Origin: Eledone cirrhosa
Lineage: Eukaryota
Length of the DNA: 64,000 nucleotides
Direction of reading: 5' to 3'
Assembly (NCBI GenBank): GCA_964016885.1
Contig: OZ024741.1
Span: 383,656,001-383,720,000, forward strand
In this document: positions 1 through 64,000 of the stretch, one piece after another
Numbering within the stretch: the stretch's first letter is position 1
How the letters are laid out: every line of letters begins with the position of its first letter
Position numbers and translations under genes: made by a program
Notes under the pieces: generated by a model
Seen by the model: the letters and a program-made list of their open reading frames with translations, nothing else
Database searches by the model: none
Told to the model about the DNA's origin: nothing

Positions 1-2393
1 AAAATGTGAGTGCAATAAAGAAAGAAAAGGATTTTCGATCACTTGCTCTAAAGTTTACAATCGCTACAAGAATGAAGCATCAAACTCTGTGTGGTTGATG
101 TTTAAAGAATGTGTAGATACGAGATATGTAAAATAACTCCATCGAAAATGAATCTGCTCTTATTAACCTTCCTCTAAATTAGATTCCTTGACCATTGTTT
201 GACTCAAAACGTGTTATTGTGTTTGGGGATTTTAGGATCATTTGTAAGTGAGCATATATTTCGACAAAATAGACACCAGTTCATACTTCACTAGTGCTTA
301 TTTCATCAAAACAAGATTTATGTAAGTAACGGTAATCTCTAGTACCTCTCTTTCTTGCTTCTCTATTCCCCTGATCTGCGCAAGGGAACCATTATATTTT
401 AGGGTTAGTCGATTGTATCGACCATAGTACTTGACTTGTACTTCATCTATTGACCCTCTGAGAAGGAAAGACAAAGTTGGGGCAAATGAAAGACAGTTGG
501 GTCAATGAGAGGCAAATTTGAACTTAGAAAGCAAAAAGCTGTAACAAATAACGTAAATTATTTGTCCGACGTTCTAATGATTCAGTCAATCAACCGTAAA
601 GTATAATGATAATAACGCATGCATAGAGGGATGGGTATAGACATTATGTTTTGTAATCGAAATTAAATTATATTACTCAGTAAGACAAGTGCTGTTTTCT
701 AATAAGAAATGAAGTGAACACAGAAAGTAATAATAGTAACAAAATCTGTTTCTGTAATTTAGTAACATAGAACTGTTATATAGAAAAACGGCAAAGGAAT
801 AAGTAAAGTTAACGTCTTCTACACATGTTTTCTGTTCACAGTACAAATCAGAGAGACTAAAATAGATCTAAACTAATTAACTTCAAGACACTTTGTAAGA
901 ACAATGAAATGGAAAGTCGAAATTTTCAAAGACAGTTACCTTTGAAGTAGAAAGTCAATAAATTATCATACAGAAGTATTAATCATTATGTTGGGCCCTT
1001 TAACACTGACATCTTGCACTGCACCTGGCTTTCTCTTTAATGGTCACTATTCAAAGTTATATATTTCACCCATATATAGTTATTGTGTTTGCTAGTGAAC
1101 AGTTTTTCACCTGCACTAATATCAGAGAAACGGCGAGCATATTTCCGGATTTTAATGTGTATACGACAGATCTCGGAGCTGAAGGGAATTTATCACAAGG
1201 AAATAATACATGTGTTGAAACAGATCAAGATGAACTAAACATTCATAAATACCTGGTTTTATTCATCAAACAACTGCCGACATTTACGGATTTTATAAAG
1301 ATCTAGAATGGGAAATTAGATCTAGATTTACTTCGAAGAGTTCAACAGGGTCGGGAGCGAGAATATGATTGTAGTTTTATTAGTTGTTGTAGTTTTCGCT
1401 AATGTATGGTTGCACTTAACCTTAACATACGAATAACATAGACATTCTCACATACAAATACACACGCGCGCCTACACTAACCCGCATATATACATACATT
1501 CAGTGAGTCATCAGCGGAAATACCAAAGCCTTATTGTAGAAATCACAAATATAATACTAATATAATTCCAAAATTTAATCAAATAGTTAAAACAGGAGAA
1601 AAATCAAAAGTTGTTTGTATTTTATTTTATATTTCTATTATGTTTCTAATAACCAGTCGGAATTATATTTGTGCGAAGTGAAAGTTATCAAATAAATTAA
1701 ATGTTCTGAAAGGTTCCTGCAAACATTTATGATAATCAATCGAGTCTATAGTTCCCAATCCAAAGAATGAGATTTAGTATGTAACTGAAAGTATGCTTTT
1801 GTGACTGATACCTTAAATGCCAGATAACTTGTAGCGTTTTGGGTTTTTTTTTAATTAATGAAAAGGGGCGTGTTTACATTGTGTAGGATCAGTGAAGTCT
1901 CAGTTTCGATCTACTGCGTAGCAATATGGGTTAGTGTCTTCCACAATAGACACAGGTGGACCGAAACCTTCAAAGTGAAATTAAGCGTGTAAACCTGTCG
2001 TGTAAGAGCGACTGGCCTGTACTTTCATAATGTTATCATTTTCGCACACAGTGCTACCCTGAGACTTCCTGCGGATTACATTAAAGTTACTTTTGTGGAT
2101 ATATTATATGAGATTGAGTGTAGATGTTCCATTGTTTGAACATATGGAACACTCATCTTCGAAACTAATGCCAAACACATCACCATACAAAGAGTTGTGT
2201 AAATGTTTTATAAGTTTAAGTGTAAGTTTAAGTGTAAGGGCATATGTTTATACAGAGCTAGGAGTAACGAAAATGTATAGAGATAATAAGTATAAAGAGA
2301 TTGATTAATAAGATTTCATACAGTTTCGCCATTGTTATTGTTATTGTCGTTTCTGCTGTTTATCTTTATACCCATGTTAACCCTGATCGAGCG

Positions 2394-2575
2394 ATCGGCA
2401 GTATCGGTAGAGCGTCGGACGCCCCGCGTTGACGCATAGAGTTGCGGCTCTTTCCATTCGGAGTTCAAATCCTGCCGAAGTTAAATTTGCCTTTCATCTT
2501 TACGGAGTGGATAAAATAAATACCAGTAATGCACTGGGATAATTGTTGGCCTTAAGCCAAAAGTAGAAACAGTTA
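2394..2575 (+). mobile_element. tRNA-derived SINE (abundant family with Meta-type-like central domain)
   Basis: A-box-like TGGCAGTATCGGTAGAGCG, B-box-like GAGTTCAAATCC, then TTTGCCTTTCATC..GATAAAATAAATACCAGTA. Other copies: ~375-590(-), 4055-4225(-), 4384-4590(+), 4625-4780(-), 4975-5095(+), 27470-27675(-), 36260-36440(-), 51282-51460(+), 54575-54730(+). Confidence 0.85.
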
Positions 2576-2705
2576 TTATGAAGCTCATTCCGACCATGAC
2601 CATCGTGTTTTTAATTATGTATTCTGTTTTAGGAGATTCCCACTAAAGTTAACTCATCCTGCCGTTTCTGAACAAGGGACGATCTCTCTAACACTCTCGC
2701 TCTGT

Positions 2706-2708
<3 letters not shown>

Positions 2709-2779
<71 letters not shown>
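2709..2779. repeat. (CT)n microsatellite
   Basis: Direct reading; produces the spurious ERER ORF. Confidence 0.98.
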
Positions 2780-2783
<4 letters not shown>

Positions 2784-3032
2784 CTATTGTATCTGTAATA
2801 AGAACCTACATACTTGTCACATTGCGTCAAGCTCATCATTGAAACCACCGTAAGAGCTTCTCTCAGTTAAGTTAGAATCACGCATAATCTTCCATGTTTA
2901 TATAATGCTTTACTCCTATACTGGTGGCTGTCATCGAATATGATCATGATTTTCAAACAAAATACACTAATAAAATGAAAAGGCGTACGCGTGTAACTGA
3001 AAATGAATGACAATGTAACGAAGTAAAGTATG

Positions 3033-3277
<245 letters not shown>

Positions 3278-3289
3278 AAAAGGGTAATA

Positions 3290-3605
3290 GATCTCTTTCG
3301 GTCACGAATGACAATGGAATTTGCACATGGAAAGTTCCCCTCGTAGGTACAAGTCTGGGCAAGTATGTTTGTGAAATACCAGCTGTCGTCCATGCCTACA
3401 TGTCTCCCCTCTCCACGCCACCGATGGGAAAGGCAATGGCCGATACACTCTGGCGCCCCTGACTTCGCATTTCATTTCTACAGCTGACTAAAAAAGTGCA
3501 AAGAGAAATAAAGTGTTTTCCACAAGGATACAAAGTATCAGCCGTTTCGGGGATCGAACTCAGAACCTCACCATTGCAAGCCCAATTCTCTAACAACTCT
3601 GTGCC
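3290..3605 (-). mobile_element. tRNA-derived SINE, second family
   Basis: Minus strand begins with a tRNA-like head (GAGTTGTTAGAG...GGTTCTGAGTTCGATCCCC) followed by CCTTGTGGAAAACACTTTATTTC. Confidence 0.6.
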
Positions 3606-5114
3606 TATATGTGTGTTTATTAGGTGTGTATATAGATATGTATTAAACTATGCTGAAATTCTTTAGCTGCCAATTTTAGATATTTGGCAGGTGCCAAACC
3701 TTCAGCCCTCACTGACACGAAATGTTGTCTATAGAGGCTGAAGATTTGACCCTTAACTGAAAGATATTTGTAATAGGCACCCAAAGTAGTATGTATACCT
3801 AGATGTCTGCATAATTAGTGTAACAAATATCTGTATACCATAAGTTGTCACATTTGGGGCTCTCCAAAATCTGGATATTCTTTACCACTACATTATACAT
3901 ATATATATATGTACGTGTGTGTGAGAAAGTTATGTCAGTATATGAAAAGATTAGGGGTGAAGGAGACTGAATAAATGTGTATATAAATTCACATGTTGAA
4001 TGTGTAAACATATAAACATTTCAAATATATGTATTGCTCTTTAGATTGATAAATAATTGTTTCTACGTTTGGCACAAGGCCAGCAATTATCCCCGTGTAT
4101 TACTGGTACTTTATTTTATCGACCCCGTAAGGATGAAAGGCAAAGTTAACCTCGGCGGGATTTGAACTAAGACCACAAAGGGCCGTAACTCTTTGCTGCA
4201 AAGCATGGCGTCCGACCCTCTACTGATACTACCAGGCCGCTACCCTGTTTTCAAGCTTCGTTTGGCTTCATCAGAAGGCATATATATCAACTAAACACCG
4301 ACAAGGAAATACGTAATCGAACGGCTCATATACCCTATCACTTATAATAGTATCCTGAAATGGACATACTACTTTCCATATGGATTGGCAGTATGAGTAG
4401 AGTCGGACACCATGTTTGCGGTATAGAGTTACGGCCCTTTATGCTCTGAGTTCAAATCCGCTGAGGTTAACTTTGCCTTTCATCCTTATGGGGTCGATAA
4501 AATAAAGCACCAGTAATATACAGGGGTTGATTTAATCGACTTTCCTCTCCCCCCAAATTGCTGGTCTTGAGACTATACTAGAAATCATTATTAGCGTTCA
4601 CGTAGGTAAGATATATATAACAGTTTCTGTTTTAGGTGCAAGCCTATAATGACTCAAGCACGTTACTGGTCTTTACTTCCTCAACCGTATAAGGATGAAA
4701 AGTAAAGCATGCTTGGGCGGATTTGAACGCAGAATGTGAAAGGACGTAACTGCAAAGCTTGTCCGATACTGCCAATTCAGCGCCCTAGTTAAGATATATA
4801 ATAAGATGTGTGCTAAGTAGCCGAAATATATGATAATATTTACACTCACGGTTACCATTATTCTGTGTAAACAGAAATATAACTGTGAAATGTGTGTCTA
4901 TGTTTAAACCATTGTTTCTCAGATATTTCATTCAAGCAGAAATACCCTGATTCTCATTCAACAAACTGATAACCAATCTGAGTTCAAATCCAGCCGAGGT
5001 TAACTTTGCCTTTCATCCTTACGGGGTCGATAAAATAAAGTACCAGTAATACACTGGGATAATTGGTGGCCTTGTGCCAAATATAGAAACAATTATTTTC
5101 GATGAGTAGCAAAC

Positions 5115-5209
5115 AGGGTCGGATTCACCGGGGAGCGGTGGGGAGAATGCCATGTTCCCCTCATCAAACATACCTCCAACTTCTCTCTCCCTCTCTCTCC
5201 CACTTCCTG

Positions 5210-5265
<56 letters not shown>

Positions 5266-5296
5266 CATACATATTTATATGTATATATACATACAC

Positions 5297-5327
<31 letters not shown>

Positions 5328-5410
5328 CGTGTGTGCATGTGTGCTGTTATATGAAGGGCCCAGGAAACCAGAACTGCCCCGGTCACCGCAAAGTCTAAAT
5401 CTGGTTCCTG
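5115..5410. mobile_element. Possible hAT-type MITE remnant containing a microsatellite
   Basis: Imperfect TIRs CAGGGTCGGATT / AATCTGGTTCCTG; TSD is poor. Confidence 0.35.
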
Positions 5411-5429
5411 TTCGCAACTGTGATATATA

Positions 5430-5655
5430 TGGCTGAGCGTACTATATACTCGTGCAGCCTTCACTATATCTCAAGGAGATTGAAGGTGACACAAGGCGTG
5501 ACAAAGCTAGCCCTCTAAATGACGCATACAACACAATTGCAACAGTTGCATGGACAGTGAGATCGTGAAATAATGTTTATTAGCAGCTCGCGAAGCCGGG
5601 AATCGAATTCACGACCTTACGATCTTGAGCCGAGCACCCTAGCCACTGAGCCATG
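5430..5655 (-). mobile_element. tRNA-derived SINE, third family
   Basis: Minus strand GGCTCAGTGGCTAGGGTGCTCGGCTC..GTGAATTCGATTCCC head; related copy at ~55285-55545(+). Confidence 0.6.
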
Positions 5656-6196
5656 TACTTTCACAATAAATATATAAATCTGTGTGTTCGTGTGCACACC
5701 TTTGCATTTCGCCGTATCTATTTACCGAACAGTACCCATAGATTATACATATAGTTAGGTACACACTGTGTTCACATATAAATATAAATATGTAAATATA
5801 CATTTTTGCGAAACTGACAGAATGATTGAGTACTTCTTTGAGAAGGTGATTGTGTTTATTTGAAATTATATAGCTCGTTGAATGATAGATAGATTGGAAA
5901 GTAGAGAGATATTTAGATGGATAGATTGGATGGAAGGTAGATAGAGAGATAGATAGATAAATTTCGTTATTCGCCACAAGGGCGCAAAAAATGGCGACAA
6001 ATACAAAGTGGGGAGTTTACATACATACGTGTAAAAAAGAATTTATAACAATGATAATAAATGAAACAATCGAAATCCCCAATAAGGGGAGGCGTTACAC
6101 AGGGGTTGTACACACCCCGAAAAATGTACAACCCTCATCTCCAGTAGCACGAAGAGTGAGCGCTCCCTTCCTCTCTTCTTCTTCTTCTTCCTCAAC

Positions 6197-9100
6197 CTAC
6201 AGGTTTATATAGAGAGAATGCCCAACCACTCGGGCCATTCTTGCCACATTCACTCACCTTTCAGAAAATTTGCTTGGGTGCAGCACTTCTCTCTCCACTC
6301 TGATTCTTCTTCTAAAGTGATATTTGAAGAAGCGAACCATTTGTTCGCCGGTGAGAAAGGCGTCTGACCTCAGCCCTTTCAGCCTTGTCCACCATATAAC
6401 CTCTTTCATCATAGCCATTACACAGAGGAAAACCGCCTCCTCTTCGTTTTTGAAGGAAGGTGGGGATTTGATCGTAATAATGGACTCGGTGGTCAACTGG
6501 ATTTGTCCCACCCGTGACAGTAGTCGGTCTGCGTAGCTCCACAGGTCGGTAACGCCCGGGCAGTGTACGAATGCGTGCGCGACGGTTTCCTCGTCCCGCA
6601 TGCATCTCGGACAGATCTTTTTCGAGGGATCTCTGCCCGGGCGCTCATGTCTGTAGAGGTTGTCTCGAACGGGTAGAGCTGCTCGGTAGCACTGCCAAGC
6701 CAGGGACTTTGGGAAGTTGTCCATCGGTCCCGGGCAGAAGGTCCTACCGAACAGACTGGCCAGTTCGTCTTCTTCTATGTCTAGAGTTTCCCCGAGAGTG
6801 TCGTCGCACTTGCTGCGCACCAACCCTCTATAGAATGACAAGGTGGAGTCTCCACTGATTACCGGGTCCGTTTGCCAGAGGACTGTGAGCGCCTGAGCAC
6901 ATTCGATGTGCCAGTCGCCCATTTTCCTCGGTCTTTGCTTGACCCAAGACTGCAGCTCCGTCAGCGAGACGAGTTGCGGGAAGGCTCGCCTCACGAACGG
7001 GGCCCACACCGGTTGTTCGTTGAGGAATATGTGGAGCTGCCGCAGACTTAGCGTATGTTTGCGCATCGTCAGCCACGGCATTCCTAGCCCTCCGTTCGAA
7101 GGGTGTTGACAGCAGATGGACCTTCTCACCAAAGGAGCCCGCTTCTTCCAAAGGAATCGGAAGAGCGCGCGCCCTATTTTGGTGAGCGTATCACGTGGTC
7201 AAGGCACGACGGTCAAGCGGTAGTAGATGACGGACGCTATAAAAGTGTTCGCCACCTCCGCTCGACCTTTCAAGGATAGTTTGCACTCGGGCACTTCTGG
7301 GTGAGCGCAAACACCTTGGCTGTCACCTCGTTCCAGTTTTTCTTCACCTGGAGGTCCGGTCCAAACCACACCCGAGCAGCTTCACCGGTCCTTCCGACCA
7401 GCGTGCGACAACGCCGTCGGAACGCATCGGTTTGCCTCTCCACGTTCCAAGTTGCAAACCGACGGACATGTCCCGGTTCAGCTTCGCTCCTGTAAACCTT
7501 TCGTATTACTTCAGTAAGGTGTCGACCTCCACGATTTGCGAGGTGCTCGACACCACTCGCCGGCGTAGGCCGACGCAGCTTTTCGCAGTCCCGGTTCCAA
7601 CAGGATGCCCTGCAGCAGCTCCAACTTCCGCAGTAGTGGCTCGAGAGTCAGTACGTACAGAAGGGAGGAGAGAGGGCATCCCTGTCGGATAGATCCCGTA
7701 TTTGGAACGGCTCCGACAGGTAGCCATTCACCTTGACCCTTGAGCAGATGTTGCTGCTGTGCCTGGCAGCAATCCAGCCCCTGAATACGGGGACGAAGCC
7801 TGCCGTCATAGCACCGCATCCAGGTAACGATGGTCGACTCTATCGAACGCCTTAGACGGATCCAAATTGATCATTGCCCGACCGAAGCCGGGTTCACACC
7901 TTACCCTCTCTACGATGTATCGCATGAGGTGGAGGTTGTCGTGTATGGACAAGGTCGAGATTGCGCATGTCTGCGCTTCTGCCACCAGGTTCCCGACGAC
8001 AAGCGCCAACCTCTTTGCTAACACCTTGGCCAAAATCTCTAACTCTGTGTTTAGCATAGTTATGGGCCTGAAGTTATTTATGTCATCCCCCTTGTTCTTG
8101 TCCTTCCTGACCAGCGTGACTACGCCCTTGGTCACAGAACTGGGAATTCTCCGATTCTACTGCCAGTTGCAGTAGACCGCTTCGAGGCGATCGGAGAACA
8201 AGTCCGGCATTGCTACGTAGAATACATAGGGTAGACCGTCGAGACCTGGCGATTTGCGTTTGCCGCATTGGTTCAGTGCGTCCCCTATCTCAGCGGCCGA
8301 AATCGACCTTTCGCAGGACTTCGCCCGAGAGTCGCGGCAGACCGTCGAGGTATGGACCGAAATCCATCGCCCCTCCCGGTGCGCCGAACCGCCCGAACTG
8401 TCGTGCAAATTGCCGCTGAAAGGCCGCGCACATCTACTCCGATTCAAGTATCACGCGTCCGTCTTGGTCCTTCAAAATCCGAATCGTTTATTTGTTGACA
8501 CTTTTCGCCTTCGTCACTCGGGCCCAGCTAATAGCTTTGGCTCCCTCGTTTCCTAGAGCAGGTGTTTTGGACCTGACAACGCAGGCTTCGTGTTTTGCGC
8601 CGAAGAACTGGTCTAAGGCCGTTCTCGTCGCTAGCAAGCTAGCTACGCTGCCACTTCTAAGCGCCTCTTCTATTTTATCTACTAGTTTCTTGTTAGTGTT
8701 AATCCTATCTAACGCTAGTTCTTTACCAAAAGCTATCGACTCTAATCTAATTTCTCTCTTGAGAAAGTACCACCACCTGTTGGTGACAATGGCCCCCGTC
8801 AACTGTTGCTTAACTAAAGTACTAATCCGTCTACTGTAGGCTTTGCGTGTCGGTAACGACAAGTTCAGTTTCCAGTATCCGGGTCCCTGCCTATGGTTTC
8901 TATCAAGGTTGGCTATGCAGATCACTAATTTGTGATCCGAATAGGTAACCATGAACATGCGTCGACAGCTTAACATATCCCTATCCCTATCTCTAATTAG
9001 GAACCTATCTAAGTACGATCTAGATGTCCCGCTGCGGTTCGTCCACGTCCACAGTCCACAGTGGCACAGTCGGGAAATCTAGTCGGTATCTATCGGCCAG

Positions 9101-9620
9101 TTGAAATTTGCCGATTAACTGTTTGAGGGTGTTACACCCCTCTCTATGGGGACATGCCCCCACATAATCCCAACGTGCATCTAGGAATCCATTCCAGTCC
9201 CCCACTGAAAGCAAGTAGCGAGACGTTCCCAGAAAAGTCTCCAGACGTTTGAAGAACTCTGGCCGCGATGTCCCGGATGGGGCATACACGACCACCAGTC
9301 TGAAAGCTCCACCTTCACCACTGCTGACGTCTAGGACCACTAGTTGACACTCCGGGTCCAGATGAACCGTCTGTGTTACGAGGTCCAGGTGTTTCCGCAG
9401 CAAAACGGCAACCCCGCCCCCACCACCCGGCTGACAGAGAGATGCGTAGATCTCAAAGTAGTCGAAGATGGGGGCCAGCTGCCGGTCGTTGTGGGTCCTG
9501 GACTCGCAAACGACTACCAGCTCCATAATGTGCGACCTAAGGTCGTTTAAGAGTTTGCCCTGTTTCCAGGGTAACCCCAGGCCGCGCACATTTACACATC
9601 CGACTCTTATATTCGCTATG
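6197..9620 (-). pseudogene. Copy A ORF2: APE endonuclease + reverse transcriptase + C-terminal CCHC, multiple frameshifts and stops
   Basis: VGDWN and SDH (EN); NFRPITMLN, KAFDRVDH, RQGCPLS (RT); CPRC..ETVAHAFVHC. Confidence 0.92.
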
Positions 9621-9661
9621 TCGTTGAGGAAGAGTTAGAAAAGAAAAGGAAAAGAATTCAC

Positions 9662-11502
9662 TTACCTTTTCGCTTCCTGGGGACCAGGCTGTACAATCTC
9701 CATGGGGATGTTGGAGGGGTTTTTGGTAGGGTGGTGGTTTCTGGCGGGGTGGGGACGGAGATGTTTGGTGGGGAGTGGATGTCTGGTAGGGTGGGGCTGT
9801 CTGGGGTGAGGGTGGGGAAACATTTTAAAAGGACGCGGTTATAGGGTTTCACGCAGGGATTACCCACGTCCTTAGGAAAGTTTTCTTTTAAAGATTTATA
9901 GGTGTCCGTAGGGACCCTAATCATCTTTAAATTAGGTATTTCCAGACAGTACGAAAAAGTTTTCCCTTCGGTTTTCGCCGAAGGGTCATTGGAAATGACC
10001 TCCATTAAAGTTTTATTGTCAGTCTTTACGTATGTATAATGTTTTTGTTGTGTTGTATTGGGGTTTTTTTCCGTTGTTCTTGTGTGAGTTTTCGTTTTGT
10101 TGTAGGTGTTTGTGTTTGGAGTGTTGTCGTTTTGTTTTCAGGAGGGGAGATTTTTGTTTGTGACGTTTGTAGTGTTTGTGTTGGTGGTTGTATGTTTGTC
10201 GTGAAGTTTGTTGGCTTTTTGTTCGTGTGGTGTCTTTTTTTTCTTTCTTTTCGAACGGAGAGGTTCTCCATCATCGTCACTTGGTCATGATGAGGGGGTC
10301 TCATCTGTTGTGACGTCTGTGTTATTGGAGAGAGGTACGTTTTGTGGAGTTGTTGTGTTTGTGGGTGTTTTACAGTGGTTTTAGGTGGAGTGGGTTGGGT
10401 GGGACTGTGTTTGGGGTTTTGTTTGGATGTACTTGTTTTTGTGTGTTGTTGTTGTTGTGGTGGTGGTGGTGGTGGTGGTGGCGGCAGTTGTGTTGCTGTC
10501 TTATGTGTTGACAGTAGTGCCTTTTTTTAAAACAGTTAGCTGAGGACAGGAAGCCCTCAGGTGACCACTGCTTAAACAGTGGTAACATGAAGGCCGCCTA
10601 CCCTCAACAGAAATGTTTATGTAGGAATTCCCATCCAGAGGCACACGTTGTTGTAGTCTAGCTATTCATTCTGGTCTCATTTGGACCAGAACTTCTAAGC
10701 TTGTACCGTTAAATATGCTCCTGGTGGACTTTCCTACCGAAAATACTGTCTTCATCAAAATTGATGAAACCAGCTAATATCCACCGGATGTTTACATTTG
10801 GTGTGATATATGTTACTCTTATTTTTGGGGTCCTGTATGTGGGGGAAAATGTGTAGAGGCGGGGGGGGGGGTACAAATTGGCGACAGAATATCTTTTGGT
10901 CGTCAATTGGTCTTTCATTAGTACTGATATACTTCCAAATAGTTTTCCTTTCTGTATAAAGGTAATGTCTTTCATGGAATTCCTTAGAACCAGCTCAATT
11001 TCATTTTGTGTTAATTGAACTGGTTTGCTGGTGGAGTTTGAGATTGTCCTAAAAATTATAGTTTATAGGACAGTTTCTCTACGCAACTCTTGAGGAGAAG
11101 TGATCTAAAAGCACCACTCTCCCCAAAAGTTACATATTGCTTGACATCTCTTAATAATTCTCTAGAATTAGAGATGTCAATATATGTGTAGCGTTCTGCA
11201 TTTTGGACAGTTTGTGCAAATGAAGTTGTTCCTTCTTCTTTGCTTGTAGAGTTGTTCGTGTTGGTGTTGTTGTCATCATTGTTGCTGTTGTTGTTCTTGT
11301 TGTCATTGTTGTTGGTGTTGTTCTGGTTGGTGTTGGTATTATTGTTCTGGTTTAACTTTGTGTTTACCTGTTTTTCAAACACAGCGACGTTCTCAACGTC
11401 TTTCAATAAGGTGAGCGGGGATGGCTGCGAGCATTGTACTCTTATTTCCTCTCCACCACCTTTCTTAGTGCGTGTGGCGTTCATTAGCGAAGCGGCGTCC
11501 AT
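9662..11502 (-). pseudogene. Copy A ORF1: Asn-rich N-terminus, gag-like zinc knuckle, fragmented
   Basis: MKDITFIQK matches copy B; EGRRPSCYHCLSSGHLRASCPQ is readable at ~10540-10605. Confidence 0.85.
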
Positions 11503-11710
11503 TACTGAGTTCAAAAATCTTTCGATAGCAAATTTTTCAAATGAAAATTTCGCCCCCAAAAGGGGGGAAAATGAGTTGACCCACCATCTGAAAGCCCAGA
11601 CGAGGGGTTAATCTATATAACAGTATAAAATTCCACAATAAACTTTCGTTTTTTGGGTTAGAAAATTCACAAAATCTTACGAGCGAAGTGACACACGTCT
11701 ATCGATCAGG

Positions 11711-11775
<65 letters not shown>
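11711..11775. repeat. (GATA)n tract separating the two LINE copies
   Basis: Direct reading. Confidence 0.98.
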
Positions 11776-12039
11776 TGTTTCTTTTATTTGCCACTAGGGC
11801 ATCAAAAGTGGGACAAGTACAAAGGGGGGAGTTTACACAAAAAGGCGTCCTCAATAAGGAGGAGGCAATAACAAAATATAAAAATAAAATAAGATATAAC
11901 AAAAAATAAAATTTATAACAAAATCCTCAATAGAGAGGAGGCGCCTTGGGGGGTCGCACACACCCCCGAAAAAAGTGTGCAACCCTTCTCCTCAGGAGCA
12001 CAGAGAAGGGGTGCTCCCTTGGTCTTTCATCTTCCTCAC

Positions 12040-15000
12040 CTATAGTCTGATGTAGAGTGAAGGCCCATTCACACAGGCCATTCTCGCCACTTTCACCCAT
12101 CTTTCATAGAAACGGCTGGGGTGCAGCACCTCTCTCTCCATCCTGATCCTTCTTCCGAAATGATATCGGAAGAAACGAACCAGTTGTTGGCCAGAGAGAA
12201 AGGTGCCTGACCTCAGTCCTTTCAGACGCGTCCACCATACAACCTCTTTCGCCATGGCTATTACGCACAGAAACACCGCCTCTGCTTCATCTTTGAAGGG
12301 GGGAGGCGGCTTGATCATTACAATAGACTCGGTGGTCAACCGGATCGGTCCCACCCTTGACAGCAGTTGTTCGACATAGCCCCACAGATCGGCTACGCCC
12401 GAGCAGTGTACCAATGCGTGTGCAACGGTTTCCTCGTCGCACACGCATCTGGGACAGATCTTTTTGGCGGGGTCCCTACCCGGGCGCCCGTGTCTGTAGA
12501 GCCTTTCTCGAACGGGTAAAGCCCCTCGGTAGCACTGCCAGGCCAGGGACTTCTGGAAGTTGTCCATAGGTCCCGGGCTGAATGTCCTACCGAACAGGCT
12601 GGCCAGTTCGTCCTCCTCCATGTCTAGGGCTTCTCCGAGGGCGTCGTCGCACCTGCTGCGTACCAGCCCTCTATAGAATGTTGCGGTGGAGTCTCCACTG
12701 ATAACCGGATCCGCCTGCCAGAGGGCGGTGAGCGCCTGGGCACACTCAGTGTGCCAGGCGCCCAGTTTTCTCGGTTTTGCTTGACCCAGGATTGCAGCTC
12801 GGTGAGTGAGACGAGTCTGGGAAAGGTTCGTCTCACAAACGAGGCCCACACCGGTTGTCCGGTGAGGAATACGTAGAGGTGCCGTAGCCTTAATGCGTGT
12901 TTACGCATCATTAGCCACGGCATCCCCAGCCCTCCTTTCGAAGGGTGTTGACAGCAGATGGATCTCCTCACCATAGGAGCCCGCCTCTTCCAAAGGAATT
13001 GGAAGAGCGCGCGCTCCATCTTGGTGAGGGTTTCCCTTGGGCAGGGCACTACGGTCAGGCGGTAGTAGATGACGGACGCTATGTAGGTGTTCGCCACCTC
13101 CGCCCGACCTTTCAGGGATAGTTTGCAACTGGCCCACTTCTGGGTCAGTGCAAACACCCTGTTCGTAACCTCCGCCCAGTTTTTCTCCACCTGGAGATCC
13201 GGTCCGAACCAGACCCCGAGCAACTTCACCGGGCCCTCCGTCCAGCGTCCGACGACGCCATCGGAGGGCATCGGTCTGCCCCTCCACGTGCCGAGTTGCA
13301 AACCGATCGATTTGTCCCGGTTCAGCTTAGCCCCTGTGAACTTTTCGTACTCCTCCAGTAAGGTGCCGACCGCCTCGATTTCGGAGGCCGTCGACACCAT
13401 TACTGTCACGTCATCGGCGTAGGCCGACACCGCTTTCCGCAATCCCGGTTCCAAAGGGATGCCCTGCAACAACTCCAACTTCCGCAGTAGTGGCTCGAGA
13501 GTCAGCACATACAGAAGGGAGGAGAGAGGGCACCCTTGTCGGATGGACCGCGCGATTTTGAACGGCTCCGAGAGGTAGCCGTTCACCTTGACCCTAGAGC
13601 AGATGCGGCTGCTGTGCATAGCAGTGATCCAGCCCCTGAAAACGGGTCCGAAGCCTGCGGCCGCTAGCACCGCATCCAGGTAACCATGGTCGACCCTATC
13701 GAACGCCTTAGATTGATCCAAGTTGATCAGAGCCCCACCAAAGCCGAGTTCGTTCCCATCCCTCTCTATGATGTATCGCATGAGGTGGAGGTTGTCATGG
13801 ATGGACCTGGACGGGATAGCGCATGTCTGCGCATCTCCCACCAGGTTGCCCACGACAAGCGCCTACCTCTTTGCTAGCACCTTGGCCAAAATCTGTAACT
13901 CTGTATTTAGCAGTGTTATGGGCCTGAAGTTACTTATTTCGTCCCCCTTGTTCTCGTCCTTCCTCACTAGCGTGACTACGCCCTTTGTCACAGTACAGGG
14001 AATTCTCCCGTTCTGTTGCCAGTTGCAGTAGACCGCCTCGAGGAGATCGGGGAACAAGTCCGGCATAGCTAGATATAATTCGTAAGGAAGACCATCGAGA
14101 CCCGGGGATTTGCGTTTGCCGCATTGGCTCAGCACGTCCTCTATCTCAGCGGCCGAAATCGGCTCCTCGCAGGACTTCGCCTCCCTGTCCGAGAGGCGCG
14201 GCAGGCCGTCGAGGTATGGACCGAAGTCCACGTTCCCAACCGGCTCCCCGCCCCTCCCGAACAGTCGGGCAAAGTGCCTTTGAAAGGCCTCACACATCTG
14301 CTTAGGCTCAAGAATCGCCCGTCCATCCAGGTCTCGCAAAGACCGGATGGTGGATTTAGTTCCACTGTTGGCCTCTGTCACGCGGGCCCAGCTAACAGCT
14401 TTGGTCCCCTCGTTCCCTAGAGCACGTATTTTACTTCGGACAACGCGCCTTCGTGCTTCGCGTCGAAAAACTGGCTCAAAGTCGTTCTCGACGCTAGCAC
14501 TCTGGCCACGTCGCCGCTTCTAATTGCCTCTTCTACTCTATCTATTAGCTCCCTTTCCTTCCTATTCCTACCCGCAACTAGAACCTTTCTAAATTCTATC
14601 GAGACTACTCTAATCTCTCTCTTTAGAGATACCCACCACCTGCTGTTGACGATCGCTCCAGTCAACCGTTCCTTAACTGACGTACTAATCCGATTCCTGT
14701 AGGCTCTACTTGCCGGCAAGGACAAGTTGAGCTTCCAGTAACCGGGGCCCTGTCTATGAGTTCTGTCAAGGTTGACCATGCAGGTCACTAATTTGTGGTC
14801 TGAATAGCCAACCATGCGCATTTTTGGACAACTTAAAAAGTCCTTATCCTTAATTCTAACTAAGAACCTATCTAGGTACGACCTAGATGATCCGCTACGA
14901 TTTGCCCAAGTCCAGGTTGGCGCAGTCGGAAAATCTAGTCGATATCTATCGGCCAGGTCAAATCGACCGATTAACCCTTTGAGGCTATTACACCCCTCTC

Positions 15001-15475
15001 TATCGGGGCAGGCCCCTACGTAGTCCCAGCGTGCATCTAGGATACCATTCCAGTCCCCCACTAATAGCAAGGAGCGGGACGTCCCTAGAAAAGTCTCCAG
15101 ACGATGGAAGAAGTCCGGCCGCATTGACTCGAAAGGGCCGTAGGCGGCTACCAACCTAAACGCTCCGCCTTTACTACTGCCAAGGTCCAGAACCACTAGT
15201 CGACCCTCCGGGTCCAAATGTACCATCTGTGTTGCGAGACCCAGATGTTTTTGCAGCAGAACGACAACTCCACCCCCACCTCCGGGCTGATAGAGAGATG
15301 CGTGCATCTCAAAGTCATCAAAGGTGGGGGCCAGCTGTCGCACGTTGCTGATCCGGGCCTCGCAAATAACCATCACATCTATACGTTGTGACCTGAGGTC
15401 ATTTAAAAGCATTGCTTGCTTCCAAGTTGAGCCCAGGCCACGCGCATTTATACAGCCTACTCTTAGCATAGCCAT
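12040..15475 (-). pseudogene. Copy B ORF2 (EN-RT-CCHC); frameshifts near 14430 and 12780, stop near 13863
   Basis: INARGL, GDWN, YLDRFL, SDH; KSPGLDG, FRPITLLN, KAFDRV, QGCPLS, YADD, KLLGV; CPRC..HALVHC. Confidence 0.95.
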
Positions 15476-15499
15476 GTTGGTGGTGAAGAGAAAAGGCAC

Positions 15500-17294
15500 T
15501 TACCTCTCTGCGTCCCGGGTATCGGGCTGCACAATTTCCATTAGGGTGGGGGATGGGTTGTTGGGTGGGGTGGTGGTTTGTGGAAGTGTGGGGGCATCAG
15601 TGTGTTGTGTGGTTGGGGAGCTTGGAGTTGTGTGGGTGTTTGGGGAGGGGGTGGGATAGTTTTTTAGGAGGACGCGGTTAATGGGCCCGACGCAGGGGGG
15701 ACCCACGTCCTCTTTAAAATTGTTTTTTAAAGTTTTATAGGTGTCCTGTGGGGCCTTAATCATTTTGAGGTGGGGGAAATCCCCTACCTGGGTGAAGTTA
15801 GGCCCTTGTGTTTTTATTAGATTGTTGTTGTATACAATGTTTAACAGTTTTTTGTTTCTTGTATTTATGTATGTGTATGCATGTTTTTGTTTTTTGTGTG
15901 GTGTTTTTTGTTTGCTGTTGTTGTGAGCTCTTTTGTGTTGGTGTCAGTGTTATGTTTTGGGGAGGGTTTTTTTTCATTTGTGTGTCTGAGGTGTGTTTTC
16001 TTTTTTTTCTTTTGATTGTGTGGAAGTGCTCCTCCTCGTCTGACGACGAACTAGGGTCATCTTCCGCGTTGGAGGGGAGGGGTATATTTTCGGGTTGTGT
16101 TTGCGGTACGGGTGTTTTGGAAATTGTTTTTGTTTTTTGAGTGGAGGGGATGGGTTGGACATTGTTTTGTTTTGGTTTGAGCTGTGGTGGTTGTTTTTGT
16201 AGTGGTTGTTGTGGTGATTGTGTTGGTTGTGCAGTTGTTGGTGGTGTAGGCAGGATTGGGGTTTTCTTATTAAGTTGGGGACAGACAGCCCTCAGGTGAC
16301 CTCTGGTTCCGCAGAGGTAACACGAGGGCCGTCTACCCTCAACGGTAATGTTGATGAAGGTTAGATCATCCAGTATGACGCGTTCAGGGATCTGGGCGAT
16401 CCTTTCGGGCCTCATTTGAACTACAAGTTCGAGGCTCGTTCCACTGAACGGGTCACCCGATGCCTTTCCCATGGACACCAGCATGTCATCCTCCAGGTCC
16501 AGAAAACCTGTCAAAACCCACCATATGTCCATAATCGGCAGGATGGTGTGGATTTTTATTTTTTGTGTTCTTCTACCCATGTACGTAGGGTAGAAGGTGT
16601 ATGCGGTGGATGTGATTGGTTTGATGGACAGTTTCACTGCTGTGTCCCTGTCCTTCATGAGAATGGATAGACTCCCGTAGAGTCTATCCTTCTGAATGAA
16701 GGTGATGTCCTTCATGACGTCTTTTAAAACCAGCTCTATCTCGCTCTGTGATGGTTGAGCTGGTTTTTTACTTTTGTTCGAGATTGTCCTAAACATGACC
16801 GTGTTTAGGAGTCTCTGGCTTTTTAGTTCCGGGGGGGAATGGATTGTGAATGAACCATTTTCCCCGTACACTATATATTTTTTCGCATCCGCCAGTAGCT
16901 CCTTCGCTTTTGTTATATCTACTGGCAGATAGTCGAGGGTTTTCCTTGTCGTCTCGGCGAAGGAGAAATTTTGTTTGTTTGTGTTGTTGTTGTCGTTGGT
17001 GGTGTTGTTGTTATCATTGTTGTTGTTGTCACCGTTATTGGTCTTGTTGTTGTTGTTATTGTTATTGTTATTGGTGTTGTTTTCGTCCGTCGCATTGTTG
17101 TTGTTGTTGCTGTTGCTGCTGGTTCTTTGGGTTGTTGCTATGGCAACGTCAAGTTGTCGGTTAACAGGTGGAGAGAATTCTTCCTCTGGCTGACCTTTCT
17201 TCTTGACCTCTGCTACTGTGACAGTGGCAGGGGGAAGCTGTAAGTTCATCTTCCCCTTTCCTCCTTCGAATTTTGGTGAAGAAGCTTCGGCCAT
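15500..17294 (-). pseudogene. Copy B ORF1 nucleic-acid-binding protein (probably one frameshift near 15800-15900)
   Basis: 498-aa ORF with poly-Asn, CYLCGTRGHLRAVC knuckle, P/Q/T-rich linker and basic NLS-like patch; 15500-15763 matches copy A ORF 9658-10005. Confidence 0.9.
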
Positions 17295-17510
17295 TTAAAA
17301 AAATATTGACTTTTCAACAAGAAAAAACTTTTTTTTTGTTTAACTATTTCGCCTAAAGGCGTAGAATATTTTGAGAGACTGACCAGATCAAAGTTTGACC
17401 TGGCAGTCCCTCTACAAAATGGTACAAAAATTAAAGTTATCAGACAAGAATTTCTATAGAAATTTAAACAGAACTTACTCAGCAAGTTATACACGTGTGT
17501 CCATCCCAGA

Positions 17511-17660
<150 letters not shown>

Positions 17661-17716
17661 GTGATGCAAACGATAGATAGGTCGTAGGCTGATATCAGAC
17701 TAGAAGTTTAGGCAGA

Positions 17717-17769
<53 letters not shown>

Positions 17770-18149
17770 AGTTACAACAAACATATAATTTAGTAGATAG
17801 AAGCATTCTTCATAGGGTTATGCTTCGCTGATGAGAGGTAATAAGACGGAAAAATATTTTAAACTTTCACTTTGTCTACTAACAATGATCAGATTCTCTG
17901 ATGAAAATGAAATTTCCTGTGAAATTTATTCTTAATTATTTTCCTTTCCTTGAGAGATTCTAGCATTTGCCACCAGGGCTTTTATTCTCCAATAGGAGGG
18001 CACCAATTTGGGTGAAGGGGAAAGCATCACTGGTATAAAAAGCAACACTGGTATAAAAACAACTTATTACAAAATGTTTTAGATTCAGAAGACAGAATGG
18101 AATGTAAAATAAAAAAATACAAAACAAAAAACGGAAAAGGATGGGAAAA

Positions 18150-18425
18150 GCAAGGACTCTAGTGCTATGGAAGAATGGAGAGGGGGAAGAGGGGGATTGA
18201 GCTCTGGGCCTAGGACGCGGGGGTAATGGGGCTACGTCCGCGGACAGGATCGCAAAAGCATTACCGCGGACTATGGCCCACAAGACCCAGAGCAACAGCC
18301 ACCACACCTTGCGGGACTCCTTCCTCAGGTGGGCCGCCGACGTTCCGATCTTGCGGAGGAGCTCGGTAGTGCGGGGTCCAAGTACACCAGAGATCTCTAT
18401 GGTGACAGGTGTGAAGTGAAAGCAT
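18150..18425 (-). mobile_element. CRE-clade (restriction-like endonuclease) LINE 3' fragment
   Basis: Minus frame reads HFTPVTIEISGVLGPRTTELLRKIG...WAIVRGNAFAILSA, matching the CRE-type FxPxxxETxG..AIQRGNA C-terminus. Confidence 0.75.
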
Positions 18426-19092
18426 ACAGATTAACAGGAAGAAACAGAGAAAGAGGGGCGGGACGAAAATAAATAAAAGAAAGGAGAAAGACAGGAAGAG
18501 CAGGCTGGAAGAAAGTAAGCAATTAAGGAAGAATGAAAGCACGCAAGAAAGGGAAATGATGTAAAATTATATAATATATATATGGGAGTGTGTGTGGTGT
18601 GTGTGTTTGTATGCATGTATGTGTGTTTCTGTGTTTCTATATGTATGTGTGTAAGATATGTGGGAGAAGCGCGCTTGAGAGAGGGGGAGAGATGGAAAGA
18701 AAGACAAATTTTAAATGATAGATGATTGTCACTATGAATTACGAAACAAACACTTACTAGTAGAAGGAACGAATGAAACAAAGTGGACAGAAAGAGAGAG
18801 CAGATGACTGGGGGAGAAAAGAGCGCAATAGAAAGGGAACTGATAAGCAGAAAAATAGACAAAAACATTGATTGAAAGTGAGACATAATGGAGCAACAAT
18901 AAGTTTATTTGTCATTGCTGTTAGGCTCATATATCAAAGCAGTGTATATATGTGTGGTCGGTGAATATATATGTGCATGTGAGTGTGTGGGTGTGCGTGG
19001 GTTTGTATGTATGTATATATATTCTTGTATGCTTATATATTTTTATATATAGAGACTTACACACATATCTACACATAAATATGTGTATATGA

Positions 19093-19125
<33 letters not shown>

Positions 19126-19139
19126 AACAAACATAAATT

Positions 19140-19528
19140 ATCGAGATTCGCATTTCGGCCCACGAAATAACGAAAAACAACCTCCGAGATGTGAGGCAAG
19201 TGCTCAATGGTTCAGATGAACCAGAGCTATAACAAACGTTAAACGCCAAACACACTGAGACGATGGTTAAACAATCATTCGCATAGCCAAAAAAACGATC
19301 AAGTAATTCAGGTATTGAAAATTTACCCGGACCCCTGGAAGGTTGGTAAAATCCAGTATTTGGGTTTCTGCGGCTCCTAAATCAAGTACCGTCCGCTTAC
19401 ATAAATAATGTCAGGCATCTGGTAAGATGATTGAACAAGGAAGCCACTTTCTCAACAGGTTTTAGTTCAATGTTAATACAAGGACTGACTATTGCTGACT
19501 CCACGTGGGGATCGGCAAGGGACGCAGC

Positions 19529-19531
<3 letters not shown>
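19140..19531. repeat. Unclassified dispersed repeat, related to 37785-39500
   Basis: Shared blocks CGAGAT..GCAAG.GCTCAATGG, GGACC.CTGGAA, CCTAAATCAA, GAACAAGG..GCCA.TT..TCAACAGGT. Confidence 0.6.
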
Positions 19532-19606
<75 letters not shown>

Positions 19607-19709
19607 AGAGTCAGGATCCCGACGGCTGAGCCCCGTCCGTTTCGACAGCTAGATCTGAACTAGTACTCTAGTGCGTTATGGACCACCTGCTTCCTTACCA
19701 CACTTTCTT

Positions 19710-19787
<78 letters not shown>

Positions 19788-19832
19788 CAAGAAAGAAGAG
19801 TGACATGGTTTGCTATACAATAAGGGCTTTAT

Positions 19833-19951
19833 TCACATTGCTGACAATTGTTTCTCTGAACTGGTAGGTCTAGAGATCGCTTCCTGTCTGTTTTTGCGTC
19901 AATCGATCACCAATACTTTGTTATGACCAGTCAATTCATCAGAGCATGCGA
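19833..19951 (-). ncRNA. Type I hammerhead ribozyme with enlarged stem II
   Basis: UGCU-CUGAUGA-[UGACUGGU...ACCAGUUCA, ~80 nt]-GAAAC-AAUU-GUC-AGCA; followed by AATAAA and (TA)n. Confidence 0.75.
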
Positions 19952-20486
19952 GAATGAAGGAAATACACAGGCATGGCTTCTATATATAGTAGTGGCATTA
20001 AATCAGAACAATAATAACAATACTAACAATACTAACAATACTAGAATAAATTAGCTAGACCGTAAATAGTTAAAATAATCACATCAATCGAAGTAAGACA
20101 TAGAGTATACTGATGACTTTAGCATGTAAAACGAGCTGATACGAAGCAGATGTATGAAATTGACATGTAAAAGCTGTCATGGGGTGTATTATATATAGTG
20201 TAGAGATAACCTGGGGCTTCAAACAATGGACCATTTACTTTACTGTAGGTTTGCTGACCGCAAGAATTATTTATTATCTGACAGATAAAATATTTTCATT
20301 GTAGTGAGGATGGTAATTTTTATGTGGTGTAAAGTGGATTCATTATTTAAGTGGTCTACATTAGATGAAGTTCGAATCATGGGGTTGTTTAGCTTTCACA
20401 GCATCAATAAGAAATCATGCTTCTTACATCATGATTAATTATACGGAATGACCAGTTCCGTCAAGTGGTAAACCACTAAACTTCAA

Positions 20487-20562
<76 letters not shown>

Positions 20563-20607
20563 TATAGGCGGGACTGGTTAACTTCCTTCAAAGTTTTATT
20601 TTCGCAA

Positions 20608-20665
20608 ACACTATATACATTTCAGTAGCCAGGTTACGTAGAATCCTGGTGACATCATCAGGTGT
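20608..20665 (-). ncRNA. Type I hammerhead ribozyme
   Basis: ACAC-CUGAUGA-[CCAGG..CCUGG]-GAAAU-GUAU-AUA-GUGU. Confidence 0.65.
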
Positions 20666-21837
20666 GTATTTTATAATAGTTATATAGTAAAGGAATAATG
20701 GTAAACACAGTCATAGAGTCTAAAATGGGAGAAAGCAGTATATATATATACATATATATATATAAATGAAAAGTATAGAAATTGTTGTAGCAAGAAGCCA
20801 ACAGTATTCCATAATATATAAGTGACTCTATAGCGTTAAAATGGAAAAATAGTTAACGTAAGATGTGGGAAAATAATTCAAACTCAATTCAAAAAGAATC
20901 AGGATATAGATTCATCCACAGAATTTGGTGAAATCCAGGGAAAAATCAATACAGCCTTAACTCAGAATAAAATAAAGTTTAAAATACTCATCCTTCAATT
21001 TGGAAAAACTACAATGCTCGGTATAGTCTTAAAGACTATTTCACGAAACTTTACTTTCAGTGGGGATGGTTTCAGTTGGAATCGATATATATATATACGG
21101 GGTTTACGAAAATCATCCATATTAATTCATCGATCTCTTGAACAAAACTGCTTGTGGTTGATACACACATCCGCACACAAATAAAAAACTATATTTCTCT
21201 TTTCTATCCTGCCACCACCATCAACGCCGCCACCACTATCGACACAAACACTCAATTTATTTCAATAGAATGTCTGAATTTTGACACCTTAGCACATCAG
21301 CCATACTCACTGAACCCGAACGATTTCTCCCCCTCCCATTTTTTTACCATTATCGTTTCTTTGGCACAAAACTCTCTATGACAAACCAACTGGTGATATG
21401 GTCAATCATGTGAAAATGGCAATAACGAACATTCAAAGACGAACTAACGCGAAATTTGATGTACTTATTCACGTGACAGTTATCAACCAATAAAATTACA
21501 CTTATAAAAAACAACAATTTGGGCCACATGTTTAAAGGTAAATAGAATAAGAACTAGCGCGAGGTTTATTGTACTTATTCACGTGACAGTCATCAACCAA
21601 CCAAATTATTTTTTAAAAACATCAATTCGAGCCACTCTTTCCACATAAAACAGAAATAACTTTCAAACACCAACCAGATGCGAGAAAAACCACAAGCCCT
21701 TCATCTCAATTCTAATCTAGAAAAGCATAAGAACTGTGAAACCGGTAAAGGAAACAAATTCTTAAAAAGACATCAGTTGCATTTTCTATTTCTTTCCCTT
21801 ATATATATACATATACATATATACATACACACACATG

Positions 21838-21960
<123 letters not shown>

Positions 21961-22042
21961 GGTAAACAGAAACAACATCACAATCGATACAGTATATGGA
22001 AGGGATATATTAGGTTAACGCTTGATATAGCAGGAAGAGGGG

Positions 22043-22076
22043 CTTAATGTTTCGGACGCTAGTCCTTCATCAGAAG
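22043..22076 (-). ncRNA. Minimal hammerhead motif (degenerate stem III)
   Basis: CUU-CUGAUGA-A-GGAC-UAGC-GUCC-GAAAC-AUU-AAG. Confidence 0.65.
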
Positions 22077-22155
22077 AAAGACTGAGAAATAAGATAGATT
22101 GACGGGACGGGTGGATTGGAATTGGATAAAATGTCTTTAGACAAAAGTAACAGGT

Positions 22156-22207
22156 CCATTACTGAGAACAATTGTTTCACTTGACGCAGATCCTCAGCTC
22201 GGATTGG
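22156..22207 (-). ncRNA. Minimal hammerhead motif, PLE-A terminus
   Basis: GAG-CUGAGGA-...-GAAAC-AAUU-GUU-CUC; same family at 39590-39638(-), 54214-54263(-), 54314-54363(+). Confidence 0.7.
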
Positions 22208-24380
22208 TAATGTTTATACGGAGCAGAAAAATGAGAAACAACCGTATGAACGTGCATGCGCAGAAATGGTCACTTCACCCAAGCGATGCAAAGCCACGGG
22301 CGAAAGGTGTAAGGGAGTTAACTGCGGTGTAACAGTTGATTAGAATATTAGAATATTGCTGTTATTCAATGCGGAGCTTTGTAGTTATGCAAGAGGTGTT
22401 TCCAGACGTGTGGACAACGTGAGAAGATTTCATATCTTGAATTTAGGCAATCACTATTGTGTAATCTCCTTAGAATATTTATCCTTTCTTCAATACACAG
22501 ACCACAAGACGGATTACCCCTTGCGTATGGCTTGGACTTAGTGATAGCTTTCCATTGAATGGCGTAGTCTATACCTTAGTCTTTGAGGGACCATACGTGG
22601 TTAGCGAGCTTCGTGAATGATCGTTTGTCCGGGTACCTAAAGTTCGACTGGTGGTTCAGGAAGCGTTCCTTAAACCGACCCTCCGCCATACCCACATAGG
22701 ATTTGACCTCCTGCGGTTTATTTGTTCGATTGGAAGTGACCACAGCTTCATAAACTACAGCGGGTGTGTTGCATTGATGTTGAAGGGGACAAGCTTCAGG
22801 CTTTCGGCAAGAGCATCCTGGTGGGGTGGTACTCTTAGGGCTGTTGGTGATATGGGCCTTCATATTTGTAGCGGAGGAGTACCCTAGTTTTACTCTGTGT
22901 CTGTTAAAGATGGAGCGGTGTTTACAACCTATGGGAAAGTGTCTATCTAAGAGGGCTAAACAATTTTGTTTTCCTACATTAGTTTTAACGTTGAGTGAGA
23001 AGGGAAGAGAGAACCAGATAGTTTGTCTATTGGTACAATTTCTTTTCTTATGGCTGTTGGTGTTAGCAGGGTAGTAAATAATTGGTTGCGAGAAGCCGCT
23101 GTTAGCTAACGCCGTGTTGTAGTAGATAGCTTTTTAGGAGAGGTTAGAGATTGTAGTACTAATATTATTTACGAAGTTTCTAAAAACAGTAGGAGAGTGG
23201 CATGAGTCCTTGTGTATGTAATTAAGTTTTTCGTTTACTTTATGGAAGGGTCTGAAGGTATGTGTGCGAAGGTCTTAATTACTGTCTAAGTAATCTACGC
23301 TAGAGAGGTTGGTAGCTATCGTTATCCTAAATCCTAAATCATAAAAAGTAAAAATTAAATATTTTCTAAACCGGTCGAGGTCGTGACGTTTATGACTCGA
23401 TGGGGTCAGACTATCGTCATGGTGTATTCCCGTGTGGAAGTCCGGGAATCTAACACGTAATATATCTAAAATAAATAAGCCAACCAAGTCGCATACGTCA
23501 GCACTGTCGAACGATCCCATGGAGACGTCGAATAGCTCTGAAGTGGTTGACTTCTTTGTCCAGGCTACTCCGTTGTTGAAGAGGAGGGTTTTCTGGCAGT
23601 GTCTAAATGATGATCTCCCTGTCTAAAACATGGACGGTAGTATAAGTGGTAGCAAAGTCCAACGCTTTGTTTAACAGGGTCTCTGAGATTGATGGGTAAA
23701 ATTCTACAGTGTCGAATTGCGTGAACTTCGCTGTTTTGGAGTTGAAGGAGTTAAACCACTGAATGACGGAGTCGTTGTTCTCCCACTGGGACAGGTTGGA
23801 CTTTGTCCTAATGGTCTTATCTATGTTCCTAAGTATAGCCTTACTGAGTAGTCCCATTTCTGTGCGTGCTGGGTTTAGTAGTCTACACGTGGGATTAGAA
23901 GCAAAGTCTACCTTGTGATCCTTCAGGGTGAGAAATGTATCACGCTTAGCTAAGCATTGTAGTTACTTATCTACCTTAAGGGCGGCAGCATGGTCTTTGG
24001 CTTCTGTATTGATGTCGTGGTAGGCCGTAGGGTTAGCCTTCTTATATTTAGAAGTTATGGCGTTACGTGCCAAGTGGCTGTAAGTAGTGTTGTCCACTTC
24101 GTAAATGTTATTGTTTTTGTCAGAAAGAACGAAAGTGTTATTGGAAGACCTAAATTTTTTAATATCATTTCTAAGTTTAGTTAGAAAGGTGCTAGAGTGT
24201 TTGCGAAAGGAAATGTTAGCGACTAAGTCAAGAAGGTCCGCTTCGAAAGGAGTGAGTTCAGTTACATTAGAAGGGTAGGCTCTCGATTTCAGGTTGAAGG
24301 TGTTATTGGTGCCTGTAAGTTTACCGTCAAAAGCCAAACTTCCACGTGATGAAAAGAATTTGCTGACCGGAGCTGGAGAC

Positions 24381-24440
<60 letters not shown>

Positions 24441-25233
24441 CAAGGATTACAGTTACGAAAGGTGTTAGGTTCACGCTTGAGAGTGGGGGAGGTACATACA
24501 TAATATTCAACATTTCTCTAAGACTAAAAGGATCGTAATAACACTGACCGTCTAACACACACGCGCACAGACACGCGTACCCACGAACACATGCACGCAC
24601 ACGCAGACATACACAAAAACACGCACGTGCTCACACACATATAGACACACGGATGCGTGTATTAAATTAAATTTCTTCCTTAAAGCTAAAAATAGACATT
24701 CCTCTTCAATTGTGTGCAATAACAGCATGACAGCTGAAGTCGAGATTTGAAAGACCTATTTTAATCCAAATTGTATTTGAATTCTAAACAGAGCATGATG
24801 AAACAAAATCTGTTAAAATTCCATCTCCATCACCGTTAGTCATTCGTATATTTCTCAAATCTGAAAATTTGAGTAATAATATCTCTACTGATGTTAAACA
24901 TTTCCTACTGATAACCTCGACTTTCCCGGGGAGTTTCACTTAAACACGTTTTGAATGAAACAACCTCTATTCTTCAACATCTGTCATTCATAAATAAATA
25001 ATCCCCAGCTGAGATTTAACATATGGGCCTTTCACGCAAAGTTTCAACTATTCCTTGTACAAATATTATGTACATGAGACAATTTAAGCAATATTTAAAC
25101 CGTTTCTTGTTTAGATTTTCAAATGGGATTCTCTTATACCTCGTAGGATCTGGTGCGTTTATTTGTATATAACTGCAGTAGATATATAAATGAATACACA
25201 TATACTTCTAAATTTGCAAACAGAGACACATTA

Positions 25234-25295
<62 letters not shown>

Positions 25296-26422
25296 AGATA
25301 CATATTAAACAGTTTAAATAATTATGCTAGCATGCAGACGCATGCATGCATATTGATATCTGTTTTGAAGACGATTTCTTACGCGGATCAACAAAATACA
25401 GTTTATACTGGTACATCTAACCTTAAAACCAGGTTGTTTTGAAACATTATTCTTGAAAACTCCTGGCAACAATTCTTAGCAGTCTCGCTTCTTTCTCATT
25501 TTGATAATGTTTTCACTTGCTTCTAGAATTATGTGTGTTGGAATATATAATGTTTTCCTTTTTTAAACTTGAACATGCGCCAACGTGTTATCCTTGAATA
25601 TGCAGAACCATCTTACCTCGAGTCTTCCTAAGCAAACCTGGTTTGACTAGACACGAATAAAGTCATATCAGTAGACCTCAAATAGATTATAATCTGAAAA
25701 GGTGTCAGGAATGTGGCAAGGAATGTGCTAGCATGGGAGGGTTTAAAAGACACGAGAACTCACAGCCAGAACAAAGGAATGGAAAGTCTCGGAGGAGGCT
25801 ACAATTACCAGAGGGCGCAAGTCTTTGGCTGGTTTAAAGATCCACATTCGTGCCTCACATTGTTGAGCATTTTATCGGGCGATGGCAATTCTCGAACACG
25901 ATTTTGTAGCCATCATGTATATATATGTATGTATGCATGTATTTATGTATTATGTATTATGTATTATGTATGTATGTACGTATGTATGTATGTATGTATG
26001 TATGTATGTATGTATGTATGTATATGTGTTACCGAGACAGTCGCACAGACTGAGAAGCGACTAAATCATAGTTTTGAAGGAATATATAAACAAACTGCAC
26101 ATCATGTACTGAGTGGTATTTGCGTCTTTATTAACAAACTCTAGCATTTGATTTTACACACGCACTCATCTGTGTATGCGTGTGTGTATCTCTGAGTATG
26201 TGTGTTTGGGGAGTTCATAACAGCGCTACGAACCATGGTATGTTTCACCCTCAGCACTTAATAATTTCAGAAGTTTCTATCAAGATAATGTGCATCCGTT
26301 AAACTGTCCTCTTTATCTGACTGGACATAGAAGATAAAACGCATACAATTGATCCTGACATTATCGCACTCTATCAGAAATAGCATTTTGACGTGGTCAG
26401 TTATCTGTAATTAACCATTAGC

Positions 26423-26501
<79 letters not shown>

Positions 26502-29309
26502 GCGCGCACACAGATATATATGTATACACACCCACACGTACACACACACACACTTACACATACAAGCACACACACAAAGACACACACATAGATATATACA
26601 TGCTTGTGCACATGTTTGTATGAATGTATCCATGTATATATGTTTGTATGTATCTATGCATATATATATATATATGTGTGTGTGTGTGAGTCTGTGTGTG
26701 TGTGTCTGTGTGTATGTGTGTGTGTGTCTATGTGTGTGTCTGTGTGTGTGTGTGTCTGTGTATTCATACATGGCGCCATGTTTCATTTCATGCAATGAGT
26801 GAAGGCAATATATCTGCTAATATCAGCAACTTCCTCCAGACGTTGCGTTGTGTTAGCGATAAATGACGTTTTAGTATATCCTTCAACGTGTATAAGACAA
26901 ACTGATAATGGCTAAAGATAGCGTCACTCATACCATTATGCTATTACAGGAAAGTTGCCATTACTCAACCCCATTACTATTTTAATGTTTTATCTTCACC
27001 ACGCATAATAAAATTGAATATCCATAGTGATTTTCTTCTGGAATCCCAAAGCTTTTATCATTGAAAAGAAAACATATCGAATTAGTTTGACTTTCATGGC
27101 TCAAATATGAAAGCCAAACTAATTTGATATGTTTGAGCCATGAAACATTTTAACTCAGATCAAAAACCTAACTACGTATCACTTTGAACTATTTCTAATC
27201 TATGATGGTTACTCCTCTTGATTGCTTTTAACTTGATCTTGAATACAGTGAAGAACCATCGATAAATGTTTTACCATAGTTACTCAGCTCTCCTTGGATG
27301 ATCGTTGTGGTTTGGTGATGACTGTACAATTAACAGAATTTATTCATAATGAACCAACTTAGAAGTGATCGATATATTCAATAATGGAATCCTAGATATA
27401 CCCTATCAGAAACACTATGACCTGAGAATAAACAACACCAAAAGGAGGAGGTTTACATGATATAGTAATTGTTTCTGATTTAGGCACAGGCCAACAATTT
27501 TAGAGGAGGGGAAAAGTCAATTAAATCGAACCTAGTGCATCACTGGTACTTTATTTTATCGACTTTTAAGGATATAAAGCTTAGTTAACACGGATGGGAT
27601 TTCAACGCAACGTAAAGGAACATAATTCTATGCCGCAAACCATGTTGTTCGACGCTCTAACTACTCTACCAATCGACCAACATTACATGATGTAATAATA
27701 TTAGGCATAAAATAAAAGATGATCATGATTAAAACATTTTGATCATAGTCCTGCTCGTTGAAGTCTGACGTGGGATCATAGATCTATTCAATAAGGTACC
27801 CCCTGACATCATAAGTCTGTTTGGTGTCGGCTAACCTGTCAGCATTCGTCTGCTCAGTGATGTCCAGCCTGGGTATAGGTGCCTTCTTGATGAGGATCGA
27901 ATAGTCACTTAGATCTGCTCAAGGAAAAGAGATGCTATTATAATTCTTTTCGATGCGGACTGAACTAGGTCTCAACAACATGAACTACCTTTTGAGATAG
28001 TCAAAGAGGATGTTTTAATGCGGTCGATCTACCTGCTAGAAATAGCATTCAAATCTTGTACAAAATAAATGATATAACACATTATGAGTGAAAACAAAAC
28101 ACGATCGCCTTTGTCATTGTTATACTCGATCAGGAATGACATTCGGTTTAACAACAACTATCTATAACAACCAAAAATCAGCATCATATTACCCAGATTT
28201 TATTTATCCTTCTTCGAACATATGTTGTTTTGGGTGTTGTTACTTCTGCTCTAGTCATTTAACCCCTGCTCACCCATCCATGGTCTGATTGTACTATTTC
28301 CTTTTTGAGAGTTGAGGAGAATAGTGAAAATCCAGCCGATCTTTCAGAAAATGCTTAACCATATTCTTTCTGTTTCCGTCTCCTTCTTAGTATACACCAT
28401 ATATTTGCAATGTTTAGAAACCTCAATGATAACTACGGCATTTGCATCCTACTTCCACATCAATAAACTTCACTAGCTAAAATCAACATATCGATCACAT
28501 CAATAAAAGCAACGTATTATCGTAATAGTAGAAATATTAGATTGCTAGATAGCGCTGCCATTAACCTCTCAAACCCAAACATAATGACAAGTGGGTACAT
28601 AAACCAGCTGGATCAGAGTTCGCCTAAGACTAAACAACAAAAATAACAGAAAGCATGCCAGCTTATATCTGTAAGTTTCTTTAGCGCTGACCGTATGCTT
28701 AAGAAATTCATTTCACCATCACTTAATATCGAGTTTAATGGATAGGCCTTGGACAAATATATTTTACTATATTCACAAGTGGACCCAAATCTTGTGATTT
28801 AAATTGTTGACAGACACTATACAGAATCTCATCGGAAAGGTTGTATGTATTTTTGTTTAAAAGACTTATTTCTTTGGGGATCTTTAAATGAGTTCATTCT
28901 GTTCTTGCTAATTGGACTAAGTTCCCAACTGTATAAAGCGATAAGTTGAGTAACTTTTCACGTTTGCTCACCAATCTGGAGTCCATTTTCGAAACGATCC
29001 GCTGATAGAGATAAAATTATGTATGACAATTCCTTCATATCACCAAATATTAACAGTTAATATAACCCCTTACATCATACACACGCACACACACATTTGA
29101 TCCTAGGATAACTCATTGAATCAGTATTAGGCTGTTGTTTTTTACCATTTAGCCACGAGTAGAAAGGCGGCGCTTATGATCCGCGACTGGTTAAAGGAAG
29201 TAAGGATGTTATCCACTCTCAGCAAATTAACTGGAATGCTTACAATAAATTACACCCTATTGAGACACGCAAAGAAAAAGTGCCGGCATGAAACCAAGCG
29301 AAGAAATAA

Positions 29310-29440
29310 GCCTTCTTCTTTTTCCTCGACCGCGTATTCCTGTGAGGGTCGTGGGGGCAGAGTTTTCAACCACTTCTTCCAGCGTGTTCTATCAGAAGCA
29401 ACCCTCTCTAATTGATCCGGCTGAATCCCCAAGCGAGACC
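29310..29440 (-). mobile_element. Short RTE-like LINE 3' fragment
   Basis: LERVASDRTRWKKWLK resembles the AxDRxxW C-terminus of RTE-group ORFs. Confidence 0.4.
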
Positions 29441-30719
29441 AGGCGAGCTTATGGATTTTATCTAACTATATTGCTAGTGTCTTCCCCTGGGTCTCCTACC
29501 GGTGGGTTAAGAACGCAAAGGCCTGGAACAGAAGGAGTCTCTTCAAACTCTCTAATTCTGCCATTATACCACCCTGGACTGTTACTTTATTTTCTCGACT
29601 ACGAAAAAATTGGGGATGGGCGAAATTGAGACAGAGGGCTTTGAACTCAAGAGTGCAAAGAGAGGGAACAAACAACACCCAACATTTTGTTCTACGCTCT
29701 AACGACTCAGACAATTGGCCACCTCGTATCTCTTTTACACATGTTGCAGGTCTTTCTTCTCTCATTTCGTTTTCATTTCTATCAAGCTCTCTTTATATTC
29801 TTGCGTTTCCTTTCCTTCCACATGCTTGTCTGCCTTACTGATTTTCTATTCAACTGTCATCCACTCTTTCTTTTTTTCTCTTTCACATAACTCCAGCTCT
29901 CTCCCTCTCTCTCCTCCTCTCACCCCCACCCCCTCTCGCACCCCCCTCTCTCTAATATACTAATATACTCATATATATATCGTGGCTTTCAAACTTCGAA
30001 TTCTTTATATATATATATATATACTCACACATATGTCACTCATTTCTCTCTACTGTGCAATAAAAACAATATACATAATATAAATATATACACAACACAC
30101 AACACATCAAATACTCTTTACTCAGTTCTTCCTCACACCTGAGGAAAAAAATCATTTTTCTCCTCATTTTATTTATTCTATTTTTTTTTATTTATTTATT
30201 CTATTCATTTATATATTTTACTATTAGCTTTACAATTGTAATCATTCAAAGAAAATTGTTCGTGTCAGTCTGGGAAAGACATCTTTACAAATAAAAAAGC
30301 AACAGTTTTCAGTGATTTAATTTACAGCGCAGGGGCACCACTATACAGTCACTATGTAGTTATTACCTACAGATATTATTGAAGTGTAACACACGGTTAA
30401 TATTGATTACAACTTTACTAGCTAACCCCAAAGATACATTGCCATTTCAAGAGATCTCAGACTGTGAGTGTATAGAGATGTAATATTTGGCAAATATATA
30501 TATATATATATAAGGGGTATTTAATTTGTTGGTAATTCAACAAAATATGTATATTTATAACTGATTCGAAGCACTCGATAGGTTTTCTGGAGTATAATAT
30601 CAATTATATTAATAAATAATATATATATATATAATAAGAATTGTATTTCTCACTCTACCACAGCTGATACATAAAAGTAAGTATGCATACGTACACACAC
30701 ACATATATATCCACATATA

Positions 30720-30755
<36 letters not shown>

Positions 30756-30756
30756 C

Positions 30757-30832
<76 letters not shown>

Positions 30833-31020
30833 GTTAAATATAGTAAGGTGTATTATTGGTTGTGTCAAACGGTCCAATAAATTTTTGTTACCAATATTAA
30901 GTTCTCCACGCTTTTGTATATCTCCAATTCCATTTATGGGAACTGCTAGGTGATGTATAACGGAGTATTAGTATCAAAATAAAGACCCGAAGGCATGGTA
31001 TACATTTCCAATCATTTTAA

Positions 31021-31094
31021 TCACGACACATGTTTCAATAAGAGATAGATCGATCGTGTAGCCATGATCGATTATCACTGAACTCGTCAGGTGA
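31021..31094 (-). ncRNA. Type I hammerhead ribozyme within inverted repeat 30971-31286
   Basis: UCAC-CUGACGA-[AUCGAUC..GAUCGAU]-GAAAC-AUGU-GUC-GUGA. Confidence 0.7.
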
Positions 31095-31282
31095 AAATGA
31101 ATTGTCTTCAAATCCTTGATATGAGGGAGTAAATTAACGGTGTTCACTCACACAGTTTAGTCCCTCCCGTTAATTTTCTCCCTCATATCAAGGATTTGAA
31201 GACAATTCATTCTATCCGTTATTGAAATATGTATCGTGATTAAAATGATGGAAATTTATACCATGCCTTCGGATCTTTATTT

Positions 31283-31344
<62 letters not shown>

Positions 31345-31477
31345 AGTCCAAGAGAGAGAGGGATATACGTACATATATATGTGCGTTTGTTTGTATATAT
31401 ATGCATATGTTTGTATACCTATGCATATACATATATAAACATATTAATATACATACATATGCGTGTATATATATATG

Positions 31478-32645
31478 TGTCCGGCGACATGCCACCACAC
31501 TTTCGGGCCATATCTGGGACCTCCAAGATAATAATATAACTTAACATCTTACTTGGAGCTTACTGTCCAGAGCTAACACTTATACGGGAGGACGCCGTCC
31601 ATGTAACTTATGCTCGGAGGAAACATTACAACTCCTAAACAAAAAAGACAAACTGTTAACTGCATGCAAACACAAATTGCGGAAGTCTTACCTCGCCCTC
31701 AAACCCCCTAACGATCCGGGTGGGTAGACTAGGGCTGAAACACCCCACTTGCCGAATAAGATAGGGAAAACCCCTACTTATATAGGTAGATGTACCTCTT
31801 TTCTTTTCCTCTATGTTTTCTCTTTCCCTTTGTCTCCTCCTATCACTTTCCACCACCGAATTTCTTCCTCGTTCGTTTCTTCGTTTTTTTTTGTTTTTTT
31901 GTTTTTTTTCCCTTTCGCCTACCCTGAGGCAGCCCATTGGGCCTCTTTAGCCTCAGTACCCCCACCCCAGTAACTTACAGATAGCATTCGCCGATTTCGC
32001 TATACTAACTATCCATAGCAGCTGTGTTAGACCCCAGAGATGTGGTATTAATTTTTAATTCTAAATTTTCAATGATTCTCATCTAGCAACTCATTCTATA
32101 GAATTGACCGAAAAAGCAGCACCAACTAAATATAGCAACTGTGTTAGACTCCTTAATTGTTGTTTCATTTCTCACTTTCCAATCCTATATTCTGATACAT
32201 CTTTCTATCATTTTTTTAATTATATTCTCTTTTATTATATTTTTCATTGTCCCCTAATCGCTTTTGATTTATTATTTCTATAACGTCCCTCCTCCACTTT
32301 CTAAAGAAACCTTTTTTCGCCAACCTCCTCTGGCCTACTTTCATACACATTCCTTAGAATTTGCCGTGTAGATTTCACCTTCTACGCTTGACCGGCTCTA
32401 CCCACTCCCCTATCGTTCTACAGGCAAGTTCAGCCATCCCCACCCCGAACGCACTGCCATGATAGACTTTTCTGTGTCTGCTACAAATTTTGACCAATCC
32501 TCTTGACAACTACAATCTTCCCATATAAGGAAGTACCCCTTGAAAAGTTCGGCTATTTATTTACCAGACTAAAAAAATTCTTACTTTAGTCCAGAAATAG
32601 CCGTCGAAACGGCTTGAGCTTTGCCGTCGGGTCATACTTTCTCCT
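31478..32645 (+). mobile_element. PLE 3' fragment (GIY-YIG C-terminus + ~0.9 kb 3' region ending in an HHR)
   Basis: TTLSGHIWDLQ..LTWSLLSRANTYTGGRRPCNLCSEE..LLNKKDKLLTACKH parallels PLE-A TKLANHVWSLK..W..CGLCIEE..LN..CPH. Confidence 0.8.
32535..32632 (+). ncRNA. Hammerhead ribozyme with U3-A8 core, long stem II and full stem III
   Basis: ACCCC-UUGAAAA-GUUCGGCUAUUU...AAAUAGCCGUC-GAAA-CGGC-loop-GCCG-UC-GGGU. Confidence 0.8.
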
Positions 32646-32655
32646 ATATATATTC

Positions 32656-32687
<32 letters not shown>

Positions 32688-32710
32688 ATGTGTGTGTATG
32701 TGTGTATGCA

Positions 32711-32784
<74 letters not shown>

Positions 32785-33041
32785 TGTGTGTGTGTGTGTT
32801 TGAACAATAAAAAGAGAAGTCAGGTGTAGGTAGAATTTTCTGTTTTCTATTTCTATTCATCAAACACACATATATGTAAATGACTCTGTAACCCGGATTG
32901 ATTTTCTCCAAGGATAACTTAGGCTGCGACCACTTACCACAAGAACTACTGGTCAGACTGACGATTTTCGCCGCAACTATCCTTCCTAGGATACATTGAG
33001 TTCTAAAAATGTTATGAGCCCCACCACAACCAGTTGGCCTC

Positions 33042-33119
<78 letters not shown>

Positions 33120-33121
<2 letters not shown>

Positions 33122-36100
33122 GTAACATTTCATGTTAATTTTATGAGCCTACTCTTCCTTGCTAACTCAAGGCATGTTGGAAGAGAGCGTTTGCCAGGTA
33201 ACGCAAAAACCAGTGTTTTTATCGTGACACCCTCACTAGGTGGGCTTTTAATCGAGACCCAGAGAGACTCCACCCACCATCATCAAGAGAGACTATCCCT
33301 GTACAGAGGAGGCTCCCTCCGGACCCTGAAAAAGTGAACAGGAGGGCACACCAGCAGCCCAGACTGATGTGACCGCTATGACTAGGGGATGACACCAGCA
33401 ACCTCGGACTAGTTTGATTCGTATGAATAGAAGAAACCCCCAGACAAAGAAAAAGATATTTAATATTTGCACACACAACACACGTACCATCAATGACCGT
33501 CATACCAACTCTCTTGAGACAATGCTGTATGAACTTGAAAAAGTAAACTGGGATATTATCGGACTATCAGAGACTAAATCAAACGAAAACAAAATAAAGA
33601 TACACCAAGGTACTATATGTATTTGTCAAGCAATGTGACTCGTCGCATGAAAGGAGTGGGTTTCTTGGTAAACAAAATGTGTGCATGATTTGTACATAAC
33701 TATCAACCTATATCAGACAGACTAGCTGTTCTGAGCTTGAAAATTAAGTTTTGTAAACTCGTACTTATCCATTGCTATTTTCCCACATCTACACATCCAG
33801 ATGAAGAAATCAATGGAAAATATGACAACATACAGGCCATGATAGATAAGACACCAAAGAGAGATCACCTCTTTCTAATTAGTGACTTTAACTGTAAAGT
33901 TGGGCAACTGAATCAATTATTCCCACCAAGTATTGAGAAATATACCACACTTACATTTAACTCGAGAGGCAAGCTTCTAGCCCAATTTTGTACGAAGAAC
34001 AATATGCAGATCACCAACACAATATTTCAAAAGAAAAACCTGTTCACTTGGATATCACCAGACAATATAACTAAGAATCAAATAGACTTCATAATACCAA
34101 GAAAATCTTCAGCAAGACTAAACATATTAGACAGCACTGATCTTAACACTCCTGATATATCTGACCATCGAATGGTGCGCACAAGATTTCGTATAAACTT
34201 TGTTTGGCCACAAAGGACTAAAATACCGTCGAAAGTTAACTTAGACAAACTCTCATGTAACGAAACAGCACGCTGATTCAAAGTCGAGTTGCAAACCCGC
34301 TTATAAGCTTTGCAATCGGATGAAAACTACAGCAAGATTTATTATACTCTCTGCAGAGGCTTAAAAGAGGTATCTGAAGAGATTTTACATAAGGAAAGCC
34401 TTTCCATTCCACAGTGGATGTCACAACAAAGAAAGAAAGCAATATCTGAAAAACATAGAATCAGAAGAGAATGTGGCCACACATCAACCCAATATAGAAT
34501 AGCAAAGGCTGAATAAAAAAAACTCGTTAAATTATACAAACTTATGCAAATGTGCAACAACATTGAGGATCACAGTTTATATCATGCTGAAGAAACTAAC
34601 GACTAAACCAAGAAATCTTAGCTGGAACATCAAAGATTCAAACGATACTATACTTATTTCCAAAGATGTTATCCTTGAACGCTGGGCTAAATTCTATGAA
34701 GAACTGTACTTCAGCTACTCAGAACTAACAACGATTCAGGATTCGACACCAGATGTCATTCCATCTATCTTAGACGTGAGTAAATAGCCCTGGACTAGAC
34801 AAGATATACTCAGAATTCATCAAATCTGGAGGTGAACCAATTATCAAAGCACTTCAACATCTTTTTAACTGTATTATCACTACAGGAAAAAGCCCAGACA
34901 TATTTAAGAAAGCATTGATAGTTGAGAGAACTATCGTCCTATCAGCCTATTGAGTCATGTTTACAAGCTTTTCATGAGTATCATTGCAGCACGAGTGAAG
35001 TAAGACCATTGCTTCTCATTTCCTGAAAGAAAAGCTGCGTATCAACTTGAAAGAGGCACCATTGAACAGATTGTATCTATTGAACAAATGATTGAGAAAT
35101 CAATTCAATTCAACAACCATGTGCACATTACATTCATTGACTCCAGAAAAACTTTTGACAGCGTGAAACTACCCAGCTTGTGGCAACTCTTAAAGAAAAT
35201 CTCAATTAACAAGAAATACATCAACCTACTGAAAGAAACTTACACCAACAGCATACATCAAAGCAGATTTGGGAACTACATGGTGAAGGGAGTTAAGCAG
35301 GGAGGGGTGTACTATCAGCACTCCTTTTCTGTATAGTTATAGCTGCACTCCTTTTCTGTATAGTTATAGCTTCACCAAACTGAAGAAAAATGCTCCTCCG
35401 GCTATCAAATAAGAGGTAAATTGATATGTAAACTTTCTGAATGTACTGGCTTACACATCAACATGGAAGCTAGCTTACACATCAACATCTCTAAAACAAA
35501 ATGTATGACAACTGATAAAAACAATGCCAATCTCCAACTCTCTACAACCAACAAATTGTTCAAGTTACGGAGTTTGTATATCTCGGTTACAAACTATCAT
35601 CCGACAACAATGGAATGGTCGCTATGCAGTATCCCATCGCTATTGGTTGGGCACCTTTCAACGGGAAAAGGGTAGTACTAACATCAAAACGAGTTTTCTA
35701 TCATTTGAAGGCTAAGAGCTTCGATACTTACATCCTATCAGTTGTGTTATATGGTCTTGACTGTGTTAATTGGACGACAAGGTCACTTCAGAAGCTCTCT
35801 ACATTCCAGAACCACATCATGAGACTTATGACTGGCAAGCGGCTCAGCGAATGTATTTGTATCAGTGGGCTGCTCAACACCACCAGGCTTAGACCAAACA
35901 CATCATTTGTCAGGTCAAGAGTGCTTAAACTGTATGGTCATAGCAAAAGATCAACTTGTGGTGTGAGTAAGTTATGCCTAGAAAAAAGTTGGGTTGTAAG
36001 AGAAGCAGAGGTCGGACGCTGAAACGATGGCTCGATAATTTCAACTGATGGACTAGACTTGACATTTACTCTTTAAACTCTCATGTCAATGCGCAGTCTG

Positions 36101-36130
36101 CAACTGGTGGAGTTAGCGTCTAGAAGAAGT
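33120..36130 (+). mobile_element. RTE-clade LINE, near full length, heavily disrupted
   Basis: NICTHNTRT, DIIGLSET, GVGFLV, DFNCKVG, NQIDFII, SDHRMV (APE); NYRPISLL, FID..KTFDSV, GVKQG (RT). Confidence 0.9.
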
Positions 36131-36216
36131 GCAAGTCCAGTGAATTCATTGAGCGAGCGGGAGAGTTCAACGTGGTAGCACAAACTCAGTTTGTCTAGTT
36201 CGATTAATTCGATACA

Positions 36217-36261
<45 letters not shown>

Positions 36262-36866
36262 CTGTTTCTACTTTTGGCACAAGGCCAGCAAGTACCCAGT
36301 GTATTACTGGTACTTTATTTTATCAACCCCGTAAGGATGAAAGGCAAAGTTAACCTTGGCGGGATTTGAACTCAGAATGGCAAGGGCCGTAACTCTATGC
36401 GTCAAAGTATGGCGTCCGACCCTCTACCGATACTGCCAATTTGTTTTGCGAGGTTTTTGATATGAAATCGTGTGTCAAAACAAAAATTGTTATAATTGGG
36501 GAGGGTCATATTGTTGTAATAATATTTAAATATTGCCAGAAATAATAACAGAACACACTCACTGTTTGGTTGGTTTTCGCTTCTGTATATTTTATAACTC
36601 CATAGTTAATTCATTTGGCCATCAATGTTTATCATTGACTGACCAACGGTCAAAAATACAGATATCTGCAACATCATCAGTGGTACTATTATGTTTCTGC
36701 CTGTTGTATTGTATGTCTACGCCCTTTTAAAAAATGATAAACATTGATGGCCAAATGAATTAACTATGGAGATATAAAAGAAAAAGAAGCGAAAACAAAC
36801 CAAACAGTGAGTGTGTTCTGTTATTATTTCTGGCAATATTATTACAATATAACTCTCCCCAAGTAT

Positions 36867-36954
<88 letters not shown>

Positions 36955-37011
36955 GCAAATGAATGAATGAATGAAGGAGTTACAAGCCGTTAAAACAAGT
37001 TCTTTATATAG

Positions 37012-37050
37012 CTCTTACACATGTTTCGCCCAGATGGGCTCTTCGGAGAG
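37012..37050 (-). ncRNA. Minimal hammerhead motif (U4C variant or decayed)
   Basis: CUCU-CCGAAGA-GCCC-AUCU-GGGC-GAAAC-AUGU-GUA-AGAG. Confidence 0.65.
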
Positions 37051-37417
37051 ATAATAGTTTGTATGATGACATCAGTAAGTACAGATACCGTTGAGAATGT
37101 TTACCTCAACTTCACATCGCCTTGCATTGTATCTGAAAAAGTGTAAACACAATGGCGTCGGTGAAACGGGGCATAATCCACTAAGGGAGGTAATATACGG
37201 TGTTAGGCCGCATTACCCTTAAGTTTATTTTATCCTATCCCAGCCAAGGGGAAGGTTTAGCAGGGTGAATCTAACTCAGTAGGTGATGCACGGTGCCTTG
37301 GTAGAAATCCGATGGTTGGTTATAGTGTCATTCGATACTGCACTTTGGCATACCTATTGCAGGTGGACTAAATCGAGGTGTGATGCAGAAATCTGTGGGG
37401 ATATGATGTTATTCCGG

Positions 37418-37590
<173 letters not shown>

Positions 37591-37784
37591 GTGTGTGTCT
37601 GTGTGTGTGTGTGTCTGTGTGTGTGTGTAGAAATACGGTTTAGGGAAGCCGTAGCTATGCAAACACCGGGGCTAACGCCCTCTGGTGGTGTCTTTTAGAA
37701 ATACGAAATTTCTATACATATTGTATAAAGCTATGGTTGAAGCGAAATCATATATATATATATATATATATATACAAATATAAT

Positions 37785-39494
37785 TTCAGCAATAATAGCA
37801 AAAGATGCACAAATCGAAGTAAGCTCTCGACCGGGTTGTTTTTAAATAAACTTAAGCAATTAACCAGTCAATAGAATTTTCTAATAGAATTAACTAATTA
37901 ATTGCTAGGCCCGGGAGATTAATACAAATATAATTTCAGCGAGATCGTATTTCGACTGTGGTCAAAAACAAAGCGAAACGCAATTTTCGAGATATGCAGC
38001 AAGCACTCAATGGTCTAAGGTTCTCAACGGGGGGCATATGCACCCCCGGGGGGCGTTTCGGAACTCCAGGGGGGGGGCGTTTGGGAGCAAGTTCACGTTA
38101 GGGGGGACGTTTGGAGCTGGGGGAGGGGGTTAGGGGGGCGCTGGGTTTTTCCATTTTTAGGATCTCAATTACCGGTTAACGTCTCAATTACCGGACATGC
38201 CTGCACACCTGCTCACATCTGTGGTCAGACTATAGTTATGCTGTCTGCAGCTGTGAGCAGGTGTGCAGGCATGTCCGGTATTTGAGACGTTAACCATTAA
38301 TTGAGATCCTAAAAATGGAAAAACCCACAGTCAACTGGGTCAAAGACACTTTGAGCGCAGCCAGTTAGAATCTTGTCTGAAATTATTGACTCAACCGTAA
38401 CGAATTAATACTAGGTAGATCTATTTTATTCCCTATTGTATAAATAATATTACAAATAAAAAAAAGAAAAGAATAAAACAGAAGCGAGTAGAACACACAT
38501 CTAGGACCACATACAACACATAATCAGATAATACACACATGTTTGGAATATTGTTAATCAATTTTTTAGTAATCTACTGATATAAAAATCAGTAATATAT
38601 TGAAAAAGGGAAAAAATAGGGTGACAGGGGCGGGGGGGCGTTTCGTGATTTCGAAGGACAAAATGGGTTGAGAACCTGTGGTCTAAAAAAAGACCAGCGC
38701 AATTAACATACGTTATTGAGGCCAGACAAACTTAAAATGGCGGTCATAAAGCTATCAGCCACCAGAGCCAAAAAAACCAAGCAAGCTAAACAGGTTAACA
38801 AAAGAATTTTCCTGGACCTCCTGGAAATTGATGGTATAATCCATTGAGAGGTTTATGTGACACCTAAATCAATTATACTGCCTGCTTTCATTGTAAGCTA
38901 TTGGTATAACGATCGAACAAGGCTGCCATTTCGTCAACAGGTATTTTGTTCTCAACCGGCGAGAGGGTTCCGGTGCATTAGTAGTGTTGGAGTGATTATC
39001 CCACGTATTTACCCTGCAGGGAGGTAACCCCGGATTTTGGCGGATGGATTCAGAATGTAAAATTATTGCAATAATAGCAAAAAACTGCACAAATCAAATT
39101 AAGCTCTTGACCGGGTTGTTTTTAAATAAACTTAAGCAATTAATCAGTCAATAGAATTGTCTAATAGAATTAACTAATAGAATTAACGGGAAATTAATAC
39201 AAATATAGTTTCGGCGAGATCGTATTTCGGGTGTGATCAAAAACAAAGCGAAACGCAATTTTCGAGATATGCGGCAAGCGCTCAAAGGACTAAAAGAAGA
39301 GCAGAGCAATTATCATACGTTATAGAGGCCAGGCAAACTGAAAATGGCGGTCATGAAGCTATCAGCCACCGGAGCCAAAAACAAACGAAGCAAGCTAAAT
39401 AGGTTTATAAGAGAATTTGCCTGGACCTCATGGAAATTGATGGTATAATCCATTGGGAGGTTTCTGTGACACCTAGATCAATTATACTGCCTGC

Positions 39495-39500
<6 letters not shown>
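37785..39500. repeat. Two direct copies of a ~440-bp unit (37785-38891 interrupted by a MITE; 39062-39500)
   Basis: Near-identical blocks such as GACCGGGTTGTTTTTAAATAAACTTAAGCAATTAA and ATCAATTATACTGCCTGCTTTCAT. Confidence 0.9.
38017..38679. mobile_element. hAT-like MITE with an internal ~80-bp-arm palindrome (38142-38327)
   Basis: TIR GGTTCTCAAC/GTTGAGAACC; GGTCTAA duplicated on both sides; absent from the sister repeat near 39290. Confidence 0.8.
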
Positions 39501-39559
<59 letters not shown>

Positions 39560-39565
<6 letters not shown>

Positions 39566-39996
39566 AGTAGTTACACAACAGTTAGTTCACCATACCGAGA
39601 ACAATTGTTTCGCCTTCGCGGATCTTCAGCTGGGGATGTGTATGGTTATAGGAACAGGAAGGACAACTGTACGAACGCGCATGCGCAGAAACTCAGTCAC
39701 TTCACACAGACAATACTAGACTGCGTGCGAGAGGTGTAAGGGAGATAACTGCGAAAGTCCGGAAAGTTTTTAGGTTGAAAATAAAATTAAAAAAATGTTA
39801 AAATAAAATTACAAAGAATCAGTCCGGAGCCTTGTAGTTATGCAATAGATCTTTGGTGACGTGTGGACAACGTGTGAAAAATTCACTTCTTGTGTTTAGG
39901 CAATCACTATTACGTAATCTCTTTAGGATAGTTATTCGTTCGTCAATACATAAGCCACACGTCGGATTTCCCCTTGTGTATTACTTGGACTTAGTC
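39560..39996 (-). mobile_element. PLE family A-related 3' fragment with HHR
   Basis: Homologous to ~22150-22545 (AGGTGTAAGGGAG.TAACTGCG, GACGTGTGGACAACGTG, CTTGGACTTAGT). Confidence 0.85.
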
Positions 39997-42480
39997 ATAG
40001 TTCTTTCGTCACACACTCTGTGACCTCTTCAGTGATTGGGATTCCTTTCTTTGTTTTTTGTGACTCTCCTTTGTTCTGTCCTACGCCATTTTGTTTCTGT
40101 GTGTGTGTTGTGTGCTCAGTTTGCGCATGCGCCACATCCGGGTGTCTGTGTGTGTTTATGTTCATTTATTTATTTGTTTATTTACATGTTACTGGTTGGT
40201 TGTTTGTTGTATGTGTGTGTGTGTTTTCATTTTGTCCTTAATTGTAAGTTGTGATGTTGCTGTTCCACTCATATTTTCTATTTAATTTTGGTTGTAATTC
40301 TTTTATGCTTATTGCCTCTGTGATTTGTCTAAACATTGCGTCTTTTCTGTATGTAGATTCTATTTTTATTTCTATGTTCTCTAATTTACCCTTGTGTTCT
40401 ATTTTAGCATGTTGGTAGAGTAAAGATGATTCTTTACTATCTTGAAGGTCTCGCCAGTGTTCATTTATCCGTTCCCCTACACTACGAGCTGTCTCACCTA
40501 TGTACACTATATTTTTGTCTCTACATTGTCCTTCAGATGTATGTGATAGCACGGAGGACCTCCTCAGCAGAATCGGCGAGAGTAACCGATCTAGGTACCT
40601 AAAAAACTGCATAATAGGTAGTATGGATGTTGTGTCCCTGTATCCATCTATTGACGTGGATTTTGCTGTGGAGAAATGCGTAGAAATGATCAGTGAAAGC
40701 AATGTTGAGTTCCGTGGGATTGATACCAGTGAGCTGGGACTCCTACATAAACTTACCTATAGTAATAATTACCTAGACACATATGCCCTTAGCAACCTGT
40801 GCCCTACAAGACCAGCAAGAGGCAGACCACCTACCATTACCTCAATGGCCAAGAAAACCCACACAGATAGATGGAACGGGTGGACCAGAGCCATACGGAC
40901 ACCTGAAAACCACGATGAACTGAAGAAAATGATTGCACATGCGGTAGGGGCCAGCATAAAACTAACCCTTAAGGAACATATGTTCAAATTTAATGGAAAA
41001 ACATATGCCCAAGAGGAAGGAGCAGCCATTGGTGTTAACATTGCAGGCGACATAGCTAACTTATTCATGGTATGGTGGGACAGTAGACTTAAACTTAAAC
41101 TTAAAGAACAATTAGAAGACCCCCTTAACCCTGATAATGTACTCCCGCTACGTTGATGATATAAACATCGTAGTTAAGACACCCCCACTAGAGAACAGTC
41201 AGGAACTAGAGAAAAACACAATGGAAAGCATCCAGCAAATAGCTAACTCCATCCACCAGAGCATTAGAGTTACTATAGACTACCCAAGTAAACACCCCAA
41301 CCATCGATTACCTGTACTAGACACAGAGCTCTGGTTAGATACCATTAATAACAAAAAACAAATCCTCCATTCCCATTATGCCAAACCCATGACTTCCAAA
41401 CATCTGATCCACCGAAACTCGGCCGTTTCGGACCATACCAAAATCAACATACTGATTGCGGATTTGGTACGGGTGATGAGAAACGTGTCCCGCATGTGCA
41501 ACCCCGAAGAACTAGAGAGACACATACAACACTTAATCCACCGTATGCAGTTCTCTGGCTACAATCAGAGAGATAAAATCAGAGTGTATAGAGGAGCCAG
41601 AACCAAATGGGAAAAAATGGGAAATAATGACATAAATGGGACCTGCCTCTTGTATAGGAGCAAATTTTGGAATAGAATAGAAAGAACTAGGAACAAGGCT
41701 AATAGAATAAACTCATGGTATGATAGCAATAAATACCAGAGTGAATTAGCTTACAAATTTAGAAGGGCCCTAGATAAACATAAACTCAATATTAAGATAG
41801 TAGAAAGACCAGGTACCTCCGTAATAACACTTATTAGCAAGACATACCCTTTTCAAAGACCCTCATGTATACATAAGAAATGTATAACCTGTAAAATAAG
41901 CCCCCATATTAACTGTAAAACTAGAAATGTAGTGTATAGCATAAGATGTACTGAAGGACAATGTAGAGACAAAAATATAGTGTACATAGGTGAGACAGCT
42001 CGTAGTGTAGGGGAACGGATAAATGAACACTGGCGAGACCTTCAAGATAGTAAAGAATCATCTGTACTCTACCAACATGCTAAAATAGAACACAAGGGTA
42101 AATTAGAGAACATAGAAATAAAAATAGAATCTACACACAGAAAAGACGCAATGTTTAGATAAATCACAGAGGCAATAAACATAAAAGAATTACAACCAAA
42201 ATTAAATAGAAAATATGAGTGGAACAGCAACATCACAACTTACAATTAAGGACAAAATGAAAACACACATAGAACAAACAACCAACCAGTCACATGTAAA
42301 TAAACAAATAAATAAATGAACATAAACACACACAGACACCTGGATGTGGCGCATGCGCACACAACACACACACATAAACAAAATGGCGTAGGACAGAACA
42401 AAGGAGAGGCACAAAAAAACAAAGAAAGGAATCCCCAGTCACTGAAGAGGTCACAGAGTGTGTGCCGAAAGAACTATGAC
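39994..42480 (+). mobile_element. Penelope-like element family B with an inverted copy of its 3' end (39994-40536 = reverse complement of 41951-42480)
   Basis: GSMDVVSLYPSI, GAAIG..ANLFMVWWD, RYVDD, LPVLD (RT); VVYSIRC..YIGETARSVGERINEH (GIY-YIG); frameshift near 41140 and a stop near 42160. Confidence 0.93.
42438..42480 (+). ncRNA. Minimal hammerhead at the very end of PLE-B (second copy 39994-40036, minus)
   Basis: GUCA-CUGAAGA-GG(U)CACA-GAGUG-UGUGCC-GAAAG-AA-CUA-UGAC. Confidence 0.75.
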
Positions 42481-42772
42481 AATATCTAAACAACTATCTG
42501 GTTGTGGAACCAACCAACCAACCAGAAATTTATAAATTTATAAATTTATTATAAATTTATTATAATAAATTTAAGTGAAAGCAACTGGTGCGTGTGTTTC
42601 TTATTGGCAAAATGACCCTCCCAAAGTATAACAATATCGGTTTCAACACACGATTTCAGATAAAGGATCTTGCTAAACAAATTCAGAAACGAAATGTATA
42701 TATATATATATATATAGTATTGAGTACTTTGGTGCGTTATGGTCCACCTGGTTCCTTACCACATTTCCTTCG

Positions 42773-42828
<56 letters not shown>

Positions 42829-43129
42829 ATAATAATAAAATTGAAGACTAAAATCCAAAGACGGCTCGATAAGGAAAATATATATCAAATATATAAGAAC
42901 CGTAGAGCAAATATTTATTATAATAACAGATTAAGAGTTTAAGCAAAGAATCGCTGCTTTCACCCTTAACGGGATCTTCTGAAACTAACAAGGTCAATCT
43001 GTAAACGCCGAACTGGATATTTCAAAAAACGTTGCAACCGGAGGAAGACAGGAAGACGATACTTTGGTTCGTGGTAACGTTCGCTGGCAAAGAACGGAAA
43101 AAAACGAATAATACGTCATTAATATTTTA

Positions 43130-43263
<134 letters not shown>

Positions 43264-43767
43264 ATATATATATATATATACAAAAGCTGAAAAATATCTT
43301 TTAACATGTTAAAATAACCCCCACACACTTACAGACACATTCCTACTGACCATCCCTCTACCACGAATTACTCTGCTACACACACACACACACTTGTCTT
43401 AATAGGCATTTGAACTGTCAACAGGCTGCGGTAAGCACACACATCCCTGCTGACCATTATCACAACAACGAACCTCTTTACTACTACTACACACACACAC
43501 ACACATATTTGTTTTGAAAGACTTATTTTTCAGTGACTCCTCAATGAGCCGACACAAACCTACATTTGGCGCAAAATCAATTTTTAACATTCACATGACC
43601 TCTACCGACCAATCAAAATTGTTTTGACCACAAGAATTTTTGCAACACGAATTGGCGCAAAACTTATTTTAATACCGCTGGAGCCACTTTTTTAACATAA
43701 AAACAGGTAGAATTTCCAAAACTAATCAGATTAGAGCAAACATCACGAACGCTCTATCTGAAAATTA

Positions 43768-43803
43768 TTTTTGAAAAGCATTAGAAATGCGCAACCGGTA
43801 AAA
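43768..43803 (+). ncRNA. Decayed minimal hammerhead, U3-A8 family
   Basis: UUU-UUGAAAA-GCAU-UAGAA-AUGC-GCAA-CCGG-UA-AAA (GAAA mutated); a more decayed relative at ~21716-21751. Confidence 0.55.
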
Positions 43804-43911
43804 CTTAAAACCAAAACTGAATACTAACCAATACTATTACTAATTCTCACTTATTCCTAATTAAACTATTTTTCACTGTGAACAATTTGTCAGCATTTTC
43901 TTTTCCGTTTA

Positions 43912-43914
<3 letters not shown>

Positions 43915-43984
<70 letters not shown>

Positions 43985-44058
43985 CATATATATGTATATA
44001 TATATATAATATATATATGTATATATATATATATAATATATATATGTATATATATATG

Positions 44059-44133
<75 letters not shown>

Positions 44134-44135
44134 TG

Positions 44136-44176
<41 letters not shown>

Positions 44177-44237
44177 TGTATATATATATATGTATATATA
44201 TAAATGTGTATATATATATATACATATATATATATAC

Positions 44238-44317
<80 letters not shown>

Positions 44318-44328
44318 TATATGTATAT
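43915..44328. repeat. Long degenerate (TA)n tract
   Basis: Direct reading. Confidence 0.98.
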
Positions 44329-44653
44329 GATCAATAAAAGGCGTCCTCTTTTGCTAGCTTTTAGTTAATAAAACCATCTTAGAAATGGTGTTATAAAAAG
44401 CTAATGTAACTGACGGACAGAAACGATAGACATTGTTGTATAGATTTAATTGTCTATGTTTTTCCTTTTTATACCACAGTTTCCACTCCTAGCACGTCAA
44501 TGATGACATTAACGATTTAGAATAATATAAATTCGTGGGGAATCTTGTTTGTAAAGAAATGGCATCACTGCGTGAGTCCCCGGGAAAACATATCTGCAAC
44601 GTTCCATTTGCAATTATTTTTCTGGCCATCCATGCGAGTAATATATATATATA

Positions 44654-44707
<54 letters not shown>

Positions 44708-45087
44708 AAAAAGTATGACCCCGACGGCAGAGCTCAAGCCGTTTCGACGACTATTTCTGGACTAAGAAATAGCCGTCGAAACGGCTTGAGCTCTGCCGTC
44801 GGTGTCATACTTTTTCCTATTTCCGACTCTACTACCCTAAGTATTAAGTACTCTGGTGCGATATGGTCCATTTGGTTCCTTACCACAATTCCTTTGTTAT
44901 ATATATATATATTGATATATATATATATAAATGCCATTGTTAATTAATAAATAAATTAACAAATACCTTAACACTTCACACAAAGTAAAATATTTTGTTT
45001 TAAACATTTTCTTATCCAGAAAAAAGAGAAAAAAATAAAAGGGAAAAAATATATTTTTCTTCCTAATAATTGTCTTTTTCTCCCTGT

Positions 45088-45168
<81 letters not shown>

Positions 45169-45173
45169 CATAT

Positions 45174-45212
<39 letters not shown>

Positions 45213-45217
45213 ATATA

Positions 45218-45302
<85 letters not shown>

Positions 45303-45574
45303 GTTTGTATATATAAACACACATATATATATATATATGAACGGAAAAAACGAAACGAAATTTCATTTCCCACTCTTAGTACGGCTGTTACTTAAATATA
45401 AGTATGTACACGTACACACATATATGTATACAGACGTACAGTAGTATGTATATATATATACACGTACATGCACACATATATATATGTACGTATGGATTCA
45501 CCGAACATTTATTATAATGCTCGGTGTGTTTGTAAACAAACATCCCGTATTAAGCCGTAGTGTCCAGCAACCAT

Positions 45575-45615
45575 CGCTGTACTAGTTTCAAGCTTATTAG
45601 CTATCGTCAGCATCA
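45575..45615 (-). ncRNA. Minimal hammerhead motif with weak stem I
   Basis: CUGACGA-U-AGCU-AAUA-AGCU-U-GAAAC-UA-GUA. Confidence 0.5.
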
Positions 45616-45881
45616 TATACCTTCCTGCCAGATTGTTGAACGTATATACTTACCTTATGCATATTAACGGCTGAGTAGCCCAATTTGCATATCGAGTGGG
45701 TTAATCGGCCGGGTGCACCGAAAACGGTAAACGGAAAAAATGAAACGAAATATCATTTCCCACTCTTAGTACATACTTATATATATATATGTATATATAT
45801 ATATATGTGTGTGTGTATATATATATGTATATATGTATGTGTGTATATATATATGTATATGTGTATATATATGTATAAGTG

Positions 45882-46020
<139 letters not shown>

Positions 46021-47088
46021 CTGTATGTGTACATATGTAAGCATCAATGTTTGAAATATTCGTTATAAGATCTTGTGGTATATTCGAGGTAATGAGAAAT
46101 ATGTTTTTGAAGCAATTAGTTCTTTCGAGATGTGTCGAGTAAATATGTCAAGTAGAAAAACATCCATGTTCTTTATAGGATGAACCAAATATGTTTGACT
46201 GGATAGCAATGGGTGTAGTGAGTACGATGGAGGATTATCTCCCTGCCTTTTACTCTTTCCTTACCTCACACACTTTCCTCCACGCACACACGCACTCATA
46301 CATACACACACACACATACATACATACACACACACCCTTACATATATATATACACAAACACACACACACTTACATACATACACACATACATATATACATA
46401 CATACATATATACATAGGTAATTACAAGTACAATCCATTAATGGAACACTATAAATATGTAAAACATTCCAAAAAATGTGCATCTAATAACTGCATATAC
46501 ACATGTACAGATACTAAGCATGTGCACATACAATTCAAAACATCCACATCCACACATACAATAACATCCATAGCTACACTTGCATGCATGCAAACATACA
46601 GTACATACATAATCTAGCTAGTTGATGTTGTGTAAATTCCAATGAGAGAGTCTTGTGTCTATGTTAGAAACCGACTCTCTCTCTATTGGGAAATAATTTG
46701 TGAAATTATAAAACCAGGAGAATATACATACATGTAAACATGTATGTGTGTGTTTGAGTATGTACGTATGAGAGGTTGGATCTGTATGTATACATGTACG
46801 TACATATTTATGAAAGTATGTTTTTTATGTGTGAGCGCATGTGTGTATGTAAGTATGTGTATAGGTAGAGAACAATATATCTAGAAATATAGCCAAATAT
46901 AAACAGATGAAGATCCTCCCAAAACATATTTTGGGAGGATCTTCAGAATATTGCAACATACAAACAAAATCTGAATAACACTCGCACATATGTATATATA
47001 TTTACACAACATGCATATATAAATATTACAGTGACACAGAGAATTAGAAAAGGAAGCATTATAAACCAGAATATATATATTTATATAC

Positions 47089-47176
<88 letters not shown>

Positions 47177-47295
47177 CAAAGGAATTGTGGTAAGGAACCA
47201 GATGGACCATAACGCACCAGAGTACTCAATACTTAGGGTAGTAGAGTGGGTAATAGGAAAATGTATGACACCCGACGGCTGAGCTCAATATATAT

Positions 47296-47378
<83 letters not shown>

Positions 47379-47532
47379 TGTGTGTGTTTGTGTGTGTATA
47401 CATTATATATATACATTATATATATATATATATAATGTTATATACATTATATATATATATATATAATGTATACACACAAACACACACACATGTTTGTGTG
47501 TGTATACATTATATATATATATATATATACAT

Positions 47533-47564
<32 letters not shown>

Positions 47565-48013
47565 GGTGTCATTATCTGCCTGTGTTGTACAGGAAGAAAA
47601 CGGAAACGAGGGGAGTGTGAAACAGGCAAGGAGAAAAGAAAAGAAAATAAGATGATAGGTAACCGCGAGGTCAGTAGAAAAATTACAAATTCCTGTTTAA
47701 AGTGATATGCAATCGCCGAAATATATAGTTGTGCGGCTCTCAACATACTCACACGAATTGAAGTATACTAACATAAATTCCAGACTTGCTTTTATAATAT
47801 CAGGTTTACCTGAACTAATGGGACAACTGGAGTACACCGCCTACTACACTCCCACTAGAAATTCTCCACAAACGTCTACTGTGATCTTTAAGACGATTAT
47901 TTTAGCTGTGACATCCCTCTTTTAATATCTCGCTATAAGCAATACACTCATCCATCAACTATATATGTGTGTGTGTGCATACATATATATACATATGTAT
48001 GCACACACAAACA

Positions 48014-48076
<63 letters not shown>

Positions 48077-48151
48077 TAGATATGTGTATGCGTGTTTACA
48101 CGATATATATGTGTACATATTCCAGTGACAGAAAGGTAAATAAATAAACCA

Positions 48152-48224
<73 letters not shown>

Positions 48225-48411
48225 CCAGTAAGACCCCGACAGCTGAGCTCAAGCCGTTTCGACGGCTAATTCTGAGTCCAGAATTAGCCGTCGAAACGGC
48301 TTGAGCTCAGCTGTCGGGGTCTTACTGGTTCCTATTACCCACTCTACTACATCAAGTATTGAGTACTTTGGTGCGTTATGGTCCACCTGGTTCCTTACCA
48401 CACTTCCTCCG

Positions 48412-48446
<35 letters not shown>

Positions 48447-48456
48447 AACCAGTAAG

Positions 48457-48550
48457 ACCCCGACGGCTGAGCTCAAGCCGTTTCGACGGCTAATTCTGGA
48501 CTAAATGAAAATTTATCCTGGTATTTAAATAGCCGAACTTCTCAAGGGGT
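48457..48550 (-). ncRNA. Hammerhead ribozyme with U3-A8 core (best copy)
   Basis: ACCCC-UUGAGAA-GUUCGGCUAUU...AUUAGCCGUC-GAAA-CGGCU-UGAGCUC-AGCCG-UC-GGGGU; stems I and III are perfect. Confidence 0.85.
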
Positions 48551-48723
48551 AATTCCATATATGGTCAAAGTGATTGTCAAAAGTCAGTAGTAATTCTGTG
48601 ATTGCAAATTAGTAGGGAGATGGTGCCTAAACCAGCCAAGTGGTTGGTTTAGCCACCATCTCCCCAAGTATTGAGTACTTTGGTGCGTTATGGTCCACCT
48701 GGTTCCTTACCACATTTCCTTCG

Positions 48724-48772
<49 letters not shown>

Positions 48773-48773
<1 letters not shown>

Positions 48774-49650
48774 TAGCGGAGTAGCCCGTCATTTCCGGGC
48801 AATAATCACAATAGTATGCCTTTATTTCAGTTCATTTTTTTATTCCATGTCAGACCATGTCTCCCCTAAATGATTGTCCCCTTGCTAAGGGCGGATTTAT
48901 TTATTAATTGGGTCAGTTTATAATGTTTGTATAAACTATGTCTGTTGTTTTTCCATCTGGTGCATAGATGTAAAGATGTTTCTGACTACTAGCCCTTGAA
49001 CATCCAACGTATATCTGACCATGGGTGAAGCTGGGCTCTTCAACATGCAACCGGCAACCGGAAATGTTTGCCCTTCTAATTTGTTGATGGTCATGGCAAA
49101 ACTCACTGGATATTGAAGAAGTTTGAATTGAAATGGGACATCGGTGGGGATAAGAAGAATTCTTGGCTCAAGCACATCCTCTCCCCTACCACATTCTGTT
49201 GAAATGGTAACTTGAATCACCTGTGGATACATATTTTTCACAGCCAATCGAGTGCTATTGCATAGATTTGGTGAGTCCAAATTCCTCAATAACATGATGG
49301 GTGCTCCTTCTTTAAAGTGAAGGACATGTGAAGGCACTCCTGATGGTTCTAAAGAGTCGAGGAACTCTGTCAGGTAAATGACAGCTTCGGACTGTTCCAC
49401 CGCTGTGCCAACAGATCGATAGAGCTTCGAAACCTTTGGAATTCTTTTTAACAGCTCTTGATTTATCAATTTCTCAGTTTCATTTTTCGGGGCCAATATA
49501 GACCTTTCACTGAGTCACTTATGACTTGAGAACTAATATTCAAGATTAGGTAACATTTTTTCTAAGAGATGGAATAATGATTACACCATCATGCCTATGG
49601 AATTTATATCAATAACTCCTTTTCTATCTACAGGAAGTAGCATCCATGTA
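48773..49650 (-). mobile_element. Helitron 3' fragment with Pif1-family helicase remnant
   Basis: EFLDSLEPSGVPSH.L..K.GAPIMLLRNL..LCN.TRL..PRI..QYPV.FAMTINK.GQT; 3' hairpin GCCCG..CGGGC then CTAG into T. 5' end not found. Confidence 0.92.
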
Positions 49651-50012
49651 AATGATGTCGAACTGACGGACTGCGGAAATATTAATTCCCCAGCGAAATG
49701 CGTGTATTCGACAAATAAACATGTGAATTTAACCTAATTACAGCTCCTCCCTCGGAGTGAGGGCTCCGCCAACTTTGGAGTTGAATTCACTACACTGCCA
49801 GCGGATTCGAACCAAAGAAACTGGTGCAGCAGACAGGGAATCTCAACATTCTCACCCACACGAAGTTTGTCTACCTCACTGATTAAAGAAAGTGTGTACT
49901 CTGGCCAGCCGGGTTTCAATTTTGATAATGCAAATTTAATTGGTCATTGAGTGAGAGATGAATCGACCGAAGTTATGTCCGTTCTATTCGACATGCTTCG
50001 TCATCTAAACTC

Positions 50013-50100
50013 TCATATCTGAAGAAGTATCGATTAAGAGTCGGGATCCGATCACCTGGTCAAATTCGTGTTGATCGATATAGAAAAAATGTTAATATGA
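50013..50100 (+). ncRNA. Type I hammerhead with enlarged stem II
   Basis: UCAUAU-CUGAAGA-[UAUCGAUUAA..UUGAUCGAUA]-GAAAA-AAUG-UUA-AUAUGA, then AATAAA. Confidence 0.75.
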
Positions 50101-50211
50101 AATAAAGTTTTACGAAAACCTGCAATTTTTATTGTCACTCACTCGCTCACTCTCCCTCTCTCTTTCTTTCTCTCTCCCCCATCTCTCTCGCTCTCACTCT
50201 CTCTATATATA

Positions 50212-50244
<33 letters not shown>

Positions 50245-50464
50245 CACCCAGTTGGTGAGTAATGCTAACCGATCCTAGAGTCAAGGTGATTGCATCAGAT
50301 TGCATTTTTTCTTTTTTCTTATGAGAGGCTGAATGAGTTGGGGTACAGAACCCAACGAAACTTGAGAACCTATTTATGTCACTGTTGTAATTATTTATAC
50401 TAAACTCTTCCTATGAACAGAGTGCTCTTACCCTTGGATATTTCCAATTAACTTTGACTACAGT

Positions 50465-50512
<48 letters not shown>

Positions 50513-51526
50513 TGTTATACTTGGGGAGGGTCATATTTGTGTAATAATATTGCCAGAATTAATAACAGAACACACTCACTGTTTGGTTGGTTTTCGCTTA
50601 TATATATATATAAGGGATAACAAAATATCGAATATCGTTACAGGTAATCCAGTTAGAGGTTGTCAATACTTCTTATTATGGATAGTTTTAGCGTACGGCG
50701 TTGTTTGACTCAACAAGAGGTTTACGTAGATGACAAGTTTATGATTTAACTTGTATTCCTATGGAAGTTTATCTCGTAGTAATAAAATTGAAAAAGTGAA
50801 GAATAACATGGTCAACAGTACAAACAAGGGGATTTATTTACAGTCTAACAATTGTTTATCTGATTAAGTTGTCTAAAAATTGCTGAACACTAGAAGCAGT
50901 GCCACTCAATTTCAAATACGATGCTAGCTCAATCAGATCATCAGAAACTGTTACAAAAAATATATATAACTGGCAAATTTACAAATTCAAATTACATCAT
51001 CAATAATAATATTAATAATAAAGATAGGGAGAGAGAAAAAGAAAGAAAGGGAGATAGATAAAGGAAAGAAAGAAAGAAAAAGAGAAATAGAAAGAAGAAG
51101 AAAAAGGAGAAATGAATACAGAGAAAGATATAGAGAGAAGAAAATATATGGATAAATGATAATAGAAAGAGGAGAGATATGCATGAGGAGAAATAACGTA
51201 GGAAAGAAAGAGCAATAGAGGGAAAATAATGATATCAACAATAAATGAATAAACGTTAATACATCTATCTTTATTATTAATATTGGCAGTATCGGTAGAG
51301 GGTCGGACGCCATGCTTTCCAGCATAGTTACGTCCCTTTACGATCTGAGTTCAAATCCCGCCGAGGTTGACTTTGCCTTTCATCCTTACGGGGTCGATAA
51401 AATAAAGTACCAGTAATGCACTGGATAATTGCTGGCCTTGTGCCTAAAGTAGAAACAATTATTAATATTATTATTGATGATGTAATTTGAATTTGTAAAT
51501 TTGCCGGTTATATATATCTTTTTCTA

Positions 51527-51638
51527 ACAGTTTCTGATGATCTGATTGGGCTAACATCGTATTTGAAATTGAGTGGCATTGTTTCTAGTGTTCAGCAATT
51601 TTTAGACAACTTAATCAGAGAAACAATTGTTAAACTGT
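51527..51638 (+). ncRNA. Type I hammerhead with ~80-nt stem II domain (inverted, decayed copy at 50840-50951)
   Basis: ACAGUUU-CUGAUGA-UCUGAUUGG...UUAAUCAGA-GAAAC-AAUU-GUU-AAACUGU. Confidence 0.85.
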
Positions 51639-51934
51639 AAATAAATCCCCTTTTTTGTACTGTTGACCATGTTATTCTTCACTTTTTCAATTTTATATAT
51701 GAAGTATTTCCGTAGAAAAGGTAAAGGAAAAGAGAGTAGGCTAGAGAGTTTTTTAGTTATGTAATAAACAACATAAGATAATTATTTCAATGAAATAATT
51801 ATCTTATGTTGTTTATAACTATATATATATATATATCGATGAAATACCAATGAAAGTTGGAAGATCACTGAAGGACTAATTTTATTCATATGTAACCCAT
51901 GTGCAACCACGCAGCACTCCATTCTTCTCATATT

Positions 51935-51975
<41 letters not shown>

Positions 51976-52060
51976 AGAATGGAGTGCTGCGTGGTTGCAC
52001 ATGGGTTACATATGAATAAAATTAGTCCTTCATCAGTGATCTTCCAACTGTCATTGGTAT

Positions 52061-52139
<79 letters not shown>

Positions 52140-53355
52140 TCCATATGTGGTACTCAAAGCTGAAGTAGAATTCTAATATTCATTTTAAGGCTAAATAGTG
52201 AGTCCTACTACTCTGGAGTTTCGCTTGTTTATCACATGGTAATCCGACAAGAACTAACGTTTTAATGACATCCACAGTATAAACAAGGAAGACTTGACAT
52301 GGGAGAAGGGGTAATTAAGATAGTATGGACAGGGCGTGGGAGGAGAGAGATGAGTGAAAGACGAAGGCGATATAGCGAGTTAGGGGAATTTTAACTGGTC
52401 AGTGTGATGCAGGTGTTGAATGTGGAGATGGGTGTATATTTTATAGACGGCTGTATGGTTTAGTGAAAAGATTGCTGGGAATGGGAAGATAAAGTGGGGG
52501 ATGGAATATACATGTATACAATTACACATTTACACAAATATACATGCATACACTCAAACATATTTACGGAGACATACATCTAAATCCACATATACAGGTG
52601 CTATATGAAAATAAATAATATATATACCTACAAACACAACTATACTTATAAAACATATTCAAGGAAATAGATAAAAATATATTTAGAAACTTATAAAAAA
52701 CTATAAGAGATTTTCAAGATATATATATATATATATATATATATAGATAGATATATATATATATATCACTGACGAAGGACTATTTTTATCATATTTAACC
52801 CATGTGCAACCACGCAGTATTCTTCTTTCTTCTCATGTTTTTTATATATATTTACCTCGGCTGCGTTTGTCTGTTTCTCTCTTACTGCTTCCTCGTTCTC
52901 TCTGTTGTTCTCACCTTCTTTCGCCCCCTCTGTCAGTTACACTTTCTCTCGACTGACCTCTTCCTCGCACTTCCACTCACTCACTCTTTGTTTCTCCCCT
53001 TCTCACTTCCTCTCGTTTGGCTAGTAGTGGGTTCTCTTCTCACATCTCACTCACGTCGGACTGTCTGTATCTTGATCGCTCATGAAATCCACCCAGTTTA
53101 TGCTGACCGGATAACCATGTTGCTTGTTTATTCCCATCTTTGCGTTGCTTTCATCCTTCTATGTTGTTTACTTGTCTCACTCGCTTTACGCGATTTACTT
53201 GTCCCAATAGCTTTTTTTAGTTATGCTCGCACCACCCTGAGGTATATGATTTTTAATGCGATGAAATATCAATGATGGTTGGCAAATCACTGACGAAGGA
53301 CTATTTTTATCATATGTAACCCATGTGCAACCACGCAGTATTCTTCTTTCTTCTC

Positions 53356-53420
<65 letters not shown>

Positions 53421-53511
53421 GCTCGCGTATTTGAAGAGAACATCGGTGCAGAATCAGGCCCCGATCTTTATGATCGAACCCAAAGCTCCTCGGTATAGAA
53501 ACAATTGTCAT

Positions 53512-53595
<84 letters not shown>

Positions 53596-53603
53596 TATAT
53601 AAT

Positions 53604-53635
<32 letters not shown>

Positions 53636-53651
53636 ATTATATATATATATA

Positions 53652-53720
<69 letters not shown>

Positions 53721-53765
53721 TAAAGAAAACGAAAAATCAGTGATGCATCTGTAATTAATTTATTG

Positions 53766-53856
53766 CGTGTTACAATTGTTTCGCCGGCAGGTAGCTCGAG
53801 ACATGGTCCTGGTATGGATCTGGCTGATTCTACTTCTGCAGGTTCTTTCAGACACG
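53766..53856 (-). ncRNA. Hammerhead motif with enlarged stem II (relative at 61478-61568, minus)
   Basis: CGUGU-CUGAAAGA-[CCUGCAG..CUGCCGG]C-GAAAC-AAUU-GUA-ACACG; each copy has one core deviation. Confidence 0.65.
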
Positions 53857-54156
53857 GGTATTTCGTTTGGAGCAAATTTTATCATATATATATATATATT
53901 TGTACGTGTGTTATATAGTTATAGGGGTGCGTATTTACACTTTAGTTTATATTTTTAATTATCGAGTCTCTACTCTGCCTTTCATAGGTTATAGATTCCA
54001 TACACTGGTGGTTTTTCCTGTTTCATTGATGGCGCACTATCTCTCTCTGGTGTGTTACCTTTTCAACATATTGTATTTTAAAGAGCTCAGGATTCCTACT
54101 CCTTTGAACACATTATTGACAGGGAATAGCGAGAGTCTATGGATCCGTTAATTTAT

Positions 54157-54188
<32 letters not shown>

Positions 54189-54191
<3 letters not shown>

Positions 54192-54388
54192 TGGTTACAC
54201 AACAGTTAGTTCACCATACCGAGAACAATTGTTTCACCTTAGCGGATCCTCAGCTCGTAATGGACACGGTTATGCGGAACGGTAAGGGTATTTCCCGTTC
54301 CGTATAACAATGCCCATTAGGAGCTGAGGATCCGCTAAGGTGAAACAATTGTTCTTGGTATGGTGAACTAACTGCTGTGTAACCACTT
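54189..54388. repeat. Palindromic PLE-terminus insertion carrying two opposite-strand hammerheads
   Basis: Arms ~54189-54283 / 54297-54388, each with CTGAGGATCCGCTAAGGTGAAACAATTGTT. Confidence 0.88.
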
Positions 54389-54452
54389 CTACCTAACGCG
54401 TCCCATGGACCGAGTGCTCTACCACTACTGATATTACCTTCGAGTGTTCTAC

Positions 54453-54494
<42 letters not shown>

Positions 54495-56301
54495 AACAGA
54501 AATAACAACTCAATCGGTACATTATATGGAAGGAATATATTAGGTTAACGCTAGAAGGAAGAATGAGAAATTAATAATTCTGAATTAAAATATCGCCGAG
54601 GTCAAATTTGACTTTTATCCTTCCGAGCTTTCAGGGTTGTTATAATTATATTACTAATAAAGTACTGGTTGATATAATCAACTTTCTTCCCCGTGCCACG
54701 ATCTACTGGTTTTGAGGATACATTAGAAACGCATATTATTTCAATGTATATAATATTAAAACTCATATCCTAGTAATGAAGCCAGTTATTTAGTGAAGGA
54801 GAAACCAAGATGTGCTTCAAGACGACTAATTCAAGGGTGGGTAGTAGAAGCAAGTGTGGGTTCGAGGCGGCAGGAATTTAAACAAGTACACTTGTAATTA
54901 ATATGTTGAATTCAGGGGAAGACATAGCGGGAAATGAAATAGATGTGAGTTTGATGTGAGCTCGATCTATTCCCGTAATAAAATAAATAATGCTTCATTT
55001 TTACAAATTTGTTTCTGTTAGCGCATTTACATTTTATTTTATTTTTTATTTTAAGTGTCTACAGTCCATTTGGTGTTTTGTGCACCATGGCGGCTCTGTT
55101 TGGATATCGGGATTCAGAATAAATACTTTTCAACGTTATTATTTTTTCCGGAAGCAATTTTTGGACTTAATTATTCAACCACTTTTTAAAGAGTGGATTA
55201 TTAGGGGCACGTAATTACCTTTGACAATTAAAGAGTTGTTAGAATAGTTTACACATTCATACATCAATAACTATGCAACTCCAGGAGGTTTAGTAGTTAG
55301 GGTGTTCGGCTCATATTTACCATTACTGGCGTTATTGTGCGGCCTCGAACAAAGGCATTATTTCACCTTATTTCAGATCACTCAACTGGCAAAAAATAGT
55401 TCTCTCACGCCACCTCACGCTGAATCCCCCAGAAAAGTACATTAAGGTCACATGGGTCTGGGAAAAGCTCAGCCGCTTGCCGATTTAGCTTTACCGTTGA
55501 TCGAACAACATGAACACTTATCTTCGAAACTGACGGAAGTCCAAATCTAAAAATAGTTATAATCTCACAAACACAGACTCATGCACCTCCTCACGTTCTA
55601 CATACACCCACATGTAAACTTCTATGGTAAAGATGATACATTACGTGTTAATGCATAGGTACACAACAGTACCTGCAGGCTGTACACAACGGTTCACAAA
55701 GCAGGAAGCAACAGTGCGACGTTTCGGCCTAATTCATTGACACAGAATGAATTTCTGAACGAGATCTCGTTTTGTGATCTCTTGTGGAAAGGGGCTATCA
55801 CCCGAAAGGTATGTTGGAACATACTCTAAAAATGGTGATTTTGTTTAATAATGTGAATTAATAATGTGACGTTGTGTGTGTTTCTGTGTCTGTGTGTTTG
55901 GCTTTGTGTTAATAATTTGCGTCAATTAATAATGTGGTGTAAGTTATGGAAACAGTGCCAATATAAAATAGAATGTAAATGTGTTGGAATTATGGTGGGT
56001 GTAGCCCTTCTGATTGCTATGACGAGATGTTCTATTGATGAAACACGTGCTATGATGAACCCAAGTGATTTTAGATGTAGGCAGGCTTTAAATACCTCGT
56101 TCCTGAGGTCAGATCCTGTTTTTAGGGTATTTTCAAGGCCTCTAAAAATCCTGGAACATGATATATTGTCTGGATTCCTTCAGGATTATCTGTTTTATTT
56201 TACGGGAGACTCCTTTATTTTTTAACTGCCAGATTCGTTTTTCCAGGCCGTGGTGGTTTTCATTTTGGCGTACCTAAAGGAAGAAACGAGTGAGTAGAAT
56301 T

Positions 56302-56469
56302 GTTGTTTAAATCGATCTTGCAGCATTCTACATATTCACTGCTCTGTGCATGGTTGTTGGTGATATGTGTAACATCGGTCTCACATACAATGGATGTTAC
56401 ACTTATCACCAACTCCATGCATAGTGCAGTGAATGATATGCAGTATGCTACAAGATCGATTTTAACAAC
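56302..56469. repeat. Imperfect foldback palindrome (~75-bp arms)
   Basis: GTTGTTTAAATCGATCTTG...GTAACATC / GATGTTAC...CAAGATCGATTTTAACAAC. Confidence 0.8.
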
Positions 56470-57949
56470 GATTTGATATTACAGCTCTACTGCAGTGGGC
56501 AATTTTCTTTTATCCTGCAAAAGCATCCTGAAACTTCATCTGATTTGTTTTTAGCAGGTAACTTTGACCTAATGGAGAGGCTGCAGGAATAGTTTATCTT
56601 CAGAAAGCGCCTACTGAATATTTTACTGTACCTATGTTGTCGGGGAAAATACCTATCTAGCAGATCTAAGTACTACTTCCGTACTTTACTCTTAATATTA
56701 ATGGAGTAGGGGTGAACCAGATTATTTTTCAATGTCTATATTTATTTTTAGGTTTGTTGAGTGGATTGGTGATAGGGTATGTACTTAGTCATGCTGTCGA
56801 GAAGGATATTGTTTTAGTAGAATGCTGCCTTAACAAATATCTACTTAGTTGATGAAAGGTTACATATCGTAAATTCTTTCATTTCCACTCATCATCGTTT
56901 TCTCAATATTCGTCCTGTCATGTAACCTATAACTTTGAATGCCTTTAAAACATTATCTACTGTCCTTTAGTGCATAAAAAAGACTAATATTAGGGACTAC
57001 ATTTTTAAAGACTATGCGGGGTAGCAAGATCCTCTAATAGTAAATATATTTCGTTTTCCTGTTAGGTTTATGGTATGGTTTATACGCACCTGAGACCAAG
57101 TCTGATTTAACGTCAATGAAATTAGCATTAGAGAGGTTCGTATCTATAGCATTTCAAAGTCCCAGTGCGCGAAAGGCTTCTATTAAATCTTTGTGGAACC
57201 ATTCCAGGGAATGATCATTGCAATTGTGTGATAAAGAAAGGTCATCGTCTCACTATAGACCAATATAGAATGGATGGGGAATTTTCACTTAGTGTTTGGA
57301 GGATATATAATTCAACAGGTCACACACATCGGCACTGTCATACGGTCCCATCGAAACGTCAAAGGAATCTTCTGGATCGGATTTTTAACCTATACACCCC
57401 CATTATCAAACAGGAAGGCCCACCCGGCATGCATAATTATTTCTAATTTCTGGTCGTTAATGTAACTAAAACTACGGATAAACTCCAACGCTTTGTCTAA
57501 AAGTAACTTAGAAATGGAGGGTTAACCATCTATTATATCGAACTGAATGAACCTACTTGTAATTTTCGAAGAAATGTCTCTGAGCCAGGATATGACAGTA
57601 AGAAGCTAGTGCTGTTCTTAATGCGTACGTTAATCTCTAAGAATTTTTACTAGATAGTCCTAATTTTGTATTAACGGGGGTTATCAATCTACAAGTAGGC
57701 CTGTGTATGAAGTCTGACCTAATGTCTTACATTAGGATGAAGGTGTTAGCTAAGCATCCTACTCTAGTGTCGATCTTTTATCACTTACATCATTAATTTT
57801 GTTACAACTGTCAGGAATAGCCACCTGGTATTTATTAGTTACATTGTTAAGAATAAGTTGATTATATTTATCTTTATAGACTTCGTGTAGGTTTTGCTCT
57901 TTTTTTTATATATTTTCAAGTCTATTTTATATGAAACCAAGGTTAGAGC

Positions 57950-59380
57950 TATCACTACCAACCATGCAGAGAACAGAATTCTACATGGGTTGAACTCATG
58001 GAATAAATCTGAACTCAAGAAACGAGCTTTTAAAGGCCTGTTTACACTTCAAGAGATATTTGCTTTCATCATTAAAAGCTACACACAATTAGAGATGGAA
58101 ATATATCCTGCGCTGGAATTTGTAACAAAGAACGCGTAAGCAGGGAATATAACATCTGTATTAGAAAGATATTGTCTTCTGAACTTTAGGTGCACAACAA
58201 ATCAATAGACCACAATGCGTTTGCTATACCTGAGCTGGCACCAACATTTGGACTATTTGGCTGGACGCTAAATGAGTTCCGAGTCATTGATGTTAATACC
58301 CCAAAAGTTCTAACCGGCACCTGAAATTTCTAAAACATCAGTGATATATTTCAGCTCTACCTGAAAAGTAAAATGGGAGGCAGATGCTTAGCATTTAGAA
58401 TTTTAGTACCGCATCATATTACCCCGACAACATCTATGAAATTAGAAAGTATAGACGTCGATCTAAAGAACAAGCGTTTCTAAATGAGACAGATAATATC
58501 ATGAGAGCTGGCAAGGAGCTCCTTGGGAAATACTCCCTGTATAATAACCAAAATCTCACAATGAGGGAAAATGCACAGCAAAATGGCAATGAATCCACGA
58601 ATGAAATGTTGCATGCTTAGCAAAAACTTATGCAAGCCAATATTACCAAAATGCTTTAAAGTGAGAGTAATATAGATAAGCAAACCAGTCTATCTTGGAC
58701 CACCAACCAGTACATTAGTCCTCATTTTGAAGGATATGCGTTTTCATTCCAAGACCAAAAATTACCAATGAAATACTTAATCCACAAAAATGACAGGCAA
58801 AACAGGCGAGCAAAACACCTAAATGTGCAACAGATGCAGGCTCTACGGAATAAACATCGACGATCTTACTCACATCATAAGTAGCTGTCCAACGATGTCA
58901 TCCCGATACTATCTGCCTTTGGGGCATGTTTTAGAGTTCAAAGCACAATACAATGAAATCCTTAGAAAGGACAGCAATGAGGATAAACATAGAAACCGTT
59001 ACTGTGATGTGTATGGTATATGCATACATATTATGAAAGAGTACTGGTGAAATGTTCCTGTCAAACCCCCAACAAAATACAAACATAACAGACGAGATAT
59101 AGTGATATAGGACAGAGAAAAAAAAGGTATATCATTAGGGGAAATCAGCTACCCAGCAGATGTCAATATAATGCTAAAGATTAGGGAAAAGTAGAACATT
59201 TAGGGAACAAATGGGGAACCGGCAGATACCTTTAGATTCGTACCTGCGATCATCAGTGCTCTGGGATATGTTACTAACTGCATCGGTACACATCATGAGA
59301 ATCTTAGAAAAGGCACAGCTAGTTAGGACGTTGTACGTATAGTACGTTAATCGAACTGTAGAGATATGTAAAAACCTGTC
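57950..59380 (+). mobile_element. Decayed R4/NeSL-like LINE 3' part (restriction-like endonuclease)
   Basis: FAIPELAPTFGLFGWTLNEF, LYLKSKMGGRCL, CRL..DDLTHIISSCP..Y..H, HNRRDIVI.D..EISYP. Confidence 0.75.
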
Positions 59381-59595
59381 AGATAATCAGCATGTAGTAA
59401 CTGGATATACTCTTGTATAGATACAGAAAAATATGCACTGTTACCATGCAACTCAAAACATACAGATCCACACATACAATAATACCCGTACCTGCACAGA
59501 GAGAAAGAGGGAGAAAGCGGGAGAGAGAGAGCCATGTACACCTATTTATCAAGTTTATATTGTCGTAATTTCAAAGAAAGAGTCTTCCTTCGATG

Positions 59596-59685
<90 letters not shown>

Positions 59686-59686
59686 G

Positions 59687-59726
<40 letters not shown>

Positions 59727-60009
59727 CACTAATACATTTCACTATCATTTGATAATGCATATAAATGCAGAAACCGGTAATAGACAATAATTAAATATAT
59801 AAATAGATAAATAAATGCCATTGTTAAATAAAAAATAAATCAACTAATACCTTAACACTTCACACAAAGTAAAACATTTCGTTTTAATCATTTTCTAACC
59901 CAGAAAAAAGAGTGAAATAACAACCCAACCAGGAACTGGGCATATCAGAGTATTGACAAAATTATACACCTCAACAACATATGTACTTGTCTATACCACA
60001 CTAATTCGG

Positions 60010-60064
60010 ACTGCCTGAAGAGGTCACGGCCAAAGATGGCTGTCACCGAAATATATATAGCAGT
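60010..60064 (+). ncRNA. Type I hammerhead ribozyme
   Basis: ACUGC-CUGAAGA-GGUCACGGCCA-AAGA-UGGCUGUCACC-GAAAU-AUAU-AUA-GCAGU, then AATAAA. Confidence 0.85.
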
Positions 60065-60210
60065 AATAAACGAAGCTAAATTTTAAACATTTGACTTTTA
60101 TTTTACTTTATTTTACATTACTCCGGAGTAACCAAACCAACCTGCGCACTTCGTCGAGTGCTCCAGCCTGCACACTGAGGTGTTGGTATACAACCAACAT
60201 ATACTCAAAA

Positions 60211-60281
<71 letters not shown>

Positions 60282-60480
60282 GTGAGGTTTTTTTACGAAA
60301 TGAAAAATAACCGAGGTGTCCTACACGAATGAAAGTATAAAGAAAAAAAGATGAAATCGAAAATGCAACTGGAGTCTTATTTTTAAGAAAATATATTTAT
60401 TTGGTTCCTTTACCGGTTTCGCAGTTTTTCTGCTTTTCAAAAGTAGAGTTGAGATGGAGGGTCGGTGGTTTTTCTCACAT

Positions 60481-60517
60481 CTTTTGAAAAGCAGAAGAAC
60501 TGCGAAATCGGTAAAGG
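60481..60517 (+). ncRNA. Minimal hammerhead, U3-A8 core (inverted partner at 60407-60443)
   Basis: CUU-UUGAAAA-GCAG-AAGAA-CUGC-GAAA-(U/C)CGG-UA-AAG. Confidence 0.75.
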
Positions 60518-60894
60518 AACCAAATAAATATATATATTTTCTTAAAAATAAGACTCCAGTTGCATTTTCGATTTCATCTTTTTTTCTTTATATATATATA
60601 ACATCGAAACAAGACTCTTTCTTTGAAATTACGACAACATAAACTTGATAAATATGTGTGCATGGCTCTCTCTCCCGCTTTCTCCCTCTTTCTCTCTGTG
60701 CAGGTACGGGTATTATTGTAGTGTGGATCTGTATGTTTTGAGTTGCATGGTTACAGTGCATATTTTTCTGTATCTATACTACATGCTGATTATCTGAAAG
60801 GTTTTACATATCTCTACAGTTCGATTAACGTACTATACGTACAACGTCCTAACTAGCTGTGCCTTTTCTAAGATTCTCTCTATATATATATAAG

Positions 60895-60977
<83 letters not shown>

Positions 60978-61383
60978 TATCCCAGTTCCATGGTAGGAGT
61001 AATTTTTAAAAGTGTCGTGCAGTTTCTAGACAACCAATAAATAGGGTACGCGACGCTATTAGATAGCTCCCCATTGTGTTGTATTCATGTCAAATACATA
61101 TGACTCTTAGATGATTCTTCTCAACGACATTAATCAAATAAGGTGATATAGCAGTATTTACGCTGTTGCTCTTCCTGCTAGAAATAGCACACACATCTCC
61201 CTTAAATCACTTTTTAAATCATTATATCTAATATGTACCAATCATTATATCTAATATGTACCAAGCATGGTTTTATCCCGTAAATACATTACCCAATTAT
61301 ATCTAATATCATTGGGTAATGTATTTACGGGATAAAACCATGCTTGGTACACATACTTAATCGATGTTTAAAAAAATGACTGG

Positions 61384-61437
<54 letters not shown>

Positions 61438-62257
61438 AAACGAAAAATCACTGATACATCTGAACTCAATTTATTGTGTGTTACAATTGTTTCGCCGCCG
61501 GCAGACAGCTCGAGACACAATCATTGTGTGGATCTGTCTGATTCTGGATCTGCAGGTTCGTCGGACACTTCTAATAATTTCGGATCAAATTTTCTTATAT
61601 AAAAATTCTTATATATATATATATAAGAATATCAATAAGATAGTTGCTGATTTTACATAAATCGTTTATTCATAATAATTATTTTAACGGTTCTCCCATG
61701 CAATCCAATATGTAATTTATTCTGCTTATGAGAACGGTATCATGAGATCAATTTCGATTTCGTGATATGCCGCAGACAGAAAAACACGTGCTTCTGTTCG
61801 CGCGCCTGGCAGACATAGGCAACAATATATATCTATCTCTCTCTCTCTATATATATATATATATGGGGGGGGTTGTAGTCAGTAAAGAAAAAGCCCTGAA
61901 TATGTATTATAGAGGTATGGACGAGGTGAAATCACCTTGCTTCAGGAAACTCTGAGTACCTAGGAAGGTACATGTCAGTTTTCCATGCTTTTTGTAGATT
62001 ATATTATAGATATATACTTGAATAAAATATAAACAGGATCCTAGATACATAAAAGTAGGATTTTGGTATCTTCTGCCCTCAGACAAAAGGTTGGGAACGA
62101 AATATGAAATATGAAATAATCTCTTGCATATTCGAAATTCACTATGGAATAGTTAAAAGGTTTTCATTTGAATACAGTCGAAATGAGTATTCTGCATTCA
62201 AATATCATAGCATCGAAGGAGTTGCACCCGTTCTCAAATGCCACAGACAAACACACG

Positions 62258-62364
<107 letters not shown>

Positions 62365-62614
62365 GTATGTATATATTATATATATATATGAATAGTTAGT
62401 TAAATAGATAGGTAAGTAGATAGATAGATATGTAACTCTCTATATGTAACTCTATATAAAAGTATGTAAACATTCCTTCATATAAGTGTCCTTATATTTA
62501 TCATTTCGATTCAACCAATACGGTGTTGTTTTATCACAATCCATACCCTCAAAAAATTGATGTATTAGTCAATACATAGCAAAGGATAATGTTACATAGA
62601 CAAACATGGCAAGT

Positions 62615-63600
62615 AATTTTCTTTATTTCCCATAAGAGCGACAGATGACGGTAAGATTCGAAGAACAATTACACAAACTGTGATTGTTTACGAAGAATCG
62701 ATTAGGTAAAAGAAAACACGCATACGAAAGAAACTAAATCAAGCTTCTTAATAGAGGACAGATATATACAATGAACTAAGAAACCCAACAGATCCAGAAA
62801 TACTCTGAATACTCAGAACAAGTTCACTCTTGCAGTTGTATTCTTTGGGCTTTCAGGCGCATGTGAATATTCCGTCGTGTCATTCTTTTTGTCCTCCAGC
62901 AAATTTATTGGAAGGAGCAACCTCCAGTAAATTTGTGGAAAGGTGTGCTTCTAGCTTTACCTTTCTTTTCAAGGGAAACTTGAAAATGCTGTTGAGGCTT
63001 TGGCCGAAGAGTAAAGTATTCATTGTCAGTTCTTTCTATCTTGTCTTTTCATACAATCACTGACGACATAGAAACATGTCAGAGGAACACTACCTGGCCT
63101 CGCACTCAATGCAATGTGGTGGAATGATCTTCGCGATAGCCAAATCTGTCCTATACGTGGCAAGAGCTGTTTGACATAACTCCATAAGTGATACGCGGAC
63201 ACTGAACGAGTATGTGCTCTACGCATATCACACACATACATGACTAACCCCGCTACCATCCTTGTGGATTTTATAAAATAAAACTTGTAAAGCTCTCCCT
63301 AAGCCATGGATTTCTGGAAGTTCCTTTTATGTTCTTCGAGCTGAAAGTCTCCCGGAATAAGCTACTAGACTGATCTCCATTGACACCCAGAATCTCACAG
63401 AGAATGTCGTTGGACTTACGTACTACTAAACGACAATATATTTCAATTGATAACAATCACAATGCGAACACCATGTGAGGAGTTAGTGGTTGTCTGCTAG
63501 TCTATTTAATGTACAGATTGTAAATTGATCATTGAATCTAACCTGAGCAGGATTTCTCATAATATAGTCTTCTTCATTCGAGAGTTGCCTGACAATAAAT
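62615..63600 (-). mobile_element. Old 3' fragment of a Tx1-like LINE related to copies A and B
   Basis: LWSYVKQLLPRIGQIWL and RLVVRKSNDILCEILGV..SLFRETFS align to the ORF2 C-terminus; the 3' end TTTCTTTATTTCCCATAAGAGCG resembles the ends of A and B. Confidence 0.7.
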
Positions 63601-64000
63601 GAGCTTACTGCTGTATTGTATCCCGGTTGCCACTAATGATTATGCATATACTGTTTGGATAGTAACACAAGTTAATCTTCAATTATAAATGTATTCACAT
63701 GTGAATGAAAGTGATTGTGAACCCGCATAATTTATTGCATGCATCTTATAAAAACAGAAAAGCTATGTTATCTATTATATCTCAATAATATGTGCTTTCA
63801 ATAGATGTACTTAATTTTCACACAGCAAAACAAACCAAACCAGTTAAACACCAAGATTGCGCCTTTACAAACACATTAGATATGAGACCTACATACATAT
63901 ATATTCATTCATACATACATACATATACAAACAAACATTTCATACACACATACATACACACACACACATACATACACACACACACACATACATATACACA

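What the first reader, a model, noticed from the sequence alone, without database searches (positions are those of the whole stretch)
50013..53856. Several independent hammerhead families with greatly enlarged stem II domains
Seen: roughly 50-80 nt between CUGANGA and GAAA, closed by a good basal helix, at 50013-50100, 51527-51638 (and 50840-50951), 53766-53856 (and 61478-61568), 53425-53515, 19833-19951 and 31021-31094. The inserts are unrelated to one another, while stem III stays minimal, often the AAUU palindrome. Known: PLE minimal HHRs usually have a very short stem II. Inference: the inserts may provide tertiary contacts, RT-binding sites or regulation.
Basis: partly seen in the sequence, partly recalled or inferred. 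Interest (0 to 1): 0.7.

Follow-up and report, generated by a model that had tools for sequence, protein, structure and literature searches.

The report
Giant-armed hammerheads of Penelope transposons
These motifs are hammerhead (self-cutting RNA) sequences at the ends of abundant Penelope-type jumping genes; their oversized arm falls into two large related groups plus one outlier rather than six unrelated inserts, keeps its fold while its letters change, and likely serves as a grip for the element's own enzyme rather than an aid to cutting.

Summary
The motifs are real. All eight listed sites are copies of six high-copy repeats with type I hammerhead architecture, a 47-81 nt stem II, a 2-bp stem III and A(A/U)UAAA 3-9 nt after the predicted cut. 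Four families (B, C, E, F) lie downstream of Hydra-type Penelope-like RT/GIY-YIG frames. 'Unrelated inserts' is wrong: A, C, D form one lineage (4,055 exact pattern hits), B and E a second (most listed hits of a 10,751-hit pattern), F stands alone. Across subfamilies the inserts keep their helices through compensatory changes (96.5% and 91.2% of cells paired; 27-44% when slid), and both lineages carry a 2x1 internal loop, A-N/G capped by U-A. Only 3 of 8 window copies keep a consensus core and stem III. A subfamily with a doubly altered core (CCGUCGA) has at least 485 copies and keeps the arm; only 5 copies end at the cut site. Best reading: a selected RNA domain, likely a handle for the element's protein, while cleavage is weak or optional. 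Cleavage, binding and expression are untested. The scan noted long-armed Hydra hammerheads before, in this and other genomes. New variant of a known kind.

The parts
50013..50106 (+). Family A hammerhead (lineage 1): stem I 50013-50018/50095-50100, core 50019-50025, 57-nt stem II 50026-50082, GAAA-stem III-cut 50083-50094, AATAAA 50101-50106; this copy has stem III changes and a damaged 3' half of the conserved loop
51527..51645 (+). Family B hammerhead (lineage 2): core 51534-51540, 79-nt stem II 51541-51619, 3' core 51620-51631, AATAAA 51640-51645; consensus core
50833..50951 (-). Second family B copy, head-to-head inverted partner of 51527; G12 replaced by U, predicted inactive
53759..53856 (-). 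Family C hammerhead (lineage 1): 8-nt core 53851-53844, 61-nt stem II 53843-53783, 3' core 53782-53771, AATAAA 53764-53759
61471..61568 (-). Lineage 1 copy of a sister subfamily of C: core CCGACGA (U4C), 64-nt stem II with a 3-nt duplication
53425..53515 (+). Family D hammerhead (lineage 1), old decayed copy: core 53431-53437 with C3U, 60-nt stem II, 3' core 53498-53509, poly(A) hexamer lost
19828..19951 (-). Family E hammerhead (lineage 2): core 19942-19936, 81-nt stem II 19935-19855, 3' core 19854-19843, AATAAA 19833-19828; inside a 5'-truncated element that runs from about 20450-20540 to 19780 and ends in (TA)n
31016..31094 (-). Family F hammerhead (third lineage): core 31090-31084, 47-nt stem II, stem III loop AUGU, ATTAAA 31021-31016; an inverted partial copy lies at about 31130-31280

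Best explanation
The motifs are type I hammerheads at the 3' end (pLTR) of Hydra-type Penelope-like retrotransposons, and their enlarged stem II is a structurally conserved RNA domain that likely acts as a binding handle for the element's own RT-endonuclease protein. Shown: repeat nature, link to RT/GIY-YIG frames (B, C, E, F), two lineages plus F, compensatory changes, a shared 2x1 A-N/G loop capped by U-A, a poly(A) hexamer right after stem I, copies that run 43 or more nt past the cut site, and amplification of a subfamily with a damaged core. Inferred: the protein docks on the arm of the uncut transcript and starts reverse transcription about 45-65 nt downstream of the ribozyme; self-cleavage would be slow, need a dimer through the palindromic stem III and protein help, would remove the poly(A) signal when it happens, and is optional for transposition.
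For: Covariation: lineage 1 S-type rows 96.5% of 456 cells paired, 6 pairs with two-sided change, slid controls 27-43%; lineage 2 91.2% of 306 cells, 7 pairs, slid 30-44%. Between S-type and A/D subfamilies the basal helix is 28-29% identical (flanks 24-31%) yet paired, while the internal-loop strands are 91% and 100% identical. In lineage 2, with loop size left free, 23 of 27 rows give A-N/G under a U-A pair. CCGUCGA core in 19 of 95 sampled lineage-1 copies and 485 exact 29-mer hits, attached to Hydra-type EN/RT frames; changes at A6 give low activity (PMC3088659 passages on A6C and an insertion after A6). Only 5 B/E/G/H-type copies end at the cut site in (TA)n, against 10,751 long-arm motifs that continue to the hexamer. 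In the anole PLE the hammerhead cuts only with protein present, core mutants do not affect insertion and RT starts internally on uncut RNA (PMC11167929 section 3).
Against: No binding, cleavage or expression data; the protein role is by analogy with a Poseidon-clade element. Hydra-type elements with 11-14 nt stem II also spread in this genome, so the arm is not required in general. F lacks the shared loop. The CCGUCGA subfamily is young (93% mean pairwise identity), so keeping the arm may be time lag. Lineage-1 loop conservation is partly built into the pattern (but). Covarying cells are inherited along a tree: 14/500 and 33/500 shuffles reach the number of covarying pairs. The A/D basal register was set by hand. 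No RT frame was found for A or D.
Confidence: 0.5

Rival explanations
1. The arm is a catalytic accessory: its internal loop docks on the extended stem I (whose internal loop holds AAUAAA) or on a partner ribozyme, replacing the usual loop II contact and allowing cleavage at cellular Mg2+.
For: The conserved loop sits at a fixed distance from the core in lineage 1 (10 nt between GAGCU and GAAA in 94 of 95 copies, pattern allowed 8-12). Stem I can extend past the hexamer in A. Known type I hammerheads need stem I-stem II contacts (PMC3088659 passages).
Against: The loop lies 12 or more nt from the core (14-23 nt on the 3' side in lineage 2), far beyond the 4-bp loop II position, and its distance varies in lineage 2. 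The arm is kept where the core carries U4C+A6U or an extra base. The AUUAAA variant (F; 3 of 27 rows) fits a poly(A) signal better than a docking strand. No covarying stem I-stem II pairing was found.
Confidence: 0.2
2. Stem II is a tolerant site: hairpins grew there by template-switch duplication and are only required to stay folded so as not to disturb the core; the arm has no function of its own.
For: Stem II lengths form a ladder in this genome (11, 14, 18, 26, 30-35, 47, 53-62, 79-104 nt). The apical loop is hypervariable (26% identity). PLE insertions here often make fold-back structures. Within families the insert decays like its flanks (2.1% vs 2.6% non-CpG changes), as expected of dead copies.
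Against: Unpaired loop bases are nearly invariant between subfamilies whose paired neighbours are at random identity; the same 2x1 loop recurs in lineage 2 across RTs only 56-58% identical; asymmetric loops keep their position for many subfamilies, which folding alone does not demand.
Confidence: 0.2
3. The arm carries a host RNA-processing signal (3' splice acceptor, ADAR substrate, or modulator of the adjacent poly(A) site).
For: Lineage 2 has an invariant UAG on the 3' strand in 27 of 27 rows, with a pyrimidine run before it in B, E, G, H; PLE pLTRs can hold introns that overlap the hammerhead (PMC4209133). A U-rich stretch follows the hexamer.
Against: Lineage 1 has GAG at the equivalent place; J, K, M, N, O lack a pyrimidine tract. 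No A>G excess in inserts of genomic copies (24/2751 A>G vs 16/2465 T>C; flank 16/1738).
Confidence: 0.1

Closest known systems
Hammerheads of Hydra-clade Penelope-like elements (Craig et al. 2021, PMC8557442; section 11 and File S2 read)
   Same: Type I, 3' position, C-terminal GIY-YIG element with RWK, DKT and CxCX5C marks, (TA)n targets, short stem III, mismatch at the base of stem II.
   Different: The 26 Hydra rows of File S2 have at most about 26 nt between the two core halves; here 47-104 nt with several helices and conserved internal loops. Elements are longer (E about 3.6 kb, C about 5 kb, vs generally <3 kb).
Metazoan PLE min-HHRs (Cervera and de la Pena 2014, PMC4209133; parts 1-2 of 4 read)
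   Same: Palindromic 15.2-16.2 region predicted to need dimers, unpaired base at the foot of helix II, head-to-head pairs, thousands of truncated copies.
   Different: Helix II there is 7-8 bp with a conserved G10.1-C11.1; here a multi-helix arm and no conserved G-C at the base.
PLE-X1_sMoe hammerhead and Naiad 'HHR_half_core' cases (Craig 2021, File S2 and methods passage)
   Same: About 54 nt between the core halves in PLE-X1_sMoe; 35-50 nt spacing noted in eight Naiads, two from cephalopods.
   Different: Single families of other PLE clades, flagged as deviating, with no covariation analysis; the eight Naiad cases were not folded as hammerheads.
Anole Poseidon element PAc hammerhead (Frangieh et al. 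2024, PMC11167929; section 3 part 2 and passages read)
   Same: PLE pLTR hammerhead upstream of the ends of integrated copies; model for protein-assisted cutting and use of uncut RNA.
   Different: There the ORF starts in stem II; here the ATG in the core is followed by a stop (B, E) and the ORF starts some 400 nt downstream in tandem context.

Membership tests
Type I hammerhead ribozyme | Core CUGANGA ... GAAA ... NUH | tested here: met
   Family majorities A, B, D, E, F have it; C has one extra base; some subfamilies have U4C or U4C+A6U. 3 of 8 window copies fully consensus.
Type I hammerhead ribozyme | Three helices, stem I open, with covariation | tested here: met
   Stem I G-C/A-U swaps, stem II covariation, stem III 2 bp invariant.
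Type I hammerhead ribozyme | Self-cleavage at NUH | not testable with these tools
   Needs in vitro assay or RNA ends; active monomer fold is 0-5.8 kcal/mol above the MFE.
Type I hammerhead ribozyme | Loop II - stem I tertiary contact about 4 bp from the core | tested here: inconclusive
   No terminal loop at that distance; a substitute contact cannot be excluded.
PLE min-HHR (Cervera 2014) | Palindromic minimal stem III | tested here: met
   8-nt self-complementary stretch in A-E (-6.4 kcal/mol duplex); F 6 bp (-6.0).
PLE min-HHR (Cervera 2014) | Helix II of 7-8 bp with conserved G10.1-C11.1 | tested here: not met
   47-104 nt arm; basal pair types vary.
Hydra-clade PLE | RT followed by C-terminal GIY-YIG | tested here: met
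   B, C, E, F, S1, J, K; not found for A or D; F rests on one locus (L186).
Hydra-clade PLE | RWK motif, DKT motif, CxCX5C linker | tested here: met
   E and B all three; C has RWR, DKT and CxCX5C; F only the start of the linker, N-terminus not held.
Hydra-clade PLE | (TA)n insertion preference | tested here: met
   Copies end in (TA)n in the window and loci; not counted against a background.
Hydra-clade PLE | CCHH motif absent from the endonuclease; grouping with published Hydra proteins | not tested
   No published Hydra sequence was put in the tree.
Hydra-clade PLE | Generally short (<3 kb) | tested here: not met
   E about 3.6 kb (L180), C about 5 kb (L179), due to 0.85-2.7 kb 3' UTRs; a tendency, not a strict rule, in the paper.
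Non-LTR retrozyme | Short non-coding tandem repeats each with a hammerhead | tested here: not met
   Copies are dispersed, 5'-truncated or head-to-head and link to RT frames; A and D remain without a known frame.

The most novel reading that the evidence does not exclude
In this PLE radiation the hammerhead has been turned into a scaffold: a 50-100 nt arm with a shared 2x1 loop is the RNA element that the telomerase-like RT recognises, it arose once and diversified, and catalysis has become dispensable, so that tens of thousands of genomic 'ribozymes' are really protein-binding RNAs built on a ribozyme fold.
Probability: 0.25. Interest if true: 0.75.

Novelty: new variant of a known kind. Interest (0 to 1): 0.5.

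Why it matters
Why PLEs carry hammerheads is an open question. Here natural variation supplies the test set: many subfamilies with a conserved arm, one with a damaged core, and short-armed relatives in the same genome. If the arm is the protein handle it is the first defined cis-recognition element of a Hydra-type PLE and a model for how a telomerase-related RT finds its RNA. Practically, more than 12,000 such motifs in one genome (1,997 + 10,751 exact pattern hits) are missed by Rfam and by short-stem descriptors, so ribozyme censuses undercount them.

Tried and rejected
Rfam: nothing at gathering score in the window; on 9 short loci only sub-threshold miRNA/snoRNA hairpin matches, none to a hammerhead or known motif. 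RNA evidence: no RNA holder listed; the three coded runs are contigs of one sample and gave no information on ends or splicing. ADAR editing of the arm: no A>G excess. Insert as coding sequence: stop right after the core ATG in B and E; ORF begins far downstream. RNAalifold on the full lineage-1 alignment was weak (-0.47 kcal/mol) because MAFFT shifts the A/D basal strand by one column; on 17 lineage-2 rows it recovered only the 8 upper pairs; on 19 S-type rows it recovered the arm but not stems I and III. Searches used structure strings with my column errors and are superseded by 90 and 92. The RT tree does not settle one or several origins of the long arm (2 of 14 rows dropped for having under 200 aligned residues, midpoint root, three rows with unknown hammerhead). 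My early reading of the elements as Penelope/Poseidon was replaced by Hydra. Lunse et al. 2017 on short PLE hammerhead variants is not held; I saw only a review's passages on it (PMC6765202), so its text and supplements may hold long-arm examples I could not see. Literature searches for a prior description found none; the 'long helix II' of viral hammerheads is 6-8 bp (PMC13725137 passages).

Full report
Observation. All eight listed sites show a type I hammerhead layout with 47-81 nt between the two core halves. A descriptor with palindromic loop III finds 5 motifs in the window, 3 of them long, and none in 100 shuffles. Rfam misses all of them. Each of the six queries is a high-copy repeat in the 3.0-Gb own genome (19 to 2,195 first-look candidates), often in head-to-head pairs. 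I call them A (50019), B (51534, 50944), C (53851; sister copy at 61478-61568), D (53431), E (19942), F (31090). Family majorities from the 19-30 best copies have intact cores, except C with one extra base. Of the window copies only B+, E and F keep both core and stem III; the others carry G12U, C3U, U4C, the extra base or stem III changes.

Relatedness. The claim of unrelated inserts fails. A and D align at z=10.7, B and E at z=4.6, the other 13 of 15 pairs at z<=1.6. A, C and D share AG-AR-UC ... GA-G-CU; a pattern made of this and the 3' core has 4,055 exact hits, control 0, which split into about 12 subfamilies (95 copies sampled from the first 100 listed places). A pattern that does not ask for the internal motif (50-70 nt arm) has 1,997 hits; by eye 95 of the 100 listed belong to this lineage, about 80 of them with the 5' motif exact. 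A pattern for 71-100 nt arms has 10,751 hits, control 17; most listed rows are B/E-like, in at least ten subfamilies. F matches neither lineage.

Host elements. B, C, E and F lie 0.85-2.7 kb downstream of RT plus C-terminal GIY-YIG frames. The proteins carry RWK/RWR, DKT and CxCX5C, the marks of the Hydra clade (PMC8557442 section 11). An earlier scan note gave me the Hydra lead. On an RT/EN tree C and the CCGUCGA subfamily group at 100, the lineage-2 elements are set apart at 99, and the deeper nodes are unresolved at 54-65, so one origin or up to three remain possible. No frame was found for A or D, whose shared upstream sequence reaches about 300 nt in the loci held. The organism is likely an octopus (inference from genome size, repeat content and Hydra elements; not tested).

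The arm is conserved as a structure. On 19 S-type copies of lineage 1, 96.5% of cells pair, with 6 pairs changed on both sides; slid registers give 27-43%. On 12 subfamily majorities, after moving one gap by hand, 209 of 240 stem II cells pair against 63-94 when slid; between S-type and A/D rows the basal strands are 28-29% identical, like the flanks, while the internal-loop strands are 91% and 100% and the hexamer 100% identical. On 17 lineage-2 copies 91.2% pair, 7 pairs covary, slid 30-44%. In all 27 lineage-2 rows basal positions 2-5 pair in 100 of 108 cells, and with loop size free 23 of 27 rows give a 2x1 loop A-N/G under a U-A pair, the same loop as in lineage 1. Limits: cells are not independent events (14/500 and 33/500 shuffles reach the pair counts), rows were picked by me as subfamily representatives, and the likeness of the two loops is small enough to be convergent. 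Within families inserts decay at the rate of flanks: selection acted on source elements, not on genomic copies.

3' context. Every family majority has AAUAAA or AUUAAA 3-9 nt after the predicted cut, followed by a U-rich stretch, and copies share sequence for 43 nt or more beyond the cut (these sets were chosen with the 3' flank in the query). An unbiased look finds only 5 B/E/G/H-type copies that stop at the cut site in (TA)n. Integrated copies therefore come mostly from uncut RNA, as shown for the anole PLE (PMC11167929).

Catalysis looks weak or optional. Stem III is 2 bp with a self-complementary stretch (-6 kcal/mol duplex) and the active monomer is 0-5.8 kcal/mol above the MFE, the dimer-dependent design described for PLE min-HHRs (PMC4209133). 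A subfamily with CCGUCGA (U4C plus A6U) makes up 19 of 95 sampled lineage-1 copies and has 485 exact 29-mer hits; C has an added base after A6. Natural A6C and an insertion after A6 had low activity (PMC3088659 passages); A6U itself was not in the passages I read. Both subfamilies keep the full arm.

Mechanism. Shown: identity as PLE hammerheads, lineage structure, covariation, conserved loop, uncut template, spread of core-damaged copies. Inferred: the arm is a handle for the element's RT-endonuclease, placed just upstream of where reverse transcription starts, and the same binding may assist slow dimer cleavage that would strip the poly(A) signal. I give this 0.5, a catalytic accessory 0.2, a neutral tolerated hairpin 0.2, a host processing signal 0.1. 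Short-armed Hydra-type elements in the same genome show that the arm is not needed by all relatives.

Comparison with print. The 26 Hydra rows of Craig et al. File S2 have at most about 26 nt in this place; PLE-X1_sMoe has about 54 nt, and eight Naiads are marked as half cores 35-50 nt apart. Eight searches found no description of long, covarying arms in PLE hammerheads; Lunse et al. 2017 could not be read, and of the retrozyme preprint I read part 1 of 5. Earlier unreviewed notes of this scan report long-armed Hydra hammerheads in this and other genomes; they are not independent support. Verdict: real, a new variant of a known kind, interest 0.5.

Noticed in passing
window 22197(-), 22073(-), 54253(-)/54324(+), 39629(-), 37046(-), 45610(-), 4274(-), 40032(-)/42442(+), 60015(+), 20661(-): At least a dozen further hammerhead-like motifs with 11-31 nt stem II; 22197 follows a Hydra-type RT/EN at about 22370-24520, and the 18-nt pair flanks a PLE frame at 40446-42162.
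   Followed up: partly
L034, L195 (99-104 nt arm); L173 (91 nt); L037, L057 (53-58 nt arm, CCGCGG stem III): Other long-armed hammerhead families that match neither lineage; one lies 725 nt after a GIY-YIG end.
   Followed up: no
window 51838-52070, 52769, 53290: A repeat, once as a head-to-head pair, with a CUGANGA half core followed by AGGACU and no GAAA within 140 nt.
   Followed up: no
lineage-1 S-type rows, alignment A1 columns 26/82: A pyrimidine-pyrimidine mismatch two pairs above the stem II base in 9 of 9 S-type subfamily majorities; G-U in A and D.
   Followed up: partly
window 6254-10137 and 12040-17294 (-): Two broken LINE copies with AP-endonuclease and RT frames and a zinc-knuckle ORF1 (L1/Tx1-like by recalled motifs).
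   Followed up: no
window 48936-49514 (-): Helicase-like fragment (PIF1/Helitron-like by recalled motifs).
   Followed up: no
window about 51285-51460 and 4230-4160 (-): A tRNA-like short repeat, probably a SINE, inserted in the 3' UTR of the family B element.
   Followed up: no
L178:243-2852 (+): Gypsy-like protease-RT-RNase H-integrase frames, broken by stops, upstream of a family C copy.
   Followed up: no

Follow-up and report, generated by a model that had tools for sequence, protein, structure and literature searches.

The closest described counterparts of the motif analysed here are the minimal hammerhead ribozymes with a U3-A8 core in Schistosoma mansoni, ~1,300 of which are reported in the accessible portion of Cervera and De la Pena (2014, PMC4209133). 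Fig. S3 of that study aligns two distinct S. mansoni U3-A8 motifs, one of them in a Cercyon Penelope-like element (PLE), beside a similar C3-G8 motif of S. japonicum; a U3.G8 motif of Saccoglossus is also listed. Opposite-strand pairs 100-700 bp apart are described among the S. mansoni minimal motifs, and the published minimal PLE hammerheads have low activity even as dimers. Natural U3-A8 hammerheads were earlier stated to be active in vitro (Perreault et al. 2011, PMC3088659); they carry the same compensatory core pair as the present locus, but the accessible portion of that paper does not describe them as minimal PLE motifs. In PLE insertions, the 5' end is truncated, a truncated copy lies next to the element in inverted orientation, a tail of 30-40 bp is confined to one end, and (TA)n serves as the target (PMC8557442, accessible portion). 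A literature search with U3-A8 as a term returned PMC4209133 alone, and Lunse et al. may already cover such variants. Searches on octopus, Penelope and hammerhead ribozymes led to no description of such a family in the accessible portions of PMC8557442 and PMC6962438. The U3-A8 core of PLE hammerheads, in print since 2011 in general and since 2014 for PLEs, is not new; the family described below is an added member, which contributes a further host group. A sequence-only reading of this DNA had proposed that the core arose or persisted in at least two PLE lineages. This broad inference holds, with two U3-A8 families, but was already in print (PMC4209133, Fig. S3), and the details offered in its support are weaker than claimed.

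The window, which is the whole stretch of Eledone cirrhosa DNA analysed (64 kb), contains a minimal type I hammerhead with a U3-A8 core, a GUA triplet and the stem III sequence ACCGGU at 60408-60443 on the minus strand, and a mirror copy at 60481-60516 on the plus strand. We consider it likely that this is the hammerhead of the 3' pseudo-LTR (pLTR) of a PLE or of a non-autonomous derivative, belonging to a U3-A8 family, and that the copy at 60 kb is a dead stub. In the minus arm, stem I consists of 3 bp (CUU 60443-60441 with AAG 60410-60408). The box UUGAAAA occupies 60440-60434, with U3 at 60440 and A8 at 60435, and is followed by a 4-bp stem II (GCAG/CUGC, 60433-60421), GAAA (60420-60417), the self-complementary ACCGGU (60417-60412) and A17 (60411); the predicted cut site lies between 60411 and 60410. 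The plus arm has the same layout (U3 at 60484, A17 at 60513), with AUCGGU instead of ACCGGU as a result of a C>T change at 60508 that weakens stem III. Since C is found at this position in 96-97% of aligned reads or contig depth, the T is a private change.

The core boxes N3-UGAN-N8-A, GAAA and UH, the 3-8 pair and the stems are complete in both arms, as the sequence-only reading had claimed for 60407-60517; the CCGG it gave for both arms is present in the minus arm (within ACCGGU), while the plus arm reads UCGG. Also present, as in minimal hammerheads, are the closure of stem II by G10.1-C11.1, a short stem I, which is marginal, and a stem III palindrome through which a dimer could form. G10.1 directly follows A9, so that the usual extra unpaired base between 9 and 10.1 is absent. 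This was not counted as excluding, because some published minimal hammerheads also lack that base (PMC4209133). In the minimum-energy co-fold of two minus-arm copies, stem II and an intermolecular ACCGGU helix are predicted and stem I is unformed, while the monomer folds of both arms are unremarkable (z -1.3 to -1.5). The stem III duplex is calculated at -8.3 kcal/mol for the minus arm compared to -3.1 kcal/mol for the plus arm. The earlier suggestion of suitability for dimers is supported as regards the layout, which is of the minimal, dimer type. A dimer in cis between the two arms is excluded because their motifs are on opposite strands. By analogy with published work on related motifs, the tandem transcript of an active parent would contain two copies on the same strand, whose ACCGGU palindromes would pair and thereby build stem III; the dimer would then cut after GUA and trim the element RNA.

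The S. mansoni motifs Sm3 and Sm4 resemble the present one in being type I, with a U3-A8 core, a short stem I and a palindromic stem III region, and in occurring mostly solo; their boxes, UUGAUAA and UUGAAAA, are the same as those at 59749 (see below) and 60440, respectively (PMC4209133). The motif here differs from Sm3 and Sm4 (the latter in a Cercyon PLE) in its 6-nt stem III palindrome, in having A at N17 and in the absence of a base between 9 and 10.1, as well as in its animal group and in having no known parent ORF. A small self-complementary stem III insert that lends itself to dimers, as here, is shared by the PLE hammerheads of Aedes aegypti, Drosophila willistoni, Saccoglossus kowalevskii (motif 2) and Marsupenaeus japonicus (PMC4209133, Fig. 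S3), some of which also have A at N17 and no bulge after A9. However, these variants have C3-G8 cores.

The minus-arm motif belongs to a 5'-truncated copy of a high-copy repeat (60276-60482, minus strand) that ends at (TA)n. An inverted repeat spans 60336-60592, its arms (60336-60443 and 60481-60592) being separated by a 37-nt spacer; the plus-strand arm is an inverted duplicate of 60443-60336, with 2 substitutions in 108 aligned bases and one 4-nt indel. It meets, at a TA-run junction, an inverted duplicate of the flanking sequence 59297-59608, located at 60589-60878 on the minus strand (7 substitutions in 290 aligned bases), which is probably a product of the same event. Both arms share, at the mirrored positions 60387 and 60541, a base that is in the minority in sequencing run X1 (~4-5% of contig depth) and commoner in RAD reads. 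Both arms go back to a single local inverted duplication and so are not independent of each other. An extension of ~60 bp at the 3' end (60276-60335, minus strand) is found in the minus arm only; it is absent from the plus arm and from the copy at 21 kb, is covered by family reads, and looks like the tail that PLE insertions bear on one side. The simplest origin of the arms would be a template switch during or after insertion: a 5'-truncated copy may have inserted at (TA)n, and template switching would then have produced an inverted duplicate of its terminal 108 bp and of ~290 bp of the DNA beside it.

Because the motifs point away from each other, a read-through RNA would bury each of them in a hairpin of ~110 bp. 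Such RNA is predicted to fold at -165 and -156 kcal/mol, none of 200 shuffles being as stable as -165 kcal/mol, and the modelled probability of stem II in it is below 1e-13 for either strand. Cleavage here would require a transcript starting inside the 37-nt spacer and a partner in trans; thus, the 60 kb locus is probably inert and most likely not cleaved. Among the 150 of 292 Rfam matches listed, the one over the locus is a plant miRNA model below threshold, which reflects no more than the inverted repeat.

The window holds two further copies of the family, both on the plus strand. A longer, decayed copy at 21090-21800 (5' boundary approximate) ends in (TA)n; in its motif (21718-21747), which carries U4A, stem I is broken and pair 10.4-11.4 has become a U.C mismatch. 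The copy at 43282-43907, which lies between (TA)n runs, represents a divergent subfamily, and its motif (43771-43800) has GCAA in place of GAAA (A13C, at 43792). Loose read ends at 60482 run on into sequence found upstream in the 21 kb copy, which identifies the 60 kb copy as 5'-truncated. The family is of high copy number, with matches in 4 of 8 listed public runs (reads less than 80% alike were left out): 7438 contigs in run X1, which may come from the source sample, 3412 reads in X6 and 3694 in X7. Run X4, under a different organism label, gave a single contig, whose 13 substitutions spare the core. The motif scan found 0 loci in viral contigs, and the family-specific pattern 0 loci in prokaryote genomes. 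Twelve metagenome loci from the motif scan were taken as chance; by eye, none of the 12 combines a stem I of at least 3 bp with a stem II of at least 4 bp.

U3 and A8 are kept, and paired, in 4 of 4 motif copies in the window, two of which stem from one duplication event. Among thousands of family reads, neither position appears in the 40 listed of 155 variant rows, which contain no U3C and no A8G; the least frequent of these 40 reach ~22% in some read set, and those beyond them are probably rarer. U3-A8 thus appears to be the main state of the family, and the sequence-only reading was right that it is no one-off decay product. Four of the same 40 rows fall inside the motif, all outside the core. 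One is at a loop base; the others are 10.4 G>U, at 30-34% of RAD reads, 11.1 C>U, at 20-25%, and 15.3 C>U, at 10%. A sharp drop in read depth at 60445-60449, upstream of stem I, was considered as a trace of ribozyme-linked truncation and rejected. A restriction site is the likelier cause, since 60448 G>A creates AATT and the libraries are RAD.

It is unlikely, in our judgement, that the motif is a fossil, descended from a PLE pLTR but with cleavage lost before or during amplification, neutral since then, and with U3-A8 fixed by AT-biased drift. Two of the three independent copies in the window (21718 and 43771) have broken cores, which speaks for that account, and the frequent 10.4 G>U change appears to be uncompensated, with no row for a change of its partner among the 40 listed of 155. 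Neither covariation nor core sparing is significant. The core, 11 of 207 positions, is hit by none of 24 listed variant rows (P 0.25). The stems do show the two double changes noted earlier in the relative at 43768, C-G/U-A at the third pair of stem I and G-C/U-A at 10.4-11.4; but both changes come from the 43771 copy alone, a single copy with a broken core, and both pairs are broken in the 21718 copy. Over four sequences (two of them from one event), 2 of 11 pairs are doubly changed, a score matched by 63 of 500 shuffles. Against a fossil, U3 and A8 have both changed and still pair in all 4 copies in the window, and the motif has been retained between subfamilies whose downstream sequences fail to align. 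Similarity between the 60 kb and 43 kb copies ends immediately past the hammerhead, which is their best-kept block (25 of 30 positions identical, compared to 29 of 43 in the upstream flank and 16 of 56 in the downstream one); the excess has P 0.0003 against both flanks, but is not significant when only the upstream flank is compared (P 0.18 and 0.07). Decay after insertion is, moreover, expected for the genomic copies of any retroelement.

The case for the preferred reading, a PLE pLTR or a non-autonomous derivative of one, rests on anatomy: the 60 kb locus is truncated at its 5' end, has a truncated copy next to it in inverted orientation and a tail on one side, lies at a microsatellite target, and has its hammerhead near the 3' end. 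These features correspond to those of described PLEs, whose tails measure 30-40 bp compared to ~60 bp here (PMC8557442). No link to a parent PLE ORF was found in the window. Six-frame reading of the 21, 43 and 60 kb copies, all short or truncated, reveals no ORF; tblastn with 35 PLE-like proteins, a narrow set comprising relatives of one neighbouring PLE, gave a best E of 0.6 near family copies; a profile HMM built from the same proteins gave nothing under i-E 1 near them; and the endonuclease piece of the neighbouring PLE alone gave no matches. This neighbour, the recognisable PLE of the window, consists of frames at 40446-42162 flanked by C3-G8 motifs at 40032 and 42442, with a 545-bp inverted head. 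It has a weak GIY-YIG match (E 0.0012, below the cut-off, on the inverted copy), and its best relative (63% identical) is labelled Octopus vulgaris. Because its DNA has no similarity to the 60 kb family beyond (CA)n, it is not the parent; when the DNA of the family was compared with five other 3' regions that carry hammerheads in the window, (CA)n matches were likewise all that appeared. A second, decayed series of PLE-like ORFs was observed at 22160-24517 (minus strand; weak profile match, i-E 7e-4), with a 3' region that resembles 39593-40007 (71%).

Copies of 630-710 bp without an ORF could also derive from a hammerhead-bearing SINE or retrozyme-like element that used borrowed enzymes and had no autonomous parent with such a 3' end, an origin that we regard as improbable and that differs from a PLE or its non-autonomous derivative mainly in autonomy. 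PLE-derived repeats with tandem and solo hammerheads have been described as non-LTR retrozymes (bioRxiv 10.64898/2026.07.22.740005, accessible portion), which, like the present family, are non-coding, carry type I hammerheads and often persist as monomeric remnants. They are defined, however, by head-to-tail tandem units, and self-comparison of the window revealed no tandem hammerhead units; 5' truncation and an inverted head are, in addition, typical of PLEs themselves (PMC8557442).

The motifs of both arms were matched by a descriptor requiring a stem I of at least 3 bp, a stem II of at least 4 bp and a self-complementary stem III of at least 6 nt, which was run over the 64-kb window and over 200 block-wise dinucleotide shuffles of it. 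With the palindrome, the window contains 2 U3-A8 matches (one event) and none of the shuffles contains any; without it, 20 of 200 shuffles have at least one (mean 0.115). A chance origin is therefore unlikely, and the palindrome carries much of the weight. It is hardly credible that the motif is a look-alike in an AT-rich repeat. In favour of that reading, A-rich DNA often contains UUGAAAA and GAAA, stem I lies within U and A runs, shuffles without the palindrome do produce matches and no hammerhead family is among the 150 of 292 Rfam matches listed; against it, the full descriptor has no shuffled match, and position and context fit PLE hammerheads, the C3-G8 motifs of the window being in a like setting, some beside a PLE ORF.

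Several other hammerheads are present in the window. Two with the U3-A8 layout and a long branched stem II, at 32536-32631 (plus strand, box at 32540) and 48549-48458 (minus strand, box at 48545), are partners in a separate, (TA)n-flanked repeat family. They have a stem I of 4-5 bp, a stem III of 5-6 bp and a GUC triplet (by eye and fold), are not minimal, and, their stem III being full, may possibly be able to cut as monomers. Their best match to the 60 kb family is 12 nt long (E 0.038) and lies outside the ribozyme, with none in the ribozyme region. Truncated palindromic relatives of these two were noticed at 44706-44817 and 48222-48331. Another minimal U3-A8 motif (59747-59781, plus strand, box UUGAUAA at 59749) has a 5-bp stem II, ACCGGU and a 2-bp stem I. 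Like motif 3 of S. mansoni, it combines UUGAUAA with a U-A closing pair in stem II (PMC4209133). It is 78% identical to the 60 kb motif over 54 nt (E 1e-4, from a small search and in part owing to the shared core), and is possibly a distant relative of that family. The 60 kb family was earlier described as a second, unrelated one; we guess that the first was the 32540/48545 family, and if the motif at 59749 was meant, the word unrelated is doubtful.

Minimal hammerheads with C3-G8 cores are located at 40032 (minus), 42442 (plus), 22073 (minus), 60015 (plus) and 37046 (minus), the last with U4C. A loose U3.G8 candidate at 31111 was rejected by eye as the product of a palindrome. Up to three U3-A8 layouts share the 64 kb with at least four motifs of the C3-G8 kind. 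Whether U3-A8 replaced C3-G8 several times independently in this genome is doubtful, and we put it forward tentatively; if true, with repeated switches through a U3.G8 wobble and cleavage kept, it would provide a natural, replicated test of compensatory evolution in an active site. High-copy families of both kinds in one genome could allow core switches to be counted and cleavage to be compared like for like.

The window contains further repeats. A decayed non-LTR element at ~57900-59608 (plus strand), with a CCHC knuckle and what looks by eye like a restriction-like endonuclease, is presumably R4/Dong-like; it has a relative at 46438-46666, and its last 310 bp are those duplicated in inverted orientation at 60589-60878. 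Two tandem copies at 6035-9927 and 11886-15766 (minus strand; 79% identical) have endonuclease-like and RT-like frames by eye, and we take this element to be probably a LINE of the L1/Tx1 type. A SINE-like repeat of ~185 bp occurs in at least six copies (2394-2578, 4049-4234, 4384-4525, 4973-5097, 36257-36440 and 51282-51466). Many short near-perfect palindromes are found, at 27070, 30974, 36487, 38142, 51761, 51836, 54190, 56298 and 61254; they give spurious Rfam miRNA matches, and insertion of PLE-type ends together with inverted heads would be expected to leave them in such numbers.
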